NCBI GenBank assembly: GCA_022564195.1
Contig: JADFLW010000003.1
Coordinates: 12,747-76,746 of the forward strand
From: Patescibacteria group bacterium
GTDB taxonomy: Bacteria; Patescibacteriota; Microgenomatia; UBA1400; Chisholmbacteraceae
Length of the DNA stretch: 64,000 bases
Direction: 5' to 3'
The notes below the pieces were generated by a model. It was not told the origin of the DNA, did no database searches, and was given only the letters and a program-made list of their open reading frames with translations. This document shows positions 1 to 64,000 of this stretch, in pieces. The position numbers were made by a program, and so were the translations under genes. How positions within the stretch are numbered: the stretch's first letter is position 1; every line of letters begins with the position of its first letter.

Positions 1-276
1 TGCCATCTTCTACCATCGCAGTCCCGATAGCCTATCTGAGGCATTCAGGCAGGCGAAATGGATGGCACAGCGTCCATACAAGCTGGGGATACTAGGTCGC
101 GGGATTACCATGGCACGAACCTCACTACCGATTTCACTGATTGTCGGCGTTGTGAAAGCCGCTCGATACAAAACGCCATCGTTTATCCTTTTCAAAATCG
201 TCGTTGATTTCGCGTCTTTCTTGGGGATCACACGCATGTTCGTTGGGAGACAACGGGTAAAATAATAGACACCACT

Positions 277-1668
277 GTGATGAAGAAAGTAAAGATCAAC
301 ACTATTGGAGCCATCGTTGTCCTGGCGCTGATTCTGCGGCTTATCGCAATCAATCAATCGCTTTGGCTTGATGAGGCAATCAACCTGATCGCTGCCCGCG
401 ACCTGAGTCTGACAGGCTTGCTGTTTACCTACATGATTGGTGATTTTCATCCTCCGCTATTCCACACCATGCTCTGGGGCTGGTTCAAAATTTTTCCTGC
501 AGGTGAAGTATCAGCAAGAATACCGTCAGTGATCTTTGGTGCTGCAACGGTTGTTGTAACATACAACATTGCAAAGTTAGTGACGAAAGGGGAAAAGTAT
601 CAGTCACATATTTCCCGGCTCTCCGCGTTCCTTCTTGCAACATCGGGCCTCCATATCTACTATTCGCAAGAGGCACGGATGTATGCGCTTGCTGCTTTCT
701 TTACAACCCTCACATTCTTTGCTCTCCTTCAACTCAAAGAGGAACCCTCACCACAAAACAAGGCATTGTTTACAGGATCGTTGGTATTGATGCTTCTGTC
801 TGACTATCAACCCTGGTTGCTCCTTCCACTTTTCTTTGTGCTACGCCCGGGCCTCACCGCATTTGCGACACTCATGACACTCCCGTGGTGGCCAATGCTT
901 TCCCGTCAGATTGAGAGAGGATTAGAAACAACCCAAGCCTTCCCTGCTTGGGAGACAGTGGTGGGGACACTTTCAATAAAGTCGGCGCTACTTGTCCCAG
1001 TGAAATTCATGGTCGGTCGAACCTCAATAGACAACAACCTGATCTTCGCTTTGGCTCTGTTGATACCAGTCAGCGTCGTACTGATAAGCATCTTTAAGGC
1101 CTTTCAAAAAAGAAAATGGTATCGACGCGTACTACAGGGCTGGCTTGCTGTTCCGTTTGTTGTTGCGGCAATAGTCTCACTCAAGATCCCAGTATTTTCC
1201 TACTTCCGATTTCTGTTTGTGCTCCCTGTATTTTATTTGTTGATAGCGCTCGGAGTGACACGCTTGTCTGTGAGATACCAGAAGCTTGCAGTCGCTGTGT
1301 TACTTGTGACCAACATTATTTCTGCTGGAGCCTATCTTTTTCTTCCACGGTTCCATAGGGAAGATTGGAGGGGAATGGTTAACTACGTGCAACAACTCGA
1401 TCCAGCTGGTACCTTGGTTGTGTTTCCCAGTCTTGCACAATCAGCAGCATTTGACTATTACAACACCAACCAACTACGAACTCAAGACAAAAAAACCCTG
1501 GATCTTCATGAAAACGCGGGGACAGTGTTTCTTGTAAGATATGTTAGCGAAATCTTTGATCCCGAGAATCAGTTGGTTGAGGCACTACAACGCAATGGGT
1601 TCGAGAAAGTCAGCGAAGTTGCATTCAGGGGTATTCTCATCTGGCAGTATAAACGAGTTGATCTATGA
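277..1668 (+). CDS. Polytopic membrane glycosyltransferase, GT-C fold (PMT_2/ArnT-like)
   Basis: 463-aa ORF with many hydrophobic spans. The first loop LWLDEAINL...GDFHPPLF resembles the DE...HPPL signature of lipid-carrier-dependent PMT/ArnT-type transferases. Start is GTG 277 or ATG 280. Confidence 0.6.
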   Translation: MMKKVKINTIGAIVVLALILRLIAINQSLWLDEAINLIAARDLSLTGLLFTYMIGDFHPPLFHTMLWGWFKIFPAGEVSARIPSVIFGAATVVVTYNIAKLVTKGEKYQSHISRLSAFLLATSGLHIYYSQEARMYALAAFFTTLTFFALLQLKEEPSPQNKALFTGSLVLMLLSDYQPWLLLPLFFVLRPGLTAFATLMTLPWWPMLSRQIERGLETTQAFPAWETVVGTLSIKSALLVPVKFMVGRTSIDNNLIFALALLIPVSVVLISIFKAFQKRKWYRRVLQGWLAVPFVVAAIVSLKIPVFSYFRFLFVLPVFYLLIALGVTRLSVRYQKLAVAVLLVTNIISAGAYLFLPRFHREDWRGMVNYVQQLDPAGTLVVFPSLAQSAAFDYYNTNQLRTQDKKTLDLHENAGTVFLVRYVSEIFDPENQLVEALQRNGFEKVSEVAFRGILIWQYKRVDL

Positions 1669-2795
1669 GAATCGCAATCGACGTGACCGGAAGCATCTAC
1701 AAAGGCACCGGTGTGGCAACATACTACACCAGTCTTATTCCGAAACTGCTCGAGATCGGTGGTGATCACGAATTCATATTGTTTGGATACTCCCTGCGAC
1801 GCTTCGGCGATCTTACTCTTGCACAACGCAAGTTCCTTTTTCCGCCTAGACTTGCAGAGCTCGTTTGGAACAAACTGCATGTCTTCCCGATAGAAAAGCT
1901 GATTGGCAAATGCGACATTCTCCACGCATGGGACTACATCCAGCCACCGACAGAGAAGGCAAAGCTGGTAACGACCATTCACGACCTCACACCACTGAAA
2001 TTCCCAAAACATCAGCATCCAAGGACGCTCTCCGCATACAAGTCGGGGTTGCATTGGGTAGAAAAGCAAGCCGCAGCGGTCATTGCTGATTCCTACTCCA
2101 CGAAGGAAGACATCGTAAATCTTCTCAAGATTCCCGAGAAAAAGGTTCATGTCGTTTATCTTGCGGCACCCCAAGAGTTTCACGCATTTAGAGGTCAACA
2201 TGAGAATACACAAGACGTGAGCGTAGATCAGGTGAAAAGAAAATACGGGATTGAAGGCGAGTACATCTTGTCCGTTGGGACGCAGGAACCACGCAAGAAT
2301 CTTAATCGCACGATCAAAGCCTATGAGGCGCTGAAGATGGACAAATCACTGGCTATCGTGGGTCAGTTTGGATGGGGAAAAAAGATTAGACCCGTGAAGG
2401 GCGTAAAGATCTTAGGATTCGTTCCAACTGAGGACTTGCCGGCGCTCTACGCAGGGGCCTCGTGTTTTGTCTATCCCTCGTTGTATGAAGGCTTTGGTTT
2501 ACCGGTATTGGAGGCGATGGCCGTCGGCTGTCCGGTTGTGACCTCCGATCGGGGGAGCTTAAGAGAAATAGCGGGCGAAGCCGCAGTTGAGGTGAACCCT
2601 GAATCCATAGAAGCCATTGCCTTCGGTATCAGGGTGGCGCTGGAGAGGGGAGAAGAGTTGAGGGAGAAAGGCATAGCCCAGGCCCAGAAGTACACATGGG
2701 AAGCCACTGCCAGGAAAACGCTGGAAGTCTATGAGAAAATAGGCCGCAGAAAAGTTGAAAGGAAGATAAGAAAAAACGGTAATGAAAAAAGCTGA
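1665..2795 (+). CDS. Glycosyltransferase family 4 (GT-B)
   Basis: 376 aa. C-terminal PSLYEGFGLPVLEAMAVGCPVVTSDRGSLREI is the GT4 E-x7-E region. The start overlaps the upstream stop (ATGA). Confidence 0.85.
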   Translation: MRIAIDVTGSIYKGTGVATYYTSLIPKLLEIGGDHEFILFGYSLRRFGDLTLAQRKFLFPPRLAELVWNKLHVFPIEKLIGKCDILHAWDYIQPPTEKAKLVTTIHDLTPLKFPKHQHPRTLSAYKSGLHWVEKQAAAVIADSYSTKEDIVNLLKIPEKKVHVVYLAAPQEFHAFRGQHENTQDVSVDQVKRKYGIEGEYILSVGTQEPRKNLNRTIKAYEALKMDKSLAIVGQFGWGKKIRPVKGVKILGFVPTEDLPALYAGASCFVYPSLYEGFGLPVLEAMAVGCPVVTSDRGSLREIAGEAAVEVNPESIEAIAFGIRVALERGEELREKGIAQAQKYTWEATARKTLEVYEKIGRRKVERKIRKNGNEKS

Positions 2796-3098
2796 AACCA
2801 AACAACTCGAAGATATCCTCTATGTTGCCCAACTTGCCGCGATGGAAGCAGGCGATTATGCCCTGGAACATTTTATGAGGGTGCATGTCTTAAAAGAAAA
2901 ACCGATGTCAATAGATGAGGTGACCTCATGGCACGTCGCTTCGATCACCCAGCCGGAGCGCTTTTCATCAAGGAAGTAGGAGGGAAAGTTTCAGATACAG
3001 AAGGAAGACCCATCGATTGGAGAGAAACGAAACCGGTCCACATCGTTGCCAGTAACGGCACAATTCACAAGCGATTTTTACAAGTTCTCAAGGAGTAG
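2782..3098 (+). pseudogene. Inositol-monophosphatase-family (SuhB-like) gene remnant; N- and C-terminal pieces in different frames, core missing
   Basis: The 2782-2979 frame starts like an IMPase N-terminus (LEDILYVAQLAAMEAGDYALEHF). A second frame (ATG 2928 to stop 3096-3098) reads MARRFDHPAGALFIKEVGGKVSDTEGRPIDW...VASNGTIHKRFLQVLKE, the WD..AG..L..EAGG..TD / ASNG C-terminal signature. About 150 aa of metal-binding core between them is absent. Confidence 0.5.
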
Positions 3099-3111
3099 GA
3101 ATCGAGAAAGT

Positions 3112-3151
3112 TCTTCTTCTTCGAACAGCGGCCGCAGTGCTGAGAAGAAGA
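3112..3151. terminator. Hairpin between convergent genes
   Basis: 9-bp stem tcttcttct (3112-3120) / agaagaaga (3143-3151) with a 22-nt loop containing gcggccgc. No clear U-tract, so weak. Confidence 0.25.
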
Positions 3152-3291
3152 GAATCAAGGTAGGAAGACAAGGTTCAATAAAGCAGTTTCGAAATGGAAG
3201 ATATTCCAAGAATATACATTGTAGGTAACACGAGAAGAAGGTAGCGAGGGAAGACAACGTGGGTAGATTGAAAAAGAAGATAGATGAGAAT

Positions 3292-4272
3292 TCATCCGAG
3301 AAGAATCTGTGGAGGCTTCAAAGGCAATCTTCGGAATTCTTTTTTCACCAGCAGAGAAAAAGTAGCCAAAATGGCGAGCGGCCAAGCGATCCAATACTCG
3401 GCAACTGGCTGAATCGGGGGTGTTGCGAACCAGGTCCGCCATTTTCCTAAGAAAAGAATCCTCCATATCTCAAACCAGGGATATTCCGGTAAGTACGATC
3501 GATAAAGCCTGGCGATCTTGATATGAAGCGACAAAAAATCCAAAGGAGAGTGAAAAAGAAAAAAGACTGCATAGGAAAGAAGATAGACAGAGAAACTCGA
3601 AGCCGCTACCGAAAAGAGTGCATGTCGCAACTGAGGCACGCGTTTAAGTACCAAGACCACAAGGACAAAAGCCAGAAGCAGCAATCCAGTGAACACAACT
3701 TTAGTTGCCATTGCCAACCCCACGGCAGCGCCAAGAAGCAAGAGGCGTTTTCTTGAGAAGCGTGACCGAGTAAGTAAGGAAAGAGCAAGAAGCACGAACA
3801 CAAGCTGAGGAAGATCCAGATTTACGCTCGTGCTTCGCTCAAGAAACAGTGGATCGAAGACCAAAACAAGTGAGGGAAGAAGATTCAATGGAGTTGAGAC
3901 TGCAACGCGCCGAGCAAGAAGATAAGTGAGGAATACAACCACAAGACTTGCCACAAACTGCACAATCAGAATGTTGCCGAAGGCCAAGATCGAAACTCCA
4001 AAAAGGTATTTGACTAATGGAGGATCTTCGAAGTTAACGACAGAGGGATCTTTTCCGCGAATGTACTCTAAAGCCGCGAATGTCCGAAGGTCTTCGTCGC
4101 TCATGTTGCCGAAGAACTCGTATCCTTGCCCCAAGTTGTATTGTGAATGCAGCCAGATTTGGCGAAGCCGCTCATTGTCGGTGATTTGCATAGGGACATT
4201 TGAGAACGAAAAGACAAGCTTCACGGCAATGACCAATGTAAGAACAAGAGTTGCGACATGCGCTTTTTTCAT
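3292..4272 (-). CDS. Membrane glycosyltransferase, GT-C/PMT_2-like (short form)
   Basis: The ORF track gives 359 aa from 4371. I prefer ATG 4272 (MKKAHVATLVL...) because the extension runs into the divergent gene at 4341. The loop DEDLRTFAALEYIRGKDPSVVNFEDPPLVKYLFG resembles the DE...PPL loop of PMT_2 enzymes. Multiple TM spans. Confidence 0.55.
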   Translation of the reverse strand: MKKAHVATLVLTLVIAVKLVFSFSNVPMQITDNERLRQIWLHSQYNLGQGYEFFGNMSDEDLRTFAALEYIRGKDPSVVNFEDPPLVKYLFGVSILAFGNILIVQFVASLVVVFLTYLLARRVAVSTPLNLLPSLVLVFDPLFLERSTSVNLDLPQLVFVLLALSLLTRSRFSRKRLLLLGAAVGLAMATKVVFTGLLLLAFVLVVLVLKRVPQLRHALFSVAASSFSVYLLSYAVFFLFHSPLDFLSLHIKIARLYRSYLPEYPWFEIWRILFLGKWRTWFATPPIQPVAEYWIAWPLAILATFSLLVKKEFRRLPLKPPQILLG

Positions 4273-4324
4273 CGGCAAGATAGAGTATACACAAGCCCCA
4301 CAATATCCCTGCCACACTCCGTGG

Positions 4325-4333
4325 TGATATACT
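4325..4333 (+). promoter_or_regulatory. Extended -10 (TGaTATACT) 7 nt upstream of ATG 4341; possible leaderless mRNA
   Basis: TG-n-TATACT read directly. The gap to the start codon is 7 nt and there is no SD. Confidence 0.4.
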
Positions 4334-4340
4334 TTAAAGG

Positions 4341-5453
4341 ATGCATCTTGGAATAGACGGCAACGAGGCAAACATCAAACGTCGAGTTGGAAGCAATATC
4401 TACGCCTACGAGCTGCTTTCGTGGTTTCAAAAGTTGGACAAAAAGAGCAATTTCACCATCTATTTGAAGTCACAACCTCTAGATGATCTGCCTAAACCTC
4501 AAGAGAATTGGCAGTACCGTGTTATAAAACCCACTACACTCTGGACGCGCTGGCGATTGCCGCTGGATCTTTACTTGCATCGACCAAAACCCAATGTCTT
4601 TTTCACACCCGGACATTATGCTCCAAAATTCTGCCCAGCACCATTTGCGATTGCTATTATGGATCTCTCTTTCATCCATTTTCCAGAAATGTTTCGTAAG
4701 CAAGACCTCTATAAACTCACCAACTGGTCACGTGATTCAATCCTCCGTGCCGATCACATTTTCACGATCTCGAATTTTAGCAAGGATGATATAATCAAGA
4801 ACTATTCTGTTCCAGAGGAGAAAGTAACGGTAACCTACCCGGGGTTCGATCAAGAAAGATTCGGTAGGAGGATAAGCCCTCAAGAGATCGAGAGGATAAA
4901 AAAAAGGTACAATATCGTTGGGGATTACCTACTCTATGTTGGTACACTACAACCCAGGAAGAACTTGACAAGATTAATCCGAGCCTTCGCTCAGATAAAA
5001 GGTACACATCACAGTCTCGTCATCGCTGGAAAGAAAGGTTGGCTCTATTCGAAAATCCTTGATGAAGGAAAACAACTCGGGGTAGAAGACAGGGTGCGCT
5101 TTATCGGATACGTCACTAACAAGGATGCGCCGGCACTCATGAGTGGCGCAGAAGCTCTGGTCTTGGTGAGCCTCTATGAAGGATTCGGTATTCCGGTTCT
5201 AGAAGCCATGGCACTAGGAATCCCGACGGTCATCTCAGGCACCTCAAGCTTGCCAGAGATAGCAGGGGAAGTAGGAATAATGGTAGATCCCAAAGATGTG
5301 AAAAGCATAACCAGAGGTCTTGATCAGGCAATTCAATTAAATGAATTCCAGAGAAAAGAGAACGCCGTGAAAAGTAAAGTACAAGCAAAGAAGTTTACTT
5401 GGAAGCAAGCAGCCGAGAAAACACTGGAGGTGCTCTATGAGCTCGCCGTTTAA
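4341..5453 (+). CDS. Glycosyltransferase family 4
   Basis: 370 aa with VSLYEGFGIPVLEAMALGIPTVISGTSSLPEI. Confidence 0.85.
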   Translation: MHLGIDGNEANIKRRVGSNIYAYELLSWFQKLDKKSNFTIYLKSQPLDDLPKPQENWQYRVIKPTTLWTRWRLPLDLYLHRPKPNVFFTPGHYAPKFCPAPFAIAIMDLSFIHFPEMFRKQDLYKLTNWSRDSILRADHIFTISNFSKDDIIKNYSVPEEKVTVTYPGFDQERFGRRISPQEIERIKKRYNIVGDYLLYVGTLQPRKNLTRLIRAFAQIKGTHHSLVIAGKKGWLYSKILDEGKQLGVEDRVRFIGYVTNKDAPALMSGAEALVLVSLYEGFGIPVLEAMALGIPTVISGTSSLPEIAGEVGIMVDPKDVKSITRGLDQAIQLNEFQRKENAVKSKVQAKKFTWKQAAEKTLEVLYELAV

Positions 5454-6042
5454 AGATAGAATGGGGAACCAATTGACTTGGAAGGAGGCAATCCCGAAAA
5501 TTGGATTTCGTTTCCAAAGTTACTATCTTGAATTCTTGACAGCACTTCTTTGGTGGTTGGGCTTCCTGCCATCTCACACGGTAAGAAAACTCCTTTTGAA
5601 AGCCGCTGGCATGAAAATCGGGAAGAAATCCTATATCCATATTGGCTTGAGGACTTATGACCCGAGAAATATCACGATTGGTGAGGGGACTATCGTTGGC
5701 GATTACGCTACCCTAGATGGAAGGGACATGTTAGAAATTGGGAATCATGTTGATATTGCATCAGGAGTCATGATCTTCAATGGAAGCCGCGATATCCACA
5801 CAGAAGACTTTACGCTCGTTTTAAAACCAGTCAAGATCGGAAATTATGTATTCATTGGACCAAGAGCAATTATTCTCCCGGGCGTGACAGTCGGGGATGG
5901 TGCAGTCATCGGGGCTGGAGCGGTAGTAACAAAAGATGTCTCGCCAAAAACATTAGTAGGCGGTGTCCCCGCCAAAAAGATTCGAGATCGAGACGTGAAG
6001 GAATTGAAATACCGCTTGGGAAGGGCCAGACTATTTTTCTGA
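5437..6042 (+). CDS. Left-handed beta-helix (hexapeptide-repeat) acetyltransferase with N-terminal TM segment
   Basis: Hexapeptide-like repeats IGEGTIVGDYATLDG and IGPRAIILPGVTVGDGAVIGAGAVV, as in the WbbJ/LacA/CysE class. Confidence 0.8.
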   Translation: MSSPFKDRMGNQLTWKEAIPKIGFRFQSYYLEFLTALLWWLGFLPSHTVRKLLLKAAGMKIGKKSYIHIGLRTYDPRNITIGEGTIVGDYATLDGRDMLEIGNHVDIASGVMIFNGSRDIHTEDFTLVLKPVKIGNYVFIGPRAIILPGVTVGDGAVIGAGAVVTKDVSPKTLVGGVPAKKIRDRDVKELKYRLGRARLFF

Positions 6043-6117
6043 TATGAACCGATATCCATAGCCGTATTCTTATTCCTCTTCAAACTTGATGCCACCTACG
6101 GAGCGTAAGTTTTAGCC

Positions 6118-7005
6118 ATGCAACTTACCATAATTATCGTAAGCTTCAACACCAAGGATCTCCTTAGAAAGGCAGTGAAGTCAATACCCACAAAGCCCGA
6201 TTGGGAAGTGATCGTCGTTGACAACGCCTCAACCGATGGATCCGTTGAGATGCTCAAAGAGGAATTTCCTGGTGTAAAGCTCATCACAAACAGCGAAAAT
6301 CTAGGATTTGCCAAAGCAAACAACCAGGGGATCAAAACGTCCTCTGGGAAATTTGTTCTACTGCTGAACTCAGATACCCAAGTGAAAAAGGATGCATTAG
6401 AGCAGCTGGTTGAGTTTATGCAAAAAAATCCGCAAGTTGGCATCGCAAGCGGGCAACTGTTAAATCCCGACGGATCCATACAACCGCAAGGAGGTTATCT
6501 CCCACACCTTTCCAATATAGCCTTCTGGATGCTGTTTATCGATGACATCCCCGCGATTGGTAAGTATCTTTGGCCATATCACATCACCGATCGTAAAAAA
6601 TTCACAACAGAGCGCCGAATTGGGTGGGTCGGGGGAACAGCAATGATGATAAAAAGGGTAGTCTTGGAAAAAGTTGGGCTACTTGACGAGGAAATTTTCA
6701 TGTACGCCGAAGATGTTGAGTTCTGTTTAAGAGCGCAGGAAGCAGGTTTCCTCGTTGCGATCTCCCCTTTGTCAAAAATCATCCACTACGGGCAGCAAAG
6801 CAGTGGCGGAGCTCCTTCTGCTGCGTGGCTGGGGGAGTACAAGGGGATAAAATACATTTTCAAAAAACACAAACCTAGCTGGGAATATCCCATCGTGAGA
6901 TTGTTGTTGAAACTCGGAGCACTACTGAGGATGGGCATCTTTGGTATACTTCAAGGCAGAAAGGACGCGTATGAAGCGTATAAAAAAGCTCTTCAGTTGG
7001 CTTGA
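6118..7005 (+). CDS. Glycosyltransferase family 2 (GT-A)
   Basis: LTIIIVSFNTKDLL...VVDNASTDGS...LLLNSDT signature. Confidence 0.85.
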   Translation: MQLTIIIVSFNTKDLLRKAVKSIPTKPDWEVIVVDNASTDGSVEMLKEEFPGVKLITNSENLGFAKANNQGIKTSSGKFVLLLNSDTQVKKDALEQLVEFMQKNPQVGIASGQLLNPDGSIQPQGGYLPHLSNIAFWMLFIDDIPAIGKYLWPYHITDRKKFTTERRIGWVGGTAMMIKRVVLEKVGLLDEEIFMYAEDVEFCLRAQEAGFLVAISPLSKIIHYGQQSSGGAPSAAWLGEYKGIKYIFKKHKPSWEYPIVRLLLKLGALLRMGIFGILQGRKDAYEAYKKALQLA

Positions 7006-8569
7006 CAAGCACATCCTTGAACTACTTTCAGGCCTCCTTTTAGTGTTCATCCCCCTTTATCCGAAATGGCCACTGCTGGATGTGCTCCCAGGCTACATCG
7101 TTCGTCTGCGCCTGGAGGATTTCCTCATTGCCGGCGTCCTCGCCGTGTTTTTAGTTCAGTTATTGCGGAAAAAAGTAAGCGTAAGAGAAAATCCGCTGGC
7201 ACTGCCGATTCTTCTCTATTTAGGAATCGGACTGCTTTCTTCGATTTCAGCGCTTTTCATAACAAAAACTGTTCCCCTGGAAAGAATCCACGTTGCAAAA
7301 TTGTTTCTCCATTGGGCGAGACGAGTCGAGTACATGTCTCTTGCTTTCGTTTTCTTCTCAGCTTTGAAAACGACTCGACAAGTAAGACGGATGGTTACCA
7401 TTCTGGCTCTGGTGATGGTGACAATCACGCTCTACGGGTTTGGGCAGAAGTACTTCCAGTGGCCGGTGTACTCGACAATGAACAGAGAATTTGCCAAAGG
7501 ATGGCGGTTGGTCCTCACTGAAAATGCCAGAGTCCCCTCAACATTCGCAGGCCACTACGACTTTGCAGCCTACAACGTAATCATTCTTGCAGTGCTGGCA
7601 GGCTTGATGTTTCACGGCTCCAAAGCCAGAGTCTCCAAAATAATTATCATCGTCTTCATCGCCGGTTTTGCATCTCTGCTTCTTACCGCCTCAAGGACAT
7701 CATTCATAGCATACTTGGTTGCAGTGAGTGTCGTGATTTTCGCGTTATCATTTCGATACAGCCTAAAGTGGGCAGCAACGCGGTGGGTAGGATTTGTGGC
7801 CCTCAGTCTCATTGGCATGTTGTTCTTCGGAGACCTCTCTCAAAGATTCGAGCATTTTCTCAAACTTGGTCGGATAAAAGACTACATCGCTTTCGAAATA
7901 TTGAATCTGAAGAGTCAAGAACAAGAAAAGGTTAGTCAAACGCAAGTATCTCAAGATTTGGCGCTGGTGTACACAGAAACGGACCAACCTCCAATCCCAG
8001 CAGAGCCAGTTGAGCTCCCGCCTGGGGTGTTTGAGTATATTCCGGAGGCCTTTCCTGAAGCAACCCTCTCAGCGGATGCAGGTCCAGAGGTTGCCACGCT
8101 TGTCGGAAAACCAAGAACCTATTCACCAGCTGCGTTTACCTTCGGATTATCATCAGCAATCCGATTCGATGCGCTCTGGCCCAGGGCATGGAAAGGATTC
8201 TTGAGGAATCCACTGCTCGGAACAGGATATTCAACACTGACCAAGACGCAGCTGACGGAGTTCACCGAAGCAGAGTCGACAGATAACGACTTCTTGCGAG
8301 CCTTAGGCGAAACTGGGATTTTAGGGTTCATGAGCTTCTTTGGAATCTTAGGGTTCGCGCTCGTGACACTCTGGAAAAAGAGAAAGGCAATAGAGGACCC
8401 GTTCTTGTTTGCGCTGACAACAGGAATCGGAGGAGCAATCGTCGGCATGCTCGTCAATGGCCTGTATATAGACGTATTCGAAGCCTCAAAAGTCGCATAC
8501 ACGTTTTGGGCGATGATGGGAATATTATTTGCCTCAATCAGAATAGCAACGAAAAAATCAGTAAAATGA
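6971..8569 (+). CDS. O-antigen ligase/polymerase-like (Wzy_C-type) polytopic membrane protein
   Basis: About 10 hydrophobic spans. TASRTSFIAYLVA and NPLLGTGYST loops resemble the O-antigen-ligase domain. ATG 6971 (MKRIKKLF) preferred to the track start 6941. Confidence 0.65.
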   Translation: MKRIKKLFSWLDKHILELLSGLLLVFIPLYPKWPLLDVLPGYIVRLRLEDFLIAGVLAVFLVQLLRKKVSVRENPLALPILLYLGIGLLSSISALFITKTVPLERIHVAKLFLHWARRVEYMSLAFVFFSALKTTRQVRRMVTILALVMVTITLYGFGQKYFQWPVYSTMNREFAKGWRLVLTENARVPSTFAGHYDFAAYNVIILAVLAGLMFHGSKARVSKIIIIVFIAGFASLLLTASRTSFIAYLVAVSVVIFALSFRYSLKWAATRWVGFVALSLIGMLFFGDLSQRFEHFLKLGRIKDYIAFEILNLKSQEQEKVSQTQVSQDLALVYTETDQPPIPAEPVELPPGVFEYIPEAFPEATLSADAGPEVATLVGKPRTYSPAAFTFGLSSAIRFDALWPRAWKGFLRNPLLGTGYSTLTKTQLTEFTEAESTDNDFLRALGETGILGFMSFFGILGFALVTLWKKRKAIEDPFLFALTTGIGGAIVGMLVNGLYIDVFEASKVAYTFWAMMGILFASIRIATKKSVK

Positions 8570-10014
8570 ATACAGAAATTGTCCAAAATAAAAAAGAGTA
8601 TTTCTTAATCTCAATAATATTGGTTTTTGCCGTAATAACAAGACTTTATAGAATAAATTCCCCGCTCGCTGACTGGCACTCATGGAGGCAAGCCGATACT
8701 TCAGCGGTAACAAGAAGATTCGTAAATGAAGGCATAGACGTACTTCATCCACGCTATGACGATCTCTCAAATATCCCTTCTGGTAGGGACAATCCGAATG
8801 GATGGCGATTTGTCGAGTTTCCGTTTGTCAATGCCGGGACAGCTGTGCTGTACAAAGCACTTCCGGTAATTTCTCTCGAAGTTTGGGGCAGACTGCACTC
8901 AATTATGTTCTCGCTTGGGGCCGTCGTGCTGATCTTTCTTATTGTCAGAGACTTGGTAAGCGCACGCATTGGCTTGTTTGCAAGCGCGGTGTTTGCCCTT
9001 TTACCCTTTAACATCTACTTCCACCGGACAATCTTACCGGAAGTACCAATGGTGTTCTTTTCGCTTGCAGCTGTGTACTTTTTTCATCGTTGGTTGGAAA
9101 CCAAAAAATCCCGTGATTTCGCCCTTTCTGTCGCAGCTTCTGCCTTAGGGGTGCTGCTCAAACCATACGTGCTGTTTTTAGGATTGCCGATGCTGTATCT
9201 CACATACAGAAAGTGGGGAAGAGCAGCAGCAAAACAAAAATCGCTCTATCTTTACCTAGTACTTACGTTGATGCCTTTTGTGCTTTGGCGTCTTTGGGCA
9301 GCAAGATTCCCGGAAGGAATTCCCGCCTATACATGGCTGTTGAATGGAACGGGGATACGATTCAGACCCGCTTTTTTTCGCTGGATTTTTGCCGAACGAT
9401 TCGGAAAGCTCATTTTAGGATACTGGGGGCTGATTCCTTTCGGCATCGGTCTCATTCGCAAGCCTCGAGAAAAATGGGGCTGGTTTTTCCATTGGTGGCT
9501 GGTCGCAATGCTCCTCTATCTCGTGGTCTTTGCAACGGGCAACGTCACCCACGATTACTACCAAATCTTCATCACCCCGATCATCGCAATCTTCGTCGCC
9601 CTCGGCATAGACGGTTTACTCAGGATGCCCCGGAAAGTGTTCAGCCGTGGGCTCACGCTTGCACTGCTCCTCGTTTCTCTGGGATTCGGGCTCGGATTCT
9701 CATGGTTTCACATCCGTGATTTTTTTAACATCAATCACCCAGAAATTGTTTCCGCAGGCGAAGCAGCCAATAAAATACTTCCCGAGAACGCAATAGTGAT
9801 AGCACCCTATCAAGGAGATACCGCATTCTTATACCAGATCAATAGACCTGGCTGGCCAATCGGAGGTGATATAAAAAGGAAAATTGAGCTCGGGGCAACC
9901 GACTACGTCACCGTGAATTTCGACGAAGAGGCGAATTTTCTTTTGGAGCGTTGTAAGCCTGCACTACAACTCGAGCAGTTTGCCATCGTAAGTCTTCTAC
10001 ACTGCTCGCTATGA
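8566..10014 (+). CDS. Polytopic membrane glycosyltransferase, GT-C fold (ArnT/PMT family)
   Basis: ATG 8566 overlaps the upstream stop (ATGA). N-terminal RLYRINSPLADWHSWRQADTSAVTRRF and at least 9 TM spans. Confidence 0.65.
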   Translation: MNTEIVQNKKEYFLISIILVFAVITRLYRINSPLADWHSWRQADTSAVTRRFVNEGIDVLHPRYDDLSNIPSGRDNPNGWRFVEFPFVNAGTAVLYKALPVISLEVWGRLHSIMFSLGAVVLIFLIVRDLVSARIGLFASAVFALLPFNIYFHRTILPEVPMVFFSLAAVYFFHRWLETKKSRDFALSVAASALGVLLKPYVLFLGLPMLYLTYRKWGRAAAKQKSLYLYLVLTLMPFVLWRLWAARFPEGIPAYTWLLNGTGIRFRPAFFRWIFAERFGKLILGYWGLIPFGIGLIRKPREKWGWFFHWWLVAMLLYLVVFATGNVTHDYYQIFITPIIAIFVALGIDGLLRMPRKVFSRGLTLALLLVSLGFGLGFSWFHIRDFFNINHPEIVSAGEAANKILPENAIVIAPYQGDTAFLYQINRPGWPIGGDIKRKIELGATDYVTVNFDEEANFLLERCKPALQLEQFAIVSLLHCSL

Positions 10015-11201
10015 AGATTCTGATGATTACCCCCTATCTGCCGTACCCATTGCTCTCAGGAGGCCAAATCCGAACCTACAATCTTTTGAAAAATCTCAAA
10101 GACAAACATGAAATCCACCTCTACGCACTCATCAAAGACGATGCCGAGAAGAAGTCTGTTTCAGAACTTGAAAAGTTTTGCAGGACGGTTAATTTATTCA
10201 AAAGAAGCAAACGCCCTTTCACCCTTCGTAATGTGCTTTTAGCCGCGGTCACCCCATACCCTTTTTTGGTAACCAGAAATCTTCCAATCAAGGCAAAATC
10301 AGTGATCACGAACGCACTCAACAAAGGTAACTTTGATCTCATTCACGCAGAAACCTTCTATGTCATGCCAAATATTCCCCAAACGCCGGTGCCGATTCTC
10401 CTTGTTGAGCAGACGATAGAATATCTCGTGTATCAGGACTTTGTAAAACAGTTCAGAGTAGCCCCATTAAAGCCGTTCCTCATGTTTGATGTCTACAAAA
10501 TTAAACGATGGGAGAAGTACTACTGGAGGAGAGCCAAGAGACTCGCCACCATGTCCGAAGAAGATAGACAGTTCATACGTGAGGTTGTGCCTGAAGCAAA
10601 AATTGACGTTGTGTCCAATGGGGTGGACGCAGAATTTTTTCAAGAAGTGAAGCGCAAAAGGCTTTCTTCGCCGGTCGTGTTGTTTGTCGGCCAATTCAAG
10701 TGGATGCCCAACAGAGACGCCGCCCACTTCATTCATCGGGAAATTTGGCCTCACATAAAACGTGCCGCTCCCGATTGCAAGTTGTGGATTGTTGGAAGAC
10801 ATCCAACGGCAGATATCCAAGCCCTAAACAACGAACCTGATGTTGTTGTCGATGACGGGATAGAGGACATTCGTCAGGCGTATGCGGCGGCAAGCGTATT
10901 GTTAGCGCCCATTCGAAGTGGCAGAGGAACAAAGTACAAGATTTTGGAGGCAATGGCATCCGGGACACCAGTGGTCGCCACCTCCCTGGGAATTGAGGGA
11001 ATCAAAGCCGTGAACGGAACCCACGTCTTGATTGCGGATGACGCTGAGGGATTGGCAGAGAAGACAATAGAAATTCTCTCAAACCAGGAAAAAGCCAAGG
11101 GCATCGCTGAAGCTGCCAAAAAACTCATTCTGAAGCACTATAATTGGAAGAAGATATCACGAGAGCTCGATAGAATCTACAGACAATTAGGAAAAGCATG
11201 A
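10011..11201 (+). CDS. Glycosyltransferase family 4
   Basis: GRGTKYKILEAMASGTPVVATSLGIEGI. Start overlaps the upstream stop. Confidence 0.85.
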   Translation: MKILMITPYLPYPLLSGGQIRTYNLLKNLKDKHEIHLYALIKDDAEKKSVSELEKFCRTVNLFKRSKRPFTLRNVLLAAVTPYPFLVTRNLPIKAKSVITNALNKGNFDLIHAETFYVMPNIPQTPVPILLVEQTIEYLVYQDFVKQFRVAPLKPFLMFDVYKIKRWEKYYWRRAKRLATMSEEDRQFIREVVPEAKIDVVSNGVDAEFFQEVKRKRLSSPVVLFVGQFKWMPNRDAAHFIHREIWPHIKRAAPDCKLWIVGRHPTADIQALNNEPDVVVDDGIEDIRQAYAAASVLLAPIRSGRGTKYKILEAMASGTPVVATSLGIEGIKAVNGTHVLIADDAEGLAEKTIEILSNQEKAKGIAEAAKKLILKHYNWKKISRELDRIYRQLGKA

Positions 11202-12103
11202 AGCTCAGCATCGTCATTTTAAACTTCAACACACGCGAGTACGTCCTCCAGTGCTTGCGATCCATAGAAGAGCAAAATATCGATCCGAAGGCGAATACGC
11301 TGGAAGTCATTGTCTCCGATAATGGATCAACTGATGGATCTGTTGAGGCAATACGGGAAAAATTCCCTTGGGTGAAAATCATTGAGAATAAGAAAAACAT
11401 CGGATTCGCCGCCGGAAATAACAGAGCGATAAAGCAAGCTCGCGGAAAGATCATCTTGCTTTTAAATTCGGACACCATCGTTCTCCCAGATTCCTTCGAG
11501 AAGATGCTTGAGTTTTTAGATAAGACTAAAGATGCTGGTGCGGCAACGGCGCGCCTTGAACTTAAAGATGGGGCGTTAGATCTGGGGTGCCACCGCGGTT
11601 TTCCAACGCCCTGGAATGCGATAACATATTTCTTAAGACTCGAGAGGTTATTCCCCAATGTGCCAGTGTTTTCCGGATACCATCAGTCTTGGAAGGATTT
11701 CAACGTGGCCCATGAGGTCGATGCGATTTCGGGGGCCTGTTTTTTTGTGCGAAGAAAGGTCGTCGAAGAAGTGGGATTGCTCGACGAGCGCTACTTCATG
11801 TATGCAGAGGACCTGGACTGGTGTATGCGGATAAAAAAAGCTGGTTGGAAGATTTACTACGTTCCCGACGCCAAAATCACCCATTTTAAAAAGCGATCGG
11901 GAAGAAGCAAGGCCGAGGGATTGCCAGTATCCCCAGAAACGAGGAAACTGCGAGCAAAAACGATTACCTATTTCTATGACACCATGAGGATCTTCTATGA
12001 TAAACACTACAAAGAAAAGTATCCTAGTTGGCTGAGAGCACTCGTAGTAGCAGGAATCTGGCTGCTCACAGCAGTAAAACTCATCCGCAACCGCTTTCTA
12101 TGA
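11198..12103 (+). CDS. Glycosyltransferase family 2
   Basis: LSIVILNFNTREYV...VSDNGSTDGS...LLLNSDT. Confidence 0.85.
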   Translation: MKLSIVILNFNTREYVLQCLRSIEEQNIDPKANTLEVIVSDNGSTDGSVEAIREKFPWVKIIENKKNIGFAAGNNRAIKQARGKIILLLNSDTIVLPDSFEKMLEFLDKTKDAGAATARLELKDGALDLGCHRGFPTPWNAITYFLRLERLFPNVPVFSGYHQSWKDFNVAHEVDAISGACFFVRRKVVEEVGLLDERYFMYAEDLDWCMRIKKAGWKIYYVPDAKITHFKKRSGRSKAEGLPVSPETRKLRAKTITYFYDTMRIFYDKHYKEKYPSWLRALVVAGIWLLTAVKLIRNRFL

Positions 12104-12186
12104 AGCGTACTGGCTCTCTAAGAAAGATATCTAAGGGTACGAATGCTGAAATCTCGCCGAAGCCCCGCTTGGTGGGACGGAGGCGG

Positions 12187-13323
12187 ATGAACATTGGTAT
12201 CGATGCCCGCTTTTGGGGATTGGAACATGCTGGCCTCGGGCGATACGTCATGGAGCTCGTCTCCCACTTGGCTCGCCTCGATCGAAAAAACCGCTACACG
12301 CTTTTCTTACGCAAACCTTACGATAAGGAATTAAAGCTTCCAAAAAACTTTGCGCTTGTGAGTGCCAATATCCGCCACTATACCATCGAAGAGCAATGGT
12401 TGCTTGCGGAAATATTTTCCAGGGCAAACCTCGACCTCCTTCATGTTCCCCACTTCAACGTCCCGCTGCTTTATAGAAGACCATTCATCGTGACCATTCA
12501 TGACCTGCTATGGCATGAGGTGAAAGGGCTGTCGGTGACGACCCAAAATACGCTCGTGTATCTCGTGAAATACATTGGATACCGAGCAATCGTTTCCCGC
12601 GTATTAAAGAATTCAGTGCGCATTTTAGTTCCGAGCAAAGTCATACGAGACAAGCTCGTCAACGAGCGTAGAGTAGAGAGAAAGAGAGTTCAAGTGACCT
12701 ACGAAGCGCCGAGCAAAATTTTTAGACCAGTAAGAAAGAAAGCGTCAATTCTTGCCAAATATCGGATCACCGAACCGTTTGTAATCTACGTGGGAAGTGC
12801 CTATCCGCACAAAAACATCGCCGCCGCCGCCGCCGCCGCCAAACTTATCAACGACCGTGGACACACAATCAAGCTTGTTGTTGCCAGCTCCCGCTCGGTC
12901 TTTTTAGATCGATTACGCAGGGAGCTTAAAAAGCAGGGGTCAGAAAAATTTGTGCGCCTCGTAGGATTCGTTCCCGACTATGACTTGGTCATCCTCTTTG
13001 CTCACGCGAAAGCTCTGATTCAACCATCATTGTCGGAGGGATTCGGGCTCACCGGGTTGGAAGCGATGGCCGCCGGACTCCCGGTGATTGCATCGAAGCT
13101 CAAGGTATTTGAAGAAATCTATAAGGACGCGGCTGTCTACATCGATCCGCAGTCGCCGGAAGAAATAGCTGATGAACTCGAAAAGATGGTAAGCAACGAA
13201 AACCTAAGACAACGTGTCATCAAAGCTGGCCTGTCCCGCACAAAGCAATTTAGCTGGTCTCGTCTTGCAAAAAAGACCCTACAAGTGTATGAAGATGCAG
13301 CGGAAGCGCAAAGGAAAGCATGA
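12187..13323 (+). CDS. Glycosyltransferase family 4
   Basis: PSLSEGFGLTGLEAMAAGLPVIASKLKVFEEI. ATG 12187 (MNIGIDARF) is preceded by GGAGG. The alternative coupled start ATG 12100 overlaps the upstream stop; the track start 12028 is unlikely. Confidence 0.8.
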   Translation: MNIGIDARFWGLEHAGLGRYVMELVSHLARLDRKNRYTLFLRKPYDKELKLPKNFALVSANIRHYTIEEQWLLAEIFSRANLDLLHVPHFNVPLLYRRPFIVTIHDLLWHEVKGLSVTTQNTLVYLVKYIGYRAIVSRVLKNSVRILVPSKVIRDKLVNERRVERKRVQVTYEAPSKIFRPVRKKASILAKYRITEPFVIYVGSAYPHKNIAAAAAAAKLINDRGHTIKLVVASSRSVFLDRLRRELKKQGSEKFVRLVGFVPDYDLVILFAHAKALIQPSLSEGFGLTGLEAMAAGLPVIASKLKVFEEIYKDAAVYIDPQSPEEIADELEKMVSNENLRQRVIKAGLSRTKQFSWSRLAKKTLQVYEDAAEAQRKA

Positions 13324-14435
13324 GAACGGCACTCGTCTACGACAGGGTAAACAAAATCGGTGGGGCGGAACGGGTGCTTGGCACACTGCACAAGATGTAC
13401 CCGGCTGCCCCGCTTTTTACTGCCGTCTATCATGAGAAGAATGCGCCTTGGGCGAGAGAATGGGATGTCCGACCATCGTTCTTAAATCTCTTCCCACTGG
13501 CCCGTTCAACCCATGAGTTATACCCTTGGCTCACACCGCTCGCCTTTGAAAGCTTCGATTTTGAGGGATTCGACATGGTCATAAATGTCACCAGTGCTGA
13601 AGCAAAAGGAATTCTTACCAAGCCAGAGACCGTGCACCTCTGCTATTGCCTGACACCCACGCAATACCTTTGGGTCAACCCGAAACTATATGAGGAAGCC
13701 ATCCCTCGAATCTTAAGACCGCTAGCCAGGCCCGTATTTTCCTATTTGCGGCACTGGGATAAAATTGCCAGTCAACGCCCGGATGAGATGATCGCAATTT
13801 CAAAAACCGTTCAACGAAGGATTAAAAAGCACTATGGGCGAGATACAGAGGTAATCTATCCACCCGTGGATGTTGAGCGATTCAAGCAAAAGGAAACCAA
13901 GGACAAAGGGCCGCCAACCAACGATCATTTTCTCGTCGTTTCTCGACTCGTTCCATACAAACGCATAGATCTTGTGATTGATGCGTGCAACGCACGTAAA
14001 GTTCCATTGATTATTGTTGGCACGGGGCTTGAGATGAAAAAGCTGAAGCGTCGTGCGGGACCAACGATCCAGTTTGTAGGAAAATTGACAGAGAGTGAAC
14101 TCGTTATGTACTATCAAAGATGCCGTGCCCTGATTTTCCCACAAGAAGAGGATTTCGGCATCAGCGTTGTTGAAGCGCAAGCGGCAGGCAAGCCAGTGAT
14201 TGCCTTCAACAAAGGAGGAGCGACAGAAATCATTCGGACAGGGAAAACGGGCATCTTTTTTTCTCGCCAGAAAGTTGCATCGCTTGTCAACGCAATGGAA
14301 GAGTTTGAAAAATCACAGTTCAGCGCAAGAGTCTGTCAAACAAACGCCAAGCGTTTCAGTAAGGAAAGATTTATGAGAGAATTGAGAATAAAGGTGGAGG
14401 AGCTATGGCAGGAGCACAGAAGAAAATCCCGATAA
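13320..14435 (+). CDS. Glycosyltransferase family 4
   Basis: PQEEDFGISVVEAQAAGKPVIAFNKGGATEII. Confidence 0.85.
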   Translation: MRTALVYDRVNKIGGAERVLGTLHKMYPAAPLFTAVYHEKNAPWAREWDVRPSFLNLFPLARSTHELYPWLTPLAFESFDFEGFDMVINVTSAEAKGILTKPETVHLCYCLTPTQYLWVNPKLYEEAIPRILRPLARPVFSYLRHWDKIASQRPDEMIAISKTVQRRIKKHYGRDTEVIYPPVDVERFKQKETKDKGPPTNDHFLVVSRLVPYKRIDLVIDACNARKVPLIIVGTGLEMKKLKRRAGPTIQFVGKLTESELVMYYQRCRALIFPQEEDFGISVVEAQAAGKPVIAFNKGGATEIIRTGKTGIFFSRQKVASLVNAMEEFEKSQFSARVCQTNAKRFSKERFMRELRIKVEELWQEHRRKSR

Positions 14436-15502
14436 AAGTCCTCATCATGTGTGGTGGAAAAGGCACCCGTATGTGGCCGATAAGCAACATCGGCCACCCG
14501 AAGCAGTTTGAGAATCTTCTGGGGAAACAATCAATGTTTCGACAGACCATAGAACGGGTGCTGAAAGGATTCCCGCCCGAGGACATCTATGTCGCTACGA
14601 GCGAGAAATTCGCCAAGTTTATCAAAAACCAAGCGCCAGAAGTTCCTCATGATCATTTCATCCTGGAACCAGCGATGAGGGATAATTTGGGAGCAATTGG
14701 TCTGGCAGCCGCGGTTATCAATCATCACCACCCTGACTCAGTGATGATTATTCTCTGGGGATCTGATCATATCGTCAAAAAGGTAGATAAGTTTTTGCAG
14801 GCGTTAAAACAGGCAGCCCAGTTGGCTTACGAGAACGACGTTATCGTCCACGTTGACACGTCTCCCAGTTATCCATCAGTGCACAATGGCTGGATAAAAA
14901 TCGGAAAGCGAATAAAAAAAATTGGAGACAACGAAGTGTACGAATTCATTTGCCAAGTGGAGAAGCCCGACAAAGAAACCGCAAAAACATTTTTCCGCTC
15001 CCGCAACTACCTCATTCACGTCGGGTACATGGCTGCAAAACCCGCTTTGCTTTTACGCTACTACCGCGAGTACGCTCCTGACGCCTACAAAGTCATCAAG
15101 AGAATTCAGCAAACAATTGGCACCAGTAAATTCAGAAAAACGTTAGAAAGAGAGTATCCTACGTTTGAAAAAGTTTCCGTTGACTATGGATTGTTTGAAA
15201 AACTTCCACCGAAAAGTCAGTGGGAGCTCCCAGTTGATATGGGTTGGATCGATGTCGGAACCTGGGAACTTCTGTATCTTGGACTCGATAAAGACGAGAA
15301 AGGAAATGTCGTGATCGGTGAAGCCCACCTTATTGATACAAAAAAATCACTGATCATAAGTAAGAATAAGGGAGTGATAGGGGTAATTGGCTTGCAAGAG
15401 ATGATTGTTGTGGAAACGGACGAAGGACTGTTGGTATGTCCTTTGAGTGCGGCTCCCAAAGTAAAGCAACTATACAACGAGCTGTACGAGAGGCCCAAGT
15501 AA
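14405..15502 (+). CDS. NDP-sugar pyrophosphorylase, mannose-1-phosphate guanylyltransferase-like
   Basis: N-terminal VLIMCGGKGTRMWPISNIGHPKQF nucleotidyltransferase loop. No C-terminal isomerase domain. Confidence 0.75.
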   Translation: MAGAQKKIPIKVLIMCGGKGTRMWPISNIGHPKQFENLLGKQSMFRQTIERVLKGFPPEDIYVATSEKFAKFIKNQAPEVPHDHFILEPAMRDNLGAIGLAAAVINHHHPDSVMIILWGSDHIVKKVDKFLQALKQAAQLAYENDVIVHVDTSPSYPSVHNGWIKIGKRIKKIGDNEVYEFICQVEKPDKETAKTFFRSRNYLIHVGYMAAKPALLLRYYREYAPDAYKVIKRIQQTIGTSKFRKTLEREYPTFEKVSVDYGLFEKLPPKSQWELPVDMGWIDVGTWELLYLGLDKDEKGNVVIGEAHLIDTKKSLIISKNKGVIGVIGLQEMIVVETDEGLLVCPLSAAPKVKQLYNELYERPK

Positions 15503-15514
15503 CAGATTATTGCA

Positions 15515-16150
15515 ATGATGAAAACCAACTGGTACTTCGAGCCAGTCAAAAGGGTCATGGATATCATTCTAGCGCTGGCACTCATGGTGGTATTCTTGCC
15601 GATCTGGATTGTGATCCCGATCCTCGTCATCCTCGATTCTCCAGGCCCCATAATTTACCGGCATCGAAGAGTAGGCAAGGGAGACAAGGAGTTTTGGATG
15701 TATAAGTTTCGGAGCATGGTGCATAATGCCGATGAGATTCTCTTTAAAAAAGACAAAAAACTTTTGAAAAAGTTTAAAGATAGCGACTGGAAACTTGAGA
15801 AAGATCCGCGAATCACGATACTGGGAAAAATCATGCGCTCAATCACCATCGACGAATTCCCCCAACTCCTAAACGTCCTCAAAGGAGAGATGAGTCTTGT
15901 CGGCCCCCGAGCCTATGTGAAGGAGGAGTTGAAAGAACAACAGCGTAAGTACCCAGAAACAGAAGCCTGGATTGAAGACATTCTGACAATCAAGCCAGGG
16001 ATCACCGGGCCATGGCAAACATCGGGCCGCAATATCGTGCCCTTCAACGTACGAGCCGAGATGGACGCAGAGTATGCAAGAAAGAAATCGATTTTGGAAG
16101 ACATGATCATTATTCTCAAAACACCAGGGGCGATGTTCAGCAAATGGTAG
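15515..16150 (+). CDS. Priming sugar-phosphate transferase (bacterial sugar transferase family, WbaP/WcaJ/PglC-like)
   Basis: N-terminal TM, then PGPIIYRHRRVGKGDKEFWMYKFRSM and DEFPQLLNVLKGEMSLVGPRA. Confidence 0.9.
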   Translation: MMKTNWYFEPVKRVMDIILALALMVVFLPIWIVIPILVILDSPGPIIYRHRRVGKGDKEFWMYKFRSMVHNADEILFKKDKKLLKKFKDSDWKLEKDPRITILGKIMRSITIDEFPQLLNVLKGEMSLVGPRAYVKEELKEQQRKYPETEAWIEDILTIKPGITGPWQTSGRNIVPFNVRAEMDAEYARKKSILEDMIIILKTPGAMFSKW

Positions 16151-16160
16151 AGGGAAAACG

Positions 16161-18122
16161 ATGAAGAAAATACAGTTGCTTAAGTTCTCCAAAGAGAAGA
16201 AACAGGCAAACCCAAATAGTAGAGATGAACAACAGCCAGTTCAAGCTGAAGCGGAGGATAGCCCGGGGAAACCGAAACCCCGCTGGCTGAAAGGGATTGG
16301 CATCGCGCTGGCCGCAATTTTCCTTATCGGAGGATTAGCCACGAGCGTTGCTGCCCTACAGGCCCGCAGTGTCGCTGCAGCTGCGAAAAAAACGGTGCAA
16401 GCCGCAAGAGCGGCGTACGACGCGGGCAAAAACCAAGATTTAATTGCCGCCAATCAGCAACTTGAGGACGTAAAAGCCAATCTCGACGAAACACAGCGTC
16501 GCTTTCAGACCTTGAGTTGGACCAAGTGGATCCCAATCGCTGGCAGCTACTGGCGTGATGGGGATCATGCCCTGAACGCGGCAAAAGCGAGCCTAGAAGC
16601 TGCTGATGTATTGGTGGACGCGATCGAGCCATACGCGGACGTCTTAGGCTTCAAGGGCCAAGGCAGTTTCCTGGGCGGCACAGCAGAAGACCGGATCGTG
16701 AAGGCATTAGAGACCTTGGATAAAGTTACCCCGCAACTCGATATCGTCGCCGAAAAATTAGAAATTGTCAATCAAGAACTTGGACAAATCGACCCGAAGA
16801 GATATCGCTTCACATATCAAGGGACAAAAGTCGATGACACAATTCGATTGGCGCAAAATTTGGCGCAAGATACGCTCTTCGCGGTGACCAAGGCCAAACC
16901 GGCAATCGAGAAACTACCAAAGATCATGGGCGTAGAAGGGGAAAGGAAGTACATGGTGCTGTTTCAAAACGATGCGGAATTGCGAGCAACTGGCGGGTTC
17001 ATGACAGCCTTCGCCATATTACGCATCGAGAAAGGAAAAGTATTCCAGGAGAAAAGCGAGGATATCTACGCCTTGGATAGCAAATTCAACTCCCGTATTC
17101 CAGCGCCAGAAATTATTCGTAAGTACCTTCCGCTCGTCTATCGCTATAACTTACGAGACATGAATCTCTCTCCCGATTTCAAGGTGTCAATGGACGAATT
17201 TTCTGGATACTACAATGAACTGCCTGGCGAACCGGAAATCGACGGAATCATTGCCGTCGACACCCAGGTATTAAAAGACATCGTCGAAGTCCTTGGTCCG
17301 ATCGAAGTGCCAGGCTACGGCACCTTCACCGCGGAGAATGATCCGCGATGCGAGTGTCCACAGATTGTTTACGAATTAGAGCTGTTGGTGAGCAGACCAG
17401 TTGCGACGTTGCGAAAAGACAGAAAGGGGGTGTTAGGACCCATGCTGCAGACCATTCTCATGAAATCTTATGCCGCACCAAAACAAATTTGGCCGAATCT
17501 GTTTCAGGCAATAATCCGCAATGTGGACGAGAAACACGTTCTGTTTTATTTCTACGATTCTGAGGAACAACGGGCGATGGAGCTTCTCAATATCGCTGGG
17601 CGAATAGAGGAGTATGAAGGCGATTATTTTCATCTTAATGACACGAACTTTGCGGGGGCCAAGTCCAATATGTTCACCGATCACCAAGTAGAGCAAATAA
17701 TCGAAGTGGCAGATGACGGAACCATCACCAAAACCGTAACCATCAAATACCAAAATCCACACCCGCCATCGAATTGCAATCTCGAGGCGGGAGAGCTCTG
17801 TCTCAACGGCACCTTGCGCGATTTTGTCCGACTCTATGTACCGAAAGGCAGCACACTCATAGAAGCATTGGGTTCAGAGGAGGAGGTAGAAACCAAGGAA
17901 GATCTCGGAAAGACGGTGTTTGAAGGCTTCTTCACTCTACGGCCGCAAAGCCAGGCAAAATTGATCTTCCGCTACACACTGCCATTCAAAGCCAGCCAGG
18001 ACTACAACCTGCTTATCCAAAAACAGCCGGGAAAGCGAGCCCCAACCTACACCATCATCACCCCAAGCTCAAAAGAAGACTTCACCCTCAAAACCGACAA
18101 ACAACTCTCCCTCCCGCTCTAG
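16161..18122 (+). CDS. Membrane-anchored extracytoplasmic protein, DUF4012-like
   Basis: 653 aa with an N-terminal anchor IGIALAAIFLIGGLA. NDAELRATGGFMTAFAIL resembles what I recall of DUF4012 proteins found beside polysaccharide loci. Confidence 0.45.
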   Translation: MKKIQLLKFSKEKKQANPNSRDEQQPVQAEAEDSPGKPKPRWLKGIGIALAAIFLIGGLATSVAALQARSVAAAAKKTVQAARAAYDAGKNQDLIAANQQLEDVKANLDETQRRFQTLSWTKWIPIAGSYWRDGDHALNAAKASLEAADVLVDAIEPYADVLGFKGQGSFLGGTAEDRIVKALETLDKVTPQLDIVAEKLEIVNQELGQIDPKRYRFTYQGTKVDDTIRLAQNLAQDTLFAVTKAKPAIEKLPKIMGVEGERKYMVLFQNDAELRATGGFMTAFAILRIEKGKVFQEKSEDIYALDSKFNSRIPAPEIIRKYLPLVYRYNLRDMNLSPDFKVSMDEFSGYYNELPGEPEIDGIIAVDTQVLKDIVEVLGPIEVPGYGTFTAENDPRCECPQIVYELELLVSRPVATLRKDRKGVLGPMLQTILMKSYAAPKQIWPNLFQAIIRNVDEKHVLFYFYDSEEQRAMELLNIAGRIEEYEGDYFHLNDTNFAGAKSNMFTDHQVEQIIEVADDGTITKTVTIKYQNPHPPSNCNLEAGELCLNGTLRDFVRLYVPKGSTLIEALGSEEEVETKEDLGKTVFEGFFTLRPQSQAKLIFRYTLPFKASQDYNLLIQKQPGKRAPTYTIITPSSKEDFTLKTDKQLSLPL

Positions 18123-18158
18123 CCTCCCATCTCACGTGCTAAACTAGAAAATAACTCT

Positions 18159-18704
18159 ATGCGCTCGCGTACTTACAAAACCGAAGGCATCATTCTCCAA
18201 CGTCTAAACGTTGGTGAGGCAGATAGGATTCTGACGGTATTTACGAAAGCACAAGGAAAAATCAGATGCATCGCCAAAGGCGTGCGCAAACCAACCTCAA
18301 GAAAATCCGCAAGTATCGAGCTTTTCAATCGGACGACGCTGTTTATTGCTAGGGGCCGCAACTTGGACATTGTCACCCAGACGGAGGTTGTTGAAAGTTT
18401 TCCTAAGATAAGAAAGAAACTCAAGGCAATCAAGGCCGCCTATCATGTGGTTGAGCTCGTGGAGCTTCTCACTGCGCAGAATCAAGAAAACGCACGTGTT
18501 TATGAGCCGCTGCTTAGTATCTTAAGAACCATCAACAAGCAGTCACATGCCACACGACGCCAAATCTCCGGGTTCGAGAAGGAGTTGCTCAGAGAACTTG
18601 GATTCGGTACGCCAAAGCAAGATTCGCAGGCAGCCCTCATACAGTTCATCGAGTCGATCATTGAAAAGCGCTTAACATCTATAGAAATCTTCAAAGATAT
18701 CTAG
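18159..18704 (+). CDS. recO: DNA repair protein RecO (minimal form)
   Basis: OB-fold N-terminus YKTEGIILQRLNVGEADRILTVFTKAQGKIRCIAKGVRK. Only 181 aa, with no Cys-rich zinc finger. Confidence 0.75.
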   Translation: MRSRTYKTEGIILQRLNVGEADRILTVFTKAQGKIRCIAKGVRKPTSRKSASIELFNRTTLFIARGRNLDIVTQTEVVESFPKIRKKLKAIKAAYHVVELVELLTAQNQENARVYEPLLSILRTINKQSHATRRQISGFEKELLRELGFGTPKQDSQAALIQFIESIIEKRLTSIEIFKDI

Positions 18705-18740
18705 CAATTTTCATCGTTTCCCTCTCAGTACTCATTCGTG

Positions 18741-18749
18741 TGATACGAT
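18741..18749 (+). promoter_or_regulatory. Extended -10 (TGaTACGAT) 6 nt upstream of ATG 18756; possible leaderless mRNA
   Basis: Read directly; no SD in the 6-nt gap. Confidence 0.35.
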
Positions 18750-18755
18750 ATCCCT

Positions 18756-20111
18756 ATGGCAAAATTAGAGGAAGTCGTTGCACTCGCTAAACGCCGGGGG
18801 TTTGTTTATCCCGGAAGCGAGATTTATGGGGGTTTAAAGGGTTTTTGGGATTATGGACCTCTTGGAGTTGAATTGAAAAATAATATCAAAAGCGCATGGT
18901 GGAACGAAATGGTTTACGGGCGTGACGATGTTGTGGGGATTGACGCGGCCATAATCATGAATCCCAAAGTTTGGGAAGTATCCGGTCATACAGAAGCATT
19001 CACAGATCCTTTAGTTGAGTGCAAAAAGTGTCATAAGCGATTTAGAGAAGATCATGTTGAAGAGAGAAAAAAAATTCATAAAAAGATTCGTTACAAGACT
19101 AAAGGAGTAAGTAATATTACACTTACAAATGAAGATAAGTATTATTTATTTTGTTCTGATGGAGTAAGTCACGAATTTACAGAGCCGAGAGTTTTCAATC
19201 TATTAACAGAGGTTTTTTTGGGTGTCACTGAGCCCAAACAAAAAACATATCTTAGGGGAGAAGTTACTCAAGGAGTTTTTGTGAACTTTAAGAATATTCT
19301 TGATTCGACTTCTATGAAAGTCCCTTTTGGAATAGCGCAGATAGGAAAGGCGTTCAGAAATGAAATTACTCCGGGGAATTTTACTTACAGAACTCGTGAG
19401 TTTGAGCAGATGGAGCTTGAGTATTTCATCAAGCCAGATGAACAGCAAGCTGAAAAAACATTTGAGTACTGGAAAAAGGAGCGGATGGATTGGTATATTT
19501 CTTTGGGCATGACAAAAGAGAACTTACGTTTTAGAAAGCATGGGAAAGACGAAAGAGCACATTATGCAAAGTTTGCTGAGGACATTGAGTACAAAGCGCC
19601 TTTTGGTTGGAGTGAGTTTGAGGGGATTCATCACAGAGGAGATTGGGATTTGGGAAGGCACAAATTATCTTATAAAGATGATGAAACTGGAAAAGAATAT
19701 ACTCCTTGGGTTATAGAGACATCTGGTGGTGTTGATCGGTCTACCCTGTTTTTCTTAATTGACGCATATTATAAGGCTAAAGATAGGGTGGTTCTTAGAC
19801 TCCACCCCCGTCTTGCTCCTTACAAAGTAGCTGTTTTTCCGTTGTTGGCCAATAAGCCAAAGCTTGTCGAAAAAGCAAGGAAGGTCTTCGGCAAGCTCAG
19901 ACTCTCGTTTCACTCGACCTGGGATGATCGGGGTAACATCGGAAAGCGATACTACGCGCAAGACGAAATCGGGACCCCCTGGTGTGTGACAATTGACTTT
20001 AAAACCTTGGATGATGATACGGTGACGGTACGGGATCGCGACACGACCAAGCAGGAGCGTGTGAACATCACCAAACTGATAGCGTATTTCGATGAAAGGC
20101 TTAAAACCTAA
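18756..20111 (+). CDS. glyQS: Glycine--tRNA ligase, class II dimeric type
   Basis: RRGFVYPGSEIYGGLKGFWDYGPLGVELKNNIK and FRNEITPGNFTYRTREFEQMELEYF motifs. Confidence 0.95.
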   Translation: MAKLEEVVALAKRRGFVYPGSEIYGGLKGFWDYGPLGVELKNNIKSAWWNEMVYGRDDVVGIDAAIIMNPKVWEVSGHTEAFTDPLVECKKCHKRFREDHVEERKKIHKKIRYKTKGVSNITLTNEDKYYLFCSDGVSHEFTEPRVFNLLTEVFLGVTEPKQKTYLRGEVTQGVFVNFKNILDSTSMKVPFGIAQIGKAFRNEITPGNFTYRTREFEQMELEYFIKPDEQQAEKTFEYWKKERMDWYISLGMTKENLRFRKHGKDERAHYAKFAEDIEYKAPFGWSEFEGIHHRGDWDLGRHKLSYKDDETGKEYTPWVIETSGGVDRSTLFFLIDAYYKAKDRVVLRLHPRLAPYKVAVFPLLANKPKLVEKARKVFGKLRLSFHSTWDDRGNIGKRYYAQDEIGTPWCVTIDFKTLDDDTVTVRDRDTTKQERVNITKLIAYFDERLKT

Positions 20112-20925
20112 ACTCATTCCAATTCTTCTCCTCGCATTGCTTGTTGTTGCCGGAATCTTGGGCTTGAAGTTCTTGCGATCGCGAGGTGAGGATCAAGAAG
20201 AAACCCGAGGATCTGCTCCGAGAGTTGAACCGGTTAATCAGCTCCCGATCAGTCTGCGTCCGTTTACCCTAATCATCCCAAGATCGGATGGAAGAGAAGT
20301 ACGCATCATTATCAACCGCTTAGAAAGCGCTTCGCAAGCTGAATACGAACTTGAGTATCAAGCCGGCACGCTTCTTCAGGGAGCATTCGGAAAAATCGAC
20401 TTTACGAAAGAAGAGGCGCCAGTGACGAGAAATATCCTTCTTGGCTCTTGCAGCGCTGGAGGAAAGTGTAGCTATCACGAAAACGTCATCGGAGGGACGC
20501 TTCTTCTCCGCTACGCAAACGGAGAAACCACGGCGCTCAAAAGCGAGTGGAACTTTCAAGTGATGAGCGAACAAGAGGGGCGATTCACCTCCCGCGACGC
20601 AAAGTTCACGTATGATGTCGGAAAAAACGGCCTCTCTGCTCGCACCTTCGTGATCATTGCACAGACCATGGGATTGCCAGCACCGGTCGATGGAGAAGTG
20701 GTCGGCGGCCCCTACGCGGTGAGTTTGCCCAAAGGAGTTTCACCAAGAGCGAGAGAGATAGAGCTTACATTGCGTGCGAGCACCACCGATTCGAATGTCA
20801 AACTCTTGGGTTGGACAGAAAACGGCTGGATCGAATACGAGGTCAAACAAAGCGGAAAAACCCTCGAAGCCGTTGTCGACCAAGCCACCACCTTCGTTGC
20901 GGTAATAACTCCAAGCACTCCATAA
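20092..20925 (+). CDS. Hypothetical membrane-anchored protein
   Basis: 277 aa with N-terminal TM LIPILLLALLVVAGILGL. No motif recognised. Confidence 0.5.
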   Translation: MKGLKPKLIPILLLALLVVAGILGLKFLRSRGEDQEETRGSAPRVEPVNQLPISLRPFTLIIPRSDGREVRIIINRLESASQAEYELEYQAGTLLQGAFGKIDFTKEEAPVTRNILLGSCSAGGKCSYHENVIGGTLLLRYANGETTALKSEWNFQVMSEQEGRFTSRDAKFTYDVGKNGLSARTFVIIAQTMGLPAPVDGEVVGGPYAVSLPKGVSPRAREIELTLRASTTDSNVKLLGWTENGWIEYEVKQSGKTLEAVVDQATTFVAVITPSTP

Positions 20926-21005
20926 GTCAGTCAAACTCTCTTTTAATCCGCCTTCGCGAAAATCTCCGGCCTTTCAGGCCTGAGAGCTTCAATCTGCCTC
21001 TTGAC

Positions 21006-21052
21006 AAAGTGCATCAAAGTGCTCTTGAATGGTAAGTAGTGGTGAAAAGTGG
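21006..21052 (+). promoter_or_regulatory. Phased MraZ-box-like repeats upstream of mraZ
   Basis: AAAGTGC at 21006 and 21016, GTAGTGG at 21036, AAAGTGG at 21046. Spacing is 10 bp or multiples of it, and TTGACA lies at 21001-21006. Confidence 0.45.
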
Positions 21053-21112
21053 TGAATCAACCTATAAATAGAGATAGTCTCTAATCCTCTGCCTGGGGTA
21101 GATGAAAAAGCA

Positions 21113-21544
21113 GTGTTCATAGGAATTTATTATCACACATTGGAAGCAAAAGGCAGGCTGGCGATACCAGCAAGCTTTCGTCGCAACCTTGACAAGGGAA
21201 GTGTCGTAACTCGGGGACTTGATGGATGTCTTTTTCTCTTTCCTGCCCGCGACTGGAGAAAGTTCGTAAAAAAACTCCAACAAAGTCCTTTAACCCAGAA
21301 GAAAGCCCGCGAATTCGTACGGCTCATGACGCACCAAGCAGCAGAGGTTGAATTTGACAGCCAAGGAAGGACAAGAATACCAAGTTACTTGCAGGAGCTT
21401 GCCGGTTTGAAAAAGGAGGTGGTCATTGCCGGATCACTCGACAGGATAGAAATTTGGGACAAAGCACGCTATCACCGATACATGAGAAAGATTGAAGAAA
21501 GAAGCGAAGAGATTGCTGAAAGCCTAACAGAACTCGGTATTTAA
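21113..21544 (+). CDS. mraZ: Transcriptional regulator MraZ
   Basis: GTG start. FIGIYYHTLEAKGRLAIPASFR and a second SpoVT/AbrB-like half (DSQGRTRIPSYL). Confidence 0.9.
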   Translation: MFIGIYYHTLEAKGRLAIPASFRRNLDKGSVVTRGLDGCLFLFPARDWRKFVKKLQQSPLTQKKAREFVRLMTHQAAEVEFDSQGRTRIPSYLQELAGLKKEVVIAGSLDRIEIWDKARYHRYMRKIEERSEEIAESLTELGI

Positions 21545-21701
21545 GGTTATATACGGCGGACAGAGAAAGGAGAGGCGATGACGATGTTCAACGGCGAAGA
21601 AATACGCGAGAAGCTGCAAGACCATCTGAGCCGACTCCAAGTTCAAACCCAGATTGAGGGACAAGAGCCCCCAAGAGAGGAGGAAATGCCTCAAGCAAAC
21701 G

Positions 21702-22628
21702 ATGAGCAACCACAAGAAGGGTAAGCATGTCCCGGTGCTGACCAAGGAAGCGATTCAAGGACTGAATGTACAAAAAGGAAAGCAATACATCGACGCGACT
21801 GTAGGGGACGCAGGACATGCAACAAGAATCATAAAGAAAGGAGGACTCGTTTTAGCCATCGATTGGGATCCAGGGGCCGTAAAAAGGGCAAAACAACGGC
21901 TGAAGGAAGTTTGCCTTGCCCCAAACCAGGTTTTGCGGGGCCCTACCCAGCCGTTCATCTGTGTCGTCGGGAACTTCAAGAACTTGGCAAAGATTGCAGG
22001 AAAATACGGATTCGGTCACCCAGCAGGCATTCTTTTCGATCTTGGAGTATCCTCACCCCAACTTGAAGATCCAAAGAGGGGCTTAAGCTTCACAAAAGAA
22101 GGACCGCTTGACATGCGACTGGATCCTTCACTGAAACGCACGGCAAAGGATTTGATCAACGAATTGAGTCAGGAGGAGCTCTATGAGATTTTTACTCGAA
22201 ATGCTCAGGAGGAGCTGGCTCGGCCAATTAGCAAGGCTATTGTCCGCGCCCGTCGCCTAAAACCAGTAGCGACAACAGTTGAGCTTGCCGAAATTGTACG
22301 GGGTGTCGCTGCAACCAGGCGAGGAAGGAGCAAGCTCCATCCGGCAACTAAGGTATTTTTGGCATTACGCATAGAAGTAAATGAGGAAACTGCCAACCTC
22401 AAAGAAGGGGTCTTCCAGGCAATCGACTTACTTAGACCTGAAGGGAGACTCGTGGTCATAAGTTTCCACGAAACCGAAGACAGAATCGTCAAGCACGCCT
22501 TGCGAAAGGGGTTGAGAGAAAAAAAACTCACGATTCTCACACGAAAGCCCATGACAGCATCGATGCCTGAGAGAACAAGGAATCCGAGAGCACGAAGCGC
22601 GAAACTGCGAATCGCCGAACGTCTATGA
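21702..22628 (+). CDS. rsmH: 16S rRNA (cytosine1402-N4)-methyltransferase RsmH/MraW
   Basis: HVPVLTKEAI, DATVGDAGH, FDLGVSSPQLED, ISFHETEDRIVK. ATG 21702 preferred to the track start 21654. Confidence 0.9.
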   Translation: MSNHKKGKHVPVLTKEAIQGLNVQKGKQYIDATVGDAGHATRIIKKGGLVLAIDWDPGAVKRAKQRLKEVCLAPNQVLRGPTQPFICVVGNFKNLAKIAGKYGFGHPAGILFDLGVSSPQLEDPKRGLSFTKEGPLDMRLDPSLKRTAKDLINELSQEELYEIFTRNAQEELARPISKAIVRARRLKPVATTVELAEIVRGVAATRRGRSKLHPATKVFLALRIEVNEETANLKEGVFQAIDLLRPEGRLVVISFHETEDRIVKHALRKGLREKKLTILTRKPMTASMPERTRNPRARSAKLRIAERL

Positions 22629-22930
22629 ATCGAAAACCATCTGAAGCACCACATCGGAGGCTGATAGCGATAGCTATCGTGTCTGTTGTAACCTTCTTGG
22701 CGGCGAACCTGTTTGTTTCCAATGTATTGGCGACAAGCGGTGAAAAGTTGCGGGACCTGAAGCGTAGGCAGGAGAATCTCCTGGATCAAAATAGCAGATT
22801 AAGAGCCGAGATCATTGAAAAAAGCGCCCTCACGGCCCTTGAGGATCGGGCGCAAAAGCTTGGATTTGTTAAATCGACTCAGACCTTGAGCATCTCTTCG
22901 CAACCACCAGTAGCGATGCATCAACAATGA
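22625..22930 (+). CDS. ftsL: FtsL-like cell division protein
   Basis: 101 aa with a single TM followed by a coiled-coil-like segment. Position between rsmH and ftsI. Confidence 0.55.
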   Translation: MNRKPSEAPHRRLIAIAIVSVVTFLAANLFVSNVLATSGEKLRDLKRRQENLLDQNSRLRAEIIEKSALTALEDRAQKLGFVKSTQTLSISSQPPVAMHQQ

Positions 22931-24672
22931 TGAAGCGACGCCTGAATTTCTTGCTTGCAGTTCTTCTTCTGACAACGGTAGCCATCGTCATCCGTCTCTT
23001 CTACTGGCAAGTGATCGCCGCGGAGCAGTTAGTTGTCCTCTCAGAAAGCCAACTGCAAGAAACTTACGAAATTCCCGCAATGCGAGGCGAAATCCGCACC
23101 AGCGATGGATTTCCGCTGGTGACGAACAAGAAAACATTTTTGGTATACGCCTACCTCCCTCAACTTGAAAAAACTCGCGAAGAGGTGGCAGATGCCCTAA
23201 ACCCTATTCTCGCATCACTCATGTTTCAAGAAGCCTCGCCTTCTGCCCAGCCTGCACTGACCTCACGAGAAAACGAGGCACATGAAGCGCTTCTTATGAA
23301 ACTGAAGCGTCAGGATGTGCTGTGGATTCCACTCGTCCGAAACGCCCAAAATTGGCAAAAAAAAGCGGTCGAAAAGCTTGAGATCAAAGGCATAGGAACA
23401 GAGTTCTCTTTCAGGCGAGAATATCCAGAGGCATCCATGGCAGCCAGCCTTTTAGGGTTTGTCGGAAGTGACATTGCTGGAAATCCAAAAGGCTATTTTG
23501 GTGTCGAGGGACACTACGGTCTGGAACTCAAGGGGAGGCCCGGCTTGGTGCGGCATGAAAAAGATGCTTCAGGAAAGCCAATTCTGATCGGGAATTTCAG
23601 TGAACTCGAAGCCAAAGACGGAAGAAATTTGGTGCTCCACCTGGACCGAGCCATACAAAGAATCGTCGAAAAAAAGCTTCAAGAGGGGCTTGAGAAATAC
23701 AAAGCAGTACGGGGAGAGGTTGTGATTCTTGAGCCCAAAACTGGAGCCGTGATTGCTATGGCTTCTCTCCCAGGTTACGATCCTTCGCAATTCCATCGGT
23801 ACGACGAGAAATTGTACAAAAATCCCGTGGTCTCGGAAGCATACGAGCCGGGCTCCGCGTTTAAAGTGCTTGTCATGGCAGCAGCGCTGGAGGAAGGAGC
23901 AGTGAAACCAGAAACCCGCTGCACAATATGCGATGGACCAGTGAACATCGGAGGATACACAATCCGTACTTGGAACGATGAATATCATCCGGAGATGACC
24001 GTGCGAGAAGTCATCCAATACTCAGATAATGTCGGGATGGTGTTCACGGCTTCCAAGCTGGGCTTGGCGAAACTCCATGAATATTTAGTCCGTTTCGGGA
24101 TTGGAGAAAAGACGGGAATTGATCTCGAGGAAGAGACCGCAGCATCACTGCGACCGAAAGAGGAGTGGAAAGAAATAGACATCGCAACAGCCGCGTTTGG
24201 TCAGGGAATCGCGGTGACCGGCATCCAAATGGTACGAGCGGTTGCCGCAATAGCCAACAACGGAATCATGATGGTTCCTCAAGTCGTGCAGAGGGTAGAG
24301 GGAGACAGGACAGTAGAAATTCAGCCAAAAATAGTGAAAAGAGTGGTATCGGAAGAAACGGTAGAGATCCTAACGGAGATGTTGGTCAATGCGGTTGAGA
24401 ACGGGGAAGCCCAATGGGCAAGACCAAAAGGATTTAAAATTGCCGGCAAGACCGGTACATCGCAAATCCCGGTCGCAGGGCACTACGACGAAGAAAAAAC
24501 AATCGCAAGCTTTATTGGATTTGCCCCCGCCGATGACCCGAAGTTTGTCATGCTCGTCAAACTGAGAGAACCGGGAACCTCACCTTGGGGATCCGAAACA
24601 GCAGCGCCACTCTGGTTTTCAATTGCCAAAGACCTGTTTTATTACTACGGAATCCAACCGCAGATATACTAA
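22927..24672 (+). CDS. ftsI: Penicillin-binding protein 2x/FtsI-type transpeptidase
   Basis: N-terminal TM. SxxK (GSAFKVL), SxN (YSDNVG) and KTG (AGKTGTSQ) boxes. Confidence 0.9.
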   Translation: MMKRRLNFLLAVLLLTTVAIVIRLFYWQVIAAEQLVVLSESQLQETYEIPAMRGEIRTSDGFPLVTNKKTFLVYAYLPQLEKTREEVADALNPILASLMFQEASPSAQPALTSRENEAHEALLMKLKRQDVLWIPLVRNAQNWQKKAVEKLEIKGIGTEFSFRREYPEASMAASLLGFVGSDIAGNPKGYFGVEGHYGLELKGRPGLVRHEKDASGKPILIGNFSELEAKDGRNLVLHLDRAIQRIVEKKLQEGLEKYKAVRGEVVILEPKTGAVIAMASLPGYDPSQFHRYDEKLYKNPVVSEAYEPGSAFKVLVMAAALEEGAVKPETRCTICDGPVNIGGYTIRTWNDEYHPEMTVREVIQYSDNVGMVFTASKLGLAKLHEYLVRFGIGEKTGIDLEEETAASLRPKEEWKEIDIATAAFGQGIAVTGIQMVRAVAAIANNGIMMVPQVVQRVEGDRTVEIQPKIVKRVVSEETVEILTEMLVNAVENGEAQWARPKGFKIAGKTGTSQIPVAGHYDEEKTIASFIGFAPADDPKFVMLVKLREPGTSPWGSETAAPLWFSIAKDLFYYYGIQPQIY

Positions 24673-24694
24673 GTGCGGAAATCCCCCAGTTTAG

Positions 24695-24700
24695 TATAAT
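24695..24700 (+). promoter_or_regulatory. -10 box TATAAT 7 nt upstream of ATG 24708 (murE); possible leaderless mRNA
   Basis: Perfect TATAAT read directly. No convincing -35. Confidence 0.3.
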
Positions 24701-24707
24701 TTCAGCC

Positions 24708-25973
24708 ATGAAACCCAGTGCAGGGGAAGTGTTGAGAAACCAAAGGGCAGTTGTGTGGATTCGTGGTCTGATTCCGCATCGTTTGCTGAATAGGGTGTAT
24801 CATTTGCCTCGAGCAGTGATCGCAAATGCGGTATATAGGTTTCCTTCTAAAAGGCTCACCGTTGTTGGTGTGACCGGAACCAAAGGAAAAACGACAACCG
24901 CTCACATGATGTACCATATTTTGAGAGAGCAGAAGAAGAACGTGTTGCTCATCTCAACCATCGGTGCGTTCTTTGGCCCAACCAAGATTGACACAGGACT
25001 GCATGTCACAAATCCTGAACCATTTGCGCTGCAAAAACTCCTCCGTCAGGCAGCGGACGAAGGATACGAGTATGTGGTCCTCGAGGTCACAAGCCATGGA
25101 CTGGCTCAATTCAGAAATTGGGGAATTCGGTTTGCCTTGGGGGTGTTCACGCAAGTGCGCGCCGATCATATCACCTACCACGGAGGGGTAGAGGAATATA
25201 AGAAAGCCAAATCCAGGCTCGTAAAAATGTCAAGCAAAGTTGTGCTCAACAGTGATGATCCGAGCCTAAAGTACTTGCTATCCGTGGCCAAACAACACGA
25301 TGTTCCCGCAGTTTTCTATAAAGGAAGTGAAAAGCGCCTTAAGTCTCAGAATGAAGAAGCTGCAATTGCTGCGGCAGTGGAGCTTGGGATTAGAGAAAGC
25401 GAAAGCCGGAAAGCGCTGGAATCATTTCCCGGGATTCCTGGCCGCATGGAGGTGATGAAAAAAAGACCGTTCACTCTTGTCATCGATTTCGCCCACACTC
25501 CAGAGAGTTTGGAGGCCTCACTGAGTGAGCTCCGTCCGATGGTAAAGAAAGACGGGAAGTTGCTTGCGGTCTTCGGCTGTGCCGGTGACAGAGATCCGGG
25601 TCGAAGAAAGATGGGCGCCGTGGCTGCAAAATTGTCAGACATGTTTATCATCACCGCTGAAGATCCCAGGACAGAAGGGGTTGAGAAGATAAGCGATGAG
25701 ATCAGAAGGCACGCGCTATCAGCAGGAGCAAGAGAGATCCCGCTTAAAAAAGCCGTACCGTCGAACAAGAAAAATGGAGCGACGTTCACTCATATCCCAG
25801 ACAGACAAGAAGCAATAAACTTCGCAATTGCCAATGCAAATCCCGGTGATGTGATAGGATTCTTTGGCAAGGGTCATGAGAAGAGTATGTGTTTTGGTGC
25901 GACAGAATACACCTGGTCCGAGCATAAGGCAGTGCGAAAAGCGTTATCATTACGGGAGAAAGGGAAAAGATGA
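24708..25973 (+). CDS. murE: Mur ligase, MurE-like (short N-terminus)
   Basis: VVGVTGTKGKTTTAHM P-loop, DFAHTPESLEASL, GCAGDRDPGRRKMG. ATG 24708 preferred to the track start 24585, which overlaps ftsI. Confidence 0.8.
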   Translation: MKPSAGEVLRNQRAVVWIRGLIPHRLLNRVYHLPRAVIANAVYRFPSKRLTVVGVTGTKGKTTTAHMMYHILREQKKNVLLISTIGAFFGPTKIDTGLHVTNPEPFALQKLLRQAADEGYEYVVLEVTSHGLAQFRNWGIRFALGVFTQVRADHITYHGGVEEYKKAKSRLVKMSSKVVLNSDDPSLKYLLSVAKQHDVPAVFYKGSEKRLKSQNEEAAIAAAVELGIRESESRKALESFPGIPGRMEVMKKRPFTLVIDFAHTPESLEASLSELRPMVKKDGKLLAVFGCAGDRDPGRRKMGAVAAKLSDMFIITAEDPRTEGVEKISDEIRRHALSAGAREIPLKKAVPSNKKNGATFTHIPDRQEAINFAIANANPGDVIGFFGKGHEKSMCFGATEYTWSEHKAVRKALSLREKGKR

Positions 25974-27247
25974 GCCAAGTTACCGCAGTCCTCCTTGCAG
26001 GTGGTGTCGGCAAGCGCCTTTGGCCAATGACTCAGGATAAAAGCCTCCTTCGATTTTTGGACAAACCGCTCATTGCGCATACAGCCTTGGCACTGAGGAA
26101 CGCCGGAATTACGCATGTGGTTGTAGTCGCCAACAGACAAAATCAAAAAGCACTACAGGAGCTCAAGGGAGGAACGGTAGTCGTTCAAAAGAACCCTCTT
26201 GGAATGGGGGATGCCATGCTGACGGTGCGAACCCACATCAAAGGAAGCTCGATCCTTGTCGTCAATGCTGCCGACATTGTCGATCAAAAGTTGTACGAAA
26301 ATATTCTCCAGAAAGCTCAAAAGACGAGTGCGGACATCATTATTCCGGGCTTGGAAAGAAAAGAGTATTTTCCTGGGGGATACCTGAGAATCGAGGGGGG
26401 GAAAGTGGTCGAAGTAGTTGAGAAGCCTGGAGAGGGAAGGCGGCCGAGCAATTTGGTCAATCTGGTCGCGCACTTTTTCCGAAACGCGAATGAGTTTCTT
26501 GAAAAGATTCAAAAGACGGATTCAAAAAGAGATGATGTGTACGAGCAGGCCTTGTCCGCGCTTCTCAAAACCAAGAAGGCGGAGGTAATTCGCTACAAAG
26601 GCCCGTTTGGATGGATAAAATACCCCTGGGATATCTTGGAGATGTCAAGCCTTTTCTTGAGAGAAAGAGTGAGCACATCGAGCATAAGCCGAAAGGCATC
26701 CATTCATGGTTCAGCAATCATTGAAGGCCCGGTGGTTATTGAGAGCGGGGCGAAGGTGCTCGAGCACGCAGTGATCAAAGGCCCGACATACATTGGAGCC
26801 AACTCCACAATTGGAACAAGCGCCTTGGTTCTTGAGTCGATGATAGGGAGAAATTGTATGGTTGGCTTCGCGAGTGAGGTAGCAAGGAGTTATCTGGGGA
26901 ACGGGTGTTGGCTGCATACCAACTACATCGGCGACTCGGTGTTCGAAGGGGAAAACTATTTGGGCGCAGGTGCCGTGACCGCAAATTTCCGATTCGATGA
27001 AAACAACATCCATTCAACAGTAGAGGGAAAAAGGATGAACACGAAACGGACCAAACTCGGAGCTATCCTTGGTCGAGGTGCCCGTGTTGGAGTCAACGCC
27101 AGCCTGATGCCGGGAGTGAAAATCGGCTCGGGTGCATTCGTTGGTCCCGGTGTCGTGCAGTATTCGGATATGAATGCTCAAGGTCGAGTATTCATGGATC
27201 GAGCTCTAGTTCGTGAGTCAATACGAAAGAAGAAAAACGATCAATGA
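25970..27247 (+). CDS. Sugar-phosphate nucleotidyltransferase fused to a C-terminal LbH domain (GlmU/GCD1-like architecture)
   Basis: AVLLAGGVGKRLWPMT loop. The C-terminal half has hexapeptide-type repeats (IGANSTIGTSALV..., LGRGARVGVNASLMPGVKIGSGAFVGPG). Confidence 0.7.
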   Translation: MSQVTAVLLAGGVGKRLWPMTQDKSLLRFLDKPLIAHTALALRNAGITHVVVVANRQNQKALQELKGGTVVVQKNPLGMGDAMLTVRTHIKGSSILVVNAADIVDQKLYENILQKAQKTSADIIIPGLERKEYFPGGYLRIEGGKVVEVVEKPGEGRRPSNLVNLVAHFFRNANEFLEKIQKTDSKRDDVYEQALSALLKTKKAEVIRYKGPFGWIKYPWDILEMSSLFLRERVSTSSISRKASIHGSAIIEGPVVIESGAKVLEHAVIKGPTYIGANSTIGTSALVLESMIGRNCMVGFASEVARSYLGNGCWLHTNYIGDSVFEGENYLGAGAVTANFRFDENNIHSTVEGKRMNTKRTKLGAILGRGARVGVNASLMPGVKIGSGAFVGPGVVQYSDMNAQGRVFMDRALVRESIRKKKNDQ

Positions 27248-27990
27248 AGAATGTCGCAGCGATCGTTCTTGCTGCCGGAAAAGGAACACGAATTAACGCC
27301 CTGACAACCAACAAAGTTCTGTTCCCACTAGCGGGGAAGCCAATGATTGGATACACTGCTGAGCTTCTCCGCAAGACAGGTGTTTCTCCAATTGTGGTTG
27401 TGGTCGGCTTCAAGGGGAAGGAGGTCATGCGCTTCTTAGGCCGCGGATTTGTGTATGTCAATCAAGGCAAGCTTCTTGGCACGGGCCATGCGGTTCAAAA
27501 AGCAATGACAAAGCTACCCCAAGAAACAAAACAGACATTGGTGCTCAATGGAGACGATTCGGCGTTTTATACTCCGCAATTGTTGAAAGATTTAATAAAC
27601 CTTCATCTCAGATCTCACGCGGTCATGACCGTTCTTTCGGTCGAAAGGAAAGATCCAATAGGATACGGACGAATACTTCGGGATCGAAATGGAGAAGTTA
27701 CAGGAATTCGGGAGGAAAGGGATGTTACGGAAAAAGAAAAAAGGATAAAGGAAATCAACACGGGCGCCTATTGTTTCTCAGTGAGCTTCCTCAGAAAGTA
27801 CCTCAATAATATCAGAAAAAATCCCGTGAAAGGCGAATACTATCTCACTGATTTGGCAGAGTTAGCCGTGAAGGACAATCTAGACGTGGAGGCAGTCAAA
27901 GTGGATGATGAGACAGTCTCGTTGGGGGTGAATTCCCTGGAAGAATTGAAACAAGCAGATCGGCTGATGAGACAGAAGCTCAAGTCATGA
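27244..27990 (+). CDS. GlmU-N-terminal-like nucleotidyltransferase (uridyltransferase domain only)
   Basis: AAIVLAAGKGTRINALTTNKVLFPLAGKPMIGY, GTGHAV, NGDDS. No acetyltransferase domain. Confidence 0.7.
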   Translation: MKNVAAIVLAAGKGTRINALTTNKVLFPLAGKPMIGYTAELLRKTGVSPIVVVVGFKGKEVMRFLGRGFVYVNQGKLLGTGHAVQKAMTKLPQETKQTLVLNGDDSAFYTPQLLKDLINLHLRSHAVMTVLSVERKDPIGYGRILRDRNGEVTGIREERDVTEKEKRIKEINTGAYCFSVSFLRKYLNNIRKNPVKGEYYLTDLAELAVKDNLDVEAVKVDDETVSLGVNSLEELKQADRLMRQKLKS

Positions 27991-28703
27991 TAACTATTCA
28001 TCTCTCACCAGATGCATATAGCGTTGTCACTGAAACCTCTGAAGGAAATATCGATGCTCGATTTGGTAAAAAGAGCCTGATCCAAAGCAATATCAAAAAC
28101 ATCGCAAAGCAACTGAAGATCAATCCATTGGATTTCGTCCAAATGCGACAAGTGCACAAAACACATATAGCGCGAGTTGGGAAAGCTCATCGAGGGACAA
28201 AGATCAAGGAAGTCGACGGCTTGATCACCGATGAGCCAGATGCTGTCCTGATGCTCCGTGTGGCTGACTGCATTCCGGTATTTCTTCTCGATCCCCAAAC
28301 CCGCGCAATCGGATTAGTCCATTCTGGATGGAGAGGGTCGATAGGAAAAATCATCCTTGTCGCAATCGAAAAGATGATGCTGGAATTCAACACGAACCCT
28401 CGTGATCTACACATAGCTCTCGGCCCATCAATCCAAGCCTGCTGCAACAGATGGGAAAGACCACCGCTGCAACTGGAGCTTCCCGAATGGGAGCCGTTTG
28501 TTACAAAAAAAGGAAATGGATTTGCGGTCGATCTTCCGGCATTCGTGGTCGACACTTCCATCAAGGCAGGCGTCAAAAGAGAAAACATAACCATGTCGAA
28601 AAATTGCACGGTAATGGATCGTAAATTTTTTTCCCACAGGCGATCTCAAGAAACCGGTGAAGCGGAAGGTCGCTTCGCCACAATTATAGGGCTAAAATCC
28701 TGA
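27987..28703 (+). CDS. pgeF: Peptidoglycan editing factor PgeF/YfiH (DUF152, laccase-domain protein)
   Basis: RVADCIPVFLLDP...GLVHSGWRGSIGKI. Confidence 0.85.
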   Translation: MITIHLSPDAYSVVTETSEGNIDARFGKKSLIQSNIKNIAKQLKINPLDFVQMRQVHKTHIARVGKAHRGTKIKEVDGLITDEPDAVLMLRVADCIPVFLLDPQTRAIGLVHSGWRGSIGKIILVAIEKMMLEFNTNPRDLHIALGPSIQACCNRWERPPLQLELPEWEPFVTKKGNGFAVDLPAFVVDTSIKAGVKRENITMSKNCTVMDRKFFSHRRSQETGEAEGRFATIIGLKS

Positions 28704-28762
28704 AATAAGGATAGACGGCCGTCGACACAGATTCAGGATTCAAAAGCAAAAAACTCAAGATA

Positions 28763-30172
28763 ATGAATATCAACAGGATACACAACATCCATTTTTCTGG
28801 AATAAAGGGCGTCGGGATGACTGCGCTTGCTCTCTATGCTCAGGATATGGGGAAGAACATCACCGGTAGTGATGTTGCCGAAGAGTTCGTTACCCAAAAA
28901 GTTTTACAACGTCGCAACCTTCCGATATCGGTGGGACTGAGTGAAGACAGTGTGCCTCCTGATACAGGAGCGTTGGTGTATTCGGCAGCCCATCCCAAGA
29001 ATCCGCAAATTCGATATGCAGAGAAGAAAAGCATTCCTGTATTGAGTTACGCCCAAGCCTTGGCGCAGTTGACAAGCGAGAAACAAATCGTTGCGGTCTG
29101 CGGAGTGGGAGGGAAGTCAACCACAGCCGCAATGATTGCAACAATTCTTCATAAAGCTCGGATGAGCCCAAGCTTTGTCATCGGAGTCGGGAATATCTCA
29201 AGCTTTGGCGTTCCAGGTAGATTCGTGGAAGGCAAACATGCTGTTGTCGAAGCGGATGAGTACGTCACTGTCCCAAACGCAGATATGACTCCCAAATTTC
29301 TTTATCTCAATCCCAAGATCATCGTGGTAACCAATATCGAACATGATCACCCTGACGTCTACAAAAACTTGGACGAAACAAAGCAAGCATTCCAAAGATT
29401 TTTCCGGCATCTCCCCAATGATGGATTGCTCGTGGCAAACATCGACAGCGCGAATGTGCAAAGCGCTTTAGTAAGCCTAAGAGAACTAAGGTTCAGCGCA
29501 GAGGTCGTGACCTATGGATTCTCACCGCAAGCGGACTGGCACATAGAAAAGATAGTGGTGAAAGACAATAAGACGCAGTGCACGGTAGGATTCGATGGAG
29601 TAAGCGCCGAGCTTACCTTAAGCATCCCGGGAAAGTTCAATGCGGCCAATGCTGTAGCTGCCATGGTAGTCGCCACTCATCTCGGCGTAGCTCACAGGGT
29701 GTCACGGCAAGCGCTCGAACAATTTAGAGGGACTAAGCGGCGCTTCCAACGCATCGGGAGTTTCAAAGGAGTAGAGGTTTGGGATGACTACGCACACCAT
29801 CCAAACCAGATCCAAGCCACACTTGCCGCCGCAAGAAACTGGTTTGCCAAACGAAGGCTCGTTGTCGTCTTCCAACCGCATACCTACTCAAGGACCAAAG
29901 CCCTGCTTGAGGATTTCGCGCAAGCCTTGAGTTTGGCTGACGAAGTCATCGTCACCGAAATCTACGCCTCAGCCCGAGAGAAAAAGGACCCATCAATATC
30001 AGGAAGCGTACTTGCCCAACGCACAGCGAAGCACCTCAAGAGCAGCAGATACATTCAGAAGGATGCCGTGCTAGAATATCTGAGAAGCTCCACAAAAAGC
30101 GGAGATGTAGTCATGACTCTGGGAGCCGGAGATATTTACAAAGTGGCAGAAGAAATGGTTGGAAGCGGATGA
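28763..30172 (+). CDS. murC: UDP-N-acetylmuramate--L-alanine ligase
   Basis: IHFSGIKGVGMTALA, CGVGGKSTTAAM, DDYAHHP. Confidence 0.9.
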   Translation: MNINRIHNIHFSGIKGVGMTALALYAQDMGKNITGSDVAEEFVTQKVLQRRNLPISVGLSEDSVPPDTGALVYSAAHPKNPQIRYAEKKSIPVLSYAQALAQLTSEKQIVAVCGVGGKSTTAAMIATILHKARMSPSFVIGVGNISSFGVPGRFVEGKHAVVEADEYVTVPNADMTPKFLYLNPKIIVVTNIEHDHPDVYKNLDETKQAFQRFFRHLPNDGLLVANIDSANVQSALVSLRELRFSAEVVTYGFSPQADWHIEKIVVKDNKTQCTVGFDGVSAELTLSIPGKFNAANAVAAMVVATHLGVAHRVSRQALEQFRGTKRRFQRIGSFKGVEVWDDYAHHPNQIQATLAAARNWFAKRRLVVVFQPHTYSRTKALLEDFAQALSLADEVIVTEIYASAREKKDPSISGSVLAQRTAKHLKSSRYIQKDAVLEYLRSSTKSGDVVMTLGAGDIYKVAEEMVGSG

Positions 30173-31149
30173 AGAAAGCATACAGGAAGTGTGTTGATGC
30201 TCTCGGTAAGAATAGAATTCAATTGAATGAACCGCTGGCACGGCACACCTACATGAAGGTCGGCGGACCTGCCGATCTCTTCTTCGTCGCCCAAAATAGC
30301 AATGAACTAAAAAAAGCCGTTCGCGCTGCAATGAAGCTCAGCATCCCATATTTCATTCTGGGGGGAGGATCGAACATCCTCGTCGGCGACAAAGGAATAC
30401 GAGGGTTGGTGATCAAAAACCGTGCGGACAAGATCACAATTCATAAATTCAAAGGAAGAATGAAAGATAAAAAAGTGGTTGTTGAAAAGGCACAAGTGGT
30501 GGCCGAGAGTGGAGTGATTACCAATCTTCTTGTCCGCAAAACAATCGAGGAAGGTTTAGCCGGGCTGGAACATTTTCTCGGGGTACCAGGCACGATAGGA
30601 GGGGCAATCTATAACAACTCCCACTACCAGAAGGAGCTTATCGGGAATTTTGTGGAAGAAGTGGCGGTTTTGAATACGGAGGGAAAAGAACATACGTACA
30701 AAAAAAGTGAGATGGACTTTACCTACGATTACTCCATCCTCCAGGAAACACACGAGACGGTACTCACAAGCACCTTCCTCTTGAAGGGGGGAAATCCGAG
30801 AAGAATTTGGAAGAAAGCAGAGCGGTTTGCCAAGCGCCGTGCCGATACCCAACCACTGAGCTTCCCCAGCTCTGGATGCATCTTCAAGAACATTGAATCC
30901 AAAAATGGGACCTACGGCACAAATATTCGACAATACACGGCGGCCGGATACTTGATTGAAAAAGCCGGGCTCAAAGGCACAAAGCTTGGGAAGGCACAGG
31001 TCAGCGAGAAACATGCAAGCTTCATCATCAACACCGGAGGTGCAACGGCAAGTGAGGTCGTGGAACTTATTGATATCGTTCGAGCCAGGGTAAAAGAGAA
31101 ATTTGGGGTCACGTTGGAGATGGAAGTCTTTAAAGTAGGGCAGTTTTAA
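30169..31149 (+). CDS. murB: UDP-N-acetylenolpyruvoylglucosamine reductase
   Basis: MKVGGPADLFF, ILGGGSNILV, SSGCIFKN. Confidence 0.9.
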   Translation: MKKAYRKCVDALGKNRIQLNEPLARHTYMKVGGPADLFFVAQNSNELKKAVRAAMKLSIPYFILGGGSNILVGDKGIRGLVIKNRADKITIHKFKGRMKDKKVVVEKAQVVAESGVITNLLVRKTIEEGLAGLEHFLGVPGTIGGAIYNNSHYQKELIGNFVEEVAVLNTEGKEHTYKKSEMDFTYDYSILQETHETVLTSTFLLKGGNPRRIWKKAERFAKRRADTQPLSFPSSGCIFKNIESKNGTYGTNIRQYTAAGYLIEKAGLKGTKLGKAQVSEKHASFIINTGGATASEVVELIDIVRARVKEKFGVTLEMEVFKVGQF

Positions 31150-31157
31150 GGATACGA

Positions 31158-32474
31158 ATGGAAAAATTCATCATCCAGGGAGGAAGAGAACTTCACGGCT
31201 CCGTCCGGCTCGGAGGCGCGAAAAACTCAAGCTTCAAGCTCATGATCGCGTCTCTATTGGCTCAAGGAGAAACGCGTCTTTTAAACATCCCACTCATCAA
31301 TGATGTGGAGATCACCCGGCAGATAATCGATCACTTGGGAGGCCGAGTCCGCAGCGCCGGAGAACGGTTGCTTTGCGTTGATGGTACAAATCTCACAACG
31401 AATGAAGTTCCTCAACGCTTCGGAAAACACTCTCGTGCCTCGACGATGTTCATCGCCCCCTTGCTTAGTAGATTCAAGAAGGCGGTTGTCCCATTGCCAG
31501 GAGGAGATAAAATCGGCGCTCGTCCCTTAGACAGGCATTTCGCCGTATTTAAAGCGCTTGGTGCAACCGTCACACAACGAGGCAACGTGGTTGTCGTTTC
31601 CGCAGACCGATTGACTGGTTCACACTACAAATTTGAAAAGAATAGCCATACTGGAACTGAAACGGCGATCATGGCCGCGGTACTGGCTGTGGGCAAAACG
31701 ATCCTGGAAAACGCGGCAGCAGAACCTGAGGTCGACGACCTTATCACTTTTCTCACGAGCATGGGTGCCAAGATTCAAAGGAAGCCCGGTCGCAGAATAG
31801 AGATCATCGGAGTGAAGAAACTTATCCCGACAATCCACCGCATCATGCCGGATCGAAATGAGGCGGTATCCTTCGCCTGCGCGGCGGTTGCAACAGGTGG
31901 AGACATCATTGTGGAAAACGCAAGAGAAGAACATCTCAAAGCGTTTCTCCATAAGCTTGAAGAAGTGGGGGGCGGGTATGAAGTAGGAAGTTTCGGCATT
32001 CGATTTTACCATCAAGGAGCCTTTAGATCGGTTGATGTGGTTACGAAACCGTATCCCGGATTCATGACTGACTGGCAACCGCTCTGGGCCGTGCTGATGA
32101 CGCAAGCCAAGGGCACCGCGATCATCCATGAAACGGTTCACAACAACCGATTCCAGTATGTTCGAGATTTAAGAAAGATGGGTGCCAAGATTTCGCTTTT
32201 CAATCCAAAAGTTACAAATCCAAGAAGGTTCTATAATTTCAATCTTCAAGACGATCGTCCGGAGTATCGCCACGCTGCCAAAATTCAGGGCCCGACGCCA
32301 CTGAAGGGAAGAGAGCTTAAAGTTCATGATCTCCGCGCCGGGGCAACCTTGGTTTTGGCAGCCCTGATTGCCAAAGGGCAAAGCACCATAACTGGAGTGG
32401 ACCATATTGACAGAGGCTACGAAAATCTCGATGGCCGACTGATTGACTTAGGTGCTAGTATAAAGAGGTTGTAA
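31158..32474 (+). CDS. murA: UDP-N-acetylglucosamine 1-carboxyvinyltransferase
   Basis: FIIQGGRELHGSVRLGGAKNSSFKLMIASLLA and EPSP-synthase-fold length (438 aa). Confidence 0.9.
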   Translation: MEKFIIQGGRELHGSVRLGGAKNSSFKLMIASLLAQGETRLLNIPLINDVEITRQIIDHLGGRVRSAGERLLCVDGTNLTTNEVPQRFGKHSRASTMFIAPLLSRFKKAVVPLPGGDKIGARPLDRHFAVFKALGATVTQRGNVVVVSADRLTGSHYKFEKNSHTGTETAIMAAVLAVGKTILENAAAEPEVDDLITFLTSMGAKIQRKPGRRIEIIGVKKLIPTIHRIMPDRNEAVSFACAAVATGGDIIVENAREEHLKAFLHKLEEVGGGYEVGSFGIRFYHQGAFRSVDVVTKPYPGFMTDWQPLWAVLMTQAKGTAIIHETVHNNRFQYVRDLRKMGAKISLFNPKVTNPRRFYNFNLQDDRPEYRHAAKIQGPTPLKGRELKVHDLRAGATLVLAALIAKGQSTITGVDHIDRGYENLDGRLIDLGASIKRL

Positions 32475-32525
32475 TAAAGGGGAAGGGAGGTGGTTGGGAA
32501 GCAAAAATAGCAAAGAAGCGTGTGG

Positions 32526-32720
32526 TCCCGATAGCGCTGGCGCTTATCGGGAATACGAGGAAGGGGGATCCCCCGACATCACGTCGGGGGGATCGGACTC
32601 CCGGTGTAAAATACCGGGGAGAATCTGCGGAGACCCCCTGGTTGTTCGGCCAACCACAACGGACGGATCAAAACCTCGCAGTAATGTGGGAGACAGAGTC
32701 CAACCGAAGCCGAAAGGGTT
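32526..32720 (+). ncRNA. Candidate glmS-ribozyme-like structured 5' leader
   Basis: Lies in the 349-nt gap directly upstream of glmS. GC-rich nested helices include tcccgat 32526-32532 / atcggga 32546-52. Strings AGCGC (32533), ACGAGGA (32555) and CGGACUCCCGG (32594) recall the glmS ribozyme core. P1 would be nearly absent, so the call is uncertain. Confidence 0.4.
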
Positions 32721-32823
32721 TTCTTCATCCCTAATAATTTCCTGATTATTGAACATCAATAAGGAGGAGTGTTTTGTGTGGTGAAACTAGTGTATTTTCA
32801 CCCTAAACCTAAACGCTAATGAT

Positions 32824-34605
32824 ATGTGTGGAATTTTCGGATACGTAGGTCACCAAGAAGACGCAGCCGACATCGTCTTTGAGGGCTTAAAAAGATTGGA
32901 ATACCGCGGATACGACTCTTGGGGAATTGCGGTCAAAAAGCCAGGAACGGGCAGCAAAAATACCTTTGCGATCAGGAAAAGAACGGGAAAGATCGGAAAC
33001 GCCAAGGTCAGTGACCTCCCCAAAAGCAGCTTTGGTTTAGGACACACGAGGTGGGCAACCCATGGTGGGGTAACCAAAATTAATGCCCACCCACATACCG
33101 ACTGCACAGGTTCCATTGTCTTGATCCACAACGGCATAATCGAGAATTACGAAAAGTTGAAAAAGAACCTTATAGCCCACGGCCACCGTTTTGTGTCCGA
33201 AACAGATAGCGAAGTTGCGGTCCATTTGATTGAAGAGCTCAACAAAACCTGCTCATTCACAGAGGCAGTTCGCAAAGCTTTTCTTAAGTTGGAGGGCTTA
33301 AACGCCATAATCGTCATGCATCCGCGAGCGCACACATTTGTTGGGGTCCGGAACGGATCGCCACTTGTCGTTGGTTTGGGAAAGGGAGGAAACTACCTTG
33401 CCTCAGATGCTGCCGCTCTCCTGCCTCACACCAAGAAGGTGTACTTTTTAGAAGATAACGATTTGGTGGTAGCAGACGCAGAGAATGTCCAAATCATCGA
33501 GGTGAAAACGGGGAAGAGAAAGAAGATCAAGCCGCGTACGCTTACCTGGAGCATAAAGCAAGCTGAAAAAGGGAAGTACCCCCATTTCATGATCAAAGAA
33601 ATTCATGAACAGCCGTCCATACTCTCTGAGATTGCTTCGAGTGGTCTCTCTAATGCCAAAAAGCTCAGCAAACATATCGATCAGGCCTTCGACACCTACA
33701 TGGTGGGCTGCGGAACCGCTTCATATGCCTGTATTGCAGGTTCCTACCTTTTTTCCAAAATCGCCAATCGTCATATCAACTGGGCTGTTGGAAGCGAATT
33801 CGGATATCAGCTAGACTTTTTAACCCCAAAAAGCCTGGTTATGGCACTCTCTCAATCTGGCGAAACAATAGATACACTTGAAGCGGTGAAGAAAGCGAAA
33901 GGGAAAGGCGCAAAGATTTTTGCACTTGTCAATACACTTGGGTCGTCTCTGTATCGTGAAGCCGACTATTCAATGCTCATTGGTGCAGGACCAGAGAAAG
34001 CCGTCGCCTCCACAAAAGCCTTCACTGGAAAGCTTGCCCATCTGGTGCTTCTTGCATACGCTCTGGCCGGCAAACCAAAGAGTGGTCAATCGACACTCTT
34101 GAAAGCCGCAAAGGCAAGCAAGACAGTCCTCACTCCTGAATCTAGGGCGAGGATAAAAAAACTCGCGGAGAGGATGAAAAACAAAGAGCACATCTATGTT
34201 ATTGGAAGAGGCTTATCGTACCCCGCGTCGCTAGAAACCGCATTAAAAATCAAAGAGATCTCCTACATCCATGCCGAAGGATTCGCGGCTGGAGAATTGA
34301 AGCACGGCGTGATCGCGCTTGTCGAGAAAGGTACCCCTTGCATTGCCTTTTTACCTAACGATGAAACGTATGGTGCCAATCTCGCTGGCGCGATGGAAAT
34401 GAAGGCCCGTGGCGGCTCCATCATCGGGATTTCCCACAAGCCGCACGAGGTCTTTGATTTCTATATTCCAGTGGCAGATGCTCAAGAAGCCACGATCATT
34501 CCCAATGTCATCGTCGGTCAAGTCTTAGCCTATTATCTCGCGATCGCGCGCGACCTCGACCCCGACATGCCCCGCAACCTCGCTAAATCCGTAACGGTGA
34601 AGTAA
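32824..34605 (+). CDS. glmS: Glutamine--fructose-6-phosphate aminotransferase
   Basis: MCGIFGYVG N-terminal nucleophile, two SIS domains, C-terminal AKSVTVK. Confidence 0.95.
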   Translation: MCGIFGYVGHQEDAADIVFEGLKRLEYRGYDSWGIAVKKPGTGSKNTFAIRKRTGKIGNAKVSDLPKSSFGLGHTRWATHGGVTKINAHPHTDCTGSIVLIHNGIIENYEKLKKNLIAHGHRFVSETDSEVAVHLIEELNKTCSFTEAVRKAFLKLEGLNAIIVMHPRAHTFVGVRNGSPLVVGLGKGGNYLASDAAALLPHTKKVYFLEDNDLVVADAENVQIIEVKTGKRKKIKPRTLTWSIKQAEKGKYPHFMIKEIHEQPSILSEIASSGLSNAKKLSKHIDQAFDTYMVGCGTASYACIAGSYLFSKIANRHINWAVGSEFGYQLDFLTPKSLVMALSQSGETIDTLEAVKKAKGKGAKIFALVNTLGSSLYREADYSMLIGAGPEKAVASTKAFTGKLAHLVLLAYALAGKPKSGQSTLLKAAKASKTVLTPESRARIKKLAERMKNKEHIYVIGRGLSYPASLETALKIKEISYIHAEGFAAGELKHGVIALVEKGTPCIAFLPNDETYGANLAGAMEMKARGGSIIGISHKPHEVFDFYIPVADAQEATIIPNVIVGQVLAYYLAIARDLDPDMPRNLAKSVTVK

Positions 34606-34638
34606 GCGAGTCTTGTGATTTGCTATACTACTTCTGTT

Positions 34639-34989
34639 ATGCGAAGGCACATCACTGCGTTCGGGCTCGCCTTTTCCGGAATCTGGTATGCTTGGCGCAC
34701 GCAGCCGAATTTTGTTGTCCACTCGCTGTTTACCGCTCTGGTAATTGGCCTTGGTGTGACGCTAGAGATTTCGCACGTTGAGTGGGTAGCACTCCTGCTG
34801 ACCGTCATACTCGTTTTCGTGGCGGAGATGATAAACACCTCGATCGAGTCAATGACGAATCTCATCACCACGGAACACCGGAAAAATGCCAAAATCGCCA
34901 AAGACGTGTCAGCGGGAATGGTATTAACGGCAGTAATTGGCGCCCTAATCATTGGTCTCGTCATCTTCGCACCAAAGATACTGCGTTGA
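34639..34989 (+). CDS. dgkA: Diacylglycerol/undecaprenol kinase family protein
   Basis: Three TM spans and the AEMINTSIES motif. ATG 34639 preferred to GTG 34615. Confidence 0.75.
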   Translation: MRRHITAFGLAFSGIWYAWRTQPNFVVHSLFTALVIGLGVTLEISHVEWVALLLTVILVFVAEMINTSIESMTNLITTEHRKNAKIAKDVSAGMVLTAVIGALIIGLVIFAPKILR

Positions 34990-35081
34990 ATAAGAAACAA
35001 GTAATAAGTGACAGGAAAAGAATTCTTAGGTCTTAAACCTTAAACATCAAACATTAAACGTTAACCATTAGTCATCAGCCC

Positions 35082-36110
35082 ATGGCTTTGCTCCTCGGAC
35101 TTCTCATCTTTTCCTTCCTGACAACGGCCATTTTGATCGTGCCGTTCATCAATCTTCTCTATAAACTTCGCTTCCAGAGAGGCCAGCAACGAACTCGTGA
35201 CGCATTTGGAAAACTCACACCAATATTCAATCGTTTCCATAGCGCAAAAGCCGGAACACCGGTAGGTGGTGGATTGCTGGTCATGATCGTCGTCGCGATC
35301 CTCTTCTCGATAGTATTTCCGCTTATTCGGTTTGTAGGTGTTCCTATAACCGAAGTCTATCCCCTTCGCGACGAGGTAAATATCCTGTTCTTCACCTTCA
35401 TCGCCTTTGGTCTTTTGGGCCTCTACGATGACTTCATGAAATTCTTTGGAGTCGACAAAAAGTTCTTCGGACTCCGACTGCGTCATAAGTTTGTCATACA
35501 ATGGATCCTGGCGTTGATCGTTGCCCTCCTTTTGTATGTCAATCTGAAGATCGACATCCTAAACATCCCGTTTGTCGGGGTGTTCAAGCTGGGGTGGTGG
35601 TACGTGCCTTTTGCTGCGTTCACGATTGTTGCATTTACCAATGCATTTAACATCACCGATGGACTCGATGGTTTAGCGACGGGGTTATTGATGATCGCCC
35701 TGTTTGGCTTTTGGGTCATCTCTGCTTCAATTTTGGATACGCCCTTGTCGGTGTTCCTAACCCTATGGTTGGGGGCACTGATCGCGTTTTTGTATTTCAA
35801 TGTCTACCCGGCAAGAATCTTCTTAGGCGATGTCGGGGCCCTCGCTTTCGGAGCAACACTGGCGGTCGTGGGACTACTGCTTGGAAAGATATTAGCACTC
35901 GTGGTCATCGGGGGGCTCTTCGTCATTGAGATTACATCAAGCCTTCTCCAGCTCACCTACAAACGCTTCTACGGGAGGAAGCTATTCCCCGTAGCGCCGG
36001 CGCACCTGTGGTTGCAGCACATCGGATGGGAGGAGCCCAAGATCGTGACAAGAGCTTGGCTGGGCGGGATCATGCTTGCGATCTTCGGCGTCTGGTTAGC
36101 TGTGATCTAA
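35082..36110 (+). CDS. mraY: Phospho-N-acetylmuramoyl-pentapeptide transferase
   Basis: NAFNITDGLDGLA and about 10 TM spans. Confidence 0.9.
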   Translation: MALLLGLLIFSFLTTAILIVPFINLLYKLRFQRGQQRTRDAFGKLTPIFNRFHSAKAGTPVGGGLLVMIVVAILFSIVFPLIRFVGVPITEVYPLRDEVNILFFTFIAFGLLGLYDDFMKFFGVDKKFFGLRLRHKFVIQWILALIVALLLYVNLKIDILNIPFVGVFKLGWWYVPFAAFTIVAFTNAFNITDGLDGLATGLLMIALFGFWVISASILDTPLSVFLTLWLGALIAFLYFNVYPARIFLGDVGALAFGATLAVVGLLLGKILALVVIGGLFVIEITSSLLQLTYKRFYGRKLFPVAPAHLWLQHIGWEEPKIVTRAWLGGIMLAIFGVWLAVI

Positions 36111-36132
36111 AGCTTCAAAAGGAGAGTTCCCC

Positions 36133-36141
36133 TGATATAAT
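36133..36141 (+). promoter_or_regulatory. Extended -10 (TGaTATAAT) 6 nt upstream of ATG 36148 (murI); possible leaderless mRNA
   Basis: Read directly; no SD in the gap. Confidence 0.4.
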
Positions 36142-36147
36142 GAGCCT

Positions 36148-36939
36148 ATGCGACAAGATGCCATAGGCGTCTTTGACTCTGGGGTGGGCGGACTCTCGAT
36201 TTGGCGCGAAATTCGGCGTTTGCTTCCACGGGAGAACACGGTCTATGTCGCAGATCAAAAACACCTTCCGTATGGGGAAAAAAGCGATGAAGAAATAAGA
36301 GGCAGGTCCGAAAAAATCACCAAGTACTTGTTAGATCAAGGATGCTCGCTCATCGTCGTCGCCTGCAACAGTGCCACCGTCTCAGCACTCGCTCAGCTCC
36401 GTCGTCAGTTTTCCATTCCCTTCGTCGGCGTCGAGCCGGCAGTCAAACCGGCTGCCCGAAAAAGCAAGACAGGAGAAATAACGATTCTTGCAACAACCAA
36501 GACCGCAACAAGCAAAAGACAACGGAGTTTGTTAGAGCAGCATGCGAACTCAGTAAAAGTCAATCTTCTTGCGGCACCAGAGTTCGTTGAGCTTGTGGAG
36601 AAAGGGGAGATCGACACTCCTCGCGCATCACGCAGAATCGCTGCCTTTTTGCGATCACACAACCTGGGGAAAAGCGACGTTTTTGTTCTCGGGTGCACCC
36701 ACTACATCTTTTTAAAAGACACGATAAGAAACGCTTTACCGGACCATGTCACGATCATCGAGCCGTCAAGGGCGATAGCCAAGAGAGTCGAGTCGATAAG
36801 AAAAAATCAAGTGAGAAAAACGCAACAAAAGCCGGGAAAGCAGAGGTTCATGACCACCGCAAATGTGGTTCGCTTCACAAACGTTGCCCAAAAGCTTATC
36901 GGAGGCGCAATAGAATCAGCAGGGAAGCTCGAGGTATGA
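36148..36939 (+). CDS. murI: Glutamate racemase
   Basis: IGVFDSGVGGLS, VVACNSAT, VLGCTHY. Confidence 0.9.
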   Translation: MRQDAIGVFDSGVGGLSIWREIRRLLPRENTVYVADQKHLPYGEKSDEEIRGRSEKITKYLLDQGCSLIVVACNSATVSALAQLRRQFSIPFVGVEPAVKPAARKSKTGEITILATTKTATSKRQRSLLEQHANSVKVNLLAAPEFVELVEKGEIDTPRASRRIAAFLRSHNLGKSDVFVLGCTHYIFLKDTIRNALPDHVTIIEPSRAIAKRVESIRKNQVRKTQQKPGKQRFMTTANVVRFTNVAQKLIGGAIESAGKLEV

Positions 36940-38291
36940 CGCCATTTGAAAAATTCAAAAAGGACTTTCAAGAGAAACGCGTGTTGATATTTGGTATCGG
37001 GTTGCTCGGGAGAGGGATTGACGTTGCAAGAACGTTCGCGAGTATCGGATCTCACGTGTTAGCGACGGATCTCAAAACACGAAAGATGTTAAGACCATCA
37101 TTGGAGAAACTTGAAGGAATACCCGTCGAATTGAGGCTTGGCGAGCATAGGCTAGAAGATGTGTTAAACGCCGATGTGCTCATTCGCAATCCCGCGGTAC
37201 CTTGGCATCACCCACTCCTTGACCGTGCTAGAAAAAAGGGGATTCCGATTCACATGGATTCGAGCCTGTTTGCCAGATATTTCCCGGGTAGAATAATCGG
37301 CATCACCGGAACCCGCGGTAAAACCACGACCACAATGATGATCTTTAAATTGCTAAAAAATCAGAAAGGCTTGAGAGTTGTGCTTGCCGGCAACGCAACG
37401 AGAACAGCAAATATACGGCTTTTGAAAAACGCTTCACCCGATCAAATAGCAGTGATGGAACTCTCCTCATGGGAACTACAAGGATTCCGACACCTGCGTG
37501 TAAGCCCGCACATTGGAGTTATCACCAACATCTACAAAGATCATCTCAATCGGTATAAAGCTATGGAAGAATACGTTTCAGACAAAGAAGCAATTTTTGC
37601 CTTTCAGAAAGAAAAGGATTACATTCTTTTAAATAAGAAGAACGCCTGGACCATGGATATGGCCAAACGAGCCCCGTCAAAGGTAATCTGGTTCTCTGCG
37701 AAAGACTTTCCCTCAATTTGGACGCTCAATCTCATTGGCAGCCACAACAGAGAAAACGCGGCCGCAGCGCTGAAGGTGGGCAGGCTCATGGGTATGCGCC
37801 AGGGGACAATGAAATCCGTTTTTTCGCGATTCCAACCAGTTCCGCACAGGTTAGAAACCGTCGCCGAGTTGAGAGGCGTGCGATTCATAAACGATACAAC
37901 ATCGACCACCCCAATTGCCACTCTGAAGGCGCTGCGGGCGATTTCGGCTCCCACGATCCTTTTGGTGGGAGGAAACAGCAAGAACTTGCCTCTCAATGAG
38001 TTAGCCCGGGAGATTTCCAAAAAAACAAAAGGTGTGCTTCTCCTGCGAGGCGATGGAACCGCCAAACTCAAAAAAGAGCTTCAGCGTCACAAGAAAGCGC
38101 CGATCCTCAAAGAGAATCTCTCTTTAGAGAAAGCAATTGAAGCCGCAGCCAAGACAGCAACTTCCGGTGATGTGGTCCTTCTCAGTCCCGGATTCACCTC
38201 ATTTTCTGAGTTCAACAACGAATTCGAACGTGGAGAGCGCTTCAAGGAAGTTGTAAAGAACTTGGCCGCTAAAAAGAGGAAGAAGAAGTAG
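36936..38291 (+). CDS. murD: UDP-N-acetylmuramoylalanine--D-glutamate ligase
   Basis: ATG 36936 overlaps the murI stop (ATGA). VLIFGIGLLGRG, ITGTRGKTTTTMM, HRLE. Confidence 0.9.
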   Translation: MTPFEKFKKDFQEKRVLIFGIGLLGRGIDVARTFASIGSHVLATDLKTRKMLRPSLEKLEGIPVELRLGEHRLEDVLNADVLIRNPAVPWHHPLLDRARKKGIPIHMDSSLFARYFPGRIIGITGTRGKTTTTMMIFKLLKNQKGLRVVLAGNATRTANIRLLKNASPDQIAVMELSSWELQGFRHLRVSPHIGVITNIYKDHLNRYKAMEEYVSDKEAIFAFQKEKDYILLNKKNAWTMDMAKRAPSKVIWFSAKDFPSIWTLNLIGSHNRENAAAALKVGRLMGMRQGTMKSVFSRFQPVPHRLETVAELRGVRFINDTTSTTPIATLKALRAISAPTILLVGGNSKNLPLNELAREISKKTKGVLLLRGDGTAKLKKELQRHKKAPILKENLSLEKAIEAAAKTATSGDVVLLSPGFTSFSEFNNEFERGERFKEVVKNLAAKKRKKK

Positions 38292-38303
38292 CGTAACGTA
38301 TCT

Positions 38304-39407
38304 ATGCGCAGCCGCAGAACTAAACCAAAAGAACTCAAACAGACACAACGCAAAAGCATGGACCATGTCCTGCTCATTACGACCAGCATCCTCACCCTCT
38401 TTGGGGTGCTCATGGTGTATGACGCCTCTGTCGTTGAGGCCTACAGAGATTTCTCTGATAAATTTTATTTTGCAAAGCAGCAACTGGTTTGGGCGGGATT
38501 GGGTCTCATGCTGATGCTTGTTGTTTCCCAAATTCCATATCAGCTCTTCCGACGAGTGGCACTCTGGGCATTCGCGGCAACGGTTCTCATGCTCCTTCTG
38601 GTTCTCATTCCCTCAATTGGGACGAAAGTCTTGGGCGCTCGTCGCTGGATCAACATCAGAGGCTTCACTCTCCAACCAGCGGAACTAGCAAAGCTGACGT
38701 TGGCGATGTATTTAGCTTCCTTTCTGGAAAAAAAGCAGCCGTTTATCCAGTTCGCGCTGATTACGGCTGCAGTCGTTGGGCTCATCATGCTTGAGCCTGA
38801 CTTAGGCACGGCCACGGTGATGGCGAGCATCGCAGTAGCAGTCTACTTTTTTTCAGGAGCACCTCTGCGGGCGATATTTGCGGTTTTAAGCGCTGGTCTC
38901 CTTGGAGGCTTTGGCTTCATTGCCACCTCCGAATACAGAAGGGCGCGGGTGGCAACCTTTCTGGATCCTTCAAAGGATCCTCTGGGAATCTCCTACCATA
39001 TTCGACAAGTGCTCATCGCCTTAGGATCCGGTGGCGTGTTTGGCGTCGGAATAGGAAAATCTAGGCAGAAGTACGAGTATATTCCGGCTGCAACCACGGA
39101 CTCGATCTTTGCAATCGTTGCGGAAGAATTAGGATTCATTGGGGCGGCAGTGTTGATCGCCCTCTTCGTCGTGCTCTTCATACGAAGCTTCAGTATCGCA
39201 AAACGGGCTCCGGATCAATTTAGCAAGCTACTGGCTGGCGGTATAGCGACGTGGATAAGTATTCAGACCCTCATCAATTTGGCGACAATGGTCGCGCTAC
39301 TTCCACTAACAGGAGTACCCTTGCCACTGATTTCGTACGGTGGATCGTCAACCATAGCCACTTTAGTGGGAGTCGGCATGCTCCTAAGCATCTCAAAAAG
39401 TTTGTAG
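38304..39407 (+). CDS. ftsW: SEDS-family peptidoglycan glycosyltransferase FtsW
   Basis: 10-TM SEDS pattern. Motifs QPAELAKL, EPDLGTA and PLISYGGSS. Position between murD and murG. Confidence 0.85.
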   Translation: MRSRRTKPKELKQTQRKSMDHVLLITTSILTLFGVLMVYDASVVEAYRDFSDKFYFAKQQLVWAGLGLMLMLVVSQIPYQLFRRVALWAFAATVLMLLLVLIPSIGTKVLGARRWINIRGFTLQPAELAKLTLAMYLASFLEKKQPFIQFALITAAVVGLIMLEPDLGTATVMASIAVAVYFFSGAPLRAIFAVLSAGLLGGFGFIATSEYRRARVATFLDPSKDPLGISYHIRQVLIALGSGGVFGVGIGKSRQKYEYIPAATTDSIFAIVAEELGFIGAAVLIALFVVLFIRSFSIAKRAPDQFSKLLAGGIATWISIQTLINLATMVALLPLTGVPLPLISYGGSSTIATLVGVGMLLSISKSL

Positions 39408-39412
39408 GACCC

Positions 39413-40552
39413 ATGGATAGCAATACACGACGCAAGAAACTGCTTATTACCGGAGGGCACCTCACGCCCGCCATTGCCGTGATCCAGCGGCTTAAGAACC
39501 ATGAGTGGGAAGTGATCTTTATGGGGCGCAAAGTCGCGCAAGAAGGAACCAGCGATCCAGCAAGAGAAATGCAGGAAATTCCAAAGCTTGGGGTCAAGAT
39601 CATTACAATACCGGCCGGAAAACTTCCTCGGCACCTCAGCCTTCGCTCTATGCTTGCCGTTCTTCGCTTCCCCGCTGGTCTCCTTGCGGCTTTCTGGCAC
39701 ATCATGCGTTTACGCCCTGACGTGATCCTCTCATTTGGCGGATATGTCGCCCTGCCAACGGCACTGGCCGGGAAAGTGCTAGGCATCCCAATTGTCACCC
39801 ACGAACAGACGCTGACCAAGGGCCTTGCAAATGCAATCATTGAACGATTCGCAGATGCCGTTGCTGTTTCTTGGAAAGAAACGAAGACCATTTTCAAAGG
39901 AAATGTGGTAGTAACCGGCAATCCGCTGCGAGAAGAGATTGTCCGCTCAGATGGATGGAAAGTGCCAATCCAAAACACGAACATTCCGCTGCTGTATATC
40001 ACTGGAGGAAATCAAGGAGCACATCGAATAAATATGGTAGTCAAAAAGGCGCTGCCGCAACTTTTGAAAAAGTATGCCATCGTGCATCAATGCGGATCGG
40101 CCAGAGAAAAAAGTGATTACACGATGCTCCTTCAAACGAGAGCATCTCTACCAGACGAACTGAAAAACCGCTATGTCATACGCGATTGGTTCCAAGAGTC
40201 GGAGGTGGCCTGGCTCTTAAGAAATGCGGATCTGATTATCTCTCGTTCAGGAGCAAACACGATAACGGAAATCGCATACACGGGCGCGACAGCCCTATTC
40301 ATTCCTCTGCCCATTGCAGGAAGAAATGAGCAGCTTGCCAACGCAGAGTTTATAAAGGCCGCGGGCACGGCCGAGATTTTACTCCAAAGTAAGCTTTCGC
40401 CAGTCACGCTGAGGAAAAAAATTCGGCAGATGCTTAAGGACCTTACCAACTACAAAAGAAATGCAGCAAAAGCCCGCGCCTTGGTGGTTCCCAACGCCGC
40501 CAGAAAGGTCATCAAGCTAGTTGATCAAGTGTATGAGAAAGCGAAGAAGTAA
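39413..40552 (+). CDS. murG: Undecaprenyldiphospho-muramoylpentapeptide beta-N-acetylglucosaminyltransferase
   Basis: LLITGGHLTPAIAV, SRSGANTITEIAYTG, NEQLANAEF. ATG 39413 preferred to the track start 39251. Confidence 0.9.
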   Translation: MDSNTRRKKLLITGGHLTPAIAVIQRLKNHEWEVIFMGRKVAQEGTSDPAREMQEIPKLGVKIITIPAGKLPRHLSLRSMLAVLRFPAGLLAAFWHIMRLRPDVILSFGGYVALPTALAGKVLGIPIVTHEQTLTKGLANAIIERFADAVAVSWKETKTIFKGNVVVTGNPLREEIVRSDGWKVPIQNTNIPLLYITGGNQGAHRINMVVKKALPQLLKKYAIVHQCGSAREKSDYTMLLQTRASLPDELKNRYVIRDWFQESEVAWLLRNADLIISRSGANTITEIAYTGATALFIPLPIAGRNEQLANAEFIKAAGTAEILLQSKLSPVTLRKKIRQMLKDLTNYKRNAAKARALVVPNAARKVIKLVDQVYEKAKK

Positions 40553-41303
40553 GAGACGAGAGGGAAGGGTCTTTCAAGCTTCGTCCATGAGATACCTTGT
40601 GGTGACCAAAAAGCATCTTGCTTGGGTTCTCGGGGCTGGAGTTGCAACAACACTGGTTGGGTGGCTGCTGTTTGCGGGGTTCACCATCAAGACAATAGCC
40701 TGCCAGAAAGATGAGGGAGAGTGCAATGAGCAAGTGGAAGCAGAGCTTAAGCAGTTGATGGGAAGCTCGCTCTTGACATTCCGAAGCGAAAGGCTGGTCG
40801 TGAAGCTAACAAGCGCAGATCCGGCGATTGAAAAAATAGAGGTGACGACCAGATTTCCAAATCAACTTCTCGTTCATATTCGCTCTCGTCAACCAGAAGT
40901 AATGTTAAAAACGACACAGTCTTCAAAAGCGCTCATCGCCGACGCACAAGGGATGGTGTATAAAGTGGCAGACCCGGAAGACGGATGGTTGCCGCTGATC
41001 GTTTCTGATGCTCTTGCAGGCGAAACAATCGGAAAAAAGATTACCGATCCACCCCTCCTTGCCGCGATAAAGCTTGCAACAACCCTCAAAGAGCACTTCA
41101 TAGCGTTTCGCGAGATCAGAATCCAAAACGCAAGTTTGCTCGTTTCTGTGACTAAACAAACAGTGGCGGTGTTTTCACACGAGAGAGACATCGAAAAACA
41201 GGTTAGCTCTTTACAATTAATTCTTTCCCAAGTTACAATAGGCTCGGAGCCGATAACTATTGATGTGAGGTTTAAAAAGCCCGTGCTGCGAATTATTGAG
41301 TAA
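40521..41303 (+). CDS. ftsQ: FtsQ/DivIB-like cell division protein
   Basis: Basic N-terminus, one TM (VLGAGVATTLVGWLLFAGF), POTRA-like segment, position before ftsA. The start is uncertain (40521, 40533 or 40587). Confidence 0.55.
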   Translation: MIKCMRKRRSKRREGRVFQASSMRYLVVTKKHLAWVLGAGVATTLVGWLLFAGFTIKTIACQKDEGECNEQVEAELKQLMGSSLLTFRSERLVVKLTSADPAIEKIEVTTRFPNQLLVHIRSRQPEVMLKTTQSSKALIADAQGMVYKVADPEDGWLPLIVSDALAGETIGKKITDPPLLAAIKLATTLKEHFIAFREIRIQNASLLVSVTKQTVAVFSHERDIEKQVSSLQLILSQVTIGSEPITIDVRFKKPVLRIIE

Positions 41304-41360
41304 GGAGGGAACGAAGGCGCAGGATCAGGCGCATAGTAGACAGCGACGAACGGATACGAT

Positions 41361-42653
41361 ATGCAGAAAGGTAAAATGATAGCTTCAATAGATGTCGGAA
41401 CGGATAAGATCACGACAATCATTGCTTCCGAAAATCCCGAGACAAAAAAGATAAACGTCATGGGTGTTGCCGCCACTGGCTCGAAAGGAGTCCGAAAAGG
41501 ACAGATCGTCGATATCGATGAGGCAACAGATGCAATAACAGAAAGCGTCGAAGCAGCAGAGAGGATGGCCGGGTACAGTATCACTCAAGCGGTGGTCTCT
41601 ATTGGGGGTGCCCACCTTTCTTCCCAGAATTCCAAAGGAGTGGTTGCAGTGGCGGAACCCGAAGGCGAAATCACCAGTGAGGATGTGGAGCGAGTGATCG
41701 AGGCCGCCCGCGCGGTATCACTCCCATCGGCAAGAGAAATTATTCATGTGATACCGAAAAACTTTACCGTCGATTCTCAAGATGGGATCAAGGATCCGGT
41801 GGGCATGAGTGGAGTGCGATTGGAAGCCGAGGCGCACCTGGTTACCGGCTCTTCCACGGCGATTCGCAATCTCACAAAATGCGTGAATGAGATAGGAGCC
41901 GATGTGACGAGCATGGTATTCACGGGTCTGGCTGCCGCAGAATCAATCCTTACTGAGACGGAGAAAGAACTTGGAGTCGTACTCGTGGATATCGGGGCAG
42001 GAACAACCTCAATCGTGGTCTACATCGAGGGCAATCTTTCCTATTCCTCTGTTCTGCCGATTGGGGCCCGAAATATCACGAATGACTTGGCGATCGGAAT
42101 GCGGATAAGCTCCGAGAGTGCAGAGACTATCAAACGCCATCTTTCAAAAGCCAAGAAATCACGGGGGAACACTGCTCAGGAAAAGATGGAAAAAAAGGGA
42201 GAGGAGCTTGATCTTGGCAAGCTCAATTTAAAAGAGGAACTGAAAACAGCCTCCCGCAAGACGTTAGTAGAAGGCATCATCAAGCCAAGGCTCCATGAGA
42301 TCTTCACCATGATAGGAATTGAACTGAAAAAATCCGAGACAGCTGGCCAAACACCTGCCGGGTTAGTTGTCACCGGGGGAGGAGCGGAAACAATAGGAGT
42401 GAACCAAGCCGCCAAACGAACGCTTTCCATGCCGACACGTATTGGTATTCCAAAAGGACTTTCTGGTCTGATTGAGGAAATTCAATCTCCGGCATATGCT
42501 GTTTCCAGCGGTCTTGTGCTCTACGCTGCCAGGAAAGTACCCACAACCCGCGGAGCATTCGGTATGACCACCCTCACTGGAGTAATGGGACGGCTTCCTG
42601 GAAAAGGATTGGCAGTGAAAATCACCGACTTCATCAAGTCTTTCTTGCCCTGA
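41361..42653 (+). CDS. ftsA: Cell division protein FtsA
   Basis: Actin-fold motifs ASIDVGTDKITTII and VLVDIGAGTTSIVVY. Confidence 0.9.
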   Translation: MQKGKMIASIDVGTDKITTIIASENPETKKINVMGVAATGSKGVRKGQIVDIDEATDAITESVEAAERMAGYSITQAVVSIGGAHLSSQNSKGVVAVAEPEGEITSEDVERVIEAARAVSLPSAREIIHVIPKNFTVDSQDGIKDPVGMSGVRLEAEAHLVTGSSTAIRNLTKCVNEIGADVTSMVFTGLAAAESILTETEKELGVVLVDIGAGTTSIVVYIEGNLSYSSVLPIGARNITNDLAIGMRISSESAETIKRHLSKAKKSRGNTAQEKMEKKGEELDLGKLNLKEELKTASRKTLVEGIIKPRLHEIFTMIGIELKKSETAGQTPAGLVVTGGGAETIGVNQAAKRTLSMPTRIGIPKGLSGLIEEIQSPAYAVSSGLVLYAARKVPTTRGAFGMTTLTGVMGRLPGKGLAVKITDFIKSFLP

Positions 42654-42730
42654 ACCTCAGCCATAGATCTGTTCCCATACCTTGAAAAAAACAACAAATA
42701 GTGTATAGTGTGAGCCACTTCAAGAAACAT

Positions 42731-43858
42731 ATGGGACTTGTCAAGCCTGATCTGAATACATTTGCAAAGATAAAAGTTCTCGGTATCGGTGGCGGCGGCA
42801 GCAACGCGATAAACTCCATGATCAAAAGCCAGCAAATCCAAGGCGTTGAATTCGTTGCCATCAACACCGACGCGCAGGCGCTTCTAACCTGTCATGCTGA
42901 AGAAAAAATCCAAATCGGAGAAAATATCACGAAGGGATTAGGTTCAGGCGCTGATCCCGAAATTGGTCGTCAAGCAACGGAAGAATCCAAGGAGAAGCTG
43001 AAAAACTTTTTAGTGGACACGGATATGGTCTTCCTCACCTGTGGCATGGGCGGAGGGACCGGAACCGGCGGATCACCGATCATTGCCGAAGTTGCGAAAG
43101 AGTCCGGCGCCTTAACTGTGGCAGTGGTCACAAAACCGTTCGGATTTGAAGGAACGCGCAGAATGGTCGTGGCTGATGAAGGAATTGAGAATCTGAAAGA
43201 AAAGGTGGACACATTGATTGTGATTCCCAACGAACGAATACTGGATGTGGTTGATAAGAAAATGACGCTTCTTGAGGCATTCAGAGTTGCAGACTCGGTA
43301 CTGGGAGAGGGGGTTCAGGGAATTTCGGATCTCATTACCACACCGGGCTTGATTAACGTGGACTTTGCTGATGTGCGCTCAATCATGACGGACGCAGGCT
43401 CGGCGCTCATGGGAATAGGCACTGGAGTAGGAGAAAATCGCGCAACAGCGGCGGCAAGAATGGCGGTTGCAAGTCCCCTTCTTGAAGTCTCCATCGATGG
43501 GGCGAGGGGAATCTTGTTCAATATCACTGGTGGACCCGATCTGACGATGAGCGAAGCCAATGAGGCTGCAAAGATCATTTCCGAGTCCGCTGATGCAGAT
43601 GCAAATATCATTTTCGGAGCGACAATTGACGAAGACATGGTGGATCAAGTAAAGATCTCGGTCATTGCCACGGGATTTGATGAGACGAGACAACGATTGC
43701 AGCGCTTCGCCGCTCCAACCGCGCAAAAGCAAGCCGCTCCAGATGAAGATGAAGAAGTGAAAAAGGAAGATGAAGAAGCTCCCCCGAAAGCGGACGGCGA
43801 AATCGATCAGTACGAAGACGAGCTTGACATTCCGGCGTTTCTTCGACAAGGCCGATGA
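42731..43858 (+). CDS. ftsZ: Cell division GTPase FtsZ
   Basis: [25 protein letters not shown], acidic C-terminal tail ending [13 protein letters not shown] 42731 preferred to GTG 42701. Confidence 0.95.
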
Positions 43859-43956
43859 AAACTGACCAACAATCTCCGCATTTGCGCCTCATTTGATCCC
43901 TCACGCTCTGCCAGGGTAAAATACTCTCATCTCCAAAAACTGAGATAGTGTTACCG

Positions 43957-46900
43957 ATGATGAAAAACCATACACCCAAACCAGTTGATGCCGTACCAGA
44001 TTTCCCACTACTTGAGAAAAATCTCCTCGACTATTGGCGCAAGTCAGGGATTGTTGACAAGTATCTTCAGCGAAACGACAAATCCAAAAAGTACTTCAGC
44101 TTCATTGATGGCCCGATCACCGCTAACAACCCGATGGGGGTACACCATGGCTGGGGACGGACCTACAAGGATGTCTGGCAGCGGTTCTACAACATGATGG
44201 GCTTCAAACAGCGCTTCCAGAATGGCTTTGATGCCCAAGGCCTCTGGGTAGAAGTCGAAGTGGAAAAGCAGCTTGGGTTCAAAACCAAAAAAGATATCGA
44301 AAAGTATGGCATCGCCAAATTTGTCCAAAAGTGCAAGGACCACGTGATGAAATATTCCCGAATCCAAACCGAGCAATCCAAACGCTTAGGTTACTTCATG
44401 GATTGGGACAACTCCTACTACACTCACTCCGATGAGAACAACTACATGATCTGGCATTTCTTAAAGGAATGCCACAAGAACGGCTGGCTCTATAAAGGAA
44501 AGGATTCCGTTCCCTGGTGTCCCCGCTGCGAAACCGCCATCAGCCAACACGAGATGTTAACCGAGGATTACAAGGAAGTCGTGCATGAGTCGATTTATCT
44601 GGCGTTACCAATTGAGGGGAGAAGGAATGAATATCTTCTGGTGTGGACCACAACCCCTTGGACGATCCCAGCCAATATCGCCGTAGCAGTCGATAAAAAA
44701 CTCGACTACGCGCTGGTGAAAAGCGAGGGAGGAAAGACGTATTGGGTGGCCCACGAGACTGTCAAAAGGGTGTTTTTAAATGTGAAGCATCGGATGGTCA
44801 GAACTGCCAAAGGCAGCCAACTCGTTGGGCTGAAGTACCGAGCTCCTTTTGACGACCTGCCCGCAGTCCAAAAGGTCGCAAGAGAAAATCCGAAGACATT
44901 CCACACCGTGATCCCAACCGACACGCGAATCTTGCAAATCCTGACAACTGAGGGAACAGGGCTTGTGCACACTGCTGTCAGTGCAGGGAGCGAGGACTTC
45001 AAACTCGGAAAAAAACTGGGACTTCCGATGATTCCAGTCATTCAGGATAACGCTGAGTATTTTCCCGAATTTGGTGTGTTATCCGGGAAAAACGCCAAGA
45101 AGCACCCAGAAGTGGTTCTGGACGAGATCAGAGCCTTGGATGAGAAACCAGGGCAGCACTGGGCCTTCAAGATTGAGAATTATTTACACCGGTATCCCAC
45201 CTGCTGGCGCTGCAAAACGGAACTTGTCTGGAAGGTGACCGACGAGTGGTATATAGCAATGGATAAGCCATCGAAGTCAAAAGCCAAAACTCAAAACTCA
45301 AAAGTCAAAACCCTCCGAGAGAGAATGATGGAGGTTACAAAAAAAATCCGCTGGATTCCGACCTTCGGGCTTGATCGAGAGCTTGATTGGCTTGAGAACA
45401 TGCAGGATTGGTTAATCAGCAAAAAGAATCGGTATTGGGGGCTGTGCTTGCCAATCTGGGAGTGTGAAGAGTGCGGCGGCTTTGAGGTTATCGGCTCCAA
45501 AGTGGAGCTCAAAAAACGTGCCGTCGACGGCTGGGATCAATTCCAAGGAAAAAGTCCTCACAAACCGCAAATTGACAAGGTCAAAGTGAAGTGTAAAAAG
45601 TGCGGCGAAACGATTTCACGGATCGAGCCAGTTGGAAGTCCATGGCTGGACGCGGGAATCGTGCCATTTTCGACAATCTCGAAGGATAACAAAAGCGCTC
45701 CCTTGTATAGGGCCCACAGGAGTCAGTGGGAGAAATGGTTTCCCGCGGACTTCATCACCGAGAGCTTCCCCGGGCAGTTCAAGAACTGGTTTTACTCTCT
45801 GATTGCCATGGCGACAGTCTTGGAGAATAAAGAGCCGTTCAAAACTGTGCTCGGCTTTGCAACACTTCTTGGGGAAGACGGTCGCCCGATGCATAAAAGT
45901 TGGGGGAACGCAGTGGAGTTCAATGAAGGGGCGGATCGGATTGGGGTTGACGTCATGCGCTGGATGTATGTCACTCAAAATCCGACCCAGAACCTCCTTT
46001 TCGGTTACCAAACCGCCTCCATGGTGCGTCGACAGTTTCACCTCATTCTCTGGAACTCATACCGATTCGTCGCCAACAACATGGCGGTGGAAAAACCCGA
46101 TCTGAAAAAGAATCCGAGAAAACTCGACGTCCTTGATCGCTGGATTCTTTCGCGCCTCAACAACACAACGGATAAAGTCACGAAAGCACTCCTTGATTAC
46201 AACGCCAATGATGCAGCCAAACACTTGGACGAGTTCGTTCAAGACTTCTCAACCTGGTACATCCGTCGCAGCCGCGAGAAAGTAGGCCCCACAGCCAACA
46301 ATCAGACTTCAAAATTCGCGTTCTATCACACATCAATTGAAGTCTTAACGACACTATCAAAGCTCCTTGCTCCATTCACGCCTTTCATTGCCGATGTAAT
46401 CTTCCGCAATCTCACCGGAGAAACATCCGTTCACCTTGCGGACTGGCCTAGGGCAGATAAAAAAATGATAGATAGAAATCTTGAAGAAAAAATGGAGATC
46501 GCTAGAGAAATTGTTGAAGGACTACATGCACTCCGAAAGAAACACTCACGGAAAGTAAGACAGCCGTTGAGAGCTTGGTCATTTGATGCAAAAGAAAAAA
46601 ATGTTTTCAGAAACTACCCTGGAATACTTGAACTGATAGAACATGAAACAAACGTCAAAGTATTTATTCCAGCTGATGAACGTCTGCTTAATTTGGAAGA
46701 AAGAAAGGATGCCAGAGTTGAGTGGACGAAAGTCTCAAGTAAGTATCTTGGGGAGATTACCATCTATCTAGATTTGAATCTGACAAAAGAGCTAGAGAGA
46801 GAAGGGAACGCAAGGGAACTGATCCGACGCATCCAGAAACAGCGCAAAAAATTGGGAACGAAACTCAATGAAAAAGTGGTCGTAACCGTGCCAACAATAC

Positions 46901-46989
46901 CGAAAGGTTTTGAGGAGGAAATCAAACGAAGAACTCTGACAGGAGAATTGACAGAAGGGAAACCGTTCAAGGTAGTAAAGGCCAATTGA
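43957..46989 (+). CDS. ileS: Isoleucine--tRNA ligase
   Basis: HIGH-like PMGVHHGWGRT, WTTTPWTIPAN, KMSKS-like PMHKSWGN, several CxxC knuckles. ATG 43957 preferred to GTG 43948. Confidence 0.85.
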   Translation: MMKNHTPKPVDAVPDFPLLEKNLLDYWRKSGIVDKYLQRNDKSKKYFSFIDGPITANNPMGVHHGWGRTYKDVWQRFYNMMGFKQRFQNGFDAQGLWVEVEVEKQLGFKTKKDIEKYGIAKFVQKCKDHVMKYSRIQTEQSKRLGYFMDWDNSYYTHSDENNYMIWHFLKECHKNGWLYKGKDSVPWCPRCETAISQHEMLTEDYKEVVHESIYLALPIEGRRNEYLLVWTTTPWTIPANIAVAVDKKLDYALVKSEGGKTYWVAHETVKRVFLNVKHRMVRTAKGSQLVGLKYRAPFDDLPAVQKVARENPKTFHTVIPTDTRILQILTTEGTGLVHTAVSAGSEDFKLGKKLGLPMIPVIQDNAEYFPEFGVLSGKNAKKHPEVVLDEIRALDEKPGQHWAFKIENYLHRYPTCWRCKTELVWKVTDEWYIAMDKPSKSKAKTQNSKVKTLRERMMEVTKKIRWIPTFGLDRELDWLENMQDWLISKKNRYWGLCLPIWECEECGGFEVIGSKVELKKRAVDGWDQFQGKSPHKPQIDKVKVKCKKCGETISRIEPVGSPWLDAGIVPFSTISKDNKSAPLYRAHRSQWEKWFPADFITESFPGQFKNWFYSLIAMATVLENKEPFKTVLGFATLLGEDGRPMHKSWGNAVEFNEGADRIGVDVMRWMYVTQNPTQNLLFGYQTASMVRRQFHLILWNSYRFVANNMAVEKPDLKKNPRKLDVLDRWILSRLNNTTDKVTKALLDYNANDAAKHLDEFVQDFSTWYIRRSREKVGPTANNQTSKFAFYHTSIEVLTTLSKLLAPFTPFIADVIFRNLTGETSVHLADWPRADKKMIDRNLEEKMEIAREIVEGLHALRKKHSRKVRQPLRAWSFDAKEKNVFRNYPGILELIEHETNVKVFIPADERLLNLEERKDARVEWTKVSSKYLGEITIYLDLNLTKELEREGNARELIRRIQKQRKKLGTKLNEKVVVTVPTIPKGFEEEIKRRTLTGELTEGKPFKVVKAN

Positions 46990-46999
46990 GGCCATTTCT

Positions 47000-47041
47000 A
47001 CACATTAAATGTGTCCGAATAAAATTCACATTTAATGTGTA
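47000..47041. promoter_or_regulatory. Two copies of palindrome CACAT-N3-ATGTG upstream of rodA (operator-like)
   Basis: ACACATTAAATGTGT at 47000-47014 and CACATTTAATGTG within 47027-47039, just 5' of the rodA -10 box. Confidence 0.35.
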
Positions 47042-47058
47042 AGTGAACGCTCGAGGTA

Positions 47059-47067
47059 TGTTACAAT
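47059..47067 (+). promoter_or_regulatory. Extended -10 (TGtTACAAT) 9 nt upstream of ATG 47077 (rodA)
   Basis: Read directly. Confidence 0.4.
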
Positions 47068-47076
47068 GGCGCCACG

Positions 47077-48150
47077 ATGCGAAGGCAGTTCTTTGACCCT
47101 TGGATCATTGGATCCATAATTGTTTTGCTTCTGTTTTCGCTCATTGTTTTGCGAAGTGTACTTCCTGGTGAGATTGGTCAACAACTCCTATTTGTCATCT
47201 TAGGAGTCGTAGCCTTTCTTTTCTTGTCTCAAATCGATTATCGCATCCTTAGTGAACTTTCGCGATTCTTCTATGGGGTGGCAGTTGTACTGCTCGTGGC
47301 GACCCTTATCTTCGGTCAGGCAACACGCGGCTCAGTGCGCTGGCTCGAAATTGGACCACTCACCATTCAACCATCAGAGTTCATTAAACCGGTGATGATC
47401 CTCTTTTTGGCGACGTTCGTGCACACGAGAAGCCTTCGGCGAGGACGAAACTTAATGTTGTACGTGCTGTTCACGGCGTTGCCGGTTCTTCTGGTTTTCA
47501 AACAACCCGATCTGGGCAGTGCCCTGGTCCTATCGATCATTGGCCTGTCGATTGCCTTCACGGCAGGGATACCCTTGATGTTATTTGGGCTGGTTCTAGG
47601 GGGGACCACACTCAGCCTGCCACTTATTTTCCAATTTCTTAAACCGTATCAACAGGATCGGCTCCTGGCGTTTATCGACCCATTTGCCGATCCTTTAGGG
47701 AGTGGGTACAACGTCATCCAATCGATGATTGCGGTTGGAGCCGGAAAGCTTTTTGGTCGTGGACTTGGCCATGGAACACAGTCCCAGTTGAGGTTCTTAC
47801 CAGAACGCCACAGCGATTTCATATACGCATCTCTAGCAGAAGAGCTCGGATTCATCGGAGCAGGGCTCGTATTGGCTAGTTACTTCGTACTGCTCTATCG
47901 CTTATTCAGTTCAATCAAAGAGGATTGCGAGCCGCTGGGAAGCCACATCTTAGTAGGCATCCTCAGTATGTTCATGTTTCAGGTGACGGTCAACATCGGA
48001 ATGAATATCGGTCTTTTACCGATAACGGGAATCACTCTGCCCCTCATCTCTTCAGGGGGAAGTTCAATGCTGGCGACCATGATAAGTCTTGGAATTGCAC
48101 AGTCCGTTGTTGGCCGCAACAAGTCTCGCCAGACAATTGAAATACGATGA
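47077..48150 (+). CDS. rodA: SEDS-family protein RodA
   Basis: Second SEDS paralogue with QPSEFIKP, QPDLGSA and PLISSGGSS. Confidence 0.85.
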   Translation: MRRQFFDPWIIGSIIVLLLFSLIVLRSVLPGEIGQQLLFVILGVVAFLFLSQIDYRILSELSRFFYGVAVVLLVATLIFGQATRGSVRWLEIGPLTIQPSEFIKPVMILFLATFVHTRSLRRGRNLMLYVLFTALPVLLVFKQPDLGSALVLSIIGLSIAFTAGIPLMLFGLVLGGTTLSLPLIFQFLKPYQQDRLLAFIDPFADPLGSGYNVIQSMIAVGAGKLFGRGLGHGTQSQLRFLPERHSDFIYASLAEELGFIGAGLVLASYFVLLYRLFSSIKEDCEPLGSHILVGILSMFMFQVTVNIGMNIGLLPITGITLPLISSGGSSMLATMISLGIAQSVVGRNKSRQTIEIR

Positions 48151-48165
48151 TTTCCCAGGTATAAT
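48137..48165 (+). promoter_or_regulatory. Sigma70-type promoter TTGAAA-17 nt-TATAAT upstream of rplU
   Basis: -35 at 48137-48142, 17-nt spacer, -10 at 48160-48165. Confidence 0.55.
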
Positions 48166-48230
48166 CACTTCTCTAGAAGACAGGAAGAGAAAAATCAGCC
48201 CTATACGCTAGACGCTATACCCTAAACGCT

Positions 48231-48578
48231 ATGCAATACGCCATTATTCAAACAGGGAGCAAGCAGTACAGAGTGAAAGCTGGCGATGAAATTATTGTCG
48301 AGAAGATTCAAGGAGCAGAGGGTGATAAAGTAACCTTCGACAACGTTTTGCTGGTTGCCGACCCAGGTAAGGCGACAATTGGGCAGCCGCACCTTATACA
48401 CTTTGCGGTTACCGGTAAAATTGTTGCCCAGACCAAGAGCAAAAAGATTCGGGTAGCAACCTATAAAGCGAAATCTCGTTACAGAAAGGTCAAGGGCCAC
48501 CGCCAACAGGTAACCAGGGTAGCTATAGAGGCAATCTCCAAAAAGGGAAGAATCGCGAAGAAACCTTCGAAAAGATGA
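48231..48578 (+). CDS. rplU: 50S ribosomal protein L21
   Basis: MQYAIIQTGSKQYRVKAGDEIIVEKI. Confidence 0.95.
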   Translation: MQYAIIQTGSKQYRVKAGDEIIVEKIQGAEGDKVTFDNVLLVADPGKATIGQPHLIHFAVTGKIVAQTKSKKIRVATYKAKSRYRKVKGHRQQVTRVAIEAISKKGRIAKKPSKR

Positions 48579-49750
48579 ACCGCTACCTGGTAGTTTTAGG
48601 AAGAAAAACCACTCTTGCTTTTGCAGAGCTCCAGACCGTACTGAGAAGAAACGAAAAAGCTGCAAGCCGAATATCCATAACGCCGGTTCACCACACCGCA
48701 ATCGTGGAGTCTGAGTCCGAACTTGATTGCAAGGCATTGATGGCCATTCTCGGTGGGACAATCAAAATAGCAGTGTTAGGGAAAAGAGCAACATCGAAAA
48801 ACTTTCCCGATAGACTAGTAACAATCCTCCGAAATGAAAGTATTGGAAAAGCACGCTTGAGGTTCGGTATCAGCCTTGTAGGAAGCCGAGGAGCAAATCA
48901 ACGATTTCTCCTCCCAAAAATCCTCAAAGCTCGCCTGTCACACGAGAAGATTGAGACAAGATTCATTCTACCGAGAAGATCAAATGAATTATCAAGCAGC
49001 CAAGTAAAACTCGTGGATCTCACTGAGCTTTATGTGGTGTGGTCAGGGACCGATATTGAAATAGGCAAAACCGTTGCACTACAAGATTTTGAAGGATTTG
49101 CAAATCGTGACTACAAGCGCCCGTATGCGGATCCCAAGACGGGAATGTTGCCTCCGAAAGTGGCAAGAATGATGGTGAATCTGGCTTTCCCTCAAAAAAT
49201 ACGGCCCACAATGTGGCTCCTGGATCCGTTTTGCGGCACAGGCACGATTGCCATGGAAGCCCTGATGCTAGGCATGAACACAGTAAGCAGCGATCATTCT
49301 CACAAGAAAGTGGCAGGAACCCGGGCAAATCTTACCTGGCTCTGCAAGGAAGAAAAATGGAAAACCAAATGGCGAGTTATGCAGGGTGATGCGACGAAAG
49401 TATCCCAAATGATCGAAATCAAGGTTGACGCAATCGTTACCGAGCCTTTCTTGGGATCGCCGAGGTTTACTGCCCAAAAAGTTCCGGACATCATCAAGGG
49501 ATTAAACAAGCTCTATCTGGGAGCGCTGAAAGATTGGCGGAAATGTTTACGGAAAAATGGAAGGGTCGTGATGGTCATCCCGGAAATACGCGTTGGGAAT
49601 CTCGTGAAAAGGGCAGATCTCGTCATTGACAGGTGTGAAAACCTCGGATATACTCTCGTCGCCGGTCCCTTTGAATATGACCGCCCGCAAGCACGGGTGA
49701 GAAGGCAAATCATCGTCTTTGAAAAACAAATAGCAAGGAAAGTGGAATAA
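48575..49750 (+). CDS. SAM-dependent methyltransferase, UPF0020/Trm11-Trm14-RlmL-like (probable RNA m2G/m6A class)
   Basis: [17 protein letters not shown] loop and a VTEPFLG variant of the (D/N)PP(Y/F) box. Confidence 0.6.
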
Positions 49751-49752
49751 AG

Positions 49753-49998
49753 ATGGCAAAGGCAAAACAATCAGGAAAAGCCACGCAGCGAACGACCCGA
49801 CCAGGAAAGCGTCTGGGGGTGAAGATTTTTGGTGGCCAAAAGGTAAAAACCGGAATGATCATTGTCCGTCAGAAAGGCAGCAAGTACCATCCGAGTCAGG
49901 GAGTTGGTATGGGCCGGGATCATACACTTTTCGCACTAAAGGACGGAGTCGTAGAGTTTAAAGTACGCCGCGGAAGGCGAATCATCATGGTACAGTAA
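49753..49998 (+). CDS. rpmA: 50S ribosomal protein L27
   Basis: [48 protein letters not shown]. Confidence 0.95.
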
Positions 49999-50008
49999 CC
50001 AAGAGATT

Positions 50009-50824
50009 ATGGAGAACAACGAGAAAAAGCCCAGCGAGCTTCAGATCGACCAACTGCAACCGAACCCCCTTCAGCCGCGAGGATCAATTACTCCCGATAC
50101 ACTCCAGGATCTGGTGGAGTCTATCAAGGAGCACGGCGTTTTGGAGCCTCTGATCATTGCCCATACCCCAGCCGGGTACCAAATCATTGCCGGAGAGCGT
50201 CGCTGGAGGGCAGCCAAAATTGCGGGCTTGAGTGAAGTTCCGGTGATCCTCAAAGAAACAACTCCGCGTGGAATGCTAGAAATGGCCTTAGTGGAGAATG
50301 TTCAGCGAACCGACCTGAATCCGATCGAGCGGGGAAAGGCATTTCAGCGTCTCGTGACCGAATTCAACCTCACAACTGGAGAAGTCTCAAAGAGAATCGG
50401 CAAAAGCGCCTCATTTGTCTCAAATACCCTGCGCATCCTAACGCTCCCAGACGCGCTAAAAGATGGGGTGTTAACCGGGATGATTACTGAGGGACACGCG
50501 CGAGCCCTGGCAGCAATCGAAGATGAAGCAGTCATGATCGAGGCATACAAGATCGTTCTGCGTGAAGCAGGCTCAGTTCGCCGCGCCGAAGAGCTAGCAA
50601 GAAGAATGAAAAAGAAAAAGCGGCGCAGTCTCCTGGATGATCAGCTCATTGTAGACAAAAAAATCGACAGAATGCAGGAGGAAATGACAAACGCGCTTGG
50701 TGAGAGATCAAGAGTTTCATTGAAACGATCAAGAGTGGAAACGAAGCTGGCTATTGTGTTGAAGGGCACACCCACAGACACAGAGAAAAACCTCAAAAAA
50801 ATCTACAAAGCCATAATCTCCTAG
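50009..50824 (+). CDS. parB: Chromosome partitioning protein ParB/Spo0J
   Basis: LQPNPLQPRG, IIAGERRWRAAKIAGL, HTH region LTTGEVSKRIGKSASFVSNTLRIL. Confidence 0.9.
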   Translation: MENNEKKPSELQIDQLQPNPLQPRGSITPDTLQDLVESIKEHGVLEPLIIAHTPAGYQIIAGERRWRAAKIAGLSEVPVILKETTPRGMLEMALVENVQRTDLNPIERGKAFQRLVTEFNLTTGEVSKRIGKSASFVSNTLRILTLPDALKDGVLTGMITEGHARALAAIEDEAVMIEAYKIVLREAGSVRRAEELARRMKKKKRRSLLDDQLIVDKKIDRMQEEMTNALGERSRVSLKRSRVETKLAIVLKGTPTDTEKNLKKIYKAIIS

Positions 50825-50861
50825 ACCCCCATACCAAACCCTAAAACCCTAAACCCTATAC

Positions 50862-51437
50862 TTAATATGCTGCCTCAGCGATGAATCCAACCCGCTGAGG
50901 AGGCCAATACCGCACCCATGCCCGACCGACGATATTCTCCGCCGGCACTGGACCCCAACCACGTGAATCGCTCGAATGTCCCCGGTTATCCCCGAGAACG
51001 AAGTACTCATCTTCTCCAAGACGTAGGGTAAAGGGTTTATTTCCAGGTGTGCCTGTTCCAAAGGCAGTTTCATTGGGAAGATAGGCTTCCGAAAGCGTGG
51101 TCCCATTGACCAAAATTTCCCCTTCTTGGATTGTGATGGTCTCCTGAGGCAAGCCGACGATGCGTTTGACAAAGTCGCATTGCAGTTCCAGAGGGCAGCG
51201 TGCACTCGGCGGCGCACGGAAAATAATCACGTCACCTCTCCTCGGATCGTTGAATCGATAGGAGAACTTATCGGTCAGAAGGTACTCTCCATCCAAGAAA
51301 TTGGGCCACATCGAATTCCCGTTGATCTGGTGTGGCTGGATCAAGAAAAGGTAGATAATCACAAAAATGGCCATAGCAACGACGACCGTCTCGATGATGT
51401 CCAAAAAAAAGCGGGCAATCAACCGCAGAAGCTTCAT
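50862..51437 (-). CDS. lepB: Signal peptidase I
   Basis: N-terminal TM, GNSMWPNF (catalytic Ser box), GDNRGHSSDSR. Confidence 0.9.
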   Translation of the reverse strand: MKLLRLIARFFLDIIETVVVAMAIFVIIYLFLIQPHQINGNSMWPNFLDGEYLLTDKFSYRFNDPRRGDVIIFRAPPSARCPLELQCDFVKRIVGLPQETITIQEGEILVNGTTLSEAYLPNETAFGTGTPGNKPFTLRLGEDEYFVLGDNRGHSSDSRGWGPVPAENIVGRAWVRYWPPQRVGFIAEAAY

Positions 51438-51476
51438 GAGCGTATTATGCCTCTCCTTTCGCCCGAAGGCAAGAAC

Positions 51477-51485
51477 TGATATAAT
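51477..51485 (+). promoter_or_regulatory. Extended -10 (TGaTATAAT) 11 nt upstream of tRNA-Val
   Basis: Read directly. Confidence 0.5.
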
Positions 51486-51496
51486 ACGAGATGGTT

Positions 51497-51572
51497 GGGC
51501 TCATAGCTCAATCGGCAGAGTGCTTCGTTCACATCGAAGAGGTTCCAGGTTCGAGTCCTGGTGAGCCCACCA
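51497..51572 (+). tRNA. tRNA-Val (anticodon CAC), CCA encoded
   Basis: 76-nt cloverleaf by eye. Acceptor GGGCUCA/UGAGCCC, D-stem GCUC/GAGU, anticodon stem CUUCG/CGAAG with loop UUCACAU, T-arm CCAGG-UUCGAGU-CCUGG, discriminator A, then CCA. Confidence 0.9.
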
Positions 51573-51574
51573 AT

Positions 51575-51910
51575 ATGAAAATCGTCTCTCTCGAGAAACT
51601 CAAAGATGAACCGCTGACTCACAGTCCTAAGATCAAGAAACGGGTTTTGCTAAAAAAAGGAGAGGTTCCTCATCTGACAAGTTTCTCACAAGCCACTTTC
51701 AAGCCTGGACAAATCGCCAGCGAACACGTCCATGAGGATATGTACGAAGTCTATTTAGTTCAAGGTGGAACGGGCCTGATCAAAGTCGATGGAAAAGTAC
51801 ACCAACTCAAAAAAGGCGACTGCGTGATGACTGAGCCAGGAGAGAACCACGAATTCATCAACACCGGCTCCGAGGACTTAGTCCTCACCTACTTCGGAAT
51901 ACAAAAGTAA
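51575..51910 (+). CDS. Cupin-domain protein
   Basis: Two cupin motifs: GQIASEHVHEDMYEVYLVQG and GDCVMTEPGENHEFIN. ATG 51575 is used because the track start 51491 overlaps the tRNA. Confidence 0.8.
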   Translation: MKIVSLEKLKDEPLTHSPKIKKRVLLKKGEVPHLTSFSQATFKPGQIASEHVHEDMYEVYLVQGGTGLIKVDGKVHQLKKGDCVMTEPGENHEFINTGSEDLVLTYFGIQK

Positions 51911-52001
51911 AGGAAATTCTTCTTAGGGAAAAAAGAAACCAAATAAGAACGCGTGTATGTAGGGATTGAAGAGAAAGAGAAAGCCAAACCCCAAAAAGGG
52001 G

Positions 52002-52032
52002 AGGTGAGATAGGCTCAGAGCCCACCTCACCT
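52002..52032 (-). terminator. Candidate intrinsic terminator of the island operon
   Basis: Minus strand: AGGUGAG-17 nt-CUCACCU followed by CCCCUUUUUGGGGUUUGG, about 170 nt after the stop of the last gene. Confidence 0.4.
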
Positions 52033-52199
52033 GTTCTCTCGCCGCCTCACAAGGCCATTGTAGGCCCAGAGTCCCAGGCCTCCCGCACATAGTGGGAAGA
52101 CGGAGGAAAATGACGAGATTGCTCAACACCTCTCGCACTTCAGTAAGCTCATGGATGCGATCCGACCGATAGCTAAGCGGCCGTGTGATCACGAGCGCG

Positions 52200-53639
52200 T
52201 CAGCTCTCCGCAACAGCTGCTGGGCGAGCAGGAGCCGGACGTCCGAGCCCGAGCTCCTCGGCGTAGTAGGTGATCGGTTTATCCCTCGTCTCCCTGATGA
52301 GGTCCTTTTGGGCGAACACCCACCGATTGGTAGCCTCATTGCCATTCCAGTAGACAGCTTTCACCCGCTTGATTTCGTCATACTGATCACTGGTGGTAAG
52401 GTTTTTAAGCTTCCGGCACTTCGACCTACCCACATTGATCTTCGGATGGTCAGCTAAAGGGTTGTCGGTGAACAACCACAAGAGAGTCGAGAGCGAAAGC
52501 ATCTTCTCCCGAGCAAAGTAGGCTTCGGTGGTCTGCTCCCCTCCTTGCTCATAGAGAACGTCGACGATGAGTGTCAGGCTTCGTTCCTTGCCGTCTCCGT
52601 TCGGCCGCGAGTCCCTGTACTGGCCTTTGATCGCCAGAAGCTCTGTGCCAAAGGCGATTGATTGGACGGAAATGGCTCCCGGAATCCAAGGCTGGCCTTC
52701 GGTTTTGAAGTCGCCTTCCGTTCTGAAGACCGGGCTGCGGGAATGGCCCTGGACGACCTTCGTCCCCGAGGTCTTGATCGCGATCACGCGTTTCCCGGAA
52801 GCCGTCAGCCGCCGAGCGCGCTTGATGAAAAACTCTCCCATCTGCACCCAGGCGAACATCGGGGTGACCCCTTCTGGCGCAGCATAGAGCTCCACTCGAG
52901 GATCTTCCAGATGGCCCATGAACAGCATATCATCGCTGAGGTCCGTGTAGTCCTCTTCCCGCTCTCCGGCGATGCAGGCCATGAGATGAAAGTCTGAGTA
53001 CTGATCCTCCTCCATCATCAACATCGCTGCCCTAAAAATCGCCCGTAGATTCATGGTCTTGCCAACTCCACCTGGACCGGCAATCCATAGACCGTGGCCT
53101 TCGCCGAGCGGCCATCCGCCACGGAAAATGATCCCGAGGACAGGTTCGTACTCTTCGTCCCAGGAAACCCGGCGATCGAAGTAGTCGAGTGGAAGAGGTT
53201 TGTTGGGATAGCGGCCGAAGATCTTGTTCTGATCCTCCTCGTCCGGCTTCGCAACCAAAGTGGGCCAATTTCGGACCACCGCAGCGTCCGTTTCCCCGTT
53301 GACGGAAATGATCTGAGTGATAGGGTCCGGAGGAACCTCTTCCTCGTTGTCGGATCTGCTGCTCGATCTGTCAGGCGGCTCCCGATAGAGGATAAGATCC
53401 CCTTCCCGTAATCCCCACAGCTCCACAGTAGGGGAAGGAATGAATCGGCCCCTTGCAAGGGACTCAGCAAAAATCTCACTCCTGGGGAATTTCGCCAACT
53501 TCTTGGCGTTTGGCGGGATGACCACCGTATCTGGAGTTCCCCATTTGCCGTATACAGGTCTCTGGCTCTGAGGGAGCTCCGAGAGGGGTCGTTGTAGTAC
53601 CAACCCACGCTTCGGTTTATCATCTTGTGTACTCAACAC
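52200..53639 (-). CDS. Divergent Rho-family ATPase homologue (Rho-like OB region + RecA-fold ATPase)
   Basis: By-eye collinearity with E. coli Rho:
- LREGDLILYREPP...IISVNGE vs LRTGDTISGKIRPP...KVNEVN;
- GLWIAGPGGVGKTMNL vs GLIVAPPKAGKTMLL;
- ACIAGEREEDYTDL vs LLIDERPEEVTEM;
- FIKRARRLTASGKRVIAI vs VIEKAKRLVEHKKDVIIL;
- SLTLIVDVL vs SLTIIATAL.
GTG 53639 (SD GGAAAGGAG 8 nt upstream) preferred to ATG 53699. Confidence 0.6.
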   Translation of the reverse strand: MLSTQDDKPKRGLVLQRPLSELPQSQRPVYGKWGTPDTVVIPPNAKKLAKFPRSEIFAESLARGRFIPSPTVELWGLREGDLILYREPPDRSSSRSDNEEEVPPDPITQIISVNGETDAAVVRNWPTLVAKPDEEDQNKIFGRYPNKPLPLDYFDRRVSWDEEYEPVLGIIFRGGWPLGEGHGLWIAGPGGVGKTMNLRAIFRAAMLMMEEDQYSDFHLMACIAGEREEDYTDLSDDMLFMGHLEDPRVELYAAPEGVTPMFAWVQMGEFFIKRARRLTASGKRVIAIKTSGTKVVQGHSRSPVFRTEGDFKTEGQPWIPGAISVQSIAFGTELLAIKGQYRDSRPNGDGKERSLTLIVDVLYEQGGEQTTEAYFAREKMLSLSTLLWLFTDNPLADHPKINVGRSKCRKLKNLTTSDQYDEIKRVKAVYWNGNEATNRWVFAQKDLIRETRDKPITYYAEELGLGRPAPARPAAVAES

Positions 53640-53647
53640 AAGTCTTT

Positions 53648-53679
53648 CTCCTTTCCTAGTGGGCCTCAGGCCCAACCGG
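53648..53679 (-). promoter_or_regulatory. Leader hairpin + SD motif (copy 1, before the Rho-like gene)
   Basis: RNA sense: CGGUU-GGGCC-UGA-GGCCC-ACUA-GGAAAGGAG-8 nt-GUG. Confidence 0.6.
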
Positions 53680-53720
53680 TCAGTCCGTTTTCCAGTCATT
53701 GCTGGATTGGGAACAGGCTA

Positions 53721-53750
53721 CCCTCTAGTAGTGGGCCTCTGGTCCAAAAG
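53721..53750 (-). promoter_or_regulatory. Leader hairpin motif (extra upstream copy, imperfect)
   Basis: RNA sense: UUGGACC-AGA-GGCCC-ACUACUAGAGGG, with one mismatch in the stem. Confidence 0.45.
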
Positions 53751-53996
53751 GAAATCTCTAGAGAGCATTCCGTTCCCAATCCGTACGCGTTCTTATTTGG
53801 TTGTCAAGGAGCTAATGCGAAGCATAAGCTCCGCACCCGCCAATATTTTTCGAGGGAGTATACGGCTGACTAAGCAGTAAGCCGACCATCGATAAAATAT
53901 GGTGGGAAAGTGCTATCCCGCTCAAGCGGGATCCAAATGCCCGCCCCAACAAACGCCAAATGTCTGTTTGCAGGCGTCTTATAAATTGTCAATTTT

Positions 53997-54063
53997 CCTC
54001 TGTTTCGCCCTCCGTAGCTTTAGCGTAGGGGGCTCATCAGTCAGCCTTTGGCTGAAACAGAAA
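53997..54063 (-). ncRNA. Hammerhead ribozyme motif, type III (HHR-C)
   Basis: RNA sense: UUUCUGU-U|UCAGCC-AAA-GGCUGA-CUGAUGA-GCCCCCUACGCUAAAGCUACGGAGGGC-GAAA-CAGAGG. Full catalytic core. Stems I and II are closed and stem III is open. Confidence 0.8.
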
Positions 54064-54225
54064 ACAACACAACAAAATCAAACTACAACCCCCTTCACAC
54101 AAACAAACAAACAAACAATTCATCAACCCCGCAAATGGGATTGAGATGTCTGCCGAATTTCGGTGAAGAGAGGGTGAGGGAGGGATCCCAAACTTCGGGA
54201 TCCCATTCCCATGTCAACGTCCCTC

Positions 54226-54576
54226 TTAGGACCGCCACGGTCTTCGGCCTATCCATTCGGCTGTTGGGAGGTCATTCCCGCGCCATCGTCCGTTGGATCG
54301 CAATGGATCCTCATTGACGACCTGACGTAAAAGCCCAATGGAAAGGGCGATCGCGCCGATGATGCCAACGAAAACGGCCAGGAAGCTCGAAACCAAACGC
54401 GAGAGTAGTGGAATGGACTCCACCAAATCTCGCTGAGCCGACGTTAACTCGCCGCCCGACGGAAAGCCAAATGCCGCAAACACATGAAGCGCGAATATGC
54501 CTCCCAGGAAAGGTAGGAGCAAATGAGGCCGATGAAAAGTGCTAAATGGACTCGGAAGTACCAGTCCGAAAACCAT
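54226..54576 (-). CDS. Small two-TM membrane protein (gene model uncertain)
   Basis: 116 aa. SD-like GAGGAG lies 9 nt before the ATG. Two hydrophobic spans (LLLPFLGGIFALHVFAAFGF, VSSFLAVFVGIIGAIALSIGLL). Overlaps the alternative model 54444-54677 in another frame. Confidence 0.4.
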   Translation of the reverse strand: MVFGLVLPSPFSTFHRPHLLLPFLGGIFALHVFAAFGFPSGGELTSAQRDLVESIPLLSRLVSSFLAVFVGIIGAIALSIGLLRQVVNEDPLRSNGRWRGNDLPTAEWIGRRPWRS

Positions 54577-54677
54577 TTCGGTACGCTCCTCTCATTCGGC
54601 TCTTTCCTCTTAGCTCCCAAAGGAGCACGTCCGCGATTCTTGCCGTTTCCCGCGATCCAACCCCTCAAAGTGATCAA
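54444..54677 (-). CDS. Alternative small one-TM ORF starting at UUG after a leader hairpin (gene model uncertain)
   Basis: The leader motif GGUUUGGCC-AGA-GGCCAA-CUACGAAGGGAGGAAGGAU sits directly before in-frame TTG 54677. 77 aa with one hydrophobic span. Confidence 0.35.
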   Translation of the reverse strand: MITLRGWIAGNGKNRGRAPLGAKRKEPNERSVPKWFSDWYFRVHLALFIGLICSYLSWEAYSRFMCLRHLAFRRAAS

Positions 54678-54679
54678 AT

Positions 54680-54716
54680 CCTTCCTCCCTTCGTAGTTGG
54701 CCTCTGGCCAAACCGG
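54680..54716 (-). promoter_or_regulatory. Leader hairpin + SD motif (copy 2)
   Basis: RNA sense: CGGUU-UGGCC-AGA-GGCCA-ACUACGAAGGGAGGAAGGA. Confidence 0.55.
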
Positions 54717-54914
54717 ATACTGGAACGCTTCATTGGGCGATTGATCCCGAATGAAGGATAAAACGGATAAGTCCGGGAGGAGCAGGTTCGAGAGAACCCA
54801 ACTCCTCTTTTTTTGGCTAGCGCCGATCAGATCAAGAGCAAGAGCAATGCATACCCCAGCCATTTCAACTGAACGTTTTGGAACATGATCGCTCCTTCCA
54901 TCGAATCGTCGTGA

Positions 54915-56537
54915 CTAAGACGACGAATCGTTCTCATCAACCTCTCGGAGTTGAGACGGTCTGGTTCGACCGCCTGACGATTTCCCGCGACGAAGCCGTA
55001 GCGAGACGCGCCCCCGTGACACCGCGGTATCCCCCGACGCCAAAGCGCTATCGTCGACTTCGCGTAGGGTAGAGGATCTCTTCGCCGGCTGCGCAACCTC
55101 CGGTGGTTGAGCCACATCCGTGACCCGATCCACCACAGTCGGCTGCAGTTCACGATACTTCTCTTGCACGTATCGCGCCTCGATGTCGGCGATGTGCCAT
55201 CCCTGACCGAGCAACCGGGCAAACAGCCTGAGCGTAATACCAGAGCGAAGGCAGAACGCGATCGCGTCGTCCCTCTCAAGACCAGCGTCTTCGATGCGCT
55301 TACGCTTGTAGAAGGTATCGCTGTCCCACAGCGCTTCGAGCTCTGCGCGAAATTTCGCGTTGTCTTGCTTGAGCTCGTCAAGCGAGCGGGTGATCACCGG
55401 ACGGCCCGGGAGTTCATCAGAGAACTCCTCCTGAACCTCCGCAATGGTGACCCCAGGCATAGCCAGTTCTTGCCCGATCTCGAAGCCTTCAAAGCTCCAA
55501 TGATCGGGATCCTCGACTGTGGCCTCGTCAATCGTGGAGGGTTCTGCCTTGATCCGAAGCAGGGCGTCGTAATGAACCATCACTGCCTGGAAAGCCTCCT
55601 CCGCCTGCGCATCGGTCGCGCCTCCAGCAAGGGCCTCCACTCCAGCTGCATTCGCTCGACTCTCAGCTGTGCCTCGAAGCTGTAGCATGAACGCTGCGCG
55701 TCGTCGAATCTTGCCCCGAGCATTCATGAAAGCGACGGCATTCTCCCTGTAGAGAGCCAAGTCGTGTGCCCGTGGCCCGGCCCTGGAGGGGAAGCTCAAG
55801 CTCATGACATCCTCTTTCTGGAATCTGCGCTTGTTCCACCACTTCCTGAGTCGACTCGTCTTGATATCATTATCGAGCAGGTCAGGATCGGTGCGGGCCA
55901 ACACGTCTTCGATCATCGTCGTCGGCGTCGCCGAGATATACATATCCTCCCCGGCCTTGAATAGGCTGGGAATGGTGACACCGCCTTTGCGATGTCGCAT
56001 CTCATCAGTGTAGATGAGATACCTGTCTTGGCGTTGCTGCCAGCGAAGGACGTGGTACGTAAGCGTCGGCGTGAGGAACGCAAGCACAGGCCACGCCCAA
56101 AACGCCATCCCCCATTCGGGGGCCGATGGGTCGATCAACTTGAAATCGGGGACGTCTGGCGAAACCGTGATCGCCGCTACAAATGCGCCCAACGCCAAAT
56201 TGATGAACGACACCGTGACAGCCAGGAGAAACGGCCCAAAGATGCTAAAACCGAAGGCGAAGGGAGACCATTTGAGAAACTCCGGCCAAACGTACGCCTT
56301 CTTGCTCATTTCCAGCACCTTTTCAAGCCTAACTCCTGCCTCGAGTTCGCGCGTCCGCTTCTTCTCACTCACGAGGAAGAAAAAGTCGAAGACACGCTGG
56401 ATCACCTTCTCCCCGAAAGGGAAGATCATCAGTGTTGCAGAGAAGATGATCCAGACGCAAACCACGATGATGGCAAGGCCAACATACGCGGCTGCATCCG
56501 ACGGAAGTACCTCTGAAAGGAACTCTTCGAACGTCAC
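54915..56537 (-). CDS. Membrane protein with about 4 N-terminal TM spans and a large soluble C-terminal domain; function unknown
   Basis: 540 aa. GTG start 8 nt after SD GAAGGAG. No nucleotide-binding motif seen. Confidence 0.6.
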   Translation of the reverse strand: MTFEEFLSEVLPSDAAAYVGLAIIVVCVWIIFSATLMIFPFGEKVIQRVFDFFFLVSEKKRTRELEAGVRLEKVLEMSKKAYVWPEFLKWSPFAFGFSIFGPFLLAVTVSFINLALGAFVAAITVSPDVPDFKLIDPSAPEWGMAFWAWPVLAFLTPTLTYHVLRWQQRQDRYLIYTDEMRHRKGGVTIPSLFKAGEDMYISATPTTMIEDVLARTDPDLLDNDIKTSRLRKWWNKRRFQKEDVMSLSFPSRAGPRAHDLALYRENAVAFMNARGKIRRRAAFMLQLRGTAESRANAAGVEALAGGATDAQAEEAFQAVMVHYDALLRIKAEPSTIDEATVEDPDHWSFEGFEIGQELAMPGVTIAEVQEEFSDELPGRPVITRSLDELKQDNAKFRAELEALWDSDTFYKRKRIEDAGLERDDAIAFCLRSGITLRLFARLLGQGWHIADIEARYVQEKYRELQPTVVDRVTDVAQPPEVAQPAKRSSTLREVDDSALASGDTAVSRGRVSLRLRRGKSSGGRTRPSQLREVDENDSSS

Positions 56538-56545
56538 ATCTCACA

Positions 56546-56575
56546 CTCCTTCGTAGTGGGACTCTGTCCCAACCG
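56546..56575 (-). promoter_or_regulatory. Leader hairpin + SD motif (copy 3)
   Basis: RNA sense: CGGUU-GGGAC-AGA-GUCCC-ACUACGAAGGAG-8 nt-GUG. Confidence 0.6.
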
Positions 56576-56782
56576 AATGAACCATACGCGTCGTTGCGCG
56601 TGGGCTCGAAAATGAACCCGACGGAGTCGGGGCCACATTAGAGCCCACTGCCTGACACGCAGGCACTCTCTACGAATGATCAATTCCCATCTTTCCTTTC
56701 TATAATCTTGTTGTGTTGTCAAAGTGCGTATCCCTCGCCCGTATACCACGCTCGCATTGAGCAGGTTTGAGTTTGGAATGTA

Positions 56783-56854
56783 TTCTGTTTCGTCCCTCCA
56801 TAGCTTATTAGCGACGGGGGACTCATCAGGTCCGACGTATATCGGACGACAGAA
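56783..56854 (-). ncRNA. Hammerhead ribozyme motif, type III (HHR-B)
   Basis: RNA sense: UUCUGU-C|GUCCG-AUAUACGU-CGGAC-CUGAUGA-GUCCCCCGUCGCUAAUAAGCUAUGGAGGGAC-GAAA-CAGAA. Classical GUC cleavage triplet. Confidence 0.85.
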
Positions 56855-63997: not shown

Positions 63998-64000
63998 TCA

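Follow-up and report, generated by a model that had tools for sequence, protein, structure and literature searches.

A probable glmS ribozyme of a lineage-specific CPR form in the leader of a patescibacterial glmS gene

The RNA encoded at positions 32517 to 32714 of the window (the whole 64,000-nucleotide stretch of Patescibacteria DNA analysed here) is very probably a functional, GlcN6P-dependent, self-cleaving glmS ribozyme that would feedback-repress the glmS gene downstream of it. It belongs to a known family, of which it is a lineage-specific, Gottesmanbacteria-like form carried by some CPR bacteria. Our analysis establishes its family membership, its fold and covariation, its conservation in related CPR genomes and the retention of its active-site nucleotides.

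The earlier note on this DNA had proposed a glmS ribozyme upstream of glmS and suggested a search with the Rfam model. That search is positive. The RF00234 (glmS) model matches the forward strand at 32506-32716 over its full length (model positions 1-167 of 167) with 55.8 bits, compared to a gathering score of 37 (E 3.6e-10 for the whole window, Rfam 15). Only two matches in the whole window exceed their gathering scores, this one and a tRNA, and within the gap the Rfam scan yields no other RNA family at E <= 1. R1, our own covariance model built from ten compact glmS ribozyme matches, gives the window ribozyme 71.0 bits. Copies from Chloroflexota score higher with the Rfam model (74-94 bits versus 55.8). 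The ribozyme sits in the same-strand 5' leader of glmS and ends about 109 nt before the ATG. Its two neighbours are:

31158 to 32474, + strand: murA (UDP-GlcNAc 1-carboxyvinyltransferase), the upstream gene; TIGR01072, 470 bits
32824 to 34605, + strand: glmS (glutamine--fructose-6-phosphate transaminase); TIGR01135, 624 bits, and NF001484, 656 bits

The gap between them measures 349 nt, as the note had it, with the murA stop codon ending at 32474 and the glmS ATG at 32824. The encoded GlmS protein begins with Met-Cys-Gly-Ile-Phe-Gly. That it is the largest gap on the plus strand holds approximately: most other apparent gaps contain plausible ORFs, but 8570-9212 (643 nt) may exceed it. The leader had also been described as GC-rich. 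G+C is indeed 0.58 in the ribozyme and 0.50 in the whole gap, which is modest against about 0.48 nearby. Both genes are part of a CPR division and cell-wall region that runs in one orientation from glycosyltransferases through ParB. Its order is glycosyltransferases, an FtsI-like PBP, a GlmU-like protein, MurC, MurB, MurA, the ribozyme and GlmS, followed by a DgkA-like protein, MraY, MurI, MurD, MurG, FtsQ/A/Z, IleRS, FtsW and ParB.

All parts of a glmS ribozyme can be assigned within the match. They are listed here in order, with a slash in a motif marking the cut:

32506 to 32716, + strand: glmS ribozyme, extent of the Rfam match; the putative functional RNA starts at A32517 and ends near 32714
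32517 to 32518, + strand: predicted self-cleavage site A(-1)/G1, aligned to the consensus A/GCGCC
32519 to 32524, + strand: 5' strand of P2.2 (CGUG, bulged U32523, G32524), pairing with 32625-32629
32526 to 32552, + strand: P1 hairpin of 10 bp with one bulged U and a CUGG loop; contains a decoy AGCGC (32533-37)
32554 to 32561, + strand: catalytic core UACGAGGA, in which C32556-G32557-A32558 form the 5' strand of P2.1 and belong to the active site
32563 to 32567, + strand: 5' strand of P2, GGGGG, pairing with CCCCC at 32634-38
32570 to 32590, + strand: hairpin A, 8 bp with a 5-nt loop, inserted where P2 is joined to the 3' strand of P2.1
32592 to 32597, + strand: conserved AUCGGA, in which U32593-C32594-G32595 form the 3' strand of P2.1 and the cofactor pocket; from the R1 alignment
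32598 to 32621, + strand: hairpin B, in the P2.1-P2.2 pseudoknot loop
32622 to 32638, + strand: AAUCUGCGGAGA and the 3' strand of P2; C32625 to G32629 form the 3' strand of P2.2, and CCCCC at 32634-38 closes P2
32639 to 32656, + strand: P3 hairpin of 6 bp with the loop UUCGGC (32645-50); from the model alignment and covariation
32660 to 32706, + strand: P4/P4.1 peripheral domain with a GUAA tetraloop at 32681-84
32709 to 32714, + strand: 3' strand of the P3.1 pseudoknot, GCCGAA, forming six Watson-Crick pairs with the P3 loop (32645-50); read from the sequence

The predicted cleavage site A32517/G32518 falls within AAGCGUGUGG, and the motif A/GCGUGUGG occupies 32517-25; A/GCGU(G/A)UGG is present in all 13 CPR copies that we have, including the window. 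Following the pairing scheme of PMC7125110, P2.2 consists of C32519-G32629, G32520-C32628, U32521·G32627, G32522·U32626 and G32524-C32625 with U32523 bulged. Both the bulged nucleotide 6 and the G7-C52 pair of the family scheme are thus present. P2.1 consists of C32556-G32595, G32557-C32594 and A32558-U32593, and G32596 pairs with U32624. In P1, C32527-G32551 is the invariant C-G pair that serves as tetraloop receptor (C-G in 38 of the 38 sequences lettered at both columns), and the GUAA tetraloop is predicted to dock on it. The P4/P4.1 domain also carries the A-rich internal loop IL4 (AAAA at 32670-73, ACAGAG at 32693-98). The roles of the L4 tetraloop and of IL4 are described in PMC11602151.

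The strong structure claimed earlier is borne out: an unconstrained minimum free energy fold of 32517-32716 reaches -83.8 kcal/mol (z = -2.96) and contains P1, P4/P4.1 and P2 together with its two inserted hairpins. The strings that had drawn attention to the leader are all present where the note placed them (AGCGC, ACGAGGA, CGGACUCCCGG, AAGGAGGAG at 32761-69, GUG-UGG-UGA and GGUGAAA/UUUCACC), and three of them had been read as parts of the ribozyme core. Only ACGAGGA (32555-61) was rightly assigned. AGCGC at 32533-37, taken for the cleavage motif, is part of the P1 stem; the predicted site is 16 nt further upstream. In CGGACUCCCGG (32594-604) the CGGA is the 3' strand of P2.1, which continues into hairpin B, and the true CGGAgaCCCCCUGG occupies 32628-41. 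The P1 that the note put at about 3 bp is in fact the 10-bp helix listed above. The RNA is indeed a variant, for reasons other than the one given. P1 is intact; the RNA stands apart through two hairpins added to the P2 domain and through substitutions, found across the clade, where P1 meets P2.2.

The helices and both core pseudoknots are supported by covariation over 39 ribozymes. We tested the full structure on a model-based alignment of these 39 sequences; the P2.1 and P2.2 pseudoknots are absent from the search model. Paired cells make up 87.8%, versus 66.1 +/- 0.7% after shuffling and 32-48% if the 3' partners are displaced by 1-3 columns. Covariation scores 0.58, versus 0.19 (shuffled) and 0.07-0.20 (displaced). 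Changes on both sides occur in 26 of the 28 pairs of P1, P3, P4 and P4.1. By helix, P1 is 96.9% paired (both-side changes in 6 of 7 pairs), P3 91.8% (5 of 6), P4 84.9% and P4.1 88.1% (15 of 15 together). Across the 39 sequences the P2.1 pseudoknot is 96.6% paired, with two of its three pairs invariant, and the P2.2 pseudoknot 93-95%. P2 reaches only 61% in the alignment because its column register is off by one for most sequences; in the window itself P2 consists of five G-C pairs. Among the CPR relatives the P3 loop and the 3' tail, which form P3.1, co-vary as well.

In the window, the ribozyme region is open in two forward frames, and one could argue that the gap encodes a small protein, either the 83-aa ORF at 32494-32745 or the overlapping 70/71-aa ORFs, with the similarity to an RNA being incidental. 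Conservation of the 83-aa ORF as a protein had been named as one finding that would speak against a ribozyme. We give this idea almost no credence, for the following reasons. First, neither the 83-aa nor the 70/71-aa ORFs match any NCBIfam entry, and the 83-aa ORF has no tblastn match better than E about 1 in 160 related loci. Second, in 11 of the 12 CPR relatives every one of the three forward frames is interrupted by stops within the ribozyme, and indels between copies are not multiples of three. Third, the 83-aa ORF would start at a TTG without a spaced SD. Fourth, the conservation that is seen is already explained by the RNA model. The open frames are by-products of a G+C-rich RNA gene.

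The same kind of ribozyme stands upstream of glmS in related genomes, as an alignment of related glmS leaders, another check that had been suggested, makes clear. With one genome taken per GTDB species, the closest GlmS proteins come from Candidatus Gottesmanbacteria and other Patescibacteria MAGs (62-67% identity), and a metagenome search gave no GlmS closer than 66%; an identical GlmS is not among the proteins on record. A best identity of 67% across genomes and metagenomes makes a leader comparison at fine scale impossible. Of 160 fetched loci, 63 proved to have the ribozyme in front of glmS when searched with the Rfam model and R1, which makes 64 copies with the window; 12 of the 63 loci are CPR and 51 non-CPR. 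These come from two locus sets, with a ribozyme in 39 of 81 sources and in 25 of 60, which were realigned together. The 12 CPR relatives are Gottesmanbacteria-like (L001, L002, L004-L007, L065, L081, L082, L085), Dojkabacteria (L064) and Saccharibacteria (L068). Many of the remaining CPR glmS loci searched (among them L003 and Levy-, Woyke-, Woese- and Peregrinibacteria loci) have no such ribozyme, which is hence dispensable in the group. One of the copies, that of L001, carries a duplicated ACGAGG.

The extra length of the window ribozyme is due to hairpins A and B, which lie in two loops of the P2 domain. Hairpin A has a folding energy of -17.5 kcal/mol (z = -3.75) and hairpin B of -13 kcal/mol (z = -2.99). 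In the Rfam alignment the extra sequence is one insertion of 56 nt in the P2 loop, but the relatives reveal two separate hairpins that flank the conserved AUCGGA at 32592-97. Among the CPR copies the hairpins are optional modules at fixed sites. Both are present in the window, L001, L002, L005, L007, L081, L082 and L085, only A in L006, only B in L064, L065 and L068, and neither in L004. L082, which is among the closest relatives found (66% GlmS identity), thus shares the architecture of the window. From copy to copy the inserts show no relation in sequence or length; all are hairpins of roughly 20-85 nt in loops beside the active site. Some relatives (L006, L065, L081, L085) also have large insertions in P1. 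The P2.1-P2.2 pseudoknot loop, where hairpin B is found, tolerates mutation, with little effect in the Tte core (PMC7125110).

The second distinguishing property is a set of substitutions at the P1/P2.2 junction. Non-CPR ribozymes have 43 positions with a conservation of 90% or more, and the window keeps 33 of these. Most of the ten positions that differ either do so clade-wide, in essentially all CPR copies, or are compensatory, for example U32639-A32656 in P3. In Tte core numbering, the signature is:

Position 4: U in CPR copies, C in non-CPR copies, U in the window
Position 5: G or A in CPR copies, C in non-CPR copies, G in the window
Position 25: A in CPR copies, U or C in non-CPR copies, A in the window
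Position 26: U in CPR copies, G in non-CPR copies, U in the window
Position 50: A in CPR copies, U in non-CPR copies, A in the window
Position 53: U or A in CPR copies, G in non-CPR copies, U in the window

In the map of PMC7125110, a triple joins residue 26 to the 7-52 pair, residue 50 is in contact with residue 8, whose pair 8-25 lies at the base of P1, and P2.2 ends distally in the poorly conserved pair 5-53; loop 47-50 tolerates mutation. These contacts place all clade-specific changes in one three-dimensional neighbourhood, beside the site of hairpin B. The active-site and cofactor-pocket residues named in PMC7125110 are unchanged (A-1, G1, C2, G3, 28-30, 43-45 and 54-56). We therefore infer that the CPR junction is probably co-adapted and not decayed. 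The CPR substitutions had also led us to suspect a 5:26 base pair (Bsu 5:36), an idea that we dropped in view of the 5-53 pair and the triple of 26 with 7-52 in PMC7125110. A metagenomic copy, L133, is intermediate: it has GCGUG and UCUGCGG, yet keeps G26.

It might be objected that the window copy is a decayed relic, recognisable by sequence, but catalytically dead or independent of GlcN6P, so that the leader would be a structured spacer or processing signal. The core substitutions C4U, C5G, G26U, U50A and G53U do fall on positions whose conservation otherwise reaches 90% or more. In P2.2 they leave two wobble pairs (U·G and G·U) where the consensus has C-G, and single 5-53 mutations are strongly deleterious in the Tte core construct, costing at least 200-fold (PMC7125110). 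Activity would hence depend on a putative compensation by context. Two large insertions near the core and the patchy distribution among CPR also fit a relic. Nevertheless, we consider decay improbable. The substitutions are common to all 13 CPR copies even though their GlmS proteins are only 44-67% identical to that of the window, which argues for purifying selection on a working variant. Pairing is kept by compensatory changes, including the window-specific U32639-A32656 and the P3.1 loop and tail, and neither active-site nor pocket nucleotides are altered. The hairpins, in turn, are inserted in loops reported to be mutation-tolerant (PMC7125110). 

How the CPR type compares to better known ribozymes can be stated in some detail. 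With the Firmicutes glmS ribozyme (Bacillus subtilis, B. anthracis and Thermoanaerobacter tengcongensis; RF00234) the window shares the place upstream of glmS, a cleavage motif cut between A and G, the ACGAGG core, P1, P2, the P2.1/P2.2 double pseudoknot, P3/P3.1, and P4/P4.1 with a GNRA tetraloop and an A-rich internal loop. It differs by inserting 21 nt in the joiner from P2 to P2.1 and 24 nt in the P2.1-P2.2 loop. Its cleavage motif is A/GCGUG instead of A/GCGCC, from which the U·G and G·U wobbles of P2.2 result. Its base-triple position has U32554 in place of the consensus G (UACGAGG), its loop residue 50 is A instead of U, and the base of P1 shows a G/A juxtaposition instead of an A-U or G·U pair. 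It also lies between genes of a cell-wall cluster and not behind an obvious promoter. The copies from Chloroflexota and Methylomirabilota (L021-L058, L101-L136), whose GlmS proteins are the nearest non-CPR ones at about 50-53% identity, agree with the window in place and fold. However, they are compact (about 153-166 nt) and GC-rich, lack hairpins A and B and are consensus-like at every junction position (GCGCC, GACGAGG, UCGGCGG). The window thus falls outside the consensus sub-type of Firmicutes and Chloroflexota, since its junction identities differ and its P2-domain loops are not short. These junction positions, though conserved, are not what defines the family. With the other CPR-type copies it shares the signature U4, G/A5, A25, U26, A50 and U/A53 and the two optional insertion sites; it differs from them in that six keep an SD beside the ATG and none has the window's mur genes adjoining glmS.

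The SD deserves closer attention. The earlier note had pointed to an isolated strong SD, and the observation is real: AAGGAGGAG at 32761-69 is 54 nt away from the glmS AUG. In six relatives (L001, L002, L004, L006, L007, L082) an (A)AGGAG stands 3-9 nt before ATGTG(T/C)GG. Three features lie around the SD of the window:

32740 to 32769, + strand: hairpin that pairs most of the SD AAGGAGGAG with 32740-52; inverted repeat I1 with 13-nt arms
32776 to 32784, + strand: two-codon mini-ORF GUG-UGG-UGA, beginning 6 nt past the SD and in the reading frame of glmS
32768 to 32817, + strand: predicted bridging helix (32768-74 with 32811-17) that encloses the GGUGAAA/UUUCACC hairpin (32780-802); a prediction from folding

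The SD hairpin has -10 kcal/mol, z = -2.86 and pair probabilities of 0.75-0.99. For the bridging helix the pair probabilities are 0.6-0.95, and its formation would leave about 6 nt between SD and AUG. The GGUGAAA/UUUCACC hairpin, which had been taken as a hint of additional regulation, is present, but with -6.4 kcal/mol and z = -1.68 it is, by itself, not distinguishable from chance. The glmS start region is predicted to be unpaired and is A/U-rich. TGTGTGG occurs twice, 50 nt apart (32775-81 and 32825-31), which would be consistent with an insertion of about 50 nt between an ancestral SD and the start codon; we offer this as a suggestion only. The segment from SD to ATG has no second copy in the window, allowing up to 3 mismatches, and a repeat search returned only the two hairpins.

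These features could mean that a translational layer acts in addition to a functional ribozyme. The SD would be sequestered in its hairpin, bridged to about 6 nt from the AUG, or both, and glmS translation would depend on the fold of the leader. A split ribosome-binding site of this kind is known from phage T4 gene 38. There, as here, a distant SD could be brought to proper spacing from the start codon by a hairpin; in the window the bridge is a thermodynamic prediction, and the SD itself is largely paired. The displacement of an SD that is found next to the ATG in six relatives, the high pair probabilities of the SD hairpin and the bridge, the z score of the former and the duplicated TGTGTGG, with the insertion that it suggests, all speak for such a layer. 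Yet the whole leader segment 32717-32835 is not significantly structured (z = -1.28), and 184 of 5000 shuffles (3.7%) also produce a bridge of this kind. At a best GlmS identity of 67%, the relatives are too distant for conservation of the bridge to be judged. Moreover, an SD precedes only about one gene in four in the window, so that SD-independent initiation at the unpaired, A/U-rich start is equally plausible. Overall we think a translational layer unlikely, though less so than decay. Control by the ribozyme itself is the reading we prefer.

The RNA adopts the canonical fold, with a doubly pseudoknotted core (P1, P2, P2.1, P2.2) and a P3/P3.1/P4/P4.1 periphery. If it works like its homologues, accumulating GlcN6P would bind the preformed pocket, serve as catalytic cofactor and allow cleavage at A32517/G32518. 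The downstream fragment, left with a 5'-OH, would then be degraded in the 5'-to-3' direction by RNase J, and less GlmS would be made. From the sequence and its relatives we infer the dependence on GlcN6P, the exact position of the cut and the RNase J-mediated decay. The RNase J1 decay model for cleaved glmS mRNA is restated in PMC7125110, and RNase J is reported to be one of the ribonucleases that are preserved in CPR genomes (PMC12641178).

The setting of the ribozyme suggests a further consequence. Only 43 nt separate the murA stop codon from the predicted cleavage site, 9 nt separate glmS from the next gene of the cluster, and a consensus scan, which may not suit CPR promoters, detected neither a sigma-70-like promoter nor an intrinsic terminator in or near the murA-glmS spacer. 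Hence, the ribozyme may be intercistronic, its transcript polycistronic and the cleavage placed between two cistrons of one message. Such cleavage may also uncouple glmS and the downstream dgkA-like, mraY, murI and murD genes from the murC-murB-murA message. In none of the sampled relatives do these mur genes adjoin glmS, which makes the arrangement specific to the lineage of the window. The upstream spacers of the relatives are mostly longer: of 11 that can be measured, nine fall within 103-1277 nt, and the other two have lengths of 2 and 63 nt.

One could go further and see in the CPR copies a distinct, undescribed sub-type, in which one spatial neighbourhood (base of P1, distal end of P2.2, G26 triple and pseudoknot loop) has been remodelled alongside two expansion hairpins. 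In this genome it would be a processing site between cistrons that a metabolite triggers, putting glmS, and possibly the cluster's downstream half for peptidoglycan and division (the dgkA-like gene, mraY, murI, murD and further genes), under GlcN6P control that is independent of murC-murB-murA. We hold this extended proposal to be possible but on the doubtful side, slightly ahead of a translational layer.

What do these results mean for the family? The window carries a textbook riboswitch-ribozyme that a standard Rfam scan can annotate, and so proposing one was mostly a correct call. Our understanding of the glmS ribozyme family is unchanged by the finding. It does document glmS ribozymes in Patescibacteria, namely in Gottesmanbacteria-like genomes, Dojkabacteria and Saccharibacteria; our full-text searches returned no paper mentioning them there. 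The CPR copies are also a natural experiment in what the core tolerates (wobble pairs in P2.2, G-to-U in the base triple, hairpins in the loops), and they can be compared with published deep-mutational maps. Finally, the position of the ribozyme 43 nt behind murA, within a cell-wall cluster, suggests that a polycistronic message may be processed under the control of a metabolite.

The strong Shine-Dalgarno (SD) sequence in the glmS leader lies at window 32761-32769, and the motif TGTGTGG occurs twice downstream of it with a spacing of exactly 50 nt. The first copy (32775-32781) lies 6 nt past the SD and the second (32825-32831) lies within the glmS start (ATGTGTGG); the segment between them has no further copy anywhere in the window. 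Such a precisely spaced pair suggests that an insertion or a duplication displaced the SD from the glmS start.

CPR glmS leaders can hold other elements past the ribozyme. A pyrimidine-rich tract follows the ribozyme's 3' end immediately in most CPR copies, some of which lack an SD. It is of the type CUUCUUU, CCUCU or CUCCUUUC, with 56-78% C+U over 18 nt. This tract could possibly mimic an anti-SD, bind S1 or belong to the 3' boundary of the ribozyme. A second element, a long AT-rich hairpin (AAAGCAC...AAAUUCCAA...GUGCUU), is common to two of the related glmS loci (L-numbers) and missing from the window; the two hairpins look like a homologous extra leader element.

Window 32719-32732: pyrimidine-rich tract, with an equivalent site in L001, L002, L004-L007, L065, L068 and L081
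L002 2346-2500 and L082 1341-1500: AT-rich leader hairpin between ribozyme and SD, both loci from Gottesmanbacteria-like relatives
L133 589-719: compact glmS ribozyme of 131 nt, metagenomic

The signature of the compact ribozyme is intermediate: A followed by GCGUGUGG across the cleavage site and UCUGCGG are CPR-like, yet the consensus G is kept in GACGAGG. Another unusual copy, in L001, carries the core string ACGAGG twice in tandem (2215-2235; GGGACGAGGAUACGAGGA), copy 1 being the 3' strand of hairpin P1, and despite its full architecture it scores 36.8, marginally under the Rfam gathering threshold of 37.

Elsewhere in the window, a 643-nt stretch (8570-9212) flanked by glycosyltransferase/O-antigen-ligase-like genes holds only ORFs of at most 86 aa and matches no Rfam family at gathering score; it may be a non-coding gap exceeding the glmS leader in size. 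The longest murD ORF, whose GTG start is at 36693, shares 247 nt (36693-36939) with murI, and its MurD N-terminal domain begins only at residue 95; the real start is probably near the murI end.

Window 51497-51572: tRNA-Val (CAC)
Window 52200-63956, minus strand: block of ORFs, coming after the tRNA

The block is presumably what the earlier note regarded as the non-host part, and it may be an integrated element. None of its minus-strand ORFs has a Pfam match, and 56944-58407 is the only one with a PHROGs match (phage peptidase, endolysin and tape-measure; E 1e-11), which runs via a C-terminal peptidase-like domain.

Chloroflexota and Methylomirabilota, the nearest non-CPR GlmS relatives, have the glmS ribozyme. 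It is not detectable at a large number of CPR glmS loci, namely L003, L008-L020, L031, L035-L039, L061, L062 and L083-L099, which belong to Levy-, Woyke-, Woese- and Peregrinibacteria and to some of the Gottesmanbacteria-like genomes; its occurrence within CPR is therefore patchy.

Follow-up and report, generated by a model that had tools for sequence, protein, structure and literature searches.

ICEs of the MPF-FATA type in monoderm bacteria include ICEBs1, Tn916, the TnGBS elements, which carry a DDE transposase, and the Mycoplasma ICEs. [quoted passage not shown] The T4SS loci of Patescibacteria that were detected with VirB4 profiles form one clade, are conserved in the chromosome and often lie near dnaA (Quinonero-Coronel et al. 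2025, PMC12102498). These published loci are mostly fixed and devoid of a relaxase, with little conjugative potential, and M23 domains have been reported among their VirB1-like proteins (PMC12102498). Hence, a T4SS gene set alone does not prove mobility. In the literature on CPR hammerheads, on Rho encoded by mobile elements and on mobile elements of Patescibacteria we found nothing specific, and we found no description of an island family such as the one analyzed here.

We analyzed a 64,000-nt stretch of DNA (the window), in which positions 51,911-52,000 most likely contain a true junction, the right-hand one, at which the chromosome of a Microgenomates-type member of the Patescibacteria, an uncultivated ultra-small bacterium, meets an integrated element that was acquired horizontally. 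A likelihood change-point scan of the whole window placed the single best break after position 51997 (2-lnL support interval 51944-52063; log-likelihood ratio 141.7), with a G+C content of 0.480 to its left and 0.566 to its right. In 1-kb segments the G+C content was 0.44-0.51 over positions 1-52000, except for a single dip to 0.40 at 19-20 kb, and 0.52-0.62 over positions 52001-64000. GC3 was 0.48-0.56 in the host genes (n = 8, among them the cupin gene at 0.527) and 0.60-0.70 in the island genes (n = 8), which exceeded the former by 0.10-0.15. The tetranucleotide score separated the two sides cleanly, with +0.105 for the cupin gene and a mean of +0.111 for host chunks, and with -0.070 for the Rho-like gene described below, -0.109 for p540 and a mean of -0.095 for island chunks. 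On the host side, a tRNA-Val(cac) gene (51497-51572, forward strand; ARAGORN; Rfam tRNA, 68.3 bits) has its 3′ end towards the island, 355 nt from the terminus, and is followed by the last host gene before the island, a host-like cupin gene of 111 aa (51575-51910, forward strand; Pfam Cupin_2, 1.9e-17; G+C 0.455), which is entered at NCBI as MCH7951390.1, cupin domain-containing protein, and whose stop codon ends at 51910. In the terminal alignment of four elements, a 17-nt spacer (51911-51927) separates this stop codon from the first family-conserved base, and the junction is within the spacer or at its right edge, where conservation stops after a T-run. As judged from the segment 51,928-51,955, which the four elements share, the island ends 17-30 nt past the cupin stop codon. 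The sharp compositional junction that an earlier note on this DNA had placed after the cupin gene was thus borne out by the change point, by GC3 and by the tetranucleotides, and the comparison of k-mer and G+C profiles that it had proposed split host from island with all three measures (tetranucleotides, G+C and GC3). The landmarks that it had named, tRNA-Val at 51497-51572 and the cupin gene ending at 51910, were recovered by ARAGORN and Rfam and by Pfam, respectively, and the far end of the island does lie outside the window, as it had said.

The island terminus itself is conserved (51928-51955, reverse strand). It reads CGCGTTCTTATTTGGTT and then TCTTTTTT, and holds the distal copy (51937-51954) of a perfect 18-nt inverted repeat, whose proximal copy (53785-53802) lies upstream of the Rho-like gene and abuts a TTGACA hexamer at 53802-53807 (whole feature 53785-53807, reverse strand). 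The 16-nt core of the repeat occurs exactly twice in the window, and the same core was found at the same position in the contigs L009, L105, L198, L171, L116, L191 and L119. Scanning for this motif led to contigs with a Rho-like gene; the longer ones add the genes of p803, the M23 peptidase and p540 in the same order, and one of them additionally has p184 and p592. The scan yielded three further distinct elements in unrelated metagenome contigs, with protein identities of 24-48%. All four elements end in CGCGTTCTTATTTGGT followed by a T-run, with host DNA of lower G+C content directly after it, and in all four the Rho-like gene is bracketed by both motif copies, with a conserved cyTTGACAACCAAATAAGAACGC in the alignment upstream of the gene. 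Family members lie next to tRNA-Trp and toxin-antitoxin genes (L105, L198, L009, L171 and L116) or next to thrS-infC-rplT-pheS (L191), and a further copy is in L119, so that three host neighbourhoods are represented when tRNA-Val/parB of the present locus is included. In IMG/VR there were two motif matches, neither of them with an island gene. At the sequence level, these comparisons show a family of elements in which both the gene order and the terminal motif are conserved. For searches the 16-nt end motif offers a practical handle, since all the other members reported here were recovered in a single scan.

The terminal motif, CGCGTTCTTATTTGGT, may be the binding site of a DNA-binding protein encoded by the element, which could be either a recombinase or transposase acting at the element end, or a combined regulator and excision factor. 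Binding by one protein would explain why the same site is present at the end of the element and in the promoter region of its terminal gene. An inversion of the Rho cassette between the two repeats was considered and rejected, the orientation being identical in all four elements. Pairing of the two repeat copies at the RNA level was also judged unlikely, because if TTGACA is a promoter element the upstream copy would go untranscribed.

To place the junction in its host context, 80 loci of related Microgenomates-type GTDB genomes were retrieved via ParB (56-67% identity). The order L27-ParB-S26 (signal peptidase)-tRNA-Val was kept in about 60 of the 80 relatives, and genes that begin 1-5 nt past tRNA-Val are normal in the host lineage. 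In none of the 80 loci was a cupin gene found after tRNA-Val, and in a tblastn search the island proteins had no match at any of them; instead of the island, a recurring set of cell-envelope genes lies downstream of tRNA-Val. The comparison with related genomes that the earlier note had called for therefore turned out as an island would predict, with relatives that are distant: the nearest island-free genomes have a ParB identity of at most 67%, and none of them represents a true empty site from a close relative. Exact look-ups with the cupin and signal peptidase sequences matched only contigs of the same sample, and gave no empty site. Taken as a whole, the locus has a compositional boundary, is absent at this position from 80 relatives and has related copies in other contexts, as genomic islands do.

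A divergent ATPase of the Rho family (52200-53699, reverse strand; 499 aa, 491 aa according to other annotators) is encoded by the terminal island gene, whose transcription runs towards the junction with the host. Single-sequence searches of the PDB returned nothing usable, and profiles were required: a five-sequence profile matched PDB Rho with E = 6.6e-26 over profile positions 67-398, a stretch comprising the ATPase domain and a portion of the N-terminal region. The island protein as a single sequence reached 5e-5 with the NCBIfam Rho models (22.7 bits against a cut-off of 628, and 18.7 against 509), and Pfam ATP-synt_ab was found in four of the five members of the Rho-like family. The protein carries a Walker A motif, GPGGVGKT, as well as DERxE-like and LLDS-like motifs, and a word-indexed protein search recovered only two relatives. 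Judged by these profile matches and motifs, the product of the terminal gene is a homologue of Rho, not an orthologue. Downstream of the gene, a terminator scan detected two terminator-like hairpins (51988-52032, reverse strand; stems 52032-52002 and 52005-51988) with T-rich tails.

All the island genes are on one strand, the reverse one. Upstream of the Rho-like gene come a small ORF of 139 aa (54444-54863), which belongs to no recognised family and was also called as a gene in other assemblies, and p540 (54915-56537), which has two N-terminal membrane-spanning segments in a hydropathy scan and in tblastn is 37% identical to L105/L130 and 27% to L191. These are followed by a membrane-anchored M23 peptidoglycan peptidase of 487 aa (56944-58407; Pfam Peptidase_M23, 7.7e-17; 47% identity to L105/L130), with an N-terminal hydrophobic segment in the hydropathy scan, whose gene is directly downstream of that of the large ATPase p803 (58417-60828). 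The true start of p803 is probably downstream of the listed TTG, and others call proteins of 785 or 766 aa. Upstream of p803 lie p127 (61243-61626), a small protein with 2-3 membrane segments, p592 (61619-63397), a polytopic protein with six hydrophobic segments, a long Arg/Gly/Pro-rich tail and 38% identity to L130, and p184 (63402-63956), with three membrane segments in the hydropathy scan, after which the island runs on past the window end. By its hydropathy and its position p127 could be the VirB3 counterpart; p592, for which Pfam, PHROGs and NCBIfam gave no family match, could likewise be that of VirB6. The island measures at least about 22.6 kb, from 51,928 to past 64,000 and through at least 10.5 kb more in the same-sample contigs L005/L217, which end in a 3,564-nt tandem duplication. 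Within the ~22 kb of island sequence available there was no repeat of 51480-51990.

The assignment of p803 depended on structure prediction. Neither p803 nor its 27 relatives matched a VirB4-type family in Pfam or NCBIfam. AlphaFold2 was useless with the single sequence (pLDDT 34.6) and worked with a 28-sequence alignment, which gave a predicted fold like that of VirB4 and not like that of a terminase. By its predicted fold, p803 is thus VirB4-like. With just 32 relatives in a set of 1.84 billion representative proteins, and with no match to any VirB4 sequence model, it is not the common Patescibacteria VirB4. A word-indexed protein search found no relatives of p803, even with a profile as the query; nor did scans of IMG/VR with p803 and its alignment, or tblastn against the PLSDB plasmids and the INPHARED phages, and the element does not correspond to a phage or plasmid catalogued there. 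When all the island proteins were compared with Pfam, NCBIfam and PHROGs, the M23 peptidase was matched, and otherwise there were only weak P-loop or Rho matches; in PHROGs the M23 domain was the sole match. No integrase or transposase was detected with Pfam, NCBIfam and PHROGs in 52200-64000 or in positions 1-10000 of L217, which are a part of the element, and no relaxase family was matched in the approximately 22.6 kb available. A coupling protein (VirD4/TcpA) was not found either, the only other P-loop protein being the Rho-like ATPase, which is of a different RecA-type clade. The M23 peptidase, the VirB4-like ATPase and the several membrane proteins are the reason why the locus is read as a type IV secretion or conjugative island.

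In addition, three type III hammerhead motifs were predicted between the gene blocks, all on the reverse strand. Motif 1 (53997-54063) scored 37.3 bits with Rfam Hammerhead_3, for which the gathering score is 48.5, over the full model (1-54); its E-value was 4e-5 when 13 kb were searched and 1.9e-6 for a 600-nt search, and it folds as a three-way junction. Motif 2 (56778-56860), with the core CUGAUGAG...CGAAAC, was aligned with motifs 1 and 3, and its minimum-free-energy fold is a canonical three-way junction (z = -4.7). Motif 3 (61001-61088), with a long stem II, was recognized by alignment, core and a structural scan, and its fold energy was no better than that of shuffled sequences. The scores of the island motifs below the Rfam gathering threshold are attributed to inserts in the long stem II. 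No hammerheads were detected in the three related elements. A terminator-like hairpin, TCAATCCCATTTGCGGGGTTGA, with a T-rich tail was found by the terminator scan at 54123-54144 (reverse strand) and is conserved in L009 (~195-215). This hairpin recurs in other intergenic regions of the island as a repeat family, D3, with copies at 54107-54144, 61120-61157 and 63880-63917.

We propose that the element would encode a T4SS or conjugation set of the monoderm type, made up of membrane proteins, a VirB4-like ATPase and the M23 peptidase, with a divergent Rho-family hexameric ATPase at the junction, and that it may move by conjugation. A fuller account, which we offer tentatively, is that of a rare family of mobile T4SS islands of Patescibacteria, of which the present island may be the first member to be recognised and which would carry their own terminal hexameric translocase of the Rho family, bracketed by a near-invariant 16-bp inverted repeat that marks the element end. 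The Rho motor might replace the coupling protein or relaxase by handling single-stranded nucleic acid, or might insulate the element from host transcription, and in the present member the hammerheads might cut long transcripts between gene blocks.

An island integrated at the junction could also have arrived differently. In one alternative, a tyrosine integrase entered the 3′ end of tRNA-Val, so that the cupin gene is cargo and the true boundary is at ~51,572 rather than 51,928. The position and orientation of tRNA-Val with respect to the terminus fit this proposal, and a related element lies ~820 nt from tRNA-Trp with the same geometry; of the three elements with readable flanks, two lie downstream of a tRNA, at most 1 kb from its 3′ end, and some preference for insertion in tRNA neighbourhoods is therefore plausible. 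The absence of the cupin gene after tRNA-Val in the 80 relatives points the same way. The 9-nt match to the tRNA 3′ end that the earlier note had reported does exist (GAGCCCACC at 51563-51571 and 52018-52026), but it is weak as evidence. Two or more copies of the 9-mer were present in 6 of 100 shuffles of the window, and a match of 9 nt or longer to the last 30 nt of the tRNA was obtained in 77 of 5000 shuffles of 51911-52200 (nominal p ~0.015). Furthermore, the copy at 52018-52026 forms part of the terminator-hairpin stem of the Rho-like gene, for which there is a comparable hairpin, GAGGAAAGGTGAG/CTCACCTTTCCTC, in L009, and this copy, which is ~65-90 nt further into the island than the conserved terminus, therefore lies away from the boundary. 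The match is probably due to chance. As the core of a tRNA-linked attachment site the repeat thus fails, being near chance and inside the element, with no counterpart at the tRNA-Trp element and with L191 inserted away from tRNAs. The proposal of tRNA targeting itself meets further difficulties. The cupin gene is host-like by G+C content, GC3 and tetranucleotides, the segment with toxin-antitoxin genes that separates the related element from tRNA-Trp is also of the host-like, low G+C type, and a gene start 1-5 nt past tRNA-Val is usual in the lineage. The sequence conserved in the family stops at 51,928, there is no tRNA within 8 kb of the L191 terminus and no matching repeat beside tRNA-Trp, and an integrase was not found in the available part of the element. 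In tRNA-targeted islands the junction is in the tRNA gene and a 3′ segment is duplicated; here, a host-like gene lies in between. Hence, we consider entry at the tRNA unlikely, and an island that ends at 51,928 is the preferred reading.

A second alternative is that the locus is a fixed chromosomal T4SS locus of Patescibacteria that does not move and merely differs in composition. Such genes are reported to be widespread in the chromosomes of the phylum, where they often lie close to genes of the replication origin and in most cases lack an accompanying relaxase (PMC12102498), parB adjoins the present locus, and a mobility gene was not found in the available part. However, the family occurs in three different host neighbourhoods and is absent at the tRNA-Val locus in 80 relatives, the GC3 of the island is 0.10-0.15 above that of the host genes, and the conserved terminal motif is located exactly at the junction. 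In addition, p803, with no VirB4 sequence-model match and with 32 relatives in 1.84 billion, is not the VirB4 that is common in the phylum. A fixed locus is therefore improbable, and we favor a mobile one.

The one-directional gene layout would also suit an integrated prophage, as would the PHROGs matches of the M23 peptidase, which are to families of phage endolysins and tape-measure proteins. Phage genomes are known to contain hammerhead ribozymes, and the island carries predicted hammerhead motifs. Against this, neither PHROGs nor Pfam gave a match to a capsid, portal, terminase or tail family, there was no match in IMG/VR or in the phage genome collection, and the predicted fold of the large ATPase resembles VirB4 and not a terminase. 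A prophage is thus quite improbable, and the data are better accounted for by a secretion-type island.

Finally, the earlier note had left open whether the change in composition marked an island boundary or a chimeric assembly. The contigs scaffold_563, SPAdes NODE_5198 and MEGAHIT k141_244085 are unbroken over window positions 45,642-54,239 or more, with 99.86-99.93% identity; the assemblies that span the junction apparently all derive from one sample with ~4x coverage, and so represent independent assemblers and not independent reads. The contig names give similar coverages, 4.03 on the host side and 4.30 for the island. The only real discontinuity, detected by blastn of L001-L008 against the window, is a 29-nt break point (54240-54268) situated 2.3 kb into the island: every other assembly of the sample breaks at 54239/54269, and scaffold_563 carries ten N there. 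This join is independently backed by the order p540-small gene-Rho-like gene, which other samples (L105, L198 and L191) preserve within single contigs. The idea that host DNA was artificially joined to an unrelated G+C-rich element, by chimeric assembly or mis-scaffolding, could draw on the low coverage, the single sample and the ten N, but it is scarcely credible, because the compositional junction at ~52.0 kb sits 2.2 kb inside unbroken contigs of three assemblers, the Rho-like gene is already on the host-side contig, as are both copies of the motif and a repeat of the island type, and the order p540-small gene-Rho-like gene-terminal motif-host DNA in L105, L198 and L191 supports both joins. 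Of the two possibilities, the island boundary stands, with contiguous contigs, absence in relatives and a shared terminal motif, and the chimera does not. Rather than an assembly error, the change in composition after the cupin gene is the real end of an island of foreign DNA; the contig contains no chimeric join at 52 kb, and its G+C-rich 12 kb are part of the organism's genome. The island family seems to move between genomes of the Patescibacteria type, with a VirB4-like machine that sequence profiles do not see and a private Rho homologue. If this is true, the family adds a new route of gene flow in Patescibacteria.

The components of the island differ from their closest counterparts in several respects. 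With Rfam RF00008 the predicted hammerheads, of which there are three copies, share the two cores (CUGAUGA and GAAA), a GUC/GUU cleavage triplet and a layout of three stems that close on stem III; unlike those, they are in intergenic leaders of an integrated bacterial element. The likeness to the Rho termination factor takes in the entire RecA-type ATPase domain and some of the N-terminal region, whereas the island protein is far below the NCBIfam cut-offs, has only a handful of known relatives and is encoded on a mobile-looking island, between the copies of a conserved inverted repeat. Like the tRNA-associated islands that use tyrosine integrases, the element is downstream of a tRNA 3′ end, has a sharp G+C step and is absent from relatives. 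In contrast to them, its junction is outside the tRNA and separated from it by one host-like gene, neither an integrase nor a convincing 3′-end repeat of the tRNA was found in the part available, and one member of the family does not lie near any tRNA. The published T4SS loci of Patescibacteria (PMC12102498) have in common with the island the host phylum, a gene set of the monoderm type, a peptidase beside virB4 and the lack of a relaxase. The ATPase of the island, however, is not matched by any VirB4 profile and is one of a family of ~32 representatives, and the island has a sharp compositional boundary, varied host contexts and no copy in the 80 relatives. The ICEs of monoderm bacteria resemble it in their integration into the chromosome, a composition unlike that of the host, and intergenic insertion close to a tRNA. 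They also resemble it in a one-directional module of polytopic and small membrane proteins in which a VirB4-type ATPase is followed by a cell-wall hydrolase, and in a short conserved end sequence, as in ICEs with terminal inverted repeats. Here, unlike in those ICEs, an integrase or transposase, a relaxase and a coupling protein of the FtsK/VirD4 type were not found in the 22.6 kb available, and VirB4 is recognisable by its predicted fold only. The end motif recurs 1.8 kb inside the island, and the terminal gene codes for a Rho homologue, which to our knowledge is not part of the backbone of any known ICE.

The tRNA-Val(cac) gene (51497-51572) is followed by a cupin gene (51575-51910; Pfam Cupin_2, 1.9e-17) and then, as the earlier note had described, by a sharp change of composition. 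On the host side the G+C content per 1 kb was 0.44-0.51 up to 52 kb, with a single dip to 0.40 at 19001-20000, within a 451-aa ORF (18756-20111), and on the island side, beyond 52 kb, it was 0.52-0.62. When the whole window was scanned for a likelihood change point, the best single break fell after 51997 (support interval 51944-52063; log-likelihood ratio 141.7). GC3 was 0.48-0.56 in the host genes, with the cupin gene among them, and 0.60-0.70 in all genes beyond the junction, and in tetranucleotide content the cupin gene was not distinguishable from host DNA; change point, GC3 and tetranucleotides all marked the step. The last conserved bases of the element are the distal copy of a terminal motif and a T-run (see below), and therefore the sequence comparison puts the end of the island near 51,928, 17-30 nt past the cupin stop codon, in agreement with the transition within about 30 nt proposed before. 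The change point lies about 70 nt deeper in the island because the terminal stretch is A/T-rich. The host part also carries a glmS ribozyme/riboswitch of a known family (32506-32716, plus strand; Rfam RF00234, 55.8 bits, above the gathering score).

The locus was then compared with that of related genomes. The proteins of the source MAG are MCH7951384 to MCH7951390 at NCBI, and the best ParB matches (56-67% identity) came from Woesebacteria, Beckwithbacteria, Collierbacteria and similar MAGs. In about 60 of the 80 fetched loci L27 is followed by ParB, the signal peptidase (reverse strand) and tRNA-Val, in this order. None of the 80 has a cupin gene after tRNA-Val, and tblastn detected no island protein in any of them, i.e., at this ParB identity the island is absent from this locus in all the relatives compared. 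Downstream of tRNA-Val these carry genes for a membrane protein, a large secreted protein, a methyltransferase, glycosyltransferases and a flippase, and no part of this set was found elsewhere in the window apart from generic glycosyltransferase matches. In these relatives a gene often starts 1-5 nt after tRNA-Val, so that the place of the cupin gene right after the tRNA is not unusual. In many Microgenomates-type relatives (loci L012-L090) the 7 kb after tRNA-Val, a variable set of cell-envelope glycosylation genes, are lower in G+C than the 7 kb before it (0.445 vs 0.512 in L013; 0.337 vs 0.420 in L048), and the site after tRNA-Val may be generally variable.

A perfect 18-nt inverted repeat, AACCAAATAAGAACGCGT, flanks the last island gene, a Rho-like gene (52200-53699, minus strand), with a distal copy at the island end (51937-51954) and a proximal copy upstream of the gene (53785-53802). 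The same repeat sequence was found at the same two positions in contig L009, which encodes a 48%-identical Rho-like homologue. A scan of metagenome contigs with the 16-nt core, ACCAAATAAGAACGCG, returned 120 stretches, eight of which carry the Rho-like gene by tblastn; on the longer of these contigs the p803, M23 and p540 genes are present too, in unchanged order, and L130 has p592 and p184 in addition. Four distinct elements were recognized: that of the window, a Trp group from several samples (contigs L009, L105, L130, L198, L171, L116 and L184), L191 and L119. The proteins of the related elements are 24-48% identical to those of the window, and the core is identical in six of eight copies and differs by one base in the other two. 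Outside the window the paired copies lie at L009 408-426 and 2054-2072, L105 8509-8524 and 10152-10167, L191 8190-8205 and 9673-9688, and L119 1401-1416 and 3021-3036. In an alignment of the elements in gene orientation, conservation ended with the distal copy and the T-run behind it, and in every element the G+C content drops right after the T-run. Beyond this end the window has the cupin gene, the Trp group has toxin-antitoxin genes and tRNA-Trp, and L191 has a 301-aa gene and thrS-infC-rplT-pheS. The toxin-antitoxin pair, a YafQ-like toxin with its antitoxin, lies between tRNA-Trp and the element end (L198 8409-8974; L009 2226-2785) and occupies the place of the cupin gene. These results demonstrated an element family with a shared gene order and end motif, and the conserved motif is a handy search handle for further members. 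A conserved TTGACA hexamer directly adjoins the proximal copy, and the motif would be a site bound by a protein, with a role at the element end as well as in the terminal gene's promoter region. Possible parallels are transposase end sites, and factors that serve as excisionase and repressor at once.

The earlier note had pointed to a 9-nt match to the tRNA 3′ end. This match is present, but it is weak as evidence, with a nominal p of about 0.015-0.06 and a position in a terminator-hairpin stem well inside the island. The search for a direct repeat of the junction, or of the tRNA, gave nothing in the roughly 22.6 kb of island that could be read (window 51,928-64,000 and positions 1-10,000 of L217, an island contig of the same sample beyond the window), a stretch that ends short of the far end. 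A tRNA 3′ end lies less than 1 kb upstream of the terminus in two of the three elements with readable flanks (chance about 0.006 by our rough estimate, if some 4.5% of a 1-Mb genome is that close), yet in both of them host-like genes lie between tRNA and terminus, and L191 has no tRNA nearby. Hence, a preference for tRNA neighbourhoods is possible, and there is no support for insertion into the tRNA gene itself.

The other reading offered before, a chimeric assembly, was not borne out. Exact-protein look-ups yielded further assemblies, apparently of the same sample (ERZ23499034 scaffold_563, 33 kb; SPAdes contigs of ERZ24945681; MEGAHIT contigs of ERZ27267515; a Logan contig of SRR12886464), which are the work of different assemblers on the same reads at low depth. 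By blastn against the window, host-side contigs run unbroken from 45,642 or earlier to 54,239, across the composition junction and 2.3 kb into G+C-rich DNA, and all island-only contigs end at 54,269; therefore the sole discontinuity lies inside the island. Every other assembly breaks exactly at 54240-54268, where scaffold_563 has ten N and the window 29 nt of sequence. We suspect a coverage gap at about 4x depth, and the coverage in the contig names is similar on the two sides (4.03 and 4.30). Single contigs of related elements from other samples carry p540, a small gene, the Rho-like gene and then host DNA, which argues independently for the join at 54,239/54,269. With the family end motif and the absence from relatives, the junction is a genuine island boundary and no artefact, and as boundaries go it is ordinary. 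In L217 (1-5847, about 4-10 kb past 64000) a 3,564-nt tandem duplication with four genes (462, 110, 142 and 64 aa) was observed; its copies are 99.7% identical across 2,283 aligned nt, the 462-aa protein has an internal duplication, and all assemblies end in or near it.

All island genes between 52,200 and 63,956 lie on the minus strand, in the order, from the junction inward, Rho-like gene, 139-aa ORF, p540 (54915..56537; two membrane segments), a membrane-anchored M23 peptidase, p803 (58417..60828), p127 (61243..61626; 2-3 membrane segments), p592 (61619..63397; six) and p184 (63402..63956; three). Among 5.8 billion clustered proteins no more than two are close relatives of the Rho-like protein; a five-sequence profile matched solved Rho structures over part of the N-terminal region and the ATPase domain (E = 6.6e-26), and NCBIfam Rho models scored it far below their cut-offs. 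We read it as a divergent Rho homologue rather than the housekeeping Rho. No sequence-level family was found for p803, nor any match in plasmids, phages or IMG/VR, and an exhaustive HMMER search of 1.84 billion representative proteins gave 32 relatives. An AlphaFold2 model of p803 was built on 28 of these 32 (pLDDT 77.8, pTM 0.73). In Foldseek the eleven top-ranked hits of this model were without exception full-length chains of TrwK/VirB4 from the R388 type IV secretion system (E between 2e-14 and 6e-11, 754-835 columns aligned), so that the predicted structure shows a VirB4-like fold. In monoderm conjugation systems the gene for a VirB4-like ATPase comes directly before that for a cell-wall hydrolase, and polytopic and small membrane proteins are encoded upstream of the two. 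The island has the same layout, with p803 directly before the M23 peptidase.

On the minus strand, each of the three long intergenic regions of the island contains one type III hammerhead motif. The first (53997-54063) matched the full Rfam Hammerhead_3 model (RF00008) with 37.3 bits (E = 4e-5; gathering score 48.5). The others (about 56778-56860 and about 61001-61088) have a CUGAUGAG...CGAAAC core and three-stem topology, with differing stem I and stem II sequences, and were not reported by cmscan. Fold energy was better than that of shuffled sequence for the first and second motifs and not for the third, and no hammerheads were found in the related elements. The intergenic leaders share blocks at 79-89% identity (56603-56862 with 60784-61090; 54107-54144, 61120-61157 and 63880-63917), namely a hairpin of terminator type, AATCCCATTTGCGGGGTT, which L009 has as well, the hammerhead, and a GCACTTTGACAACACAACAAGA block similar to TTGACAACCAAATAAGA in the inverted repeat.

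The element would be, or have been, a conjugative or type IV secretion island. The literature, as far as it was covered, yielded no account of an element of this kind, of a conjugative element with a Rho homologue, or of hammerheads from these bacteria. Among integrated type IV secretion elements the island is an unusual variant and apparently an undescribed one. The closest known kind are the monoderm integrative and conjugative elements, from which it differs in that no recombinase (integrase or transposase), relaxase or coupling protein was found in the roughly 22.6 kb and in that it carries a Rho homologue. The other closest kind are the chromosomal type IV secretion loci of Patescibacteria (PMC12102498), and in contrast to these p803 matches no VirB4 profile, the family is very small, and the signs of horizontal acquisition are clear.

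Follow-up and report, generated by a model that had tools for sequence, protein, structure and literature searches.

A putative self-cleaving type III hammerhead upstream of a divergent Rho-family gene in a GC-rich island of a Patescibacteria bacterium

The window analyzed here (the whole stretch of 64,000 nucleotides, 64 kb, of contig JADFLW010000003.1) carries a hammerhead sequence, HHR-C, on the minus strand upstream of a gene for a divergent Rho-family protein. As read from its letters, HHR-C is a complete type III hammerhead motif, and it is likely to act in cis as a self-cleaving ribozyme, cutting long or read-through RNA of the genomic island in which it lies into gene-sized units. Two paralogues, HHR-A and HHR-B, are found in the same island, and all three hammerheads are located on the coding strand of the island genes, in long noncoding intergenic gaps. 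The coordinates of the hammerheads and of the features around them are collected in Table 1.

Table 1. Positions in the window of HHR-C, its structural elements and the features that surround it
Feature	Position	Strand	Remark
tRNA-Val(CAC)	51497..51572	plus	island boundary
499-aa divergent Rho-family P-loop ATPase	52200..53699	minus	gene downstream of HHR-C
Island-specific 22-24 nt box AGCTCCTTGACAACCAAATAAGAA	53790..53813	minus	between HHR-C and the Rho-like gene
HHR-C, type III hammerhead motif	53996..54064	minus	RF00008 37.3 bits; model R1 33.2 bits, E ~3e-7
HHR-C stem III, 3' strand	54003..53996	minus
HHR-C GAA (G12-A14)	54006..54004	minus
HHR-C stem II	54033..54007	minus	27 nt
HHR-C core CUGAUGA (C3-A9)	54040..54034	minus
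HHR-C stem I hairpin UCAGCC-AAA-GGCUGA	54055..54041	minus
HHR-C predicted scission	54056/54055		N17 = U at 54056; position 1.1 = U at 54055
HHR-C stem III, 5' strand	54064..54057	minus
Terminator-like hairpin TCAATCCC-attTGC-GGGGTTGA	54123..54144	minus
Upstream module part: GC hairpin GGGATCCC-gaagttt-GGGATCCC, then CU-rich tract CCCTCCCTCACCCTCTCTTCACC	54145..54215	minus
Closer copies of the box	56705-56724 and 60886-60905
HHR-B, paralogous type III hammerhead	56783..56854	minus	upstream of 540-aa membrane-protein gene
HHR-A, paralogous type III hammerhead	60997..61086	minus	upstream of 803-aa P-loop ATPase gene

Sequence, statistical support and predicted folding of HHR-C

The minus strand from 54063 to 53997 reads UUUCUGU-U↓UCAGCC-AAA-GGCUGA-CUGAUGA-GCCCCCUACGCUAAAGCUACGGAGGGC-GAAA-CAGAGG (the arrow marks the predicted scission), exactly as given in the original prediction, and the scission site proposed there agrees with the assignment of N17 and position 1.1 in Table 1. 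The elements follow one another in type III order, namely the 5' strand of stem III, N17, hairpin I, CUGAUGA, hairpin II, GAA and the 3' strand of stem III, such that stem III is open while stems I and II are looped. The core has the hammerhead consensus (C3 U4 G5 A6 N7 G8 A9, G12 A13 A14, A15.1-U16.1 and H17), with A15.1 at 54003 paired to U16.1 at 54057. By the helix criteria of PMC3088659, the core-adjacent pairs are standard (1.1-2.1 U-A, 10.1-11.1 G-C and 15.1-16.1 A-U) and the short stems are without multiple mispairs. Stem I consists of 6 perfect base pairs and an AAA loop. Stem III has 7 base pairs, or 8 with the added A-U pair 54064/53996, and 2 of its pairs are G-U. Stem II begins with 4 perfect pairs (GCCC/GGGC), which are followed by a bulged A, 2 further C-G pairs and an irregular distal part with internal mismatches. 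A bulged A past the fourth stem II pair recurs in HHR-A, HHR-B, HHR-C and L008.

The Rfam model RF00008 (Hammerhead_3) aligns to HHR-C from end to end (model positions 1-54 of 54), with the paired regions and the core all aligned, at E = 2e-4 for both strands of the whole window and at E = 1.5e-6 for the local 501 nt. With 37.3 bits, HHR-C falls short of the gathering score of this family, 48.5 bits. The shortfall is due mainly to the long stem II insertion, since the RF00008 model has a short stem II hairpin whereas the stem II of HHR-C has 27 nt with internal mismatches. The long stem II elements of HHR-A and HHR-B likewise account for their low or absent scores with this model (20.5 bits for HHR-A; HHR-B is unlisted). 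Routine annotation therefore misses all three copies, which suggests that bacterial hammerheads with long stem II insertions are under-counted.

We also searched the window with an RNAMotif-like descriptor that demands CUGANGA and GAAA, a minimum of 3 pairs in stems II and III and of 4 pairs in a stem I hairpin, and an N17 other than G. This descriptor finds exactly three sites in the 64 kb, all on the minus strand, and these are HHR-A, HHR-B and HHR-C, whereas 300 dinucleotide-preserving shuffles of the window give a mean of 0.013 sites. A covariance model, R1, was built from HHR-A, HHR-B and an orthologous hammerhead from the relative L014, with HHR-C left out. Model R1 recovers the left-out HHR-C at 33.2 bits (E ~3e-7); HHR-B, which is in the seed, scores 92.9 bits. 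The shuffles and this independent model rule out a chance match for HHR-C. Together with the syntenic hammerhead in L014, they support the original view that the three copies, with their conserved cores, represent a functional RNA. A weak R1 match at 19379-19457 of the window (13.9 bits, E = 0.26) was dismissed, as the sequence there has no hammerhead core. No hammerhead beyond A, B, C and the L014 copy, and no other ribozyme class, was found in the island and its relatives by Rfam searches at E <= 10 and by R1 with filters off.

When the core is forced to be single-stranded, the canonical three-way junction lies within ~1 kcal/mol of the minimum free energy (MFE) for HHR-A, HHR-B and HHR-C, and for the L014 orthologue the canonical hammerhead fold is the MFE fold. 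HHR-C also has an alternative, inactive fold in which U17-U1.1-C1.2 pairs with G12-A13-A14, and this fold is predicted to be 1.1 kcal/mol more stable than the canonical one. Fast hammerhead cleavage at physiological Mg2+ requires a tertiary contact, made through loops or bulges, between stems I and II. By inspection, we found no complementarity between loop I and loop II and no pseudoknot in HHR-C. HHR-C may cleave slowly, given its GUU cleavage site, a triplet that is rare in the viral type III examples that we scanned, and the alternative fold, the irregular stem II and the lack of an identifiable loop-loop contact also speak against strong activity.

Copies, relatives and genomic surroundings

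Both of the other copies that had been predicted in the window are present, with conserved cores. HHR-B has the cleavage site GUC, with scission predicted between 56848 and 56847, and its stem I is GUCCGAU-AUAC-GUCGGAC. HHR-A has the cleavage site GUU, with scission predicted between 61076 and 61075, a stem III of 10 bp and a long stem II of 41 nt. HHR-A and HHR-B are 89% identical over 45 nt around stem I, and the stem II sequences of HHR-B and HHR-C are homologous. Judged by these shared segments, the three copies are mosaic in makeup. Pair 15.4-16.4 is G-C in HHR-C and HHR-B and G-U in HHR-A, as had been noted. Across the hammerheads compared, pair 10.2-11.2 is C-G, U-A or A-U, pair 15.6-16.6 is G-U, A-U, C-G or G-C, and N17 over six hammerhead sequences is U, C, U, A, C and C, never G.

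The original prediction described stem I of HHR-C as fully covarying. Stem I (UCAGCC/GGCUGA) does differ from that of A and B (GUCCG/CGGAC) on both sides at all 5 shared positions with pairing kept, but the difference is better described as the swap of a whole hairpin, probably one event rather than five, since the loop also changes, from 8 or 4 nt to 3 nt of other sequence. MAFFT placed the 5' strand of stem I wrongly when it aligned the six hammerheads, so a model was made from A, B and the L014 copy only and the remaining sequences were realigned to it. In the resulting model-fitted alignment of six distinct sequences, 97.7% of the cells are paired and 6 of 15 pairs are changed on both sides. 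None of 500 column shuffles equaled these pairing and covariation values, and slid partners are only 33-56% paired. Given that the alignment is model-fitted and that three of its six sequences are paralogues, we regard the compensatory change in the stems as supportive and not as formal proof of covariation; the compensatory stems of the original prediction stand, whereas covariation is not statistically established.

In L014, a syntenic gene block encodes a 709-aa protein with 46% identity to the 803-aa ATPase of the island, and the gap upstream of the gene for this protein, which corresponds to the position of HHR-A, contains the canonical type III hammerhead GGCUUUGUA↓GUCCGAU-GUGU-AUCGGGC-CUGACGA-GACC-AAAA-GGUC-GAAACAGAGUU, in which N17 is A. 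Its stems have diverged from those of the window hammerheads and still pair. The island in L014 exceeds its host in GC content by ~10 points and lies next to tRNA genes. After the last gene on the L014 contig the intergenic module that surrounds the hammerheads appears again, and the contig stops at ...gttgtgtctgtt, where a hammerhead at the position of C would start. In L004, which encodes a Rho-like protein 48% identical to that of the window, the hairpin module and the box are kept, but the position of C has AT-rich sequence instead of a hammerhead, and R1 with filters off gives no match there either. The ribozyme can thus be dispensed with at this position. Taken across these relatives, the hammerhead is a conserved but separable module.

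The hammerheads of the window lie within a larger intergenic arrangement. In an RNAalifold prediction, the partner of the CU-rich tract upstream of HHR-C is a purine-rich segment, GTGAAGGGGG, that lies past the second hairpin; the covariation is weak (5 of 22 pairs). The GU-rich tract that follows the second, terminator-like hairpin runs into stem III of HHR-C. The terminator-like hairpin module is also found ahead of HHR-A (61157..61136) and in L014 and L004. In L014, the order is a GC hairpin past the stop codon, a CU-rich tract, a second hairpin of the TCAATCCC...GGGGTTGA type, a purine-rich stretch with complementarity to the CU tract, a GU-rich tract that leads into stem III, the hammerhead and, further down, a 22-nt box of the CTTTGACAACACAACAAGAA type. 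The hairpins upstream of HHR-C are without a proper U-run, so they would be weak terminators and read-through is plausible. The box has no copies outside the island and is conserved in L004, L014 and L005 (the L005 contig begins at the box, downstream of the position of C); it is also found in the absence of a hammerhead at L014:13728 and in L004. We consider the box a candidate element-specific promoter or RNA signal. The TTGACAA directly after the hammerhead was rejected as a sigma-70 promoter, as neither A nor C has a -10 hexamer at 16-18 nt.

Just past tRNA-Val(CAC), the GC content rises from ~0.48 to ~0.56 and stays at the higher level for the rest of the window. Genes for FtsZ, FtsA, FtsW, L21, L27, ParB and signal peptidase lie in the low-GC part, and the FtsZ encoded there is 67-71% identical to the FtsZ of Levyibacteria, Gottesmanbacteria and Woesebacteria metagenome-assembled genomes (MAGs), which places the host among the Patescibacteria (CPR) of the Microgenomates type. 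The genes of the high-GC island are encoded on the minus strand in the order 184-aa and 592-aa membrane proteins, HHR-A, 803-aa P-loop protein, 487-aa protein with an M23 peptidase domain, HHR-B, 540-aa membrane protein, 139-aa ORF, HHR-C and 499-aa P-loop protein. In three assemblies the same contig extends the island by at least 7 kb past the window, and 19 kb of island sequence is available. Searches of these 19 kb with Pfam and PHROGs revealed no integrase or phage hallmark, and the M23 peptidase domain is the sole recognized domain. A word-indexed search of 5.8 billion proteins found, besides the proteins themselves, one relative of the 803-aa protein and two of the 499-aa protein, which makes both of them near-orphans. 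Against GenBank phages and PLSDB plasmids, tblastn with the 803-aa ATPase as the query produced no match. The type IV secretion system of Patescibacteria (PMC12102498) was rejected as an identity for the element, as the 803-aa ATPase and its homologue P0005 have no VirB4-type Pfam match at E <= 5. We conclude that the island, GC-rich and beside tRNA-Val, is a horizontally acquired element of unclassified type.

The gene downstream of HHR-C had been called Rho-like. In the ENA gene call it encodes 491 aa with a start at 53675. By itself, the 499-aa protein gives weak matches, to PF00006 at E = 0.044 and in the PDB to Rho alone, at E ~0.1-0.2. A search with a profile of this protein and two close homologues finds 1175 proteins at E <= 1e-3, and among 40 sampled relatives 35 have PF00006 and 9 have Rho_RNA_bind. 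A profile of the ten closest members matches PDB Rho structures at E = 7e-38 over profile positions 62-395, which covers most of the Rho chain, with T3SS/flagellar ATPases next at 2e-16 and F1 beta subunits weaker. The description of the protein as Rho-like is therefore justified by family membership, and it does not imply orthology to Rho. Neither the 499-aa protein nor P0002 has a Pfam match to Rho_RNA_bind or Rho_N that would indicate a Rho RNA-binding domain. The AlphaFold model of the 499-aa protein is unusable (pLDDT 36). In IMG/VR the Rho-like protein has a single relative, L095 (30% identity over 134 residues), and this relative is without a hammerhead.

Possible roles of the hammerheads

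The preferred explanation, which we regard as likely, is that HHR-C processes island transcripts in cis. A transcript from the upstream 540-aa and 139-aa ORFs would run into the intergenic module, the RNA of the module would fold as a three-way junction and the RNA would cut itself after U17. The upstream RNA would then end in a 2',3'-cyclic phosphate on a GU-rich tail ~70 nt past two stable hairpins, and these hairpins could block 3' exonucleases. The downstream RNA, which would carry the Rho-like gene, would begin with a 5'-OH followed by the compact hairpins of stem I and stem II. A 5' end of this kind would be poorly attacked by 5'-monophosphate-dependent nucleases. HHR-A would act likewise ahead of the 803-aa ATPase gene, as would HHR-B ahead of the 540-aa membrane-protein gene. 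Island transcripts would in this way be split into gene-sized units whose stability and translation are uncoupled. Transcription through the region, cleavage in vivo and a resulting processing or insulation of mRNA are what we infer.

A variant of this explanation, rather than an exclusive alternative to it, is that the hammerheads are 3'-end or insulator elements and that the downstream genes have their own promoter at the box AGCACTTTGACAACACAACAAGAA. If the box is the promoter of the next gene, the hammerhead lies outside that primary transcript and would act on read-through RNA only: set between a weak terminator and a promoter, it would sever the read-through RNA and define the 3' end of the upstream mRNA, and it might aid termination by the read-through polymerase, perhaps with the Rho-like factor of the element. 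The order of hairpin, GU tract, hammerhead and box is kept in A, C and L014, and this order, the restriction of the box to the island and its conservation where the hammerhead is absent all favor this variant. So does the presence of TATAAC 18 nt after the box in L004, as well as a weak hammerhead-like match in L009 that is followed by TTGACA-N18-TATAAC. From general knowledge of Rho, the CU-rich, G-poor tracts upstream resemble Rho loading sites. However, in A, B and C the box is followed by no -10-like hexamer at sigma-70 spacing and, to our knowledge, ribozyme-assisted termination is not established in bacteria, which also counts against this variant. On balance we consider it unlikely, while giving it appreciable weight. 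A further elaboration, which we hold to be quite improbable, is that the island is an undescribed mobile element of Patescibacteria with its own transcript-punctuation system, in which hammerheads cooperate with a Rho-family motor. Each gene boundary would then join a C-rich loading tract to hairpins, a hammerhead and a promoter box specific to the element, and cleavage would free untranslated RNA behind a read-through polymerase, which the Rho-like factor would use to terminate transcription. If true, such a system would be a bacterial counterpart of termination assisted by co-transcriptional cleavage.

Two other explanations were weighed. The three copies could be relics of a duplicated intergenic cassette or repeat, kept by recent duplication or gene conversion and without a present role, as might be suggested by the sequence that A shares with B, by the homologous stem II of B and C and by the absence of a hammerhead at the position of C in L004. 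The assemblies that contain HHR-C are 100% identical and thus offer no population variation, which is also compatible with this idea. Nevertheless, decay should have left mutations in the core, and the window copies and the orthologue in L014 all have an intact core, with stems that differ and yet pair, and N17 is only U, C or A. Moreover, the L014 copy is found at the matching position even though the neighboring protein is only 46% identical. We regard a relic status of the copies as improbable. It is more improbable still that pairs of hammerheads excise the RNA between them (4.2 kb from A to B and 2.8 kb from B to C), which would then be circularized by ligation of its 5'-OH and 2',3'-cyclic phosphate ends, either by the ribozyme itself or by an RtcB-type ligase. 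Copies on the same strand at kilobase spacing are what such excision would use, a long stem III of 8-10 bp would keep the ends together, and the possibility was raised by Perreault et al. (PMC3088659). The intervening RNAs are, however, ordinary protein-coding genes without tandem repeat units, and a search by the same authors for circular or spliced products of similar arrangements was negative.

Comparison with known hammerheads

Perreault et al. (2011; PMC3088659) described hundreds of bacterial hammerheads, many of them close to integrase or prophage genes, demonstrated cleavage in vitro for three tandem hammerhead arrangements and proposed that long transcripts are processed into operon- or gene-length mRNAs. 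A 2019 review (PMC6765202) still lists the role of genomic hammerheads in bacteria and phages as undefined. The clusters of the 2011 study, which include triple ones in Agrobacterium tumefaciens, Azorhizobium caulinodans and Clostridium scindens, resemble the island in that hammerheads lie on the same strand, kilobases apart, in intergenic gaps that flank single or few poorly characterized genes of a horizontally acquired region. They also share a consensus core with variable stems and a proposed role in the processing of long transcripts. The island differs from these clusters in its host, a Microgenomates-like Patescibacteria MAG, in that all three copies are of type III, in the lack of an integrase or recognizable phage gene in its 19 kb and in the placement of each copy within a larger module of hairpins, CU tract, GU tract and island-specific box. 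No report of hammerheads in Patescibacteria was among the top results of our literature search.

The same study describes HHphage of the haloviruses HF1 and HF2, which, like HHR-C, is upstream of a gene for an NTP-dependent nucleic-acid motor protein. HHphage lies ahead of the first gene of a polycistronic unit, and a mapped mRNA 5' end coincides with its cleavage site (PMC3088659). Its distance to the start codon is 13 nt and its core is a variant one, whereas HHR-C is ~300 nt upstream of the start codon and has the consensus core.

We scanned IMG/VR contigs with the generic pattern CTGATGAGNCC...GGNCGAAACAG and obtained matches in at least 120 contigs. A type III descriptor hit is present in 93 of the 120 matches listed, and 28 of them contain two or three such hits, on a single strand where itemized, which makes multi-copy arrangements common. 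For the viral type III examples among the matches listed (n = 133), N17 is a C in 109 cases, an A in 22 and a U in just 2, so the GUU site of HHR-C and HHR-A is unusual. The IMG/VR hammerheads (e.g., L098, L097 and L100) have a 7-bp stem I with a GUGU or GAGU loop and the stem II GACC-AAAA-GGUC. The L014 copy shares the GUGU loop and has an identical stem II, an architecture found in many of the viral examples listed, and HHR-B resembles them in its 7-bp stem I with a tetraloop. In HHR-C, by contrast, stem I has 6 bp and an AAA triloop, stem II is much longer and irregular, and position 17 is U. A strict pattern, CTGATGAGYCCCN{8,38}GGGRCGAAACAG, has no matches in viral and genome contigs, and it matches 5 metagenome contigs that represent two unrelated type III hammerheads. 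Those metagenome contigs also carry Twister-P5 above the Rfam threshold and a type II hammerhead-like match, which fits the known co-occurrence of ribozyme classes.

An analogy, in mechanism only, can be drawn to RiboJ, a synthetic ribozyme insulator that Lou et al. in 2012 reportedly derived from the type III hammerhead of sTRSV. RiboJ is engineered; like the action proposed for HHR-C, it strips away the RNA that lies upstream and gives the mRNA a defined, structured 5'-OH end.

The locus is a clean example of its kind, with three paralogues and one orthologue at fixed positions in a conserved module, and it may serve as a compact test case for the punctuation of operons by ribozymes, while knowledge of the hammerhead itself is unchanged. 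Clustered, gene-flanking type III hammerheads in prophage-like regions have been known since 2011 (PMC3088659), and what the island adds to them is modest: an apparently new host phylum, copies that are all under the Rfam threshold, a multi-part intergenic module and a divergent Rho-family gene.

The island and its genes

Directly past the tRNA-Val(CAC) gene, the GC content of the window rises from approximately 0.48 to approximately 0.56, and all of the genes that follow lie on the minus strand and encode near-orphan proteins. We describe the interval from 51900 to 64000 as a foreign-looking island. The 19 kb of this island that is available showed no integrase. On contig L014, the related island lies next to two tRNA genes and is likewise approximately 10 GC points above its host. 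The L014 island encodes a 243-aa protein whose sole Pfam match is PF03118. Together, this protein and the Rho-family ATPase hint at an element equipped with transcription-related factors of its own.

On island contig L012, four genes (encoding 462, 110, 142, and 64 aa) form a block that occurs twice in tandem, with the two copies approximately 3.5 kb apart. This arrangement was seen in one assembly (ERZ24945681, NODE_1109); the duplication could be genuine or could have arisen in the assembly process. Island contigs tend to break off at gaps that hold a hammerhead, or close to such gaps, as seen at the starts of L002 and L003 and the ends of L012, L013, and L014.

Positions of the features in the window and on other contigs
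Feature	Location	Strand	Remarks
tRNA-Val(CAC)	window 51497-51572	+	island boundary
243-aa protein	L014:5111-5842	+	Pfam PF03118, RNA polymerase alpha C-terminal domain
Tandem four-gene block	L012:1-5119
Structured module, window	54215..54064; 61235..61083	-	conserved, 5' of hammerheads
Structured module, relatives	L014:9580-9712; L014:15695-15839; L004:145-275
Box, window	60886-60905; 56705-56724; 53790-53813	-
Box, other contigs	L011:6945; L014:9848 and 13728; L004 ~395; L005:1-20
Hairpin with Shine-Dalgarno-like sequence	window ~56553..56528; 54693..54668; 53747..53722; 53675..53650	-	positions converted from L011
67-nt leader repeat	window 60831..60765; 56650..56584	-	81% identity
Hairpin in 67-nt repeat	window 60812..60798; 56631..56617
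97-nt repeat	L011:1-97; 3565-3661		94% identity; island past window end
Twister-P5 ribozymes and type II hammerhead-like match	L006:754-810; L010:831-887; L010:80-143	-
Hammerheads, metagenome contigs	L006:240-301; L008:505-566; L010:323-384
Second hammerhead-like match	L009:4112-4213	+	weak, 20.2 bits; CUGAAGA core; stems I and III short
glmS ribozyme/riboswitch	window 32506-32716	+	Rfam

Conserved elements in the island's intergenic gaps

The structured module upstream of the hammerheads opens with a GC hairpin past the stop codon, which is followed by a CU-rich tract and then by a second hairpin (TCAATCCC-n6-GGGGTTGA). Next come a purine-rich segment, complementary to the CU-rich tract, and finally a tract rich in GU. 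In the RNAalifold prediction, a long-range helix encloses the second hairpin, and 5 of 22 pairs show double changes. Because the relative L004 keeps the module and lacks any hammerhead, the module is an element independent of the hammerhead. It could serve as a 3'-end structure or as a Rho loading site.

A box of 22-24 nt, AGCACTTTGACAACACAACAAGAA, lies 135-311 nt 5' of four island genes and is likewise found in all relatives, while the host part of the window contains no copy. The box is separable from the hammerhead and is a candidate for an element-specific promoter or RNA signal.

Beside the start codons of island genes, we repeatedly find a short hairpin and, 3' of it, a Shine-Dalgarno-like sequence (TTGGGAC-aga-GTCCCA-CTACGAAGGA). 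The hairpin stem shows compensatory changes (GGGAC/GTCCC, GGCC/GGCC, and GGACC/GGCCC). The leaders 3' of HHR-A and HHR-B, two of the window's type III hammerheads, share a 67-nt repeat. It holds a terminator-like hairpin, CCCGAC-nnn-GTCGGG followed by AUCAUUUUUG, which stands just 5' of annotated start codons or overlaps them and may be an attenuator. A 97-nt repeat on L011 precedes two small ORFs, and its copies differ by compensatory hairpin changes (GCCAAGTG...TACTTGGC versus GCTAGGTG...CACCTGGC). This repeat contains CUGAUGA...GAAA, yet no hammerhead fold was obtained, and it has no Rfam match.

Ribozymes beyond the window's hammerheads

On the metagenome contigs, which were recovered with the hammerhead pattern, three different genes have the same leader and hammerhead approximately 20 nt 5' of their ribosome-binding sites. 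The Twister-P5 ribozymes (59.3 and 52.1 bits versus a gathering score of 37.6) and the type II hammerhead-like match (31.9 bits) each have a type III hammerhead within approximately 0.5 kb. On contig L009, a good promoter of the sigma-70 type, TTGACA-N18-TATAAC, follows the hammerhead-like match within approximately 15 nt. TTGACAA also occurs within approximately 10 nt 3' of HHR-A and HHR-C, and no -10 element follows it at either site.

The host portion of the window, which is low in GC, harbors a glmS match that scores 55.8 bits against a gathering score of 37 and has a 56-nt insertion relative to the Rfam model. As predicted from this match, glmS is a second class of self-cleaving ribozyme in this Patescibacteria window, unrelated to the hammerheads.

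Follow-up and report, generated by a model that had tools for sequence, protein, structure and literature searches.

A complete type III hammerhead ribozyme, HHR-B, lies between two genes of an integrated genomic island, where it would be transcribed in sense as part of a long polycistronic RNA and probably functions by splitting that RNA while it is still being transcribed. It is one of three such motifs in the window, which is the whole stretch of 64,000 nucleotides that we analysed. We regard this as the best explanation of the motif, its non-random occurrence, its covariation, the orientation of the surrounding genes and its predicted fold in nascent RNA, from which we infer cleavage in vivo and the fate of the products. 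The self-cleaving role is supported by the core, the core-adjacent pairs and the cleavage-site nucleotide, by the fold of the isolated RNA and its covariation, by an occurrence of three motifs where 0.01 are expected, and by the stem probabilities of the nascent RNA. It is further supported by a related hammerhead kept at one position in four lineages and by the cleavage of other bacterial hammerheads in vitro and in vivo (PMC3088659, PMC8782182).

On the minus strand HHR-B reads, from 56854 to 56783, UUCUGUC/GUCCG-AUAUACGU-CGGAC-CUGAUGA-GUCCCCCGUCGCUAAUAAGCUAUGGAGGGAC-GAAA-CAGAA, where the slash marks the predicted scission. Its topology is that of type III, with three helices round the core, of which stems I and II end in loops while stem III is open (Table 1). 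The sequence-only reading had described a complete core with a GUC cleavage triplet, and both parts of that description hold, with C3-A9 present as CUGAUGA, G12-A14 plus A15.1 as GAAA, and H17 as C56848. Stem III has the six Watson-Crick pairs attributed to it (56854-56849 with 56788-56783) when the A15.1-U16.1 pair is counted. The NUH rule is obeyed, in that A56788 pairs with U56849 and H17 is C, not G. The pairs that adjoin the core are all Watson-Crick (G56822-C56792 at 10.1-11.1, G56847-C56830 at 1.1-2.1, and A56788-U56849), and the absence of a mispair directly beside the core is an acceptance criterion for hammerheads (Perreault et al. 2011, PMC3088659). By standard hammerhead numbering, scission is predicted between 56848 and 56847, 3′ of C56848, at the position first proposed.

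Comparison with the two sister ribozymes, HHR-A and HHR-C, bore out what had been claimed for the stems. Stem I differs from that of HHR-A at 1 of 18 nucleotides; the second pair of stem II (10.2-11.2) is U-A in HHR-B and C-G in both sisters; and the bulged A (56797) is common to HHR-B and HHR-C, with a C.A mismatch at the matching place in HHR-A. Stem II as a whole consists of five pairs, the bulged A, four pairs, a C/U mismatch and a GCU-AAUA-AGC tip. Across family members the 10.2-11.2 pair is C-G, U-A, A-U or G-C, A-U occurring in one relative. Inspection revealed no convincing complementarity for a tertiary contact between loop 1 and loop 2 of HHR-B, the kind of contact that allows fast cleavage at physiological Mg2+, and it found no partner for the stem II tip GCUAA(UA)AGC, which recurs in HHR-B, HHR-C and the L284-A hammerhead of a relative.

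Table 1 Features of the island, in transcript order, and related hammerheads; positions are those of the window except for hammerheads of relatives (L001, L284, L285), and empty cells mean that no value is given.
Feature	Position	Strand	Description	Basis
184-aa gene		minus	First in listed gene order; 3 or more TM segments	
592-aa gene		minus	After 184-aa gene; about 6 TM segments	
127-aa gene		minus	Between 592-aa gene and HHR-A; 2 TM segments	
HHR-A	60997..61086	minus	Type III hammerhead; GUU site; 10-bp stem III; predicted cut 61076/61075	
766-aa NTPase gene		minus	After HHR-A; Walker A motif GKGERGKTT	
487-aa M23 peptidoglycan hydrolase gene	56944..58407	minus	After NTPase, before HHR-B; N-terminal hydrophobic segment	PF01551, E=7.7e-17
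Y-shaped structure	56888..56945	minus	Outer helix GAGAUGGG/CCCAUCUU around two GC hairpins; not followed by a U-tract	Minimum-free-energy folds
UG tract	56856..56866	minus	CUUGUUGUGUU; exact reverse complement of 56717-56707	Duplex prediction
HHR-B	56783..56854	minus	Complete type III hammerhead ribozyme	Sequence, fold, covariation, chance estimate
HHR-B stem III, 5′ strand	56849..56854	minus	UUCUGU (16.6-16.1), followed by C17 at 56848	Partner ACAGAA 56788-56783
HHR-B stem I hairpin	56830..56847	minus	GUCCG(AU)-AUAC-(GU)CGGAC; 5 Watson-Crick pairs, extensible to 7	Fold
HHR-B core	56823..56829	minus	CUGAUGA (C3-A9)	Sequence
HHR-B extended stem II	56792..56822	minus		Fold
HHR-B GAAA and stem III, 3′ strand	56783..56791	minus	GAAA (G12-A15.1, 56791-56788) and ACAGAA (56788-56783)	Sequence
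Leader motif 1	56705..56721	minus	GACA-AACACAACAAGAU; predicted partner: UG tract plus UGUC of cleavage-site strand	
Structured 5′ leader, copy B	56532..56665	minus	RBS AGGAG 56550-56546; GTG start 56537	Model R2
540-aa ORFan gene	54915..56537	minus	After HHR-B; N-terminal hydrophobic segments	Hydropathy
139-aa gene, then 116-aa gene		minus	Between 540-aa gene and HHR-C	
HHR-C	53996..54064	minus	Type III hammerhead; GUU site; predicted cut 54056/54055	
499-aa P-loop ATPase gene		minus	After HHR-C; PF00006 in its relatives	
Strong terminator	52032..52002		After 499-aa gene	
L001-A hammerhead	9712-9768		GUA site	
L284-A hammerhead	~2784-2853		GUC site; stem III identical to HHR-B; A.A mismatch at 10.1-11.1	
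L285-A hammerhead	~9647-9722		GUA site	

A chance origin of HHR-B is excluded. We searched with a strict detector whose minimum lengths were 4 bp for the stem I hairpin, 3 bp for stem II and 4 bp for stem III, and which also demanded the core, GAAA, U16.1 in stem III and an H17 other than G. It found three motifs in the window, compared with three in 300 dinucleotide-shuffled windows (0.01 per window); shuffling the island 1000 times gave zero, and the pattern CTGATGAG-N(8-38)-CGAAAC occurred twice in the window (0.04 expected). HHR-A, HHR-B and HHR-C are all intergenic and all lie on the coding strand of their flanking genes. The centroid structure of the isolated HHR-B 72-mer is the hammerhead three-way junction (minimum free energy −30.4 kcal/mol), with a fold z of −4.9 and 0/200 shuffles folding as well.

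All three stems are backed by covariation. An alignment of eight distinct hammerheads had 93.9% of cells paired and 11 of 15 pairs altered on both sides (0/500 shuffles equal; 27-47% paired in slid registers), and the six ribozymes of the element family alone had 92.2% paired and a score of 0.364 vs. 0.174 (0/500 shuffles; 34-52% paired in slid registers); both alignments were model-fitted and hence biased to the structure, but the effect is still far beyond the controls. The four non-family sequences of the larger alignment had passed a detector that demands paired stems, and the family sequences L284-A and L285-A were found with R1, the covariance model built from the element-family hammerheads, itself.

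A 154-aa open reading frame (56998..56534) runs across the gap, and a coding explanation could point to its presence in a mechanical list and to a 150-aa product from one gene caller. It was left out of the gene call of the L278 assembly, however, matching gaps in relatives are shorter and lack such a frame, and the same stretch holds covarying RNA helices; together with the excess of motifs over shuffled windows, this makes a chance motif or a coding stretch a negligible explanation. We take HHR-B to be, very probably, a genuine self-cleaving hammerhead.

Rfam family RF00008 (Hammerhead_3) comprises type III hammerheads of viroids, satellite RNAs, plants and bacteria, and it shares with HHR-B the topology, the CUGAUGA...GAAA core, the A15.1-U16.1 and G10.1-C11.1 pairs and GUC. 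At gathering thresholds, a search of the window with Rfam returned only tRNA and the glmS ribozyme, and no hammerhead. That glmS ribozyme, at 32506-32716, is the host's. Covariance-model scoring had been suggested as a check on HHR-B, and the outcome was divided: RF00008 gave 15.2 bits (E=2.3) against a gathering threshold of 48.5, whereas our own model R1 gave 82.4 bits, a value that is not independent because HHR-B is part of the R1 seed. In the permissive scan, the RF00008 alignment of HHR-B mis-registered stem I and wrongly used an internal GUC, and HHR-C (37.3 bits, E=3.9e-5) and HHR-A (20.5 bits) likewise fell below 48.5. All three copies miss the threshold because their stems I and II are long and act as insertions against the model; in HHR-B, stem I measures 18 nt and stem II, which contains a bulge and a mismatch, 31 nt, both far beyond the RF00008 consensus. 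We treat the shortfall as a limit of sensitivity, the threshold being a property of the database and no biochemical criterion of class. Since it misses all three copies, counts of long-stem ribozymes are probably too low for mobile elements that have been poorly sampled. R1 recovered sequences from outside its seed in L223 (44.9 bits), L285 (48.9 bits) and L284 (47.6 bits), and scored 27-33 bits on three other hammerheads. A DNA pattern made of stem I and core matched at least about 270 loci across the collection, with four complete hammerheads among the matches listed; no complete hammerhead among the matches listed was related to this element, and the pattern is too unspecific.

The region that holds HHR-B is a higher-GC, almost wholly ORFan integrated island that is not demonstrably a prophage. 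GC climbs from ~0.49 to 0.55-0.59 at ~52000, just past tRNA-Val (51497-51572) and a cupin gene, and every gene from there to the window end is on the minus strand. Three metagenome assemblies carry the identical element, and the same host-gene junction (ParB, L27, L21, FtsW) in the independent assembly L280 indicates that the integration is real. We found no integrase or phage hallmark gene in ~30 kb of the element, one end of which lies outside the DNA covered, and no tRNA att repeat in the element DNA covered. Pfam, PHROGs and NCBIfam recognised the M23 domain among the island genes and otherwise gave weak P-loop matches only. In phage records the NTPase had no match and the ATPase one weak match (23% identity, E = 4e-4). 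A profile scan of viral contigs returned no match, single-protein searches of viral contigs and GTDB genomes returned no close relatives, and PDB sequence searches with the island proteins no significant match. For the 766-aa NTPase and the ATPase, AlphaFold gave models too poor to use (pLDDT 31.5 and 35.8), the alignments behind them having 2-3 sequences.

The immediate flanks of HHR-B agree with the sequence-only reading: an M23 hydrolase gene lies upstream (Pfam E=7.7e-17) and, downstream, the gene of the 540-aa protein with N-terminal hydrophobic segments. The latter protein is probably membrane-anchored; it had no relative in 5.8 billion sequences and no family matches. Gene order, predicted TM segments, the Walker A motif and an FtsK_SpoIIIE match at E = 0.033 are the grounds for a guess that the island encodes a type IV secretion or conjugation-like module.

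Relatives of the operon show which ribozyme position is conserved. The 766-aa NTPase has one close relative, in L001 (46% identity), and an exhaustive search gave 56 remote relatives; the NTPases of L284 and L285 were detectable by profile search only. The order small TM protein, NTPase, M23 hydrolase was kept in the contexts compared (L001, L283, L284, L285/286/287 and L288), and in four lineages, namely the window (HHR-A), L001, L284 and L285, a type III hammerhead immediately precedes the leader of the NTPase gene. That a hammerhead is kept at this position despite the divergence of the NTPase shows selection for a ribozyme in this operon architecture, and we conclude that HHR-A is the ancestral copy. 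No hammerhead was found at the HHR-B position in L001, L283 or L285, the three relatives whose gap was readable there, with filters off and the gaps also inspected directly, or at the HHR-C position in L281 and L285. The absence of HHR-B from the matching gaps indicates that it is dispensable for the operon.

HHR-B, 4.2 kb from HHR-A and 2.8 kb from HHR-C, is apparently a lineage-specific extra copy of recombinant (chimeric) origin whose core and pairs are all intact. Its stem I equals that of HHR-A at 17 of 18 nt and its stem II that of HHR-C at 24 of 31 nt. HHR-C shares the resemblance in stem II and has a different stem I (UCAGCC AAA GGCUGA), and the A and B intergenic modules are 78-86% identical over ~250 nt. 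This chimeric look, the module identity and the confinement of HHR-B to one lineage would also suit a recent neutral or decaying duplicate, formed by recombination of paralogous intergenic modules and devoid of a role of its own whether or not it cleaves. The HHR-B copies in the three metagenomes are identical and so provide no evidence of copy-specific selection, there being no between-sample variation that could show constraint. We nevertheless consider such a duplicate improbable, given that HHR-B has zero damaged core positions or core-adjacent pairs, and that its stems are intact though stem II departs from both putative parents by paired changes (U-A vs. C-G). What a relaxed copy looks like is exemplified by L284-A, with its A.A mismatch at 10.1-11.1.

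The junctions of the island follow a common layout from 5′ to 3′: stable hairpins past the stop codon, a UG-rich tract, the hammerhead if present, a spacer of ~65-100 nt, the motif GCACYUUGACAACACAACAAGA, and a structured leader that runs as far as the RBS with the start codon. The M23 stop codon is followed at once by the stable Y-shaped structure, which on its predicted fold is a candidate for protecting the 3′ end of the upstream cleavage product. The TTGACA after the ribozymes was considered as a sigma-70 −35 box and rejected, there being no −10 at 16-18 nt and TTTAAC or TTTAAA in L001.

The ~135-nt leader downstream of each hammerhead is a real, previously undescribed structured RNA, and probably the more novel object of the region than HHR-B; Rfam has no family at its coordinates. 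In copy B, P1 joins 56648-56641 with 56607-56600, P2 joins 56631-56626 with 56622-56617 and precedes a U run, P3 joins 56600-56597 with 56590-56587 around the loop CAACGA, and P4 joins 56570-56566 with 56562-56558. In a sequence-only MAFFT alignment of seven copies, three helices were 96.9% paired, with 12 of 19 pairs altered on both sides (0/500 shuffles). Model R2 identified 21 full-length copies, 18 of them distinct, in the window and all relatives, each ending at a start codon. Copy B, which is in the seed, scored 107.7 bits, and copies outside the seed scored 47-71 bits. These R2 copies were 96.9% paired, with 14 of 18 pairs altered on both sides and a covariation of 0.755 vs. 0.212 (25-46% paired in slid registers).

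The leader of the B junction also carries a predicted competitor of the ribozyme. The UG tract just upstream of HHR-B is exactly complementary, over 11 bp, to part of leader motif 1 (duplex −17.2 kcal/mol, z = −4.5, 0/1000 shuffles as good), and next to it UGUC, the tetranucleotide with U16.1 and C17, could extend the pairing to GACA at 56721-56718. In HHR-B nascent RNA, with ends up to ~80 nt beyond the ribozyme, stem III had a pair probability of 0.7-0.8 (0.82 at nascent length) and stems I and II of ~1.0, stem I remaining at ~1.0 in all contexts tried. In the complete B intergenic RNA, the long-range helix reached p = 0.87 and stem III p = 0.10. Stem III of HHR-A fell from 0.98 in nascent to 0.12 in full-length RNA. 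In full-length L001-A and L284-A the cleavage-site strand was paired downstream (p = 0.76 and 0.95), and stem III was not predicted even in the nascent RNA. No competing pairing was predicted for HHR-C and L285-A, where stem III had p = 0.92 and 0.99. These folding models point to cleavage limited to a co-transcriptional window.

A stronger form of this idea, which overlaps the main self-cleavage reading, is that HHR-B is kinetically gated: it would cut only during a short co-transcriptional window, after which the motif at 56721-56705 would lock uncut RNA in an inactive state. The ratio of cut to uncut RNA would then be set by transcription speed or by leader-binding factors. The exact complement with its UGUC/GACA extension, the replacement of stem III by the long-range helix between nascent and full-length RNA, the parallel drop in HHR-A, the downstream pairing in L001-A and L284-A, and a compensatory change in L001-A (UUGUUGUGG with CCACAACAA) all speak for it. 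However, all of this is thermodynamic prediction, competition is not seen for HHR-C and L285-A, and the duplex at the A and C sites was not significant once base composition was controlled (z = −1.1, +0.5 and +0.7). Significance was limited to two B-site modules, that of the window and L001-B, and the equal complementarity at L001-B, which has no ribozyme, indicates that the helix has a role of its own. We therefore hold gating to be rather unlikely. Similarly unlikely is the idea of a two-part RNA device specific to a new integrated-element family, composed of the ribozyme and the ~135-nt leader (at least 18 distinct copies), in which the ribozyme would define the leader's 5′ end and the motif at the leader head would pair with the cleavage-site strand, so confining the cut to a co-transcriptional window. 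Such a device would couple mRNA processing to a signal or protein sensed by the leader.

Under the favoured reading, that HHR-B cuts the island RNA co-transcriptionally, the three-way junction would fold once RNA polymerase has passed 56783. The 2′-OH of C56848 would then attack the adjacent phosphate and the RNA would be cut between 56848 and 56847. The upstream product would be the message for the NTPase and the M23 hydrolase, ending in ...UUCUGUC with a 2′,3′-cyclic phosphate ~40 nt beyond the very stable Y-shaped structure, a potential block to 3′ exonucleases. The downstream product would start with a 5′-OH guanosine already paired in stem I and would continue through the ribozyme body, the spacer, the structured leader and the 540-aa gene. 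One transcript would so give rise to separate gene-block messages with potentially different stability and translation, and HHR-A and HHR-C would do the same splitting at the two neighbouring junctions. Several findings stand against this reading: HHR-B is absent from the matching gaps of relatives, its identical metagenome copies show no sign of copy-specific selection, its RF00008 score is far below threshold, inspection gave no loop-loop tertiary contact, its stem III is poorly populated in the full intergenic ensemble (p = 0.10), and terminator-like hairpins precede HHR-A and HHR-C. If efficient, those hairpins would leave little read-through RNA at the two sites.

The segments between hammerheads might instead be religated, 5′-OH to 2′,3′-cyclic phosphate, into circular or spliced RNAs in the manner of retrozymes and viroid-like RNAs. 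The three same-strand ribozymes have YUGU/ACAG in common in the core-proximal part of stem III, so that the 3′ end of a segment could form a hybrid stem of 5-6 bp with the segment's own 5′ ribozyme body, and the possibility was raised by Perreault et al. (PMC3088659). The same authors looked for such RNAs, spliced or circular, in bacterial clusters of a comparable kind and saw none (PMC3088659). Moreover, the common ACAG/CUGU is mostly general hammerhead consensus, and the single hammerhead of each relative cannot define a circle, and we judge religation to be very improbable.

The favoured reading, that HHR-B splits the island transcript into gene-block messages, has precedents. Clustered hammerheads flank genes in prophages and other integrated elements, with examples in Clostridium scindens, Azorhizobium caulinodans and Agrobacterium tumefaciens; native transcripts of ~2 kb were cleaved in vitro, one triple arrangement was cleaved in vivo after cloning, and operon processing has already been proposed as the function of clustered prophage hammerheads (Perreault et al. 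2011, PLoS Comput Biol, PMC3088659). In Desulfovibrio vulgaris, in vivo cleavage has been shown for type II hammerheads (PMC8782182). What bacterial hammerheads do for the cell is a question that reviews still regard as open (PMC6155905; PMC6765202), and the locus makes a useful test case for it, though it leaves the question unanswered. Its value lies in the HHR-A position, at which four diverged lineages of the operon have kept a ribozyme, and in HHR-B and HHR-C, which were found in this lineage only, so that relatives are natural controls with and without a ribozyme in a conserved scaffold. Each ribozyme also has beside it two targets open to mutation, a well-defined structured leader and the predicted competing helix.

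The glmS ribozyme offers a second comparison, as in both cases self-cleavage in a bacterial mRNA leader gives, or here would give, the coding fragment a 5′-OH end. In glmS that end is exposed and degraded by RNase J1 (Collins et al. 2007, summarised in PMC3328962). Cleavage of glmS needs a metabolite and exposes the 5′-OH, whereas the new 5′ end of HHR-B would at once be paired in stem I. As the host has a glmS ribozyme of its own, the matching decay machinery is probably present, and from the anatomy of HHR-B the paired 5′ end should hinder a 5′ exonuclease, the outcome perhaps being stabilisation. A contact between loop 1 and loop 2 like that of viroid-type ribozymes could not be recognised in HHR-B.

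Like the clusters of Perreault et al., the present one consists of several same-strand intergenic hammerheads within a few kb that have a canonical core, flank genes or short blocks of an acquired region, and share the proposed role of cutting a long transcript into gene-block messages. Unlike those clusters, it lies in an element of which the ~30 kb covered yielded neither an integrase nor a phage hallmark gene, and its gene content (a polytopic membrane protein, a 2-TM protein, a P-loop NTPase, the M23 hydrolase and an F1/FliI-like ATPase) suggests a membrane apparatus. A conserved intergenic scaffold around each ribozyme, with a structured leader downstream, also sets this cluster apart from those described. 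Clustered hammerheads in bacterial integrated elements were thus already known; new relative to the published clusters are the element family, the conserved position of the A site, and the adjoining leader with its competing helix.

We found that many genes of the element family, represented in the window by an integrated, mostly ORFan gene block of higher GC content (the island), are preceded by a structured 5′ leader RNA of ~135 nt that occurs in many copies and is a candidate new class of cis-regulatory RNA. Helix P1 surrounds hairpin P2, which is followed by UCAUUUU, while P3 carries the conserved loop CAAYGA and P4 lies directly upstream of the ribosome-binding site, with the start codon forming the 3′ limit of the leader in every copy. 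Among 18 distinct copies, 96.9% of cells in the helices were paired, and both-sided changes occurred at 14 of 18 pairs (equalled by 0 of 500 shuffles); comparison with Rfam returned no match. At the 540-aa gene, the start reads AUGUGA (window 56539..56534), such that a minimal start-stop, AUG directly followed by UGA, shares bases with the GUG annotated as the start codon, and this overlap is also kept in the orthologue on L001, a contig of a relative (L001:13900-13905).

Features located in the window and on related or unrelated contigs.
Feature	Location	Strand	Remarks
Leader copies, window	60846..60712; 56665..56532; 53797..53634	-	
Leader copies, L277	2587-2721; 6151-6285; 9764-10006		identical element
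Leader copies, L001	4671; 6820; 9868; 13763		relative
Leader copies, L281, L282, L283, L288	422 (L281); 14 (L282); 34 (L283); 27 (L288)		relatives
Leader copies, L284	112; 2978		relative
Leader copies, L285	1155; 7033; 16077; 19455		relative
Paralogous hairpins UCAAUCCCAnUnGCGGGGUUG	window 61157..61136 and 54144..54123	-	U/G-rich run after each
Compact type III hammerhead	L223:3197..3141	-	unrelated metagenome contig
766-aa protein	window 58417..60717	-	relatives P0002, P0006-P0059
glmS ribozyme	window 32506..32716	+	Rfam RF00234, 55.8 bits, E = 3.6e-10
Island boundary	window ~51500..52050		
tRNA-Val(cac)	window 51497-51572		at island boundary
Strong terminator, 14-bp	window 52032..52002		ends island operon

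Two of the three intergenic hammerheads of the island, HHR-A (before the 766-aa gene) and HHR-C (before the 499-aa ATPase gene), have a UCAAUCCCAnUnGCGGGGUUG hairpin ~55-60 nt upstream. These hairpins look like terminators, and equivalents are present in the related contigs L001 and L281. Unlike HHR-A and HHR-C, HHR-B, before the 540-aa gene, has a GC hairpin without a U-tract upstream. In the A-site hammerhead of another relative (L284:2780-2861), the 10.1-11.1 pair of stem II, next to the core, is replaced by an A.A mismatch; this copy may have weakened or lost activity, or may represent an uncommon natural variant. Stem I of the hammerhead on the unrelated contig L223 is near-identical to that of HHR-B (GUCCGAUGUACGUCGGAC); a sigma-70-like promoter (TTGACT, 16 nt, TAATAC) and then a 129-aa ORF directly follow this hammerhead, and the leader motif was absent from the locus.

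The assembly of the element breaks at an identical base in three independent metagenome assemblies (window 54269/54268..54240). Contigs L277 and L279 terminate at window 54269, in scaffold L280 a string of Ns takes the place of window 54268..54240, and the related contigs L001 and L281 likewise terminate close by. The shared break could stem from hypervariability of a 29-mer, from an alternative junction at this point or from a physical end of the DNA. Elsewhere in the element, past the window end, L277 holds a 2.8-kb direct duplication (L277:1-2842 and 3565-6406, 99.8% identical) that encodes proteins of 462, 110, 142 and 64 aa.

On the host side, the glmS ribozyme lies upstream of a 593-aa ORF (window 32824..34605) that is presumably glmS, an ordinary and already known arrangement; its presence suggests that the host degrades RNAs with a 5′-OH end. 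GC content steps from 0.49 to 0.55 at the island boundary, where the tRNA gene is overlapped on the same strand by an ORF (window 51491..51910) with precomputed Cupin_2 and AraC_binding Pfam matches in L280. No att repeat was found within the DNA analysed.

The 766-aa protein, with Walker A motif GKGERGKTT, defines an uncharacterised P-loop NTPase family; a search of 1.84 billion representative sequences recovered 56 remote relatives, and Pfam gave no significant family match. Gene order around the NTPase is constant, with a small 2-TM protein before it and an M23 peptidase after it. The arrangement bears a tentative likeness to the order VirB3, VirB4, hydrolase in conjugation modules of Gram-positive bacteria.
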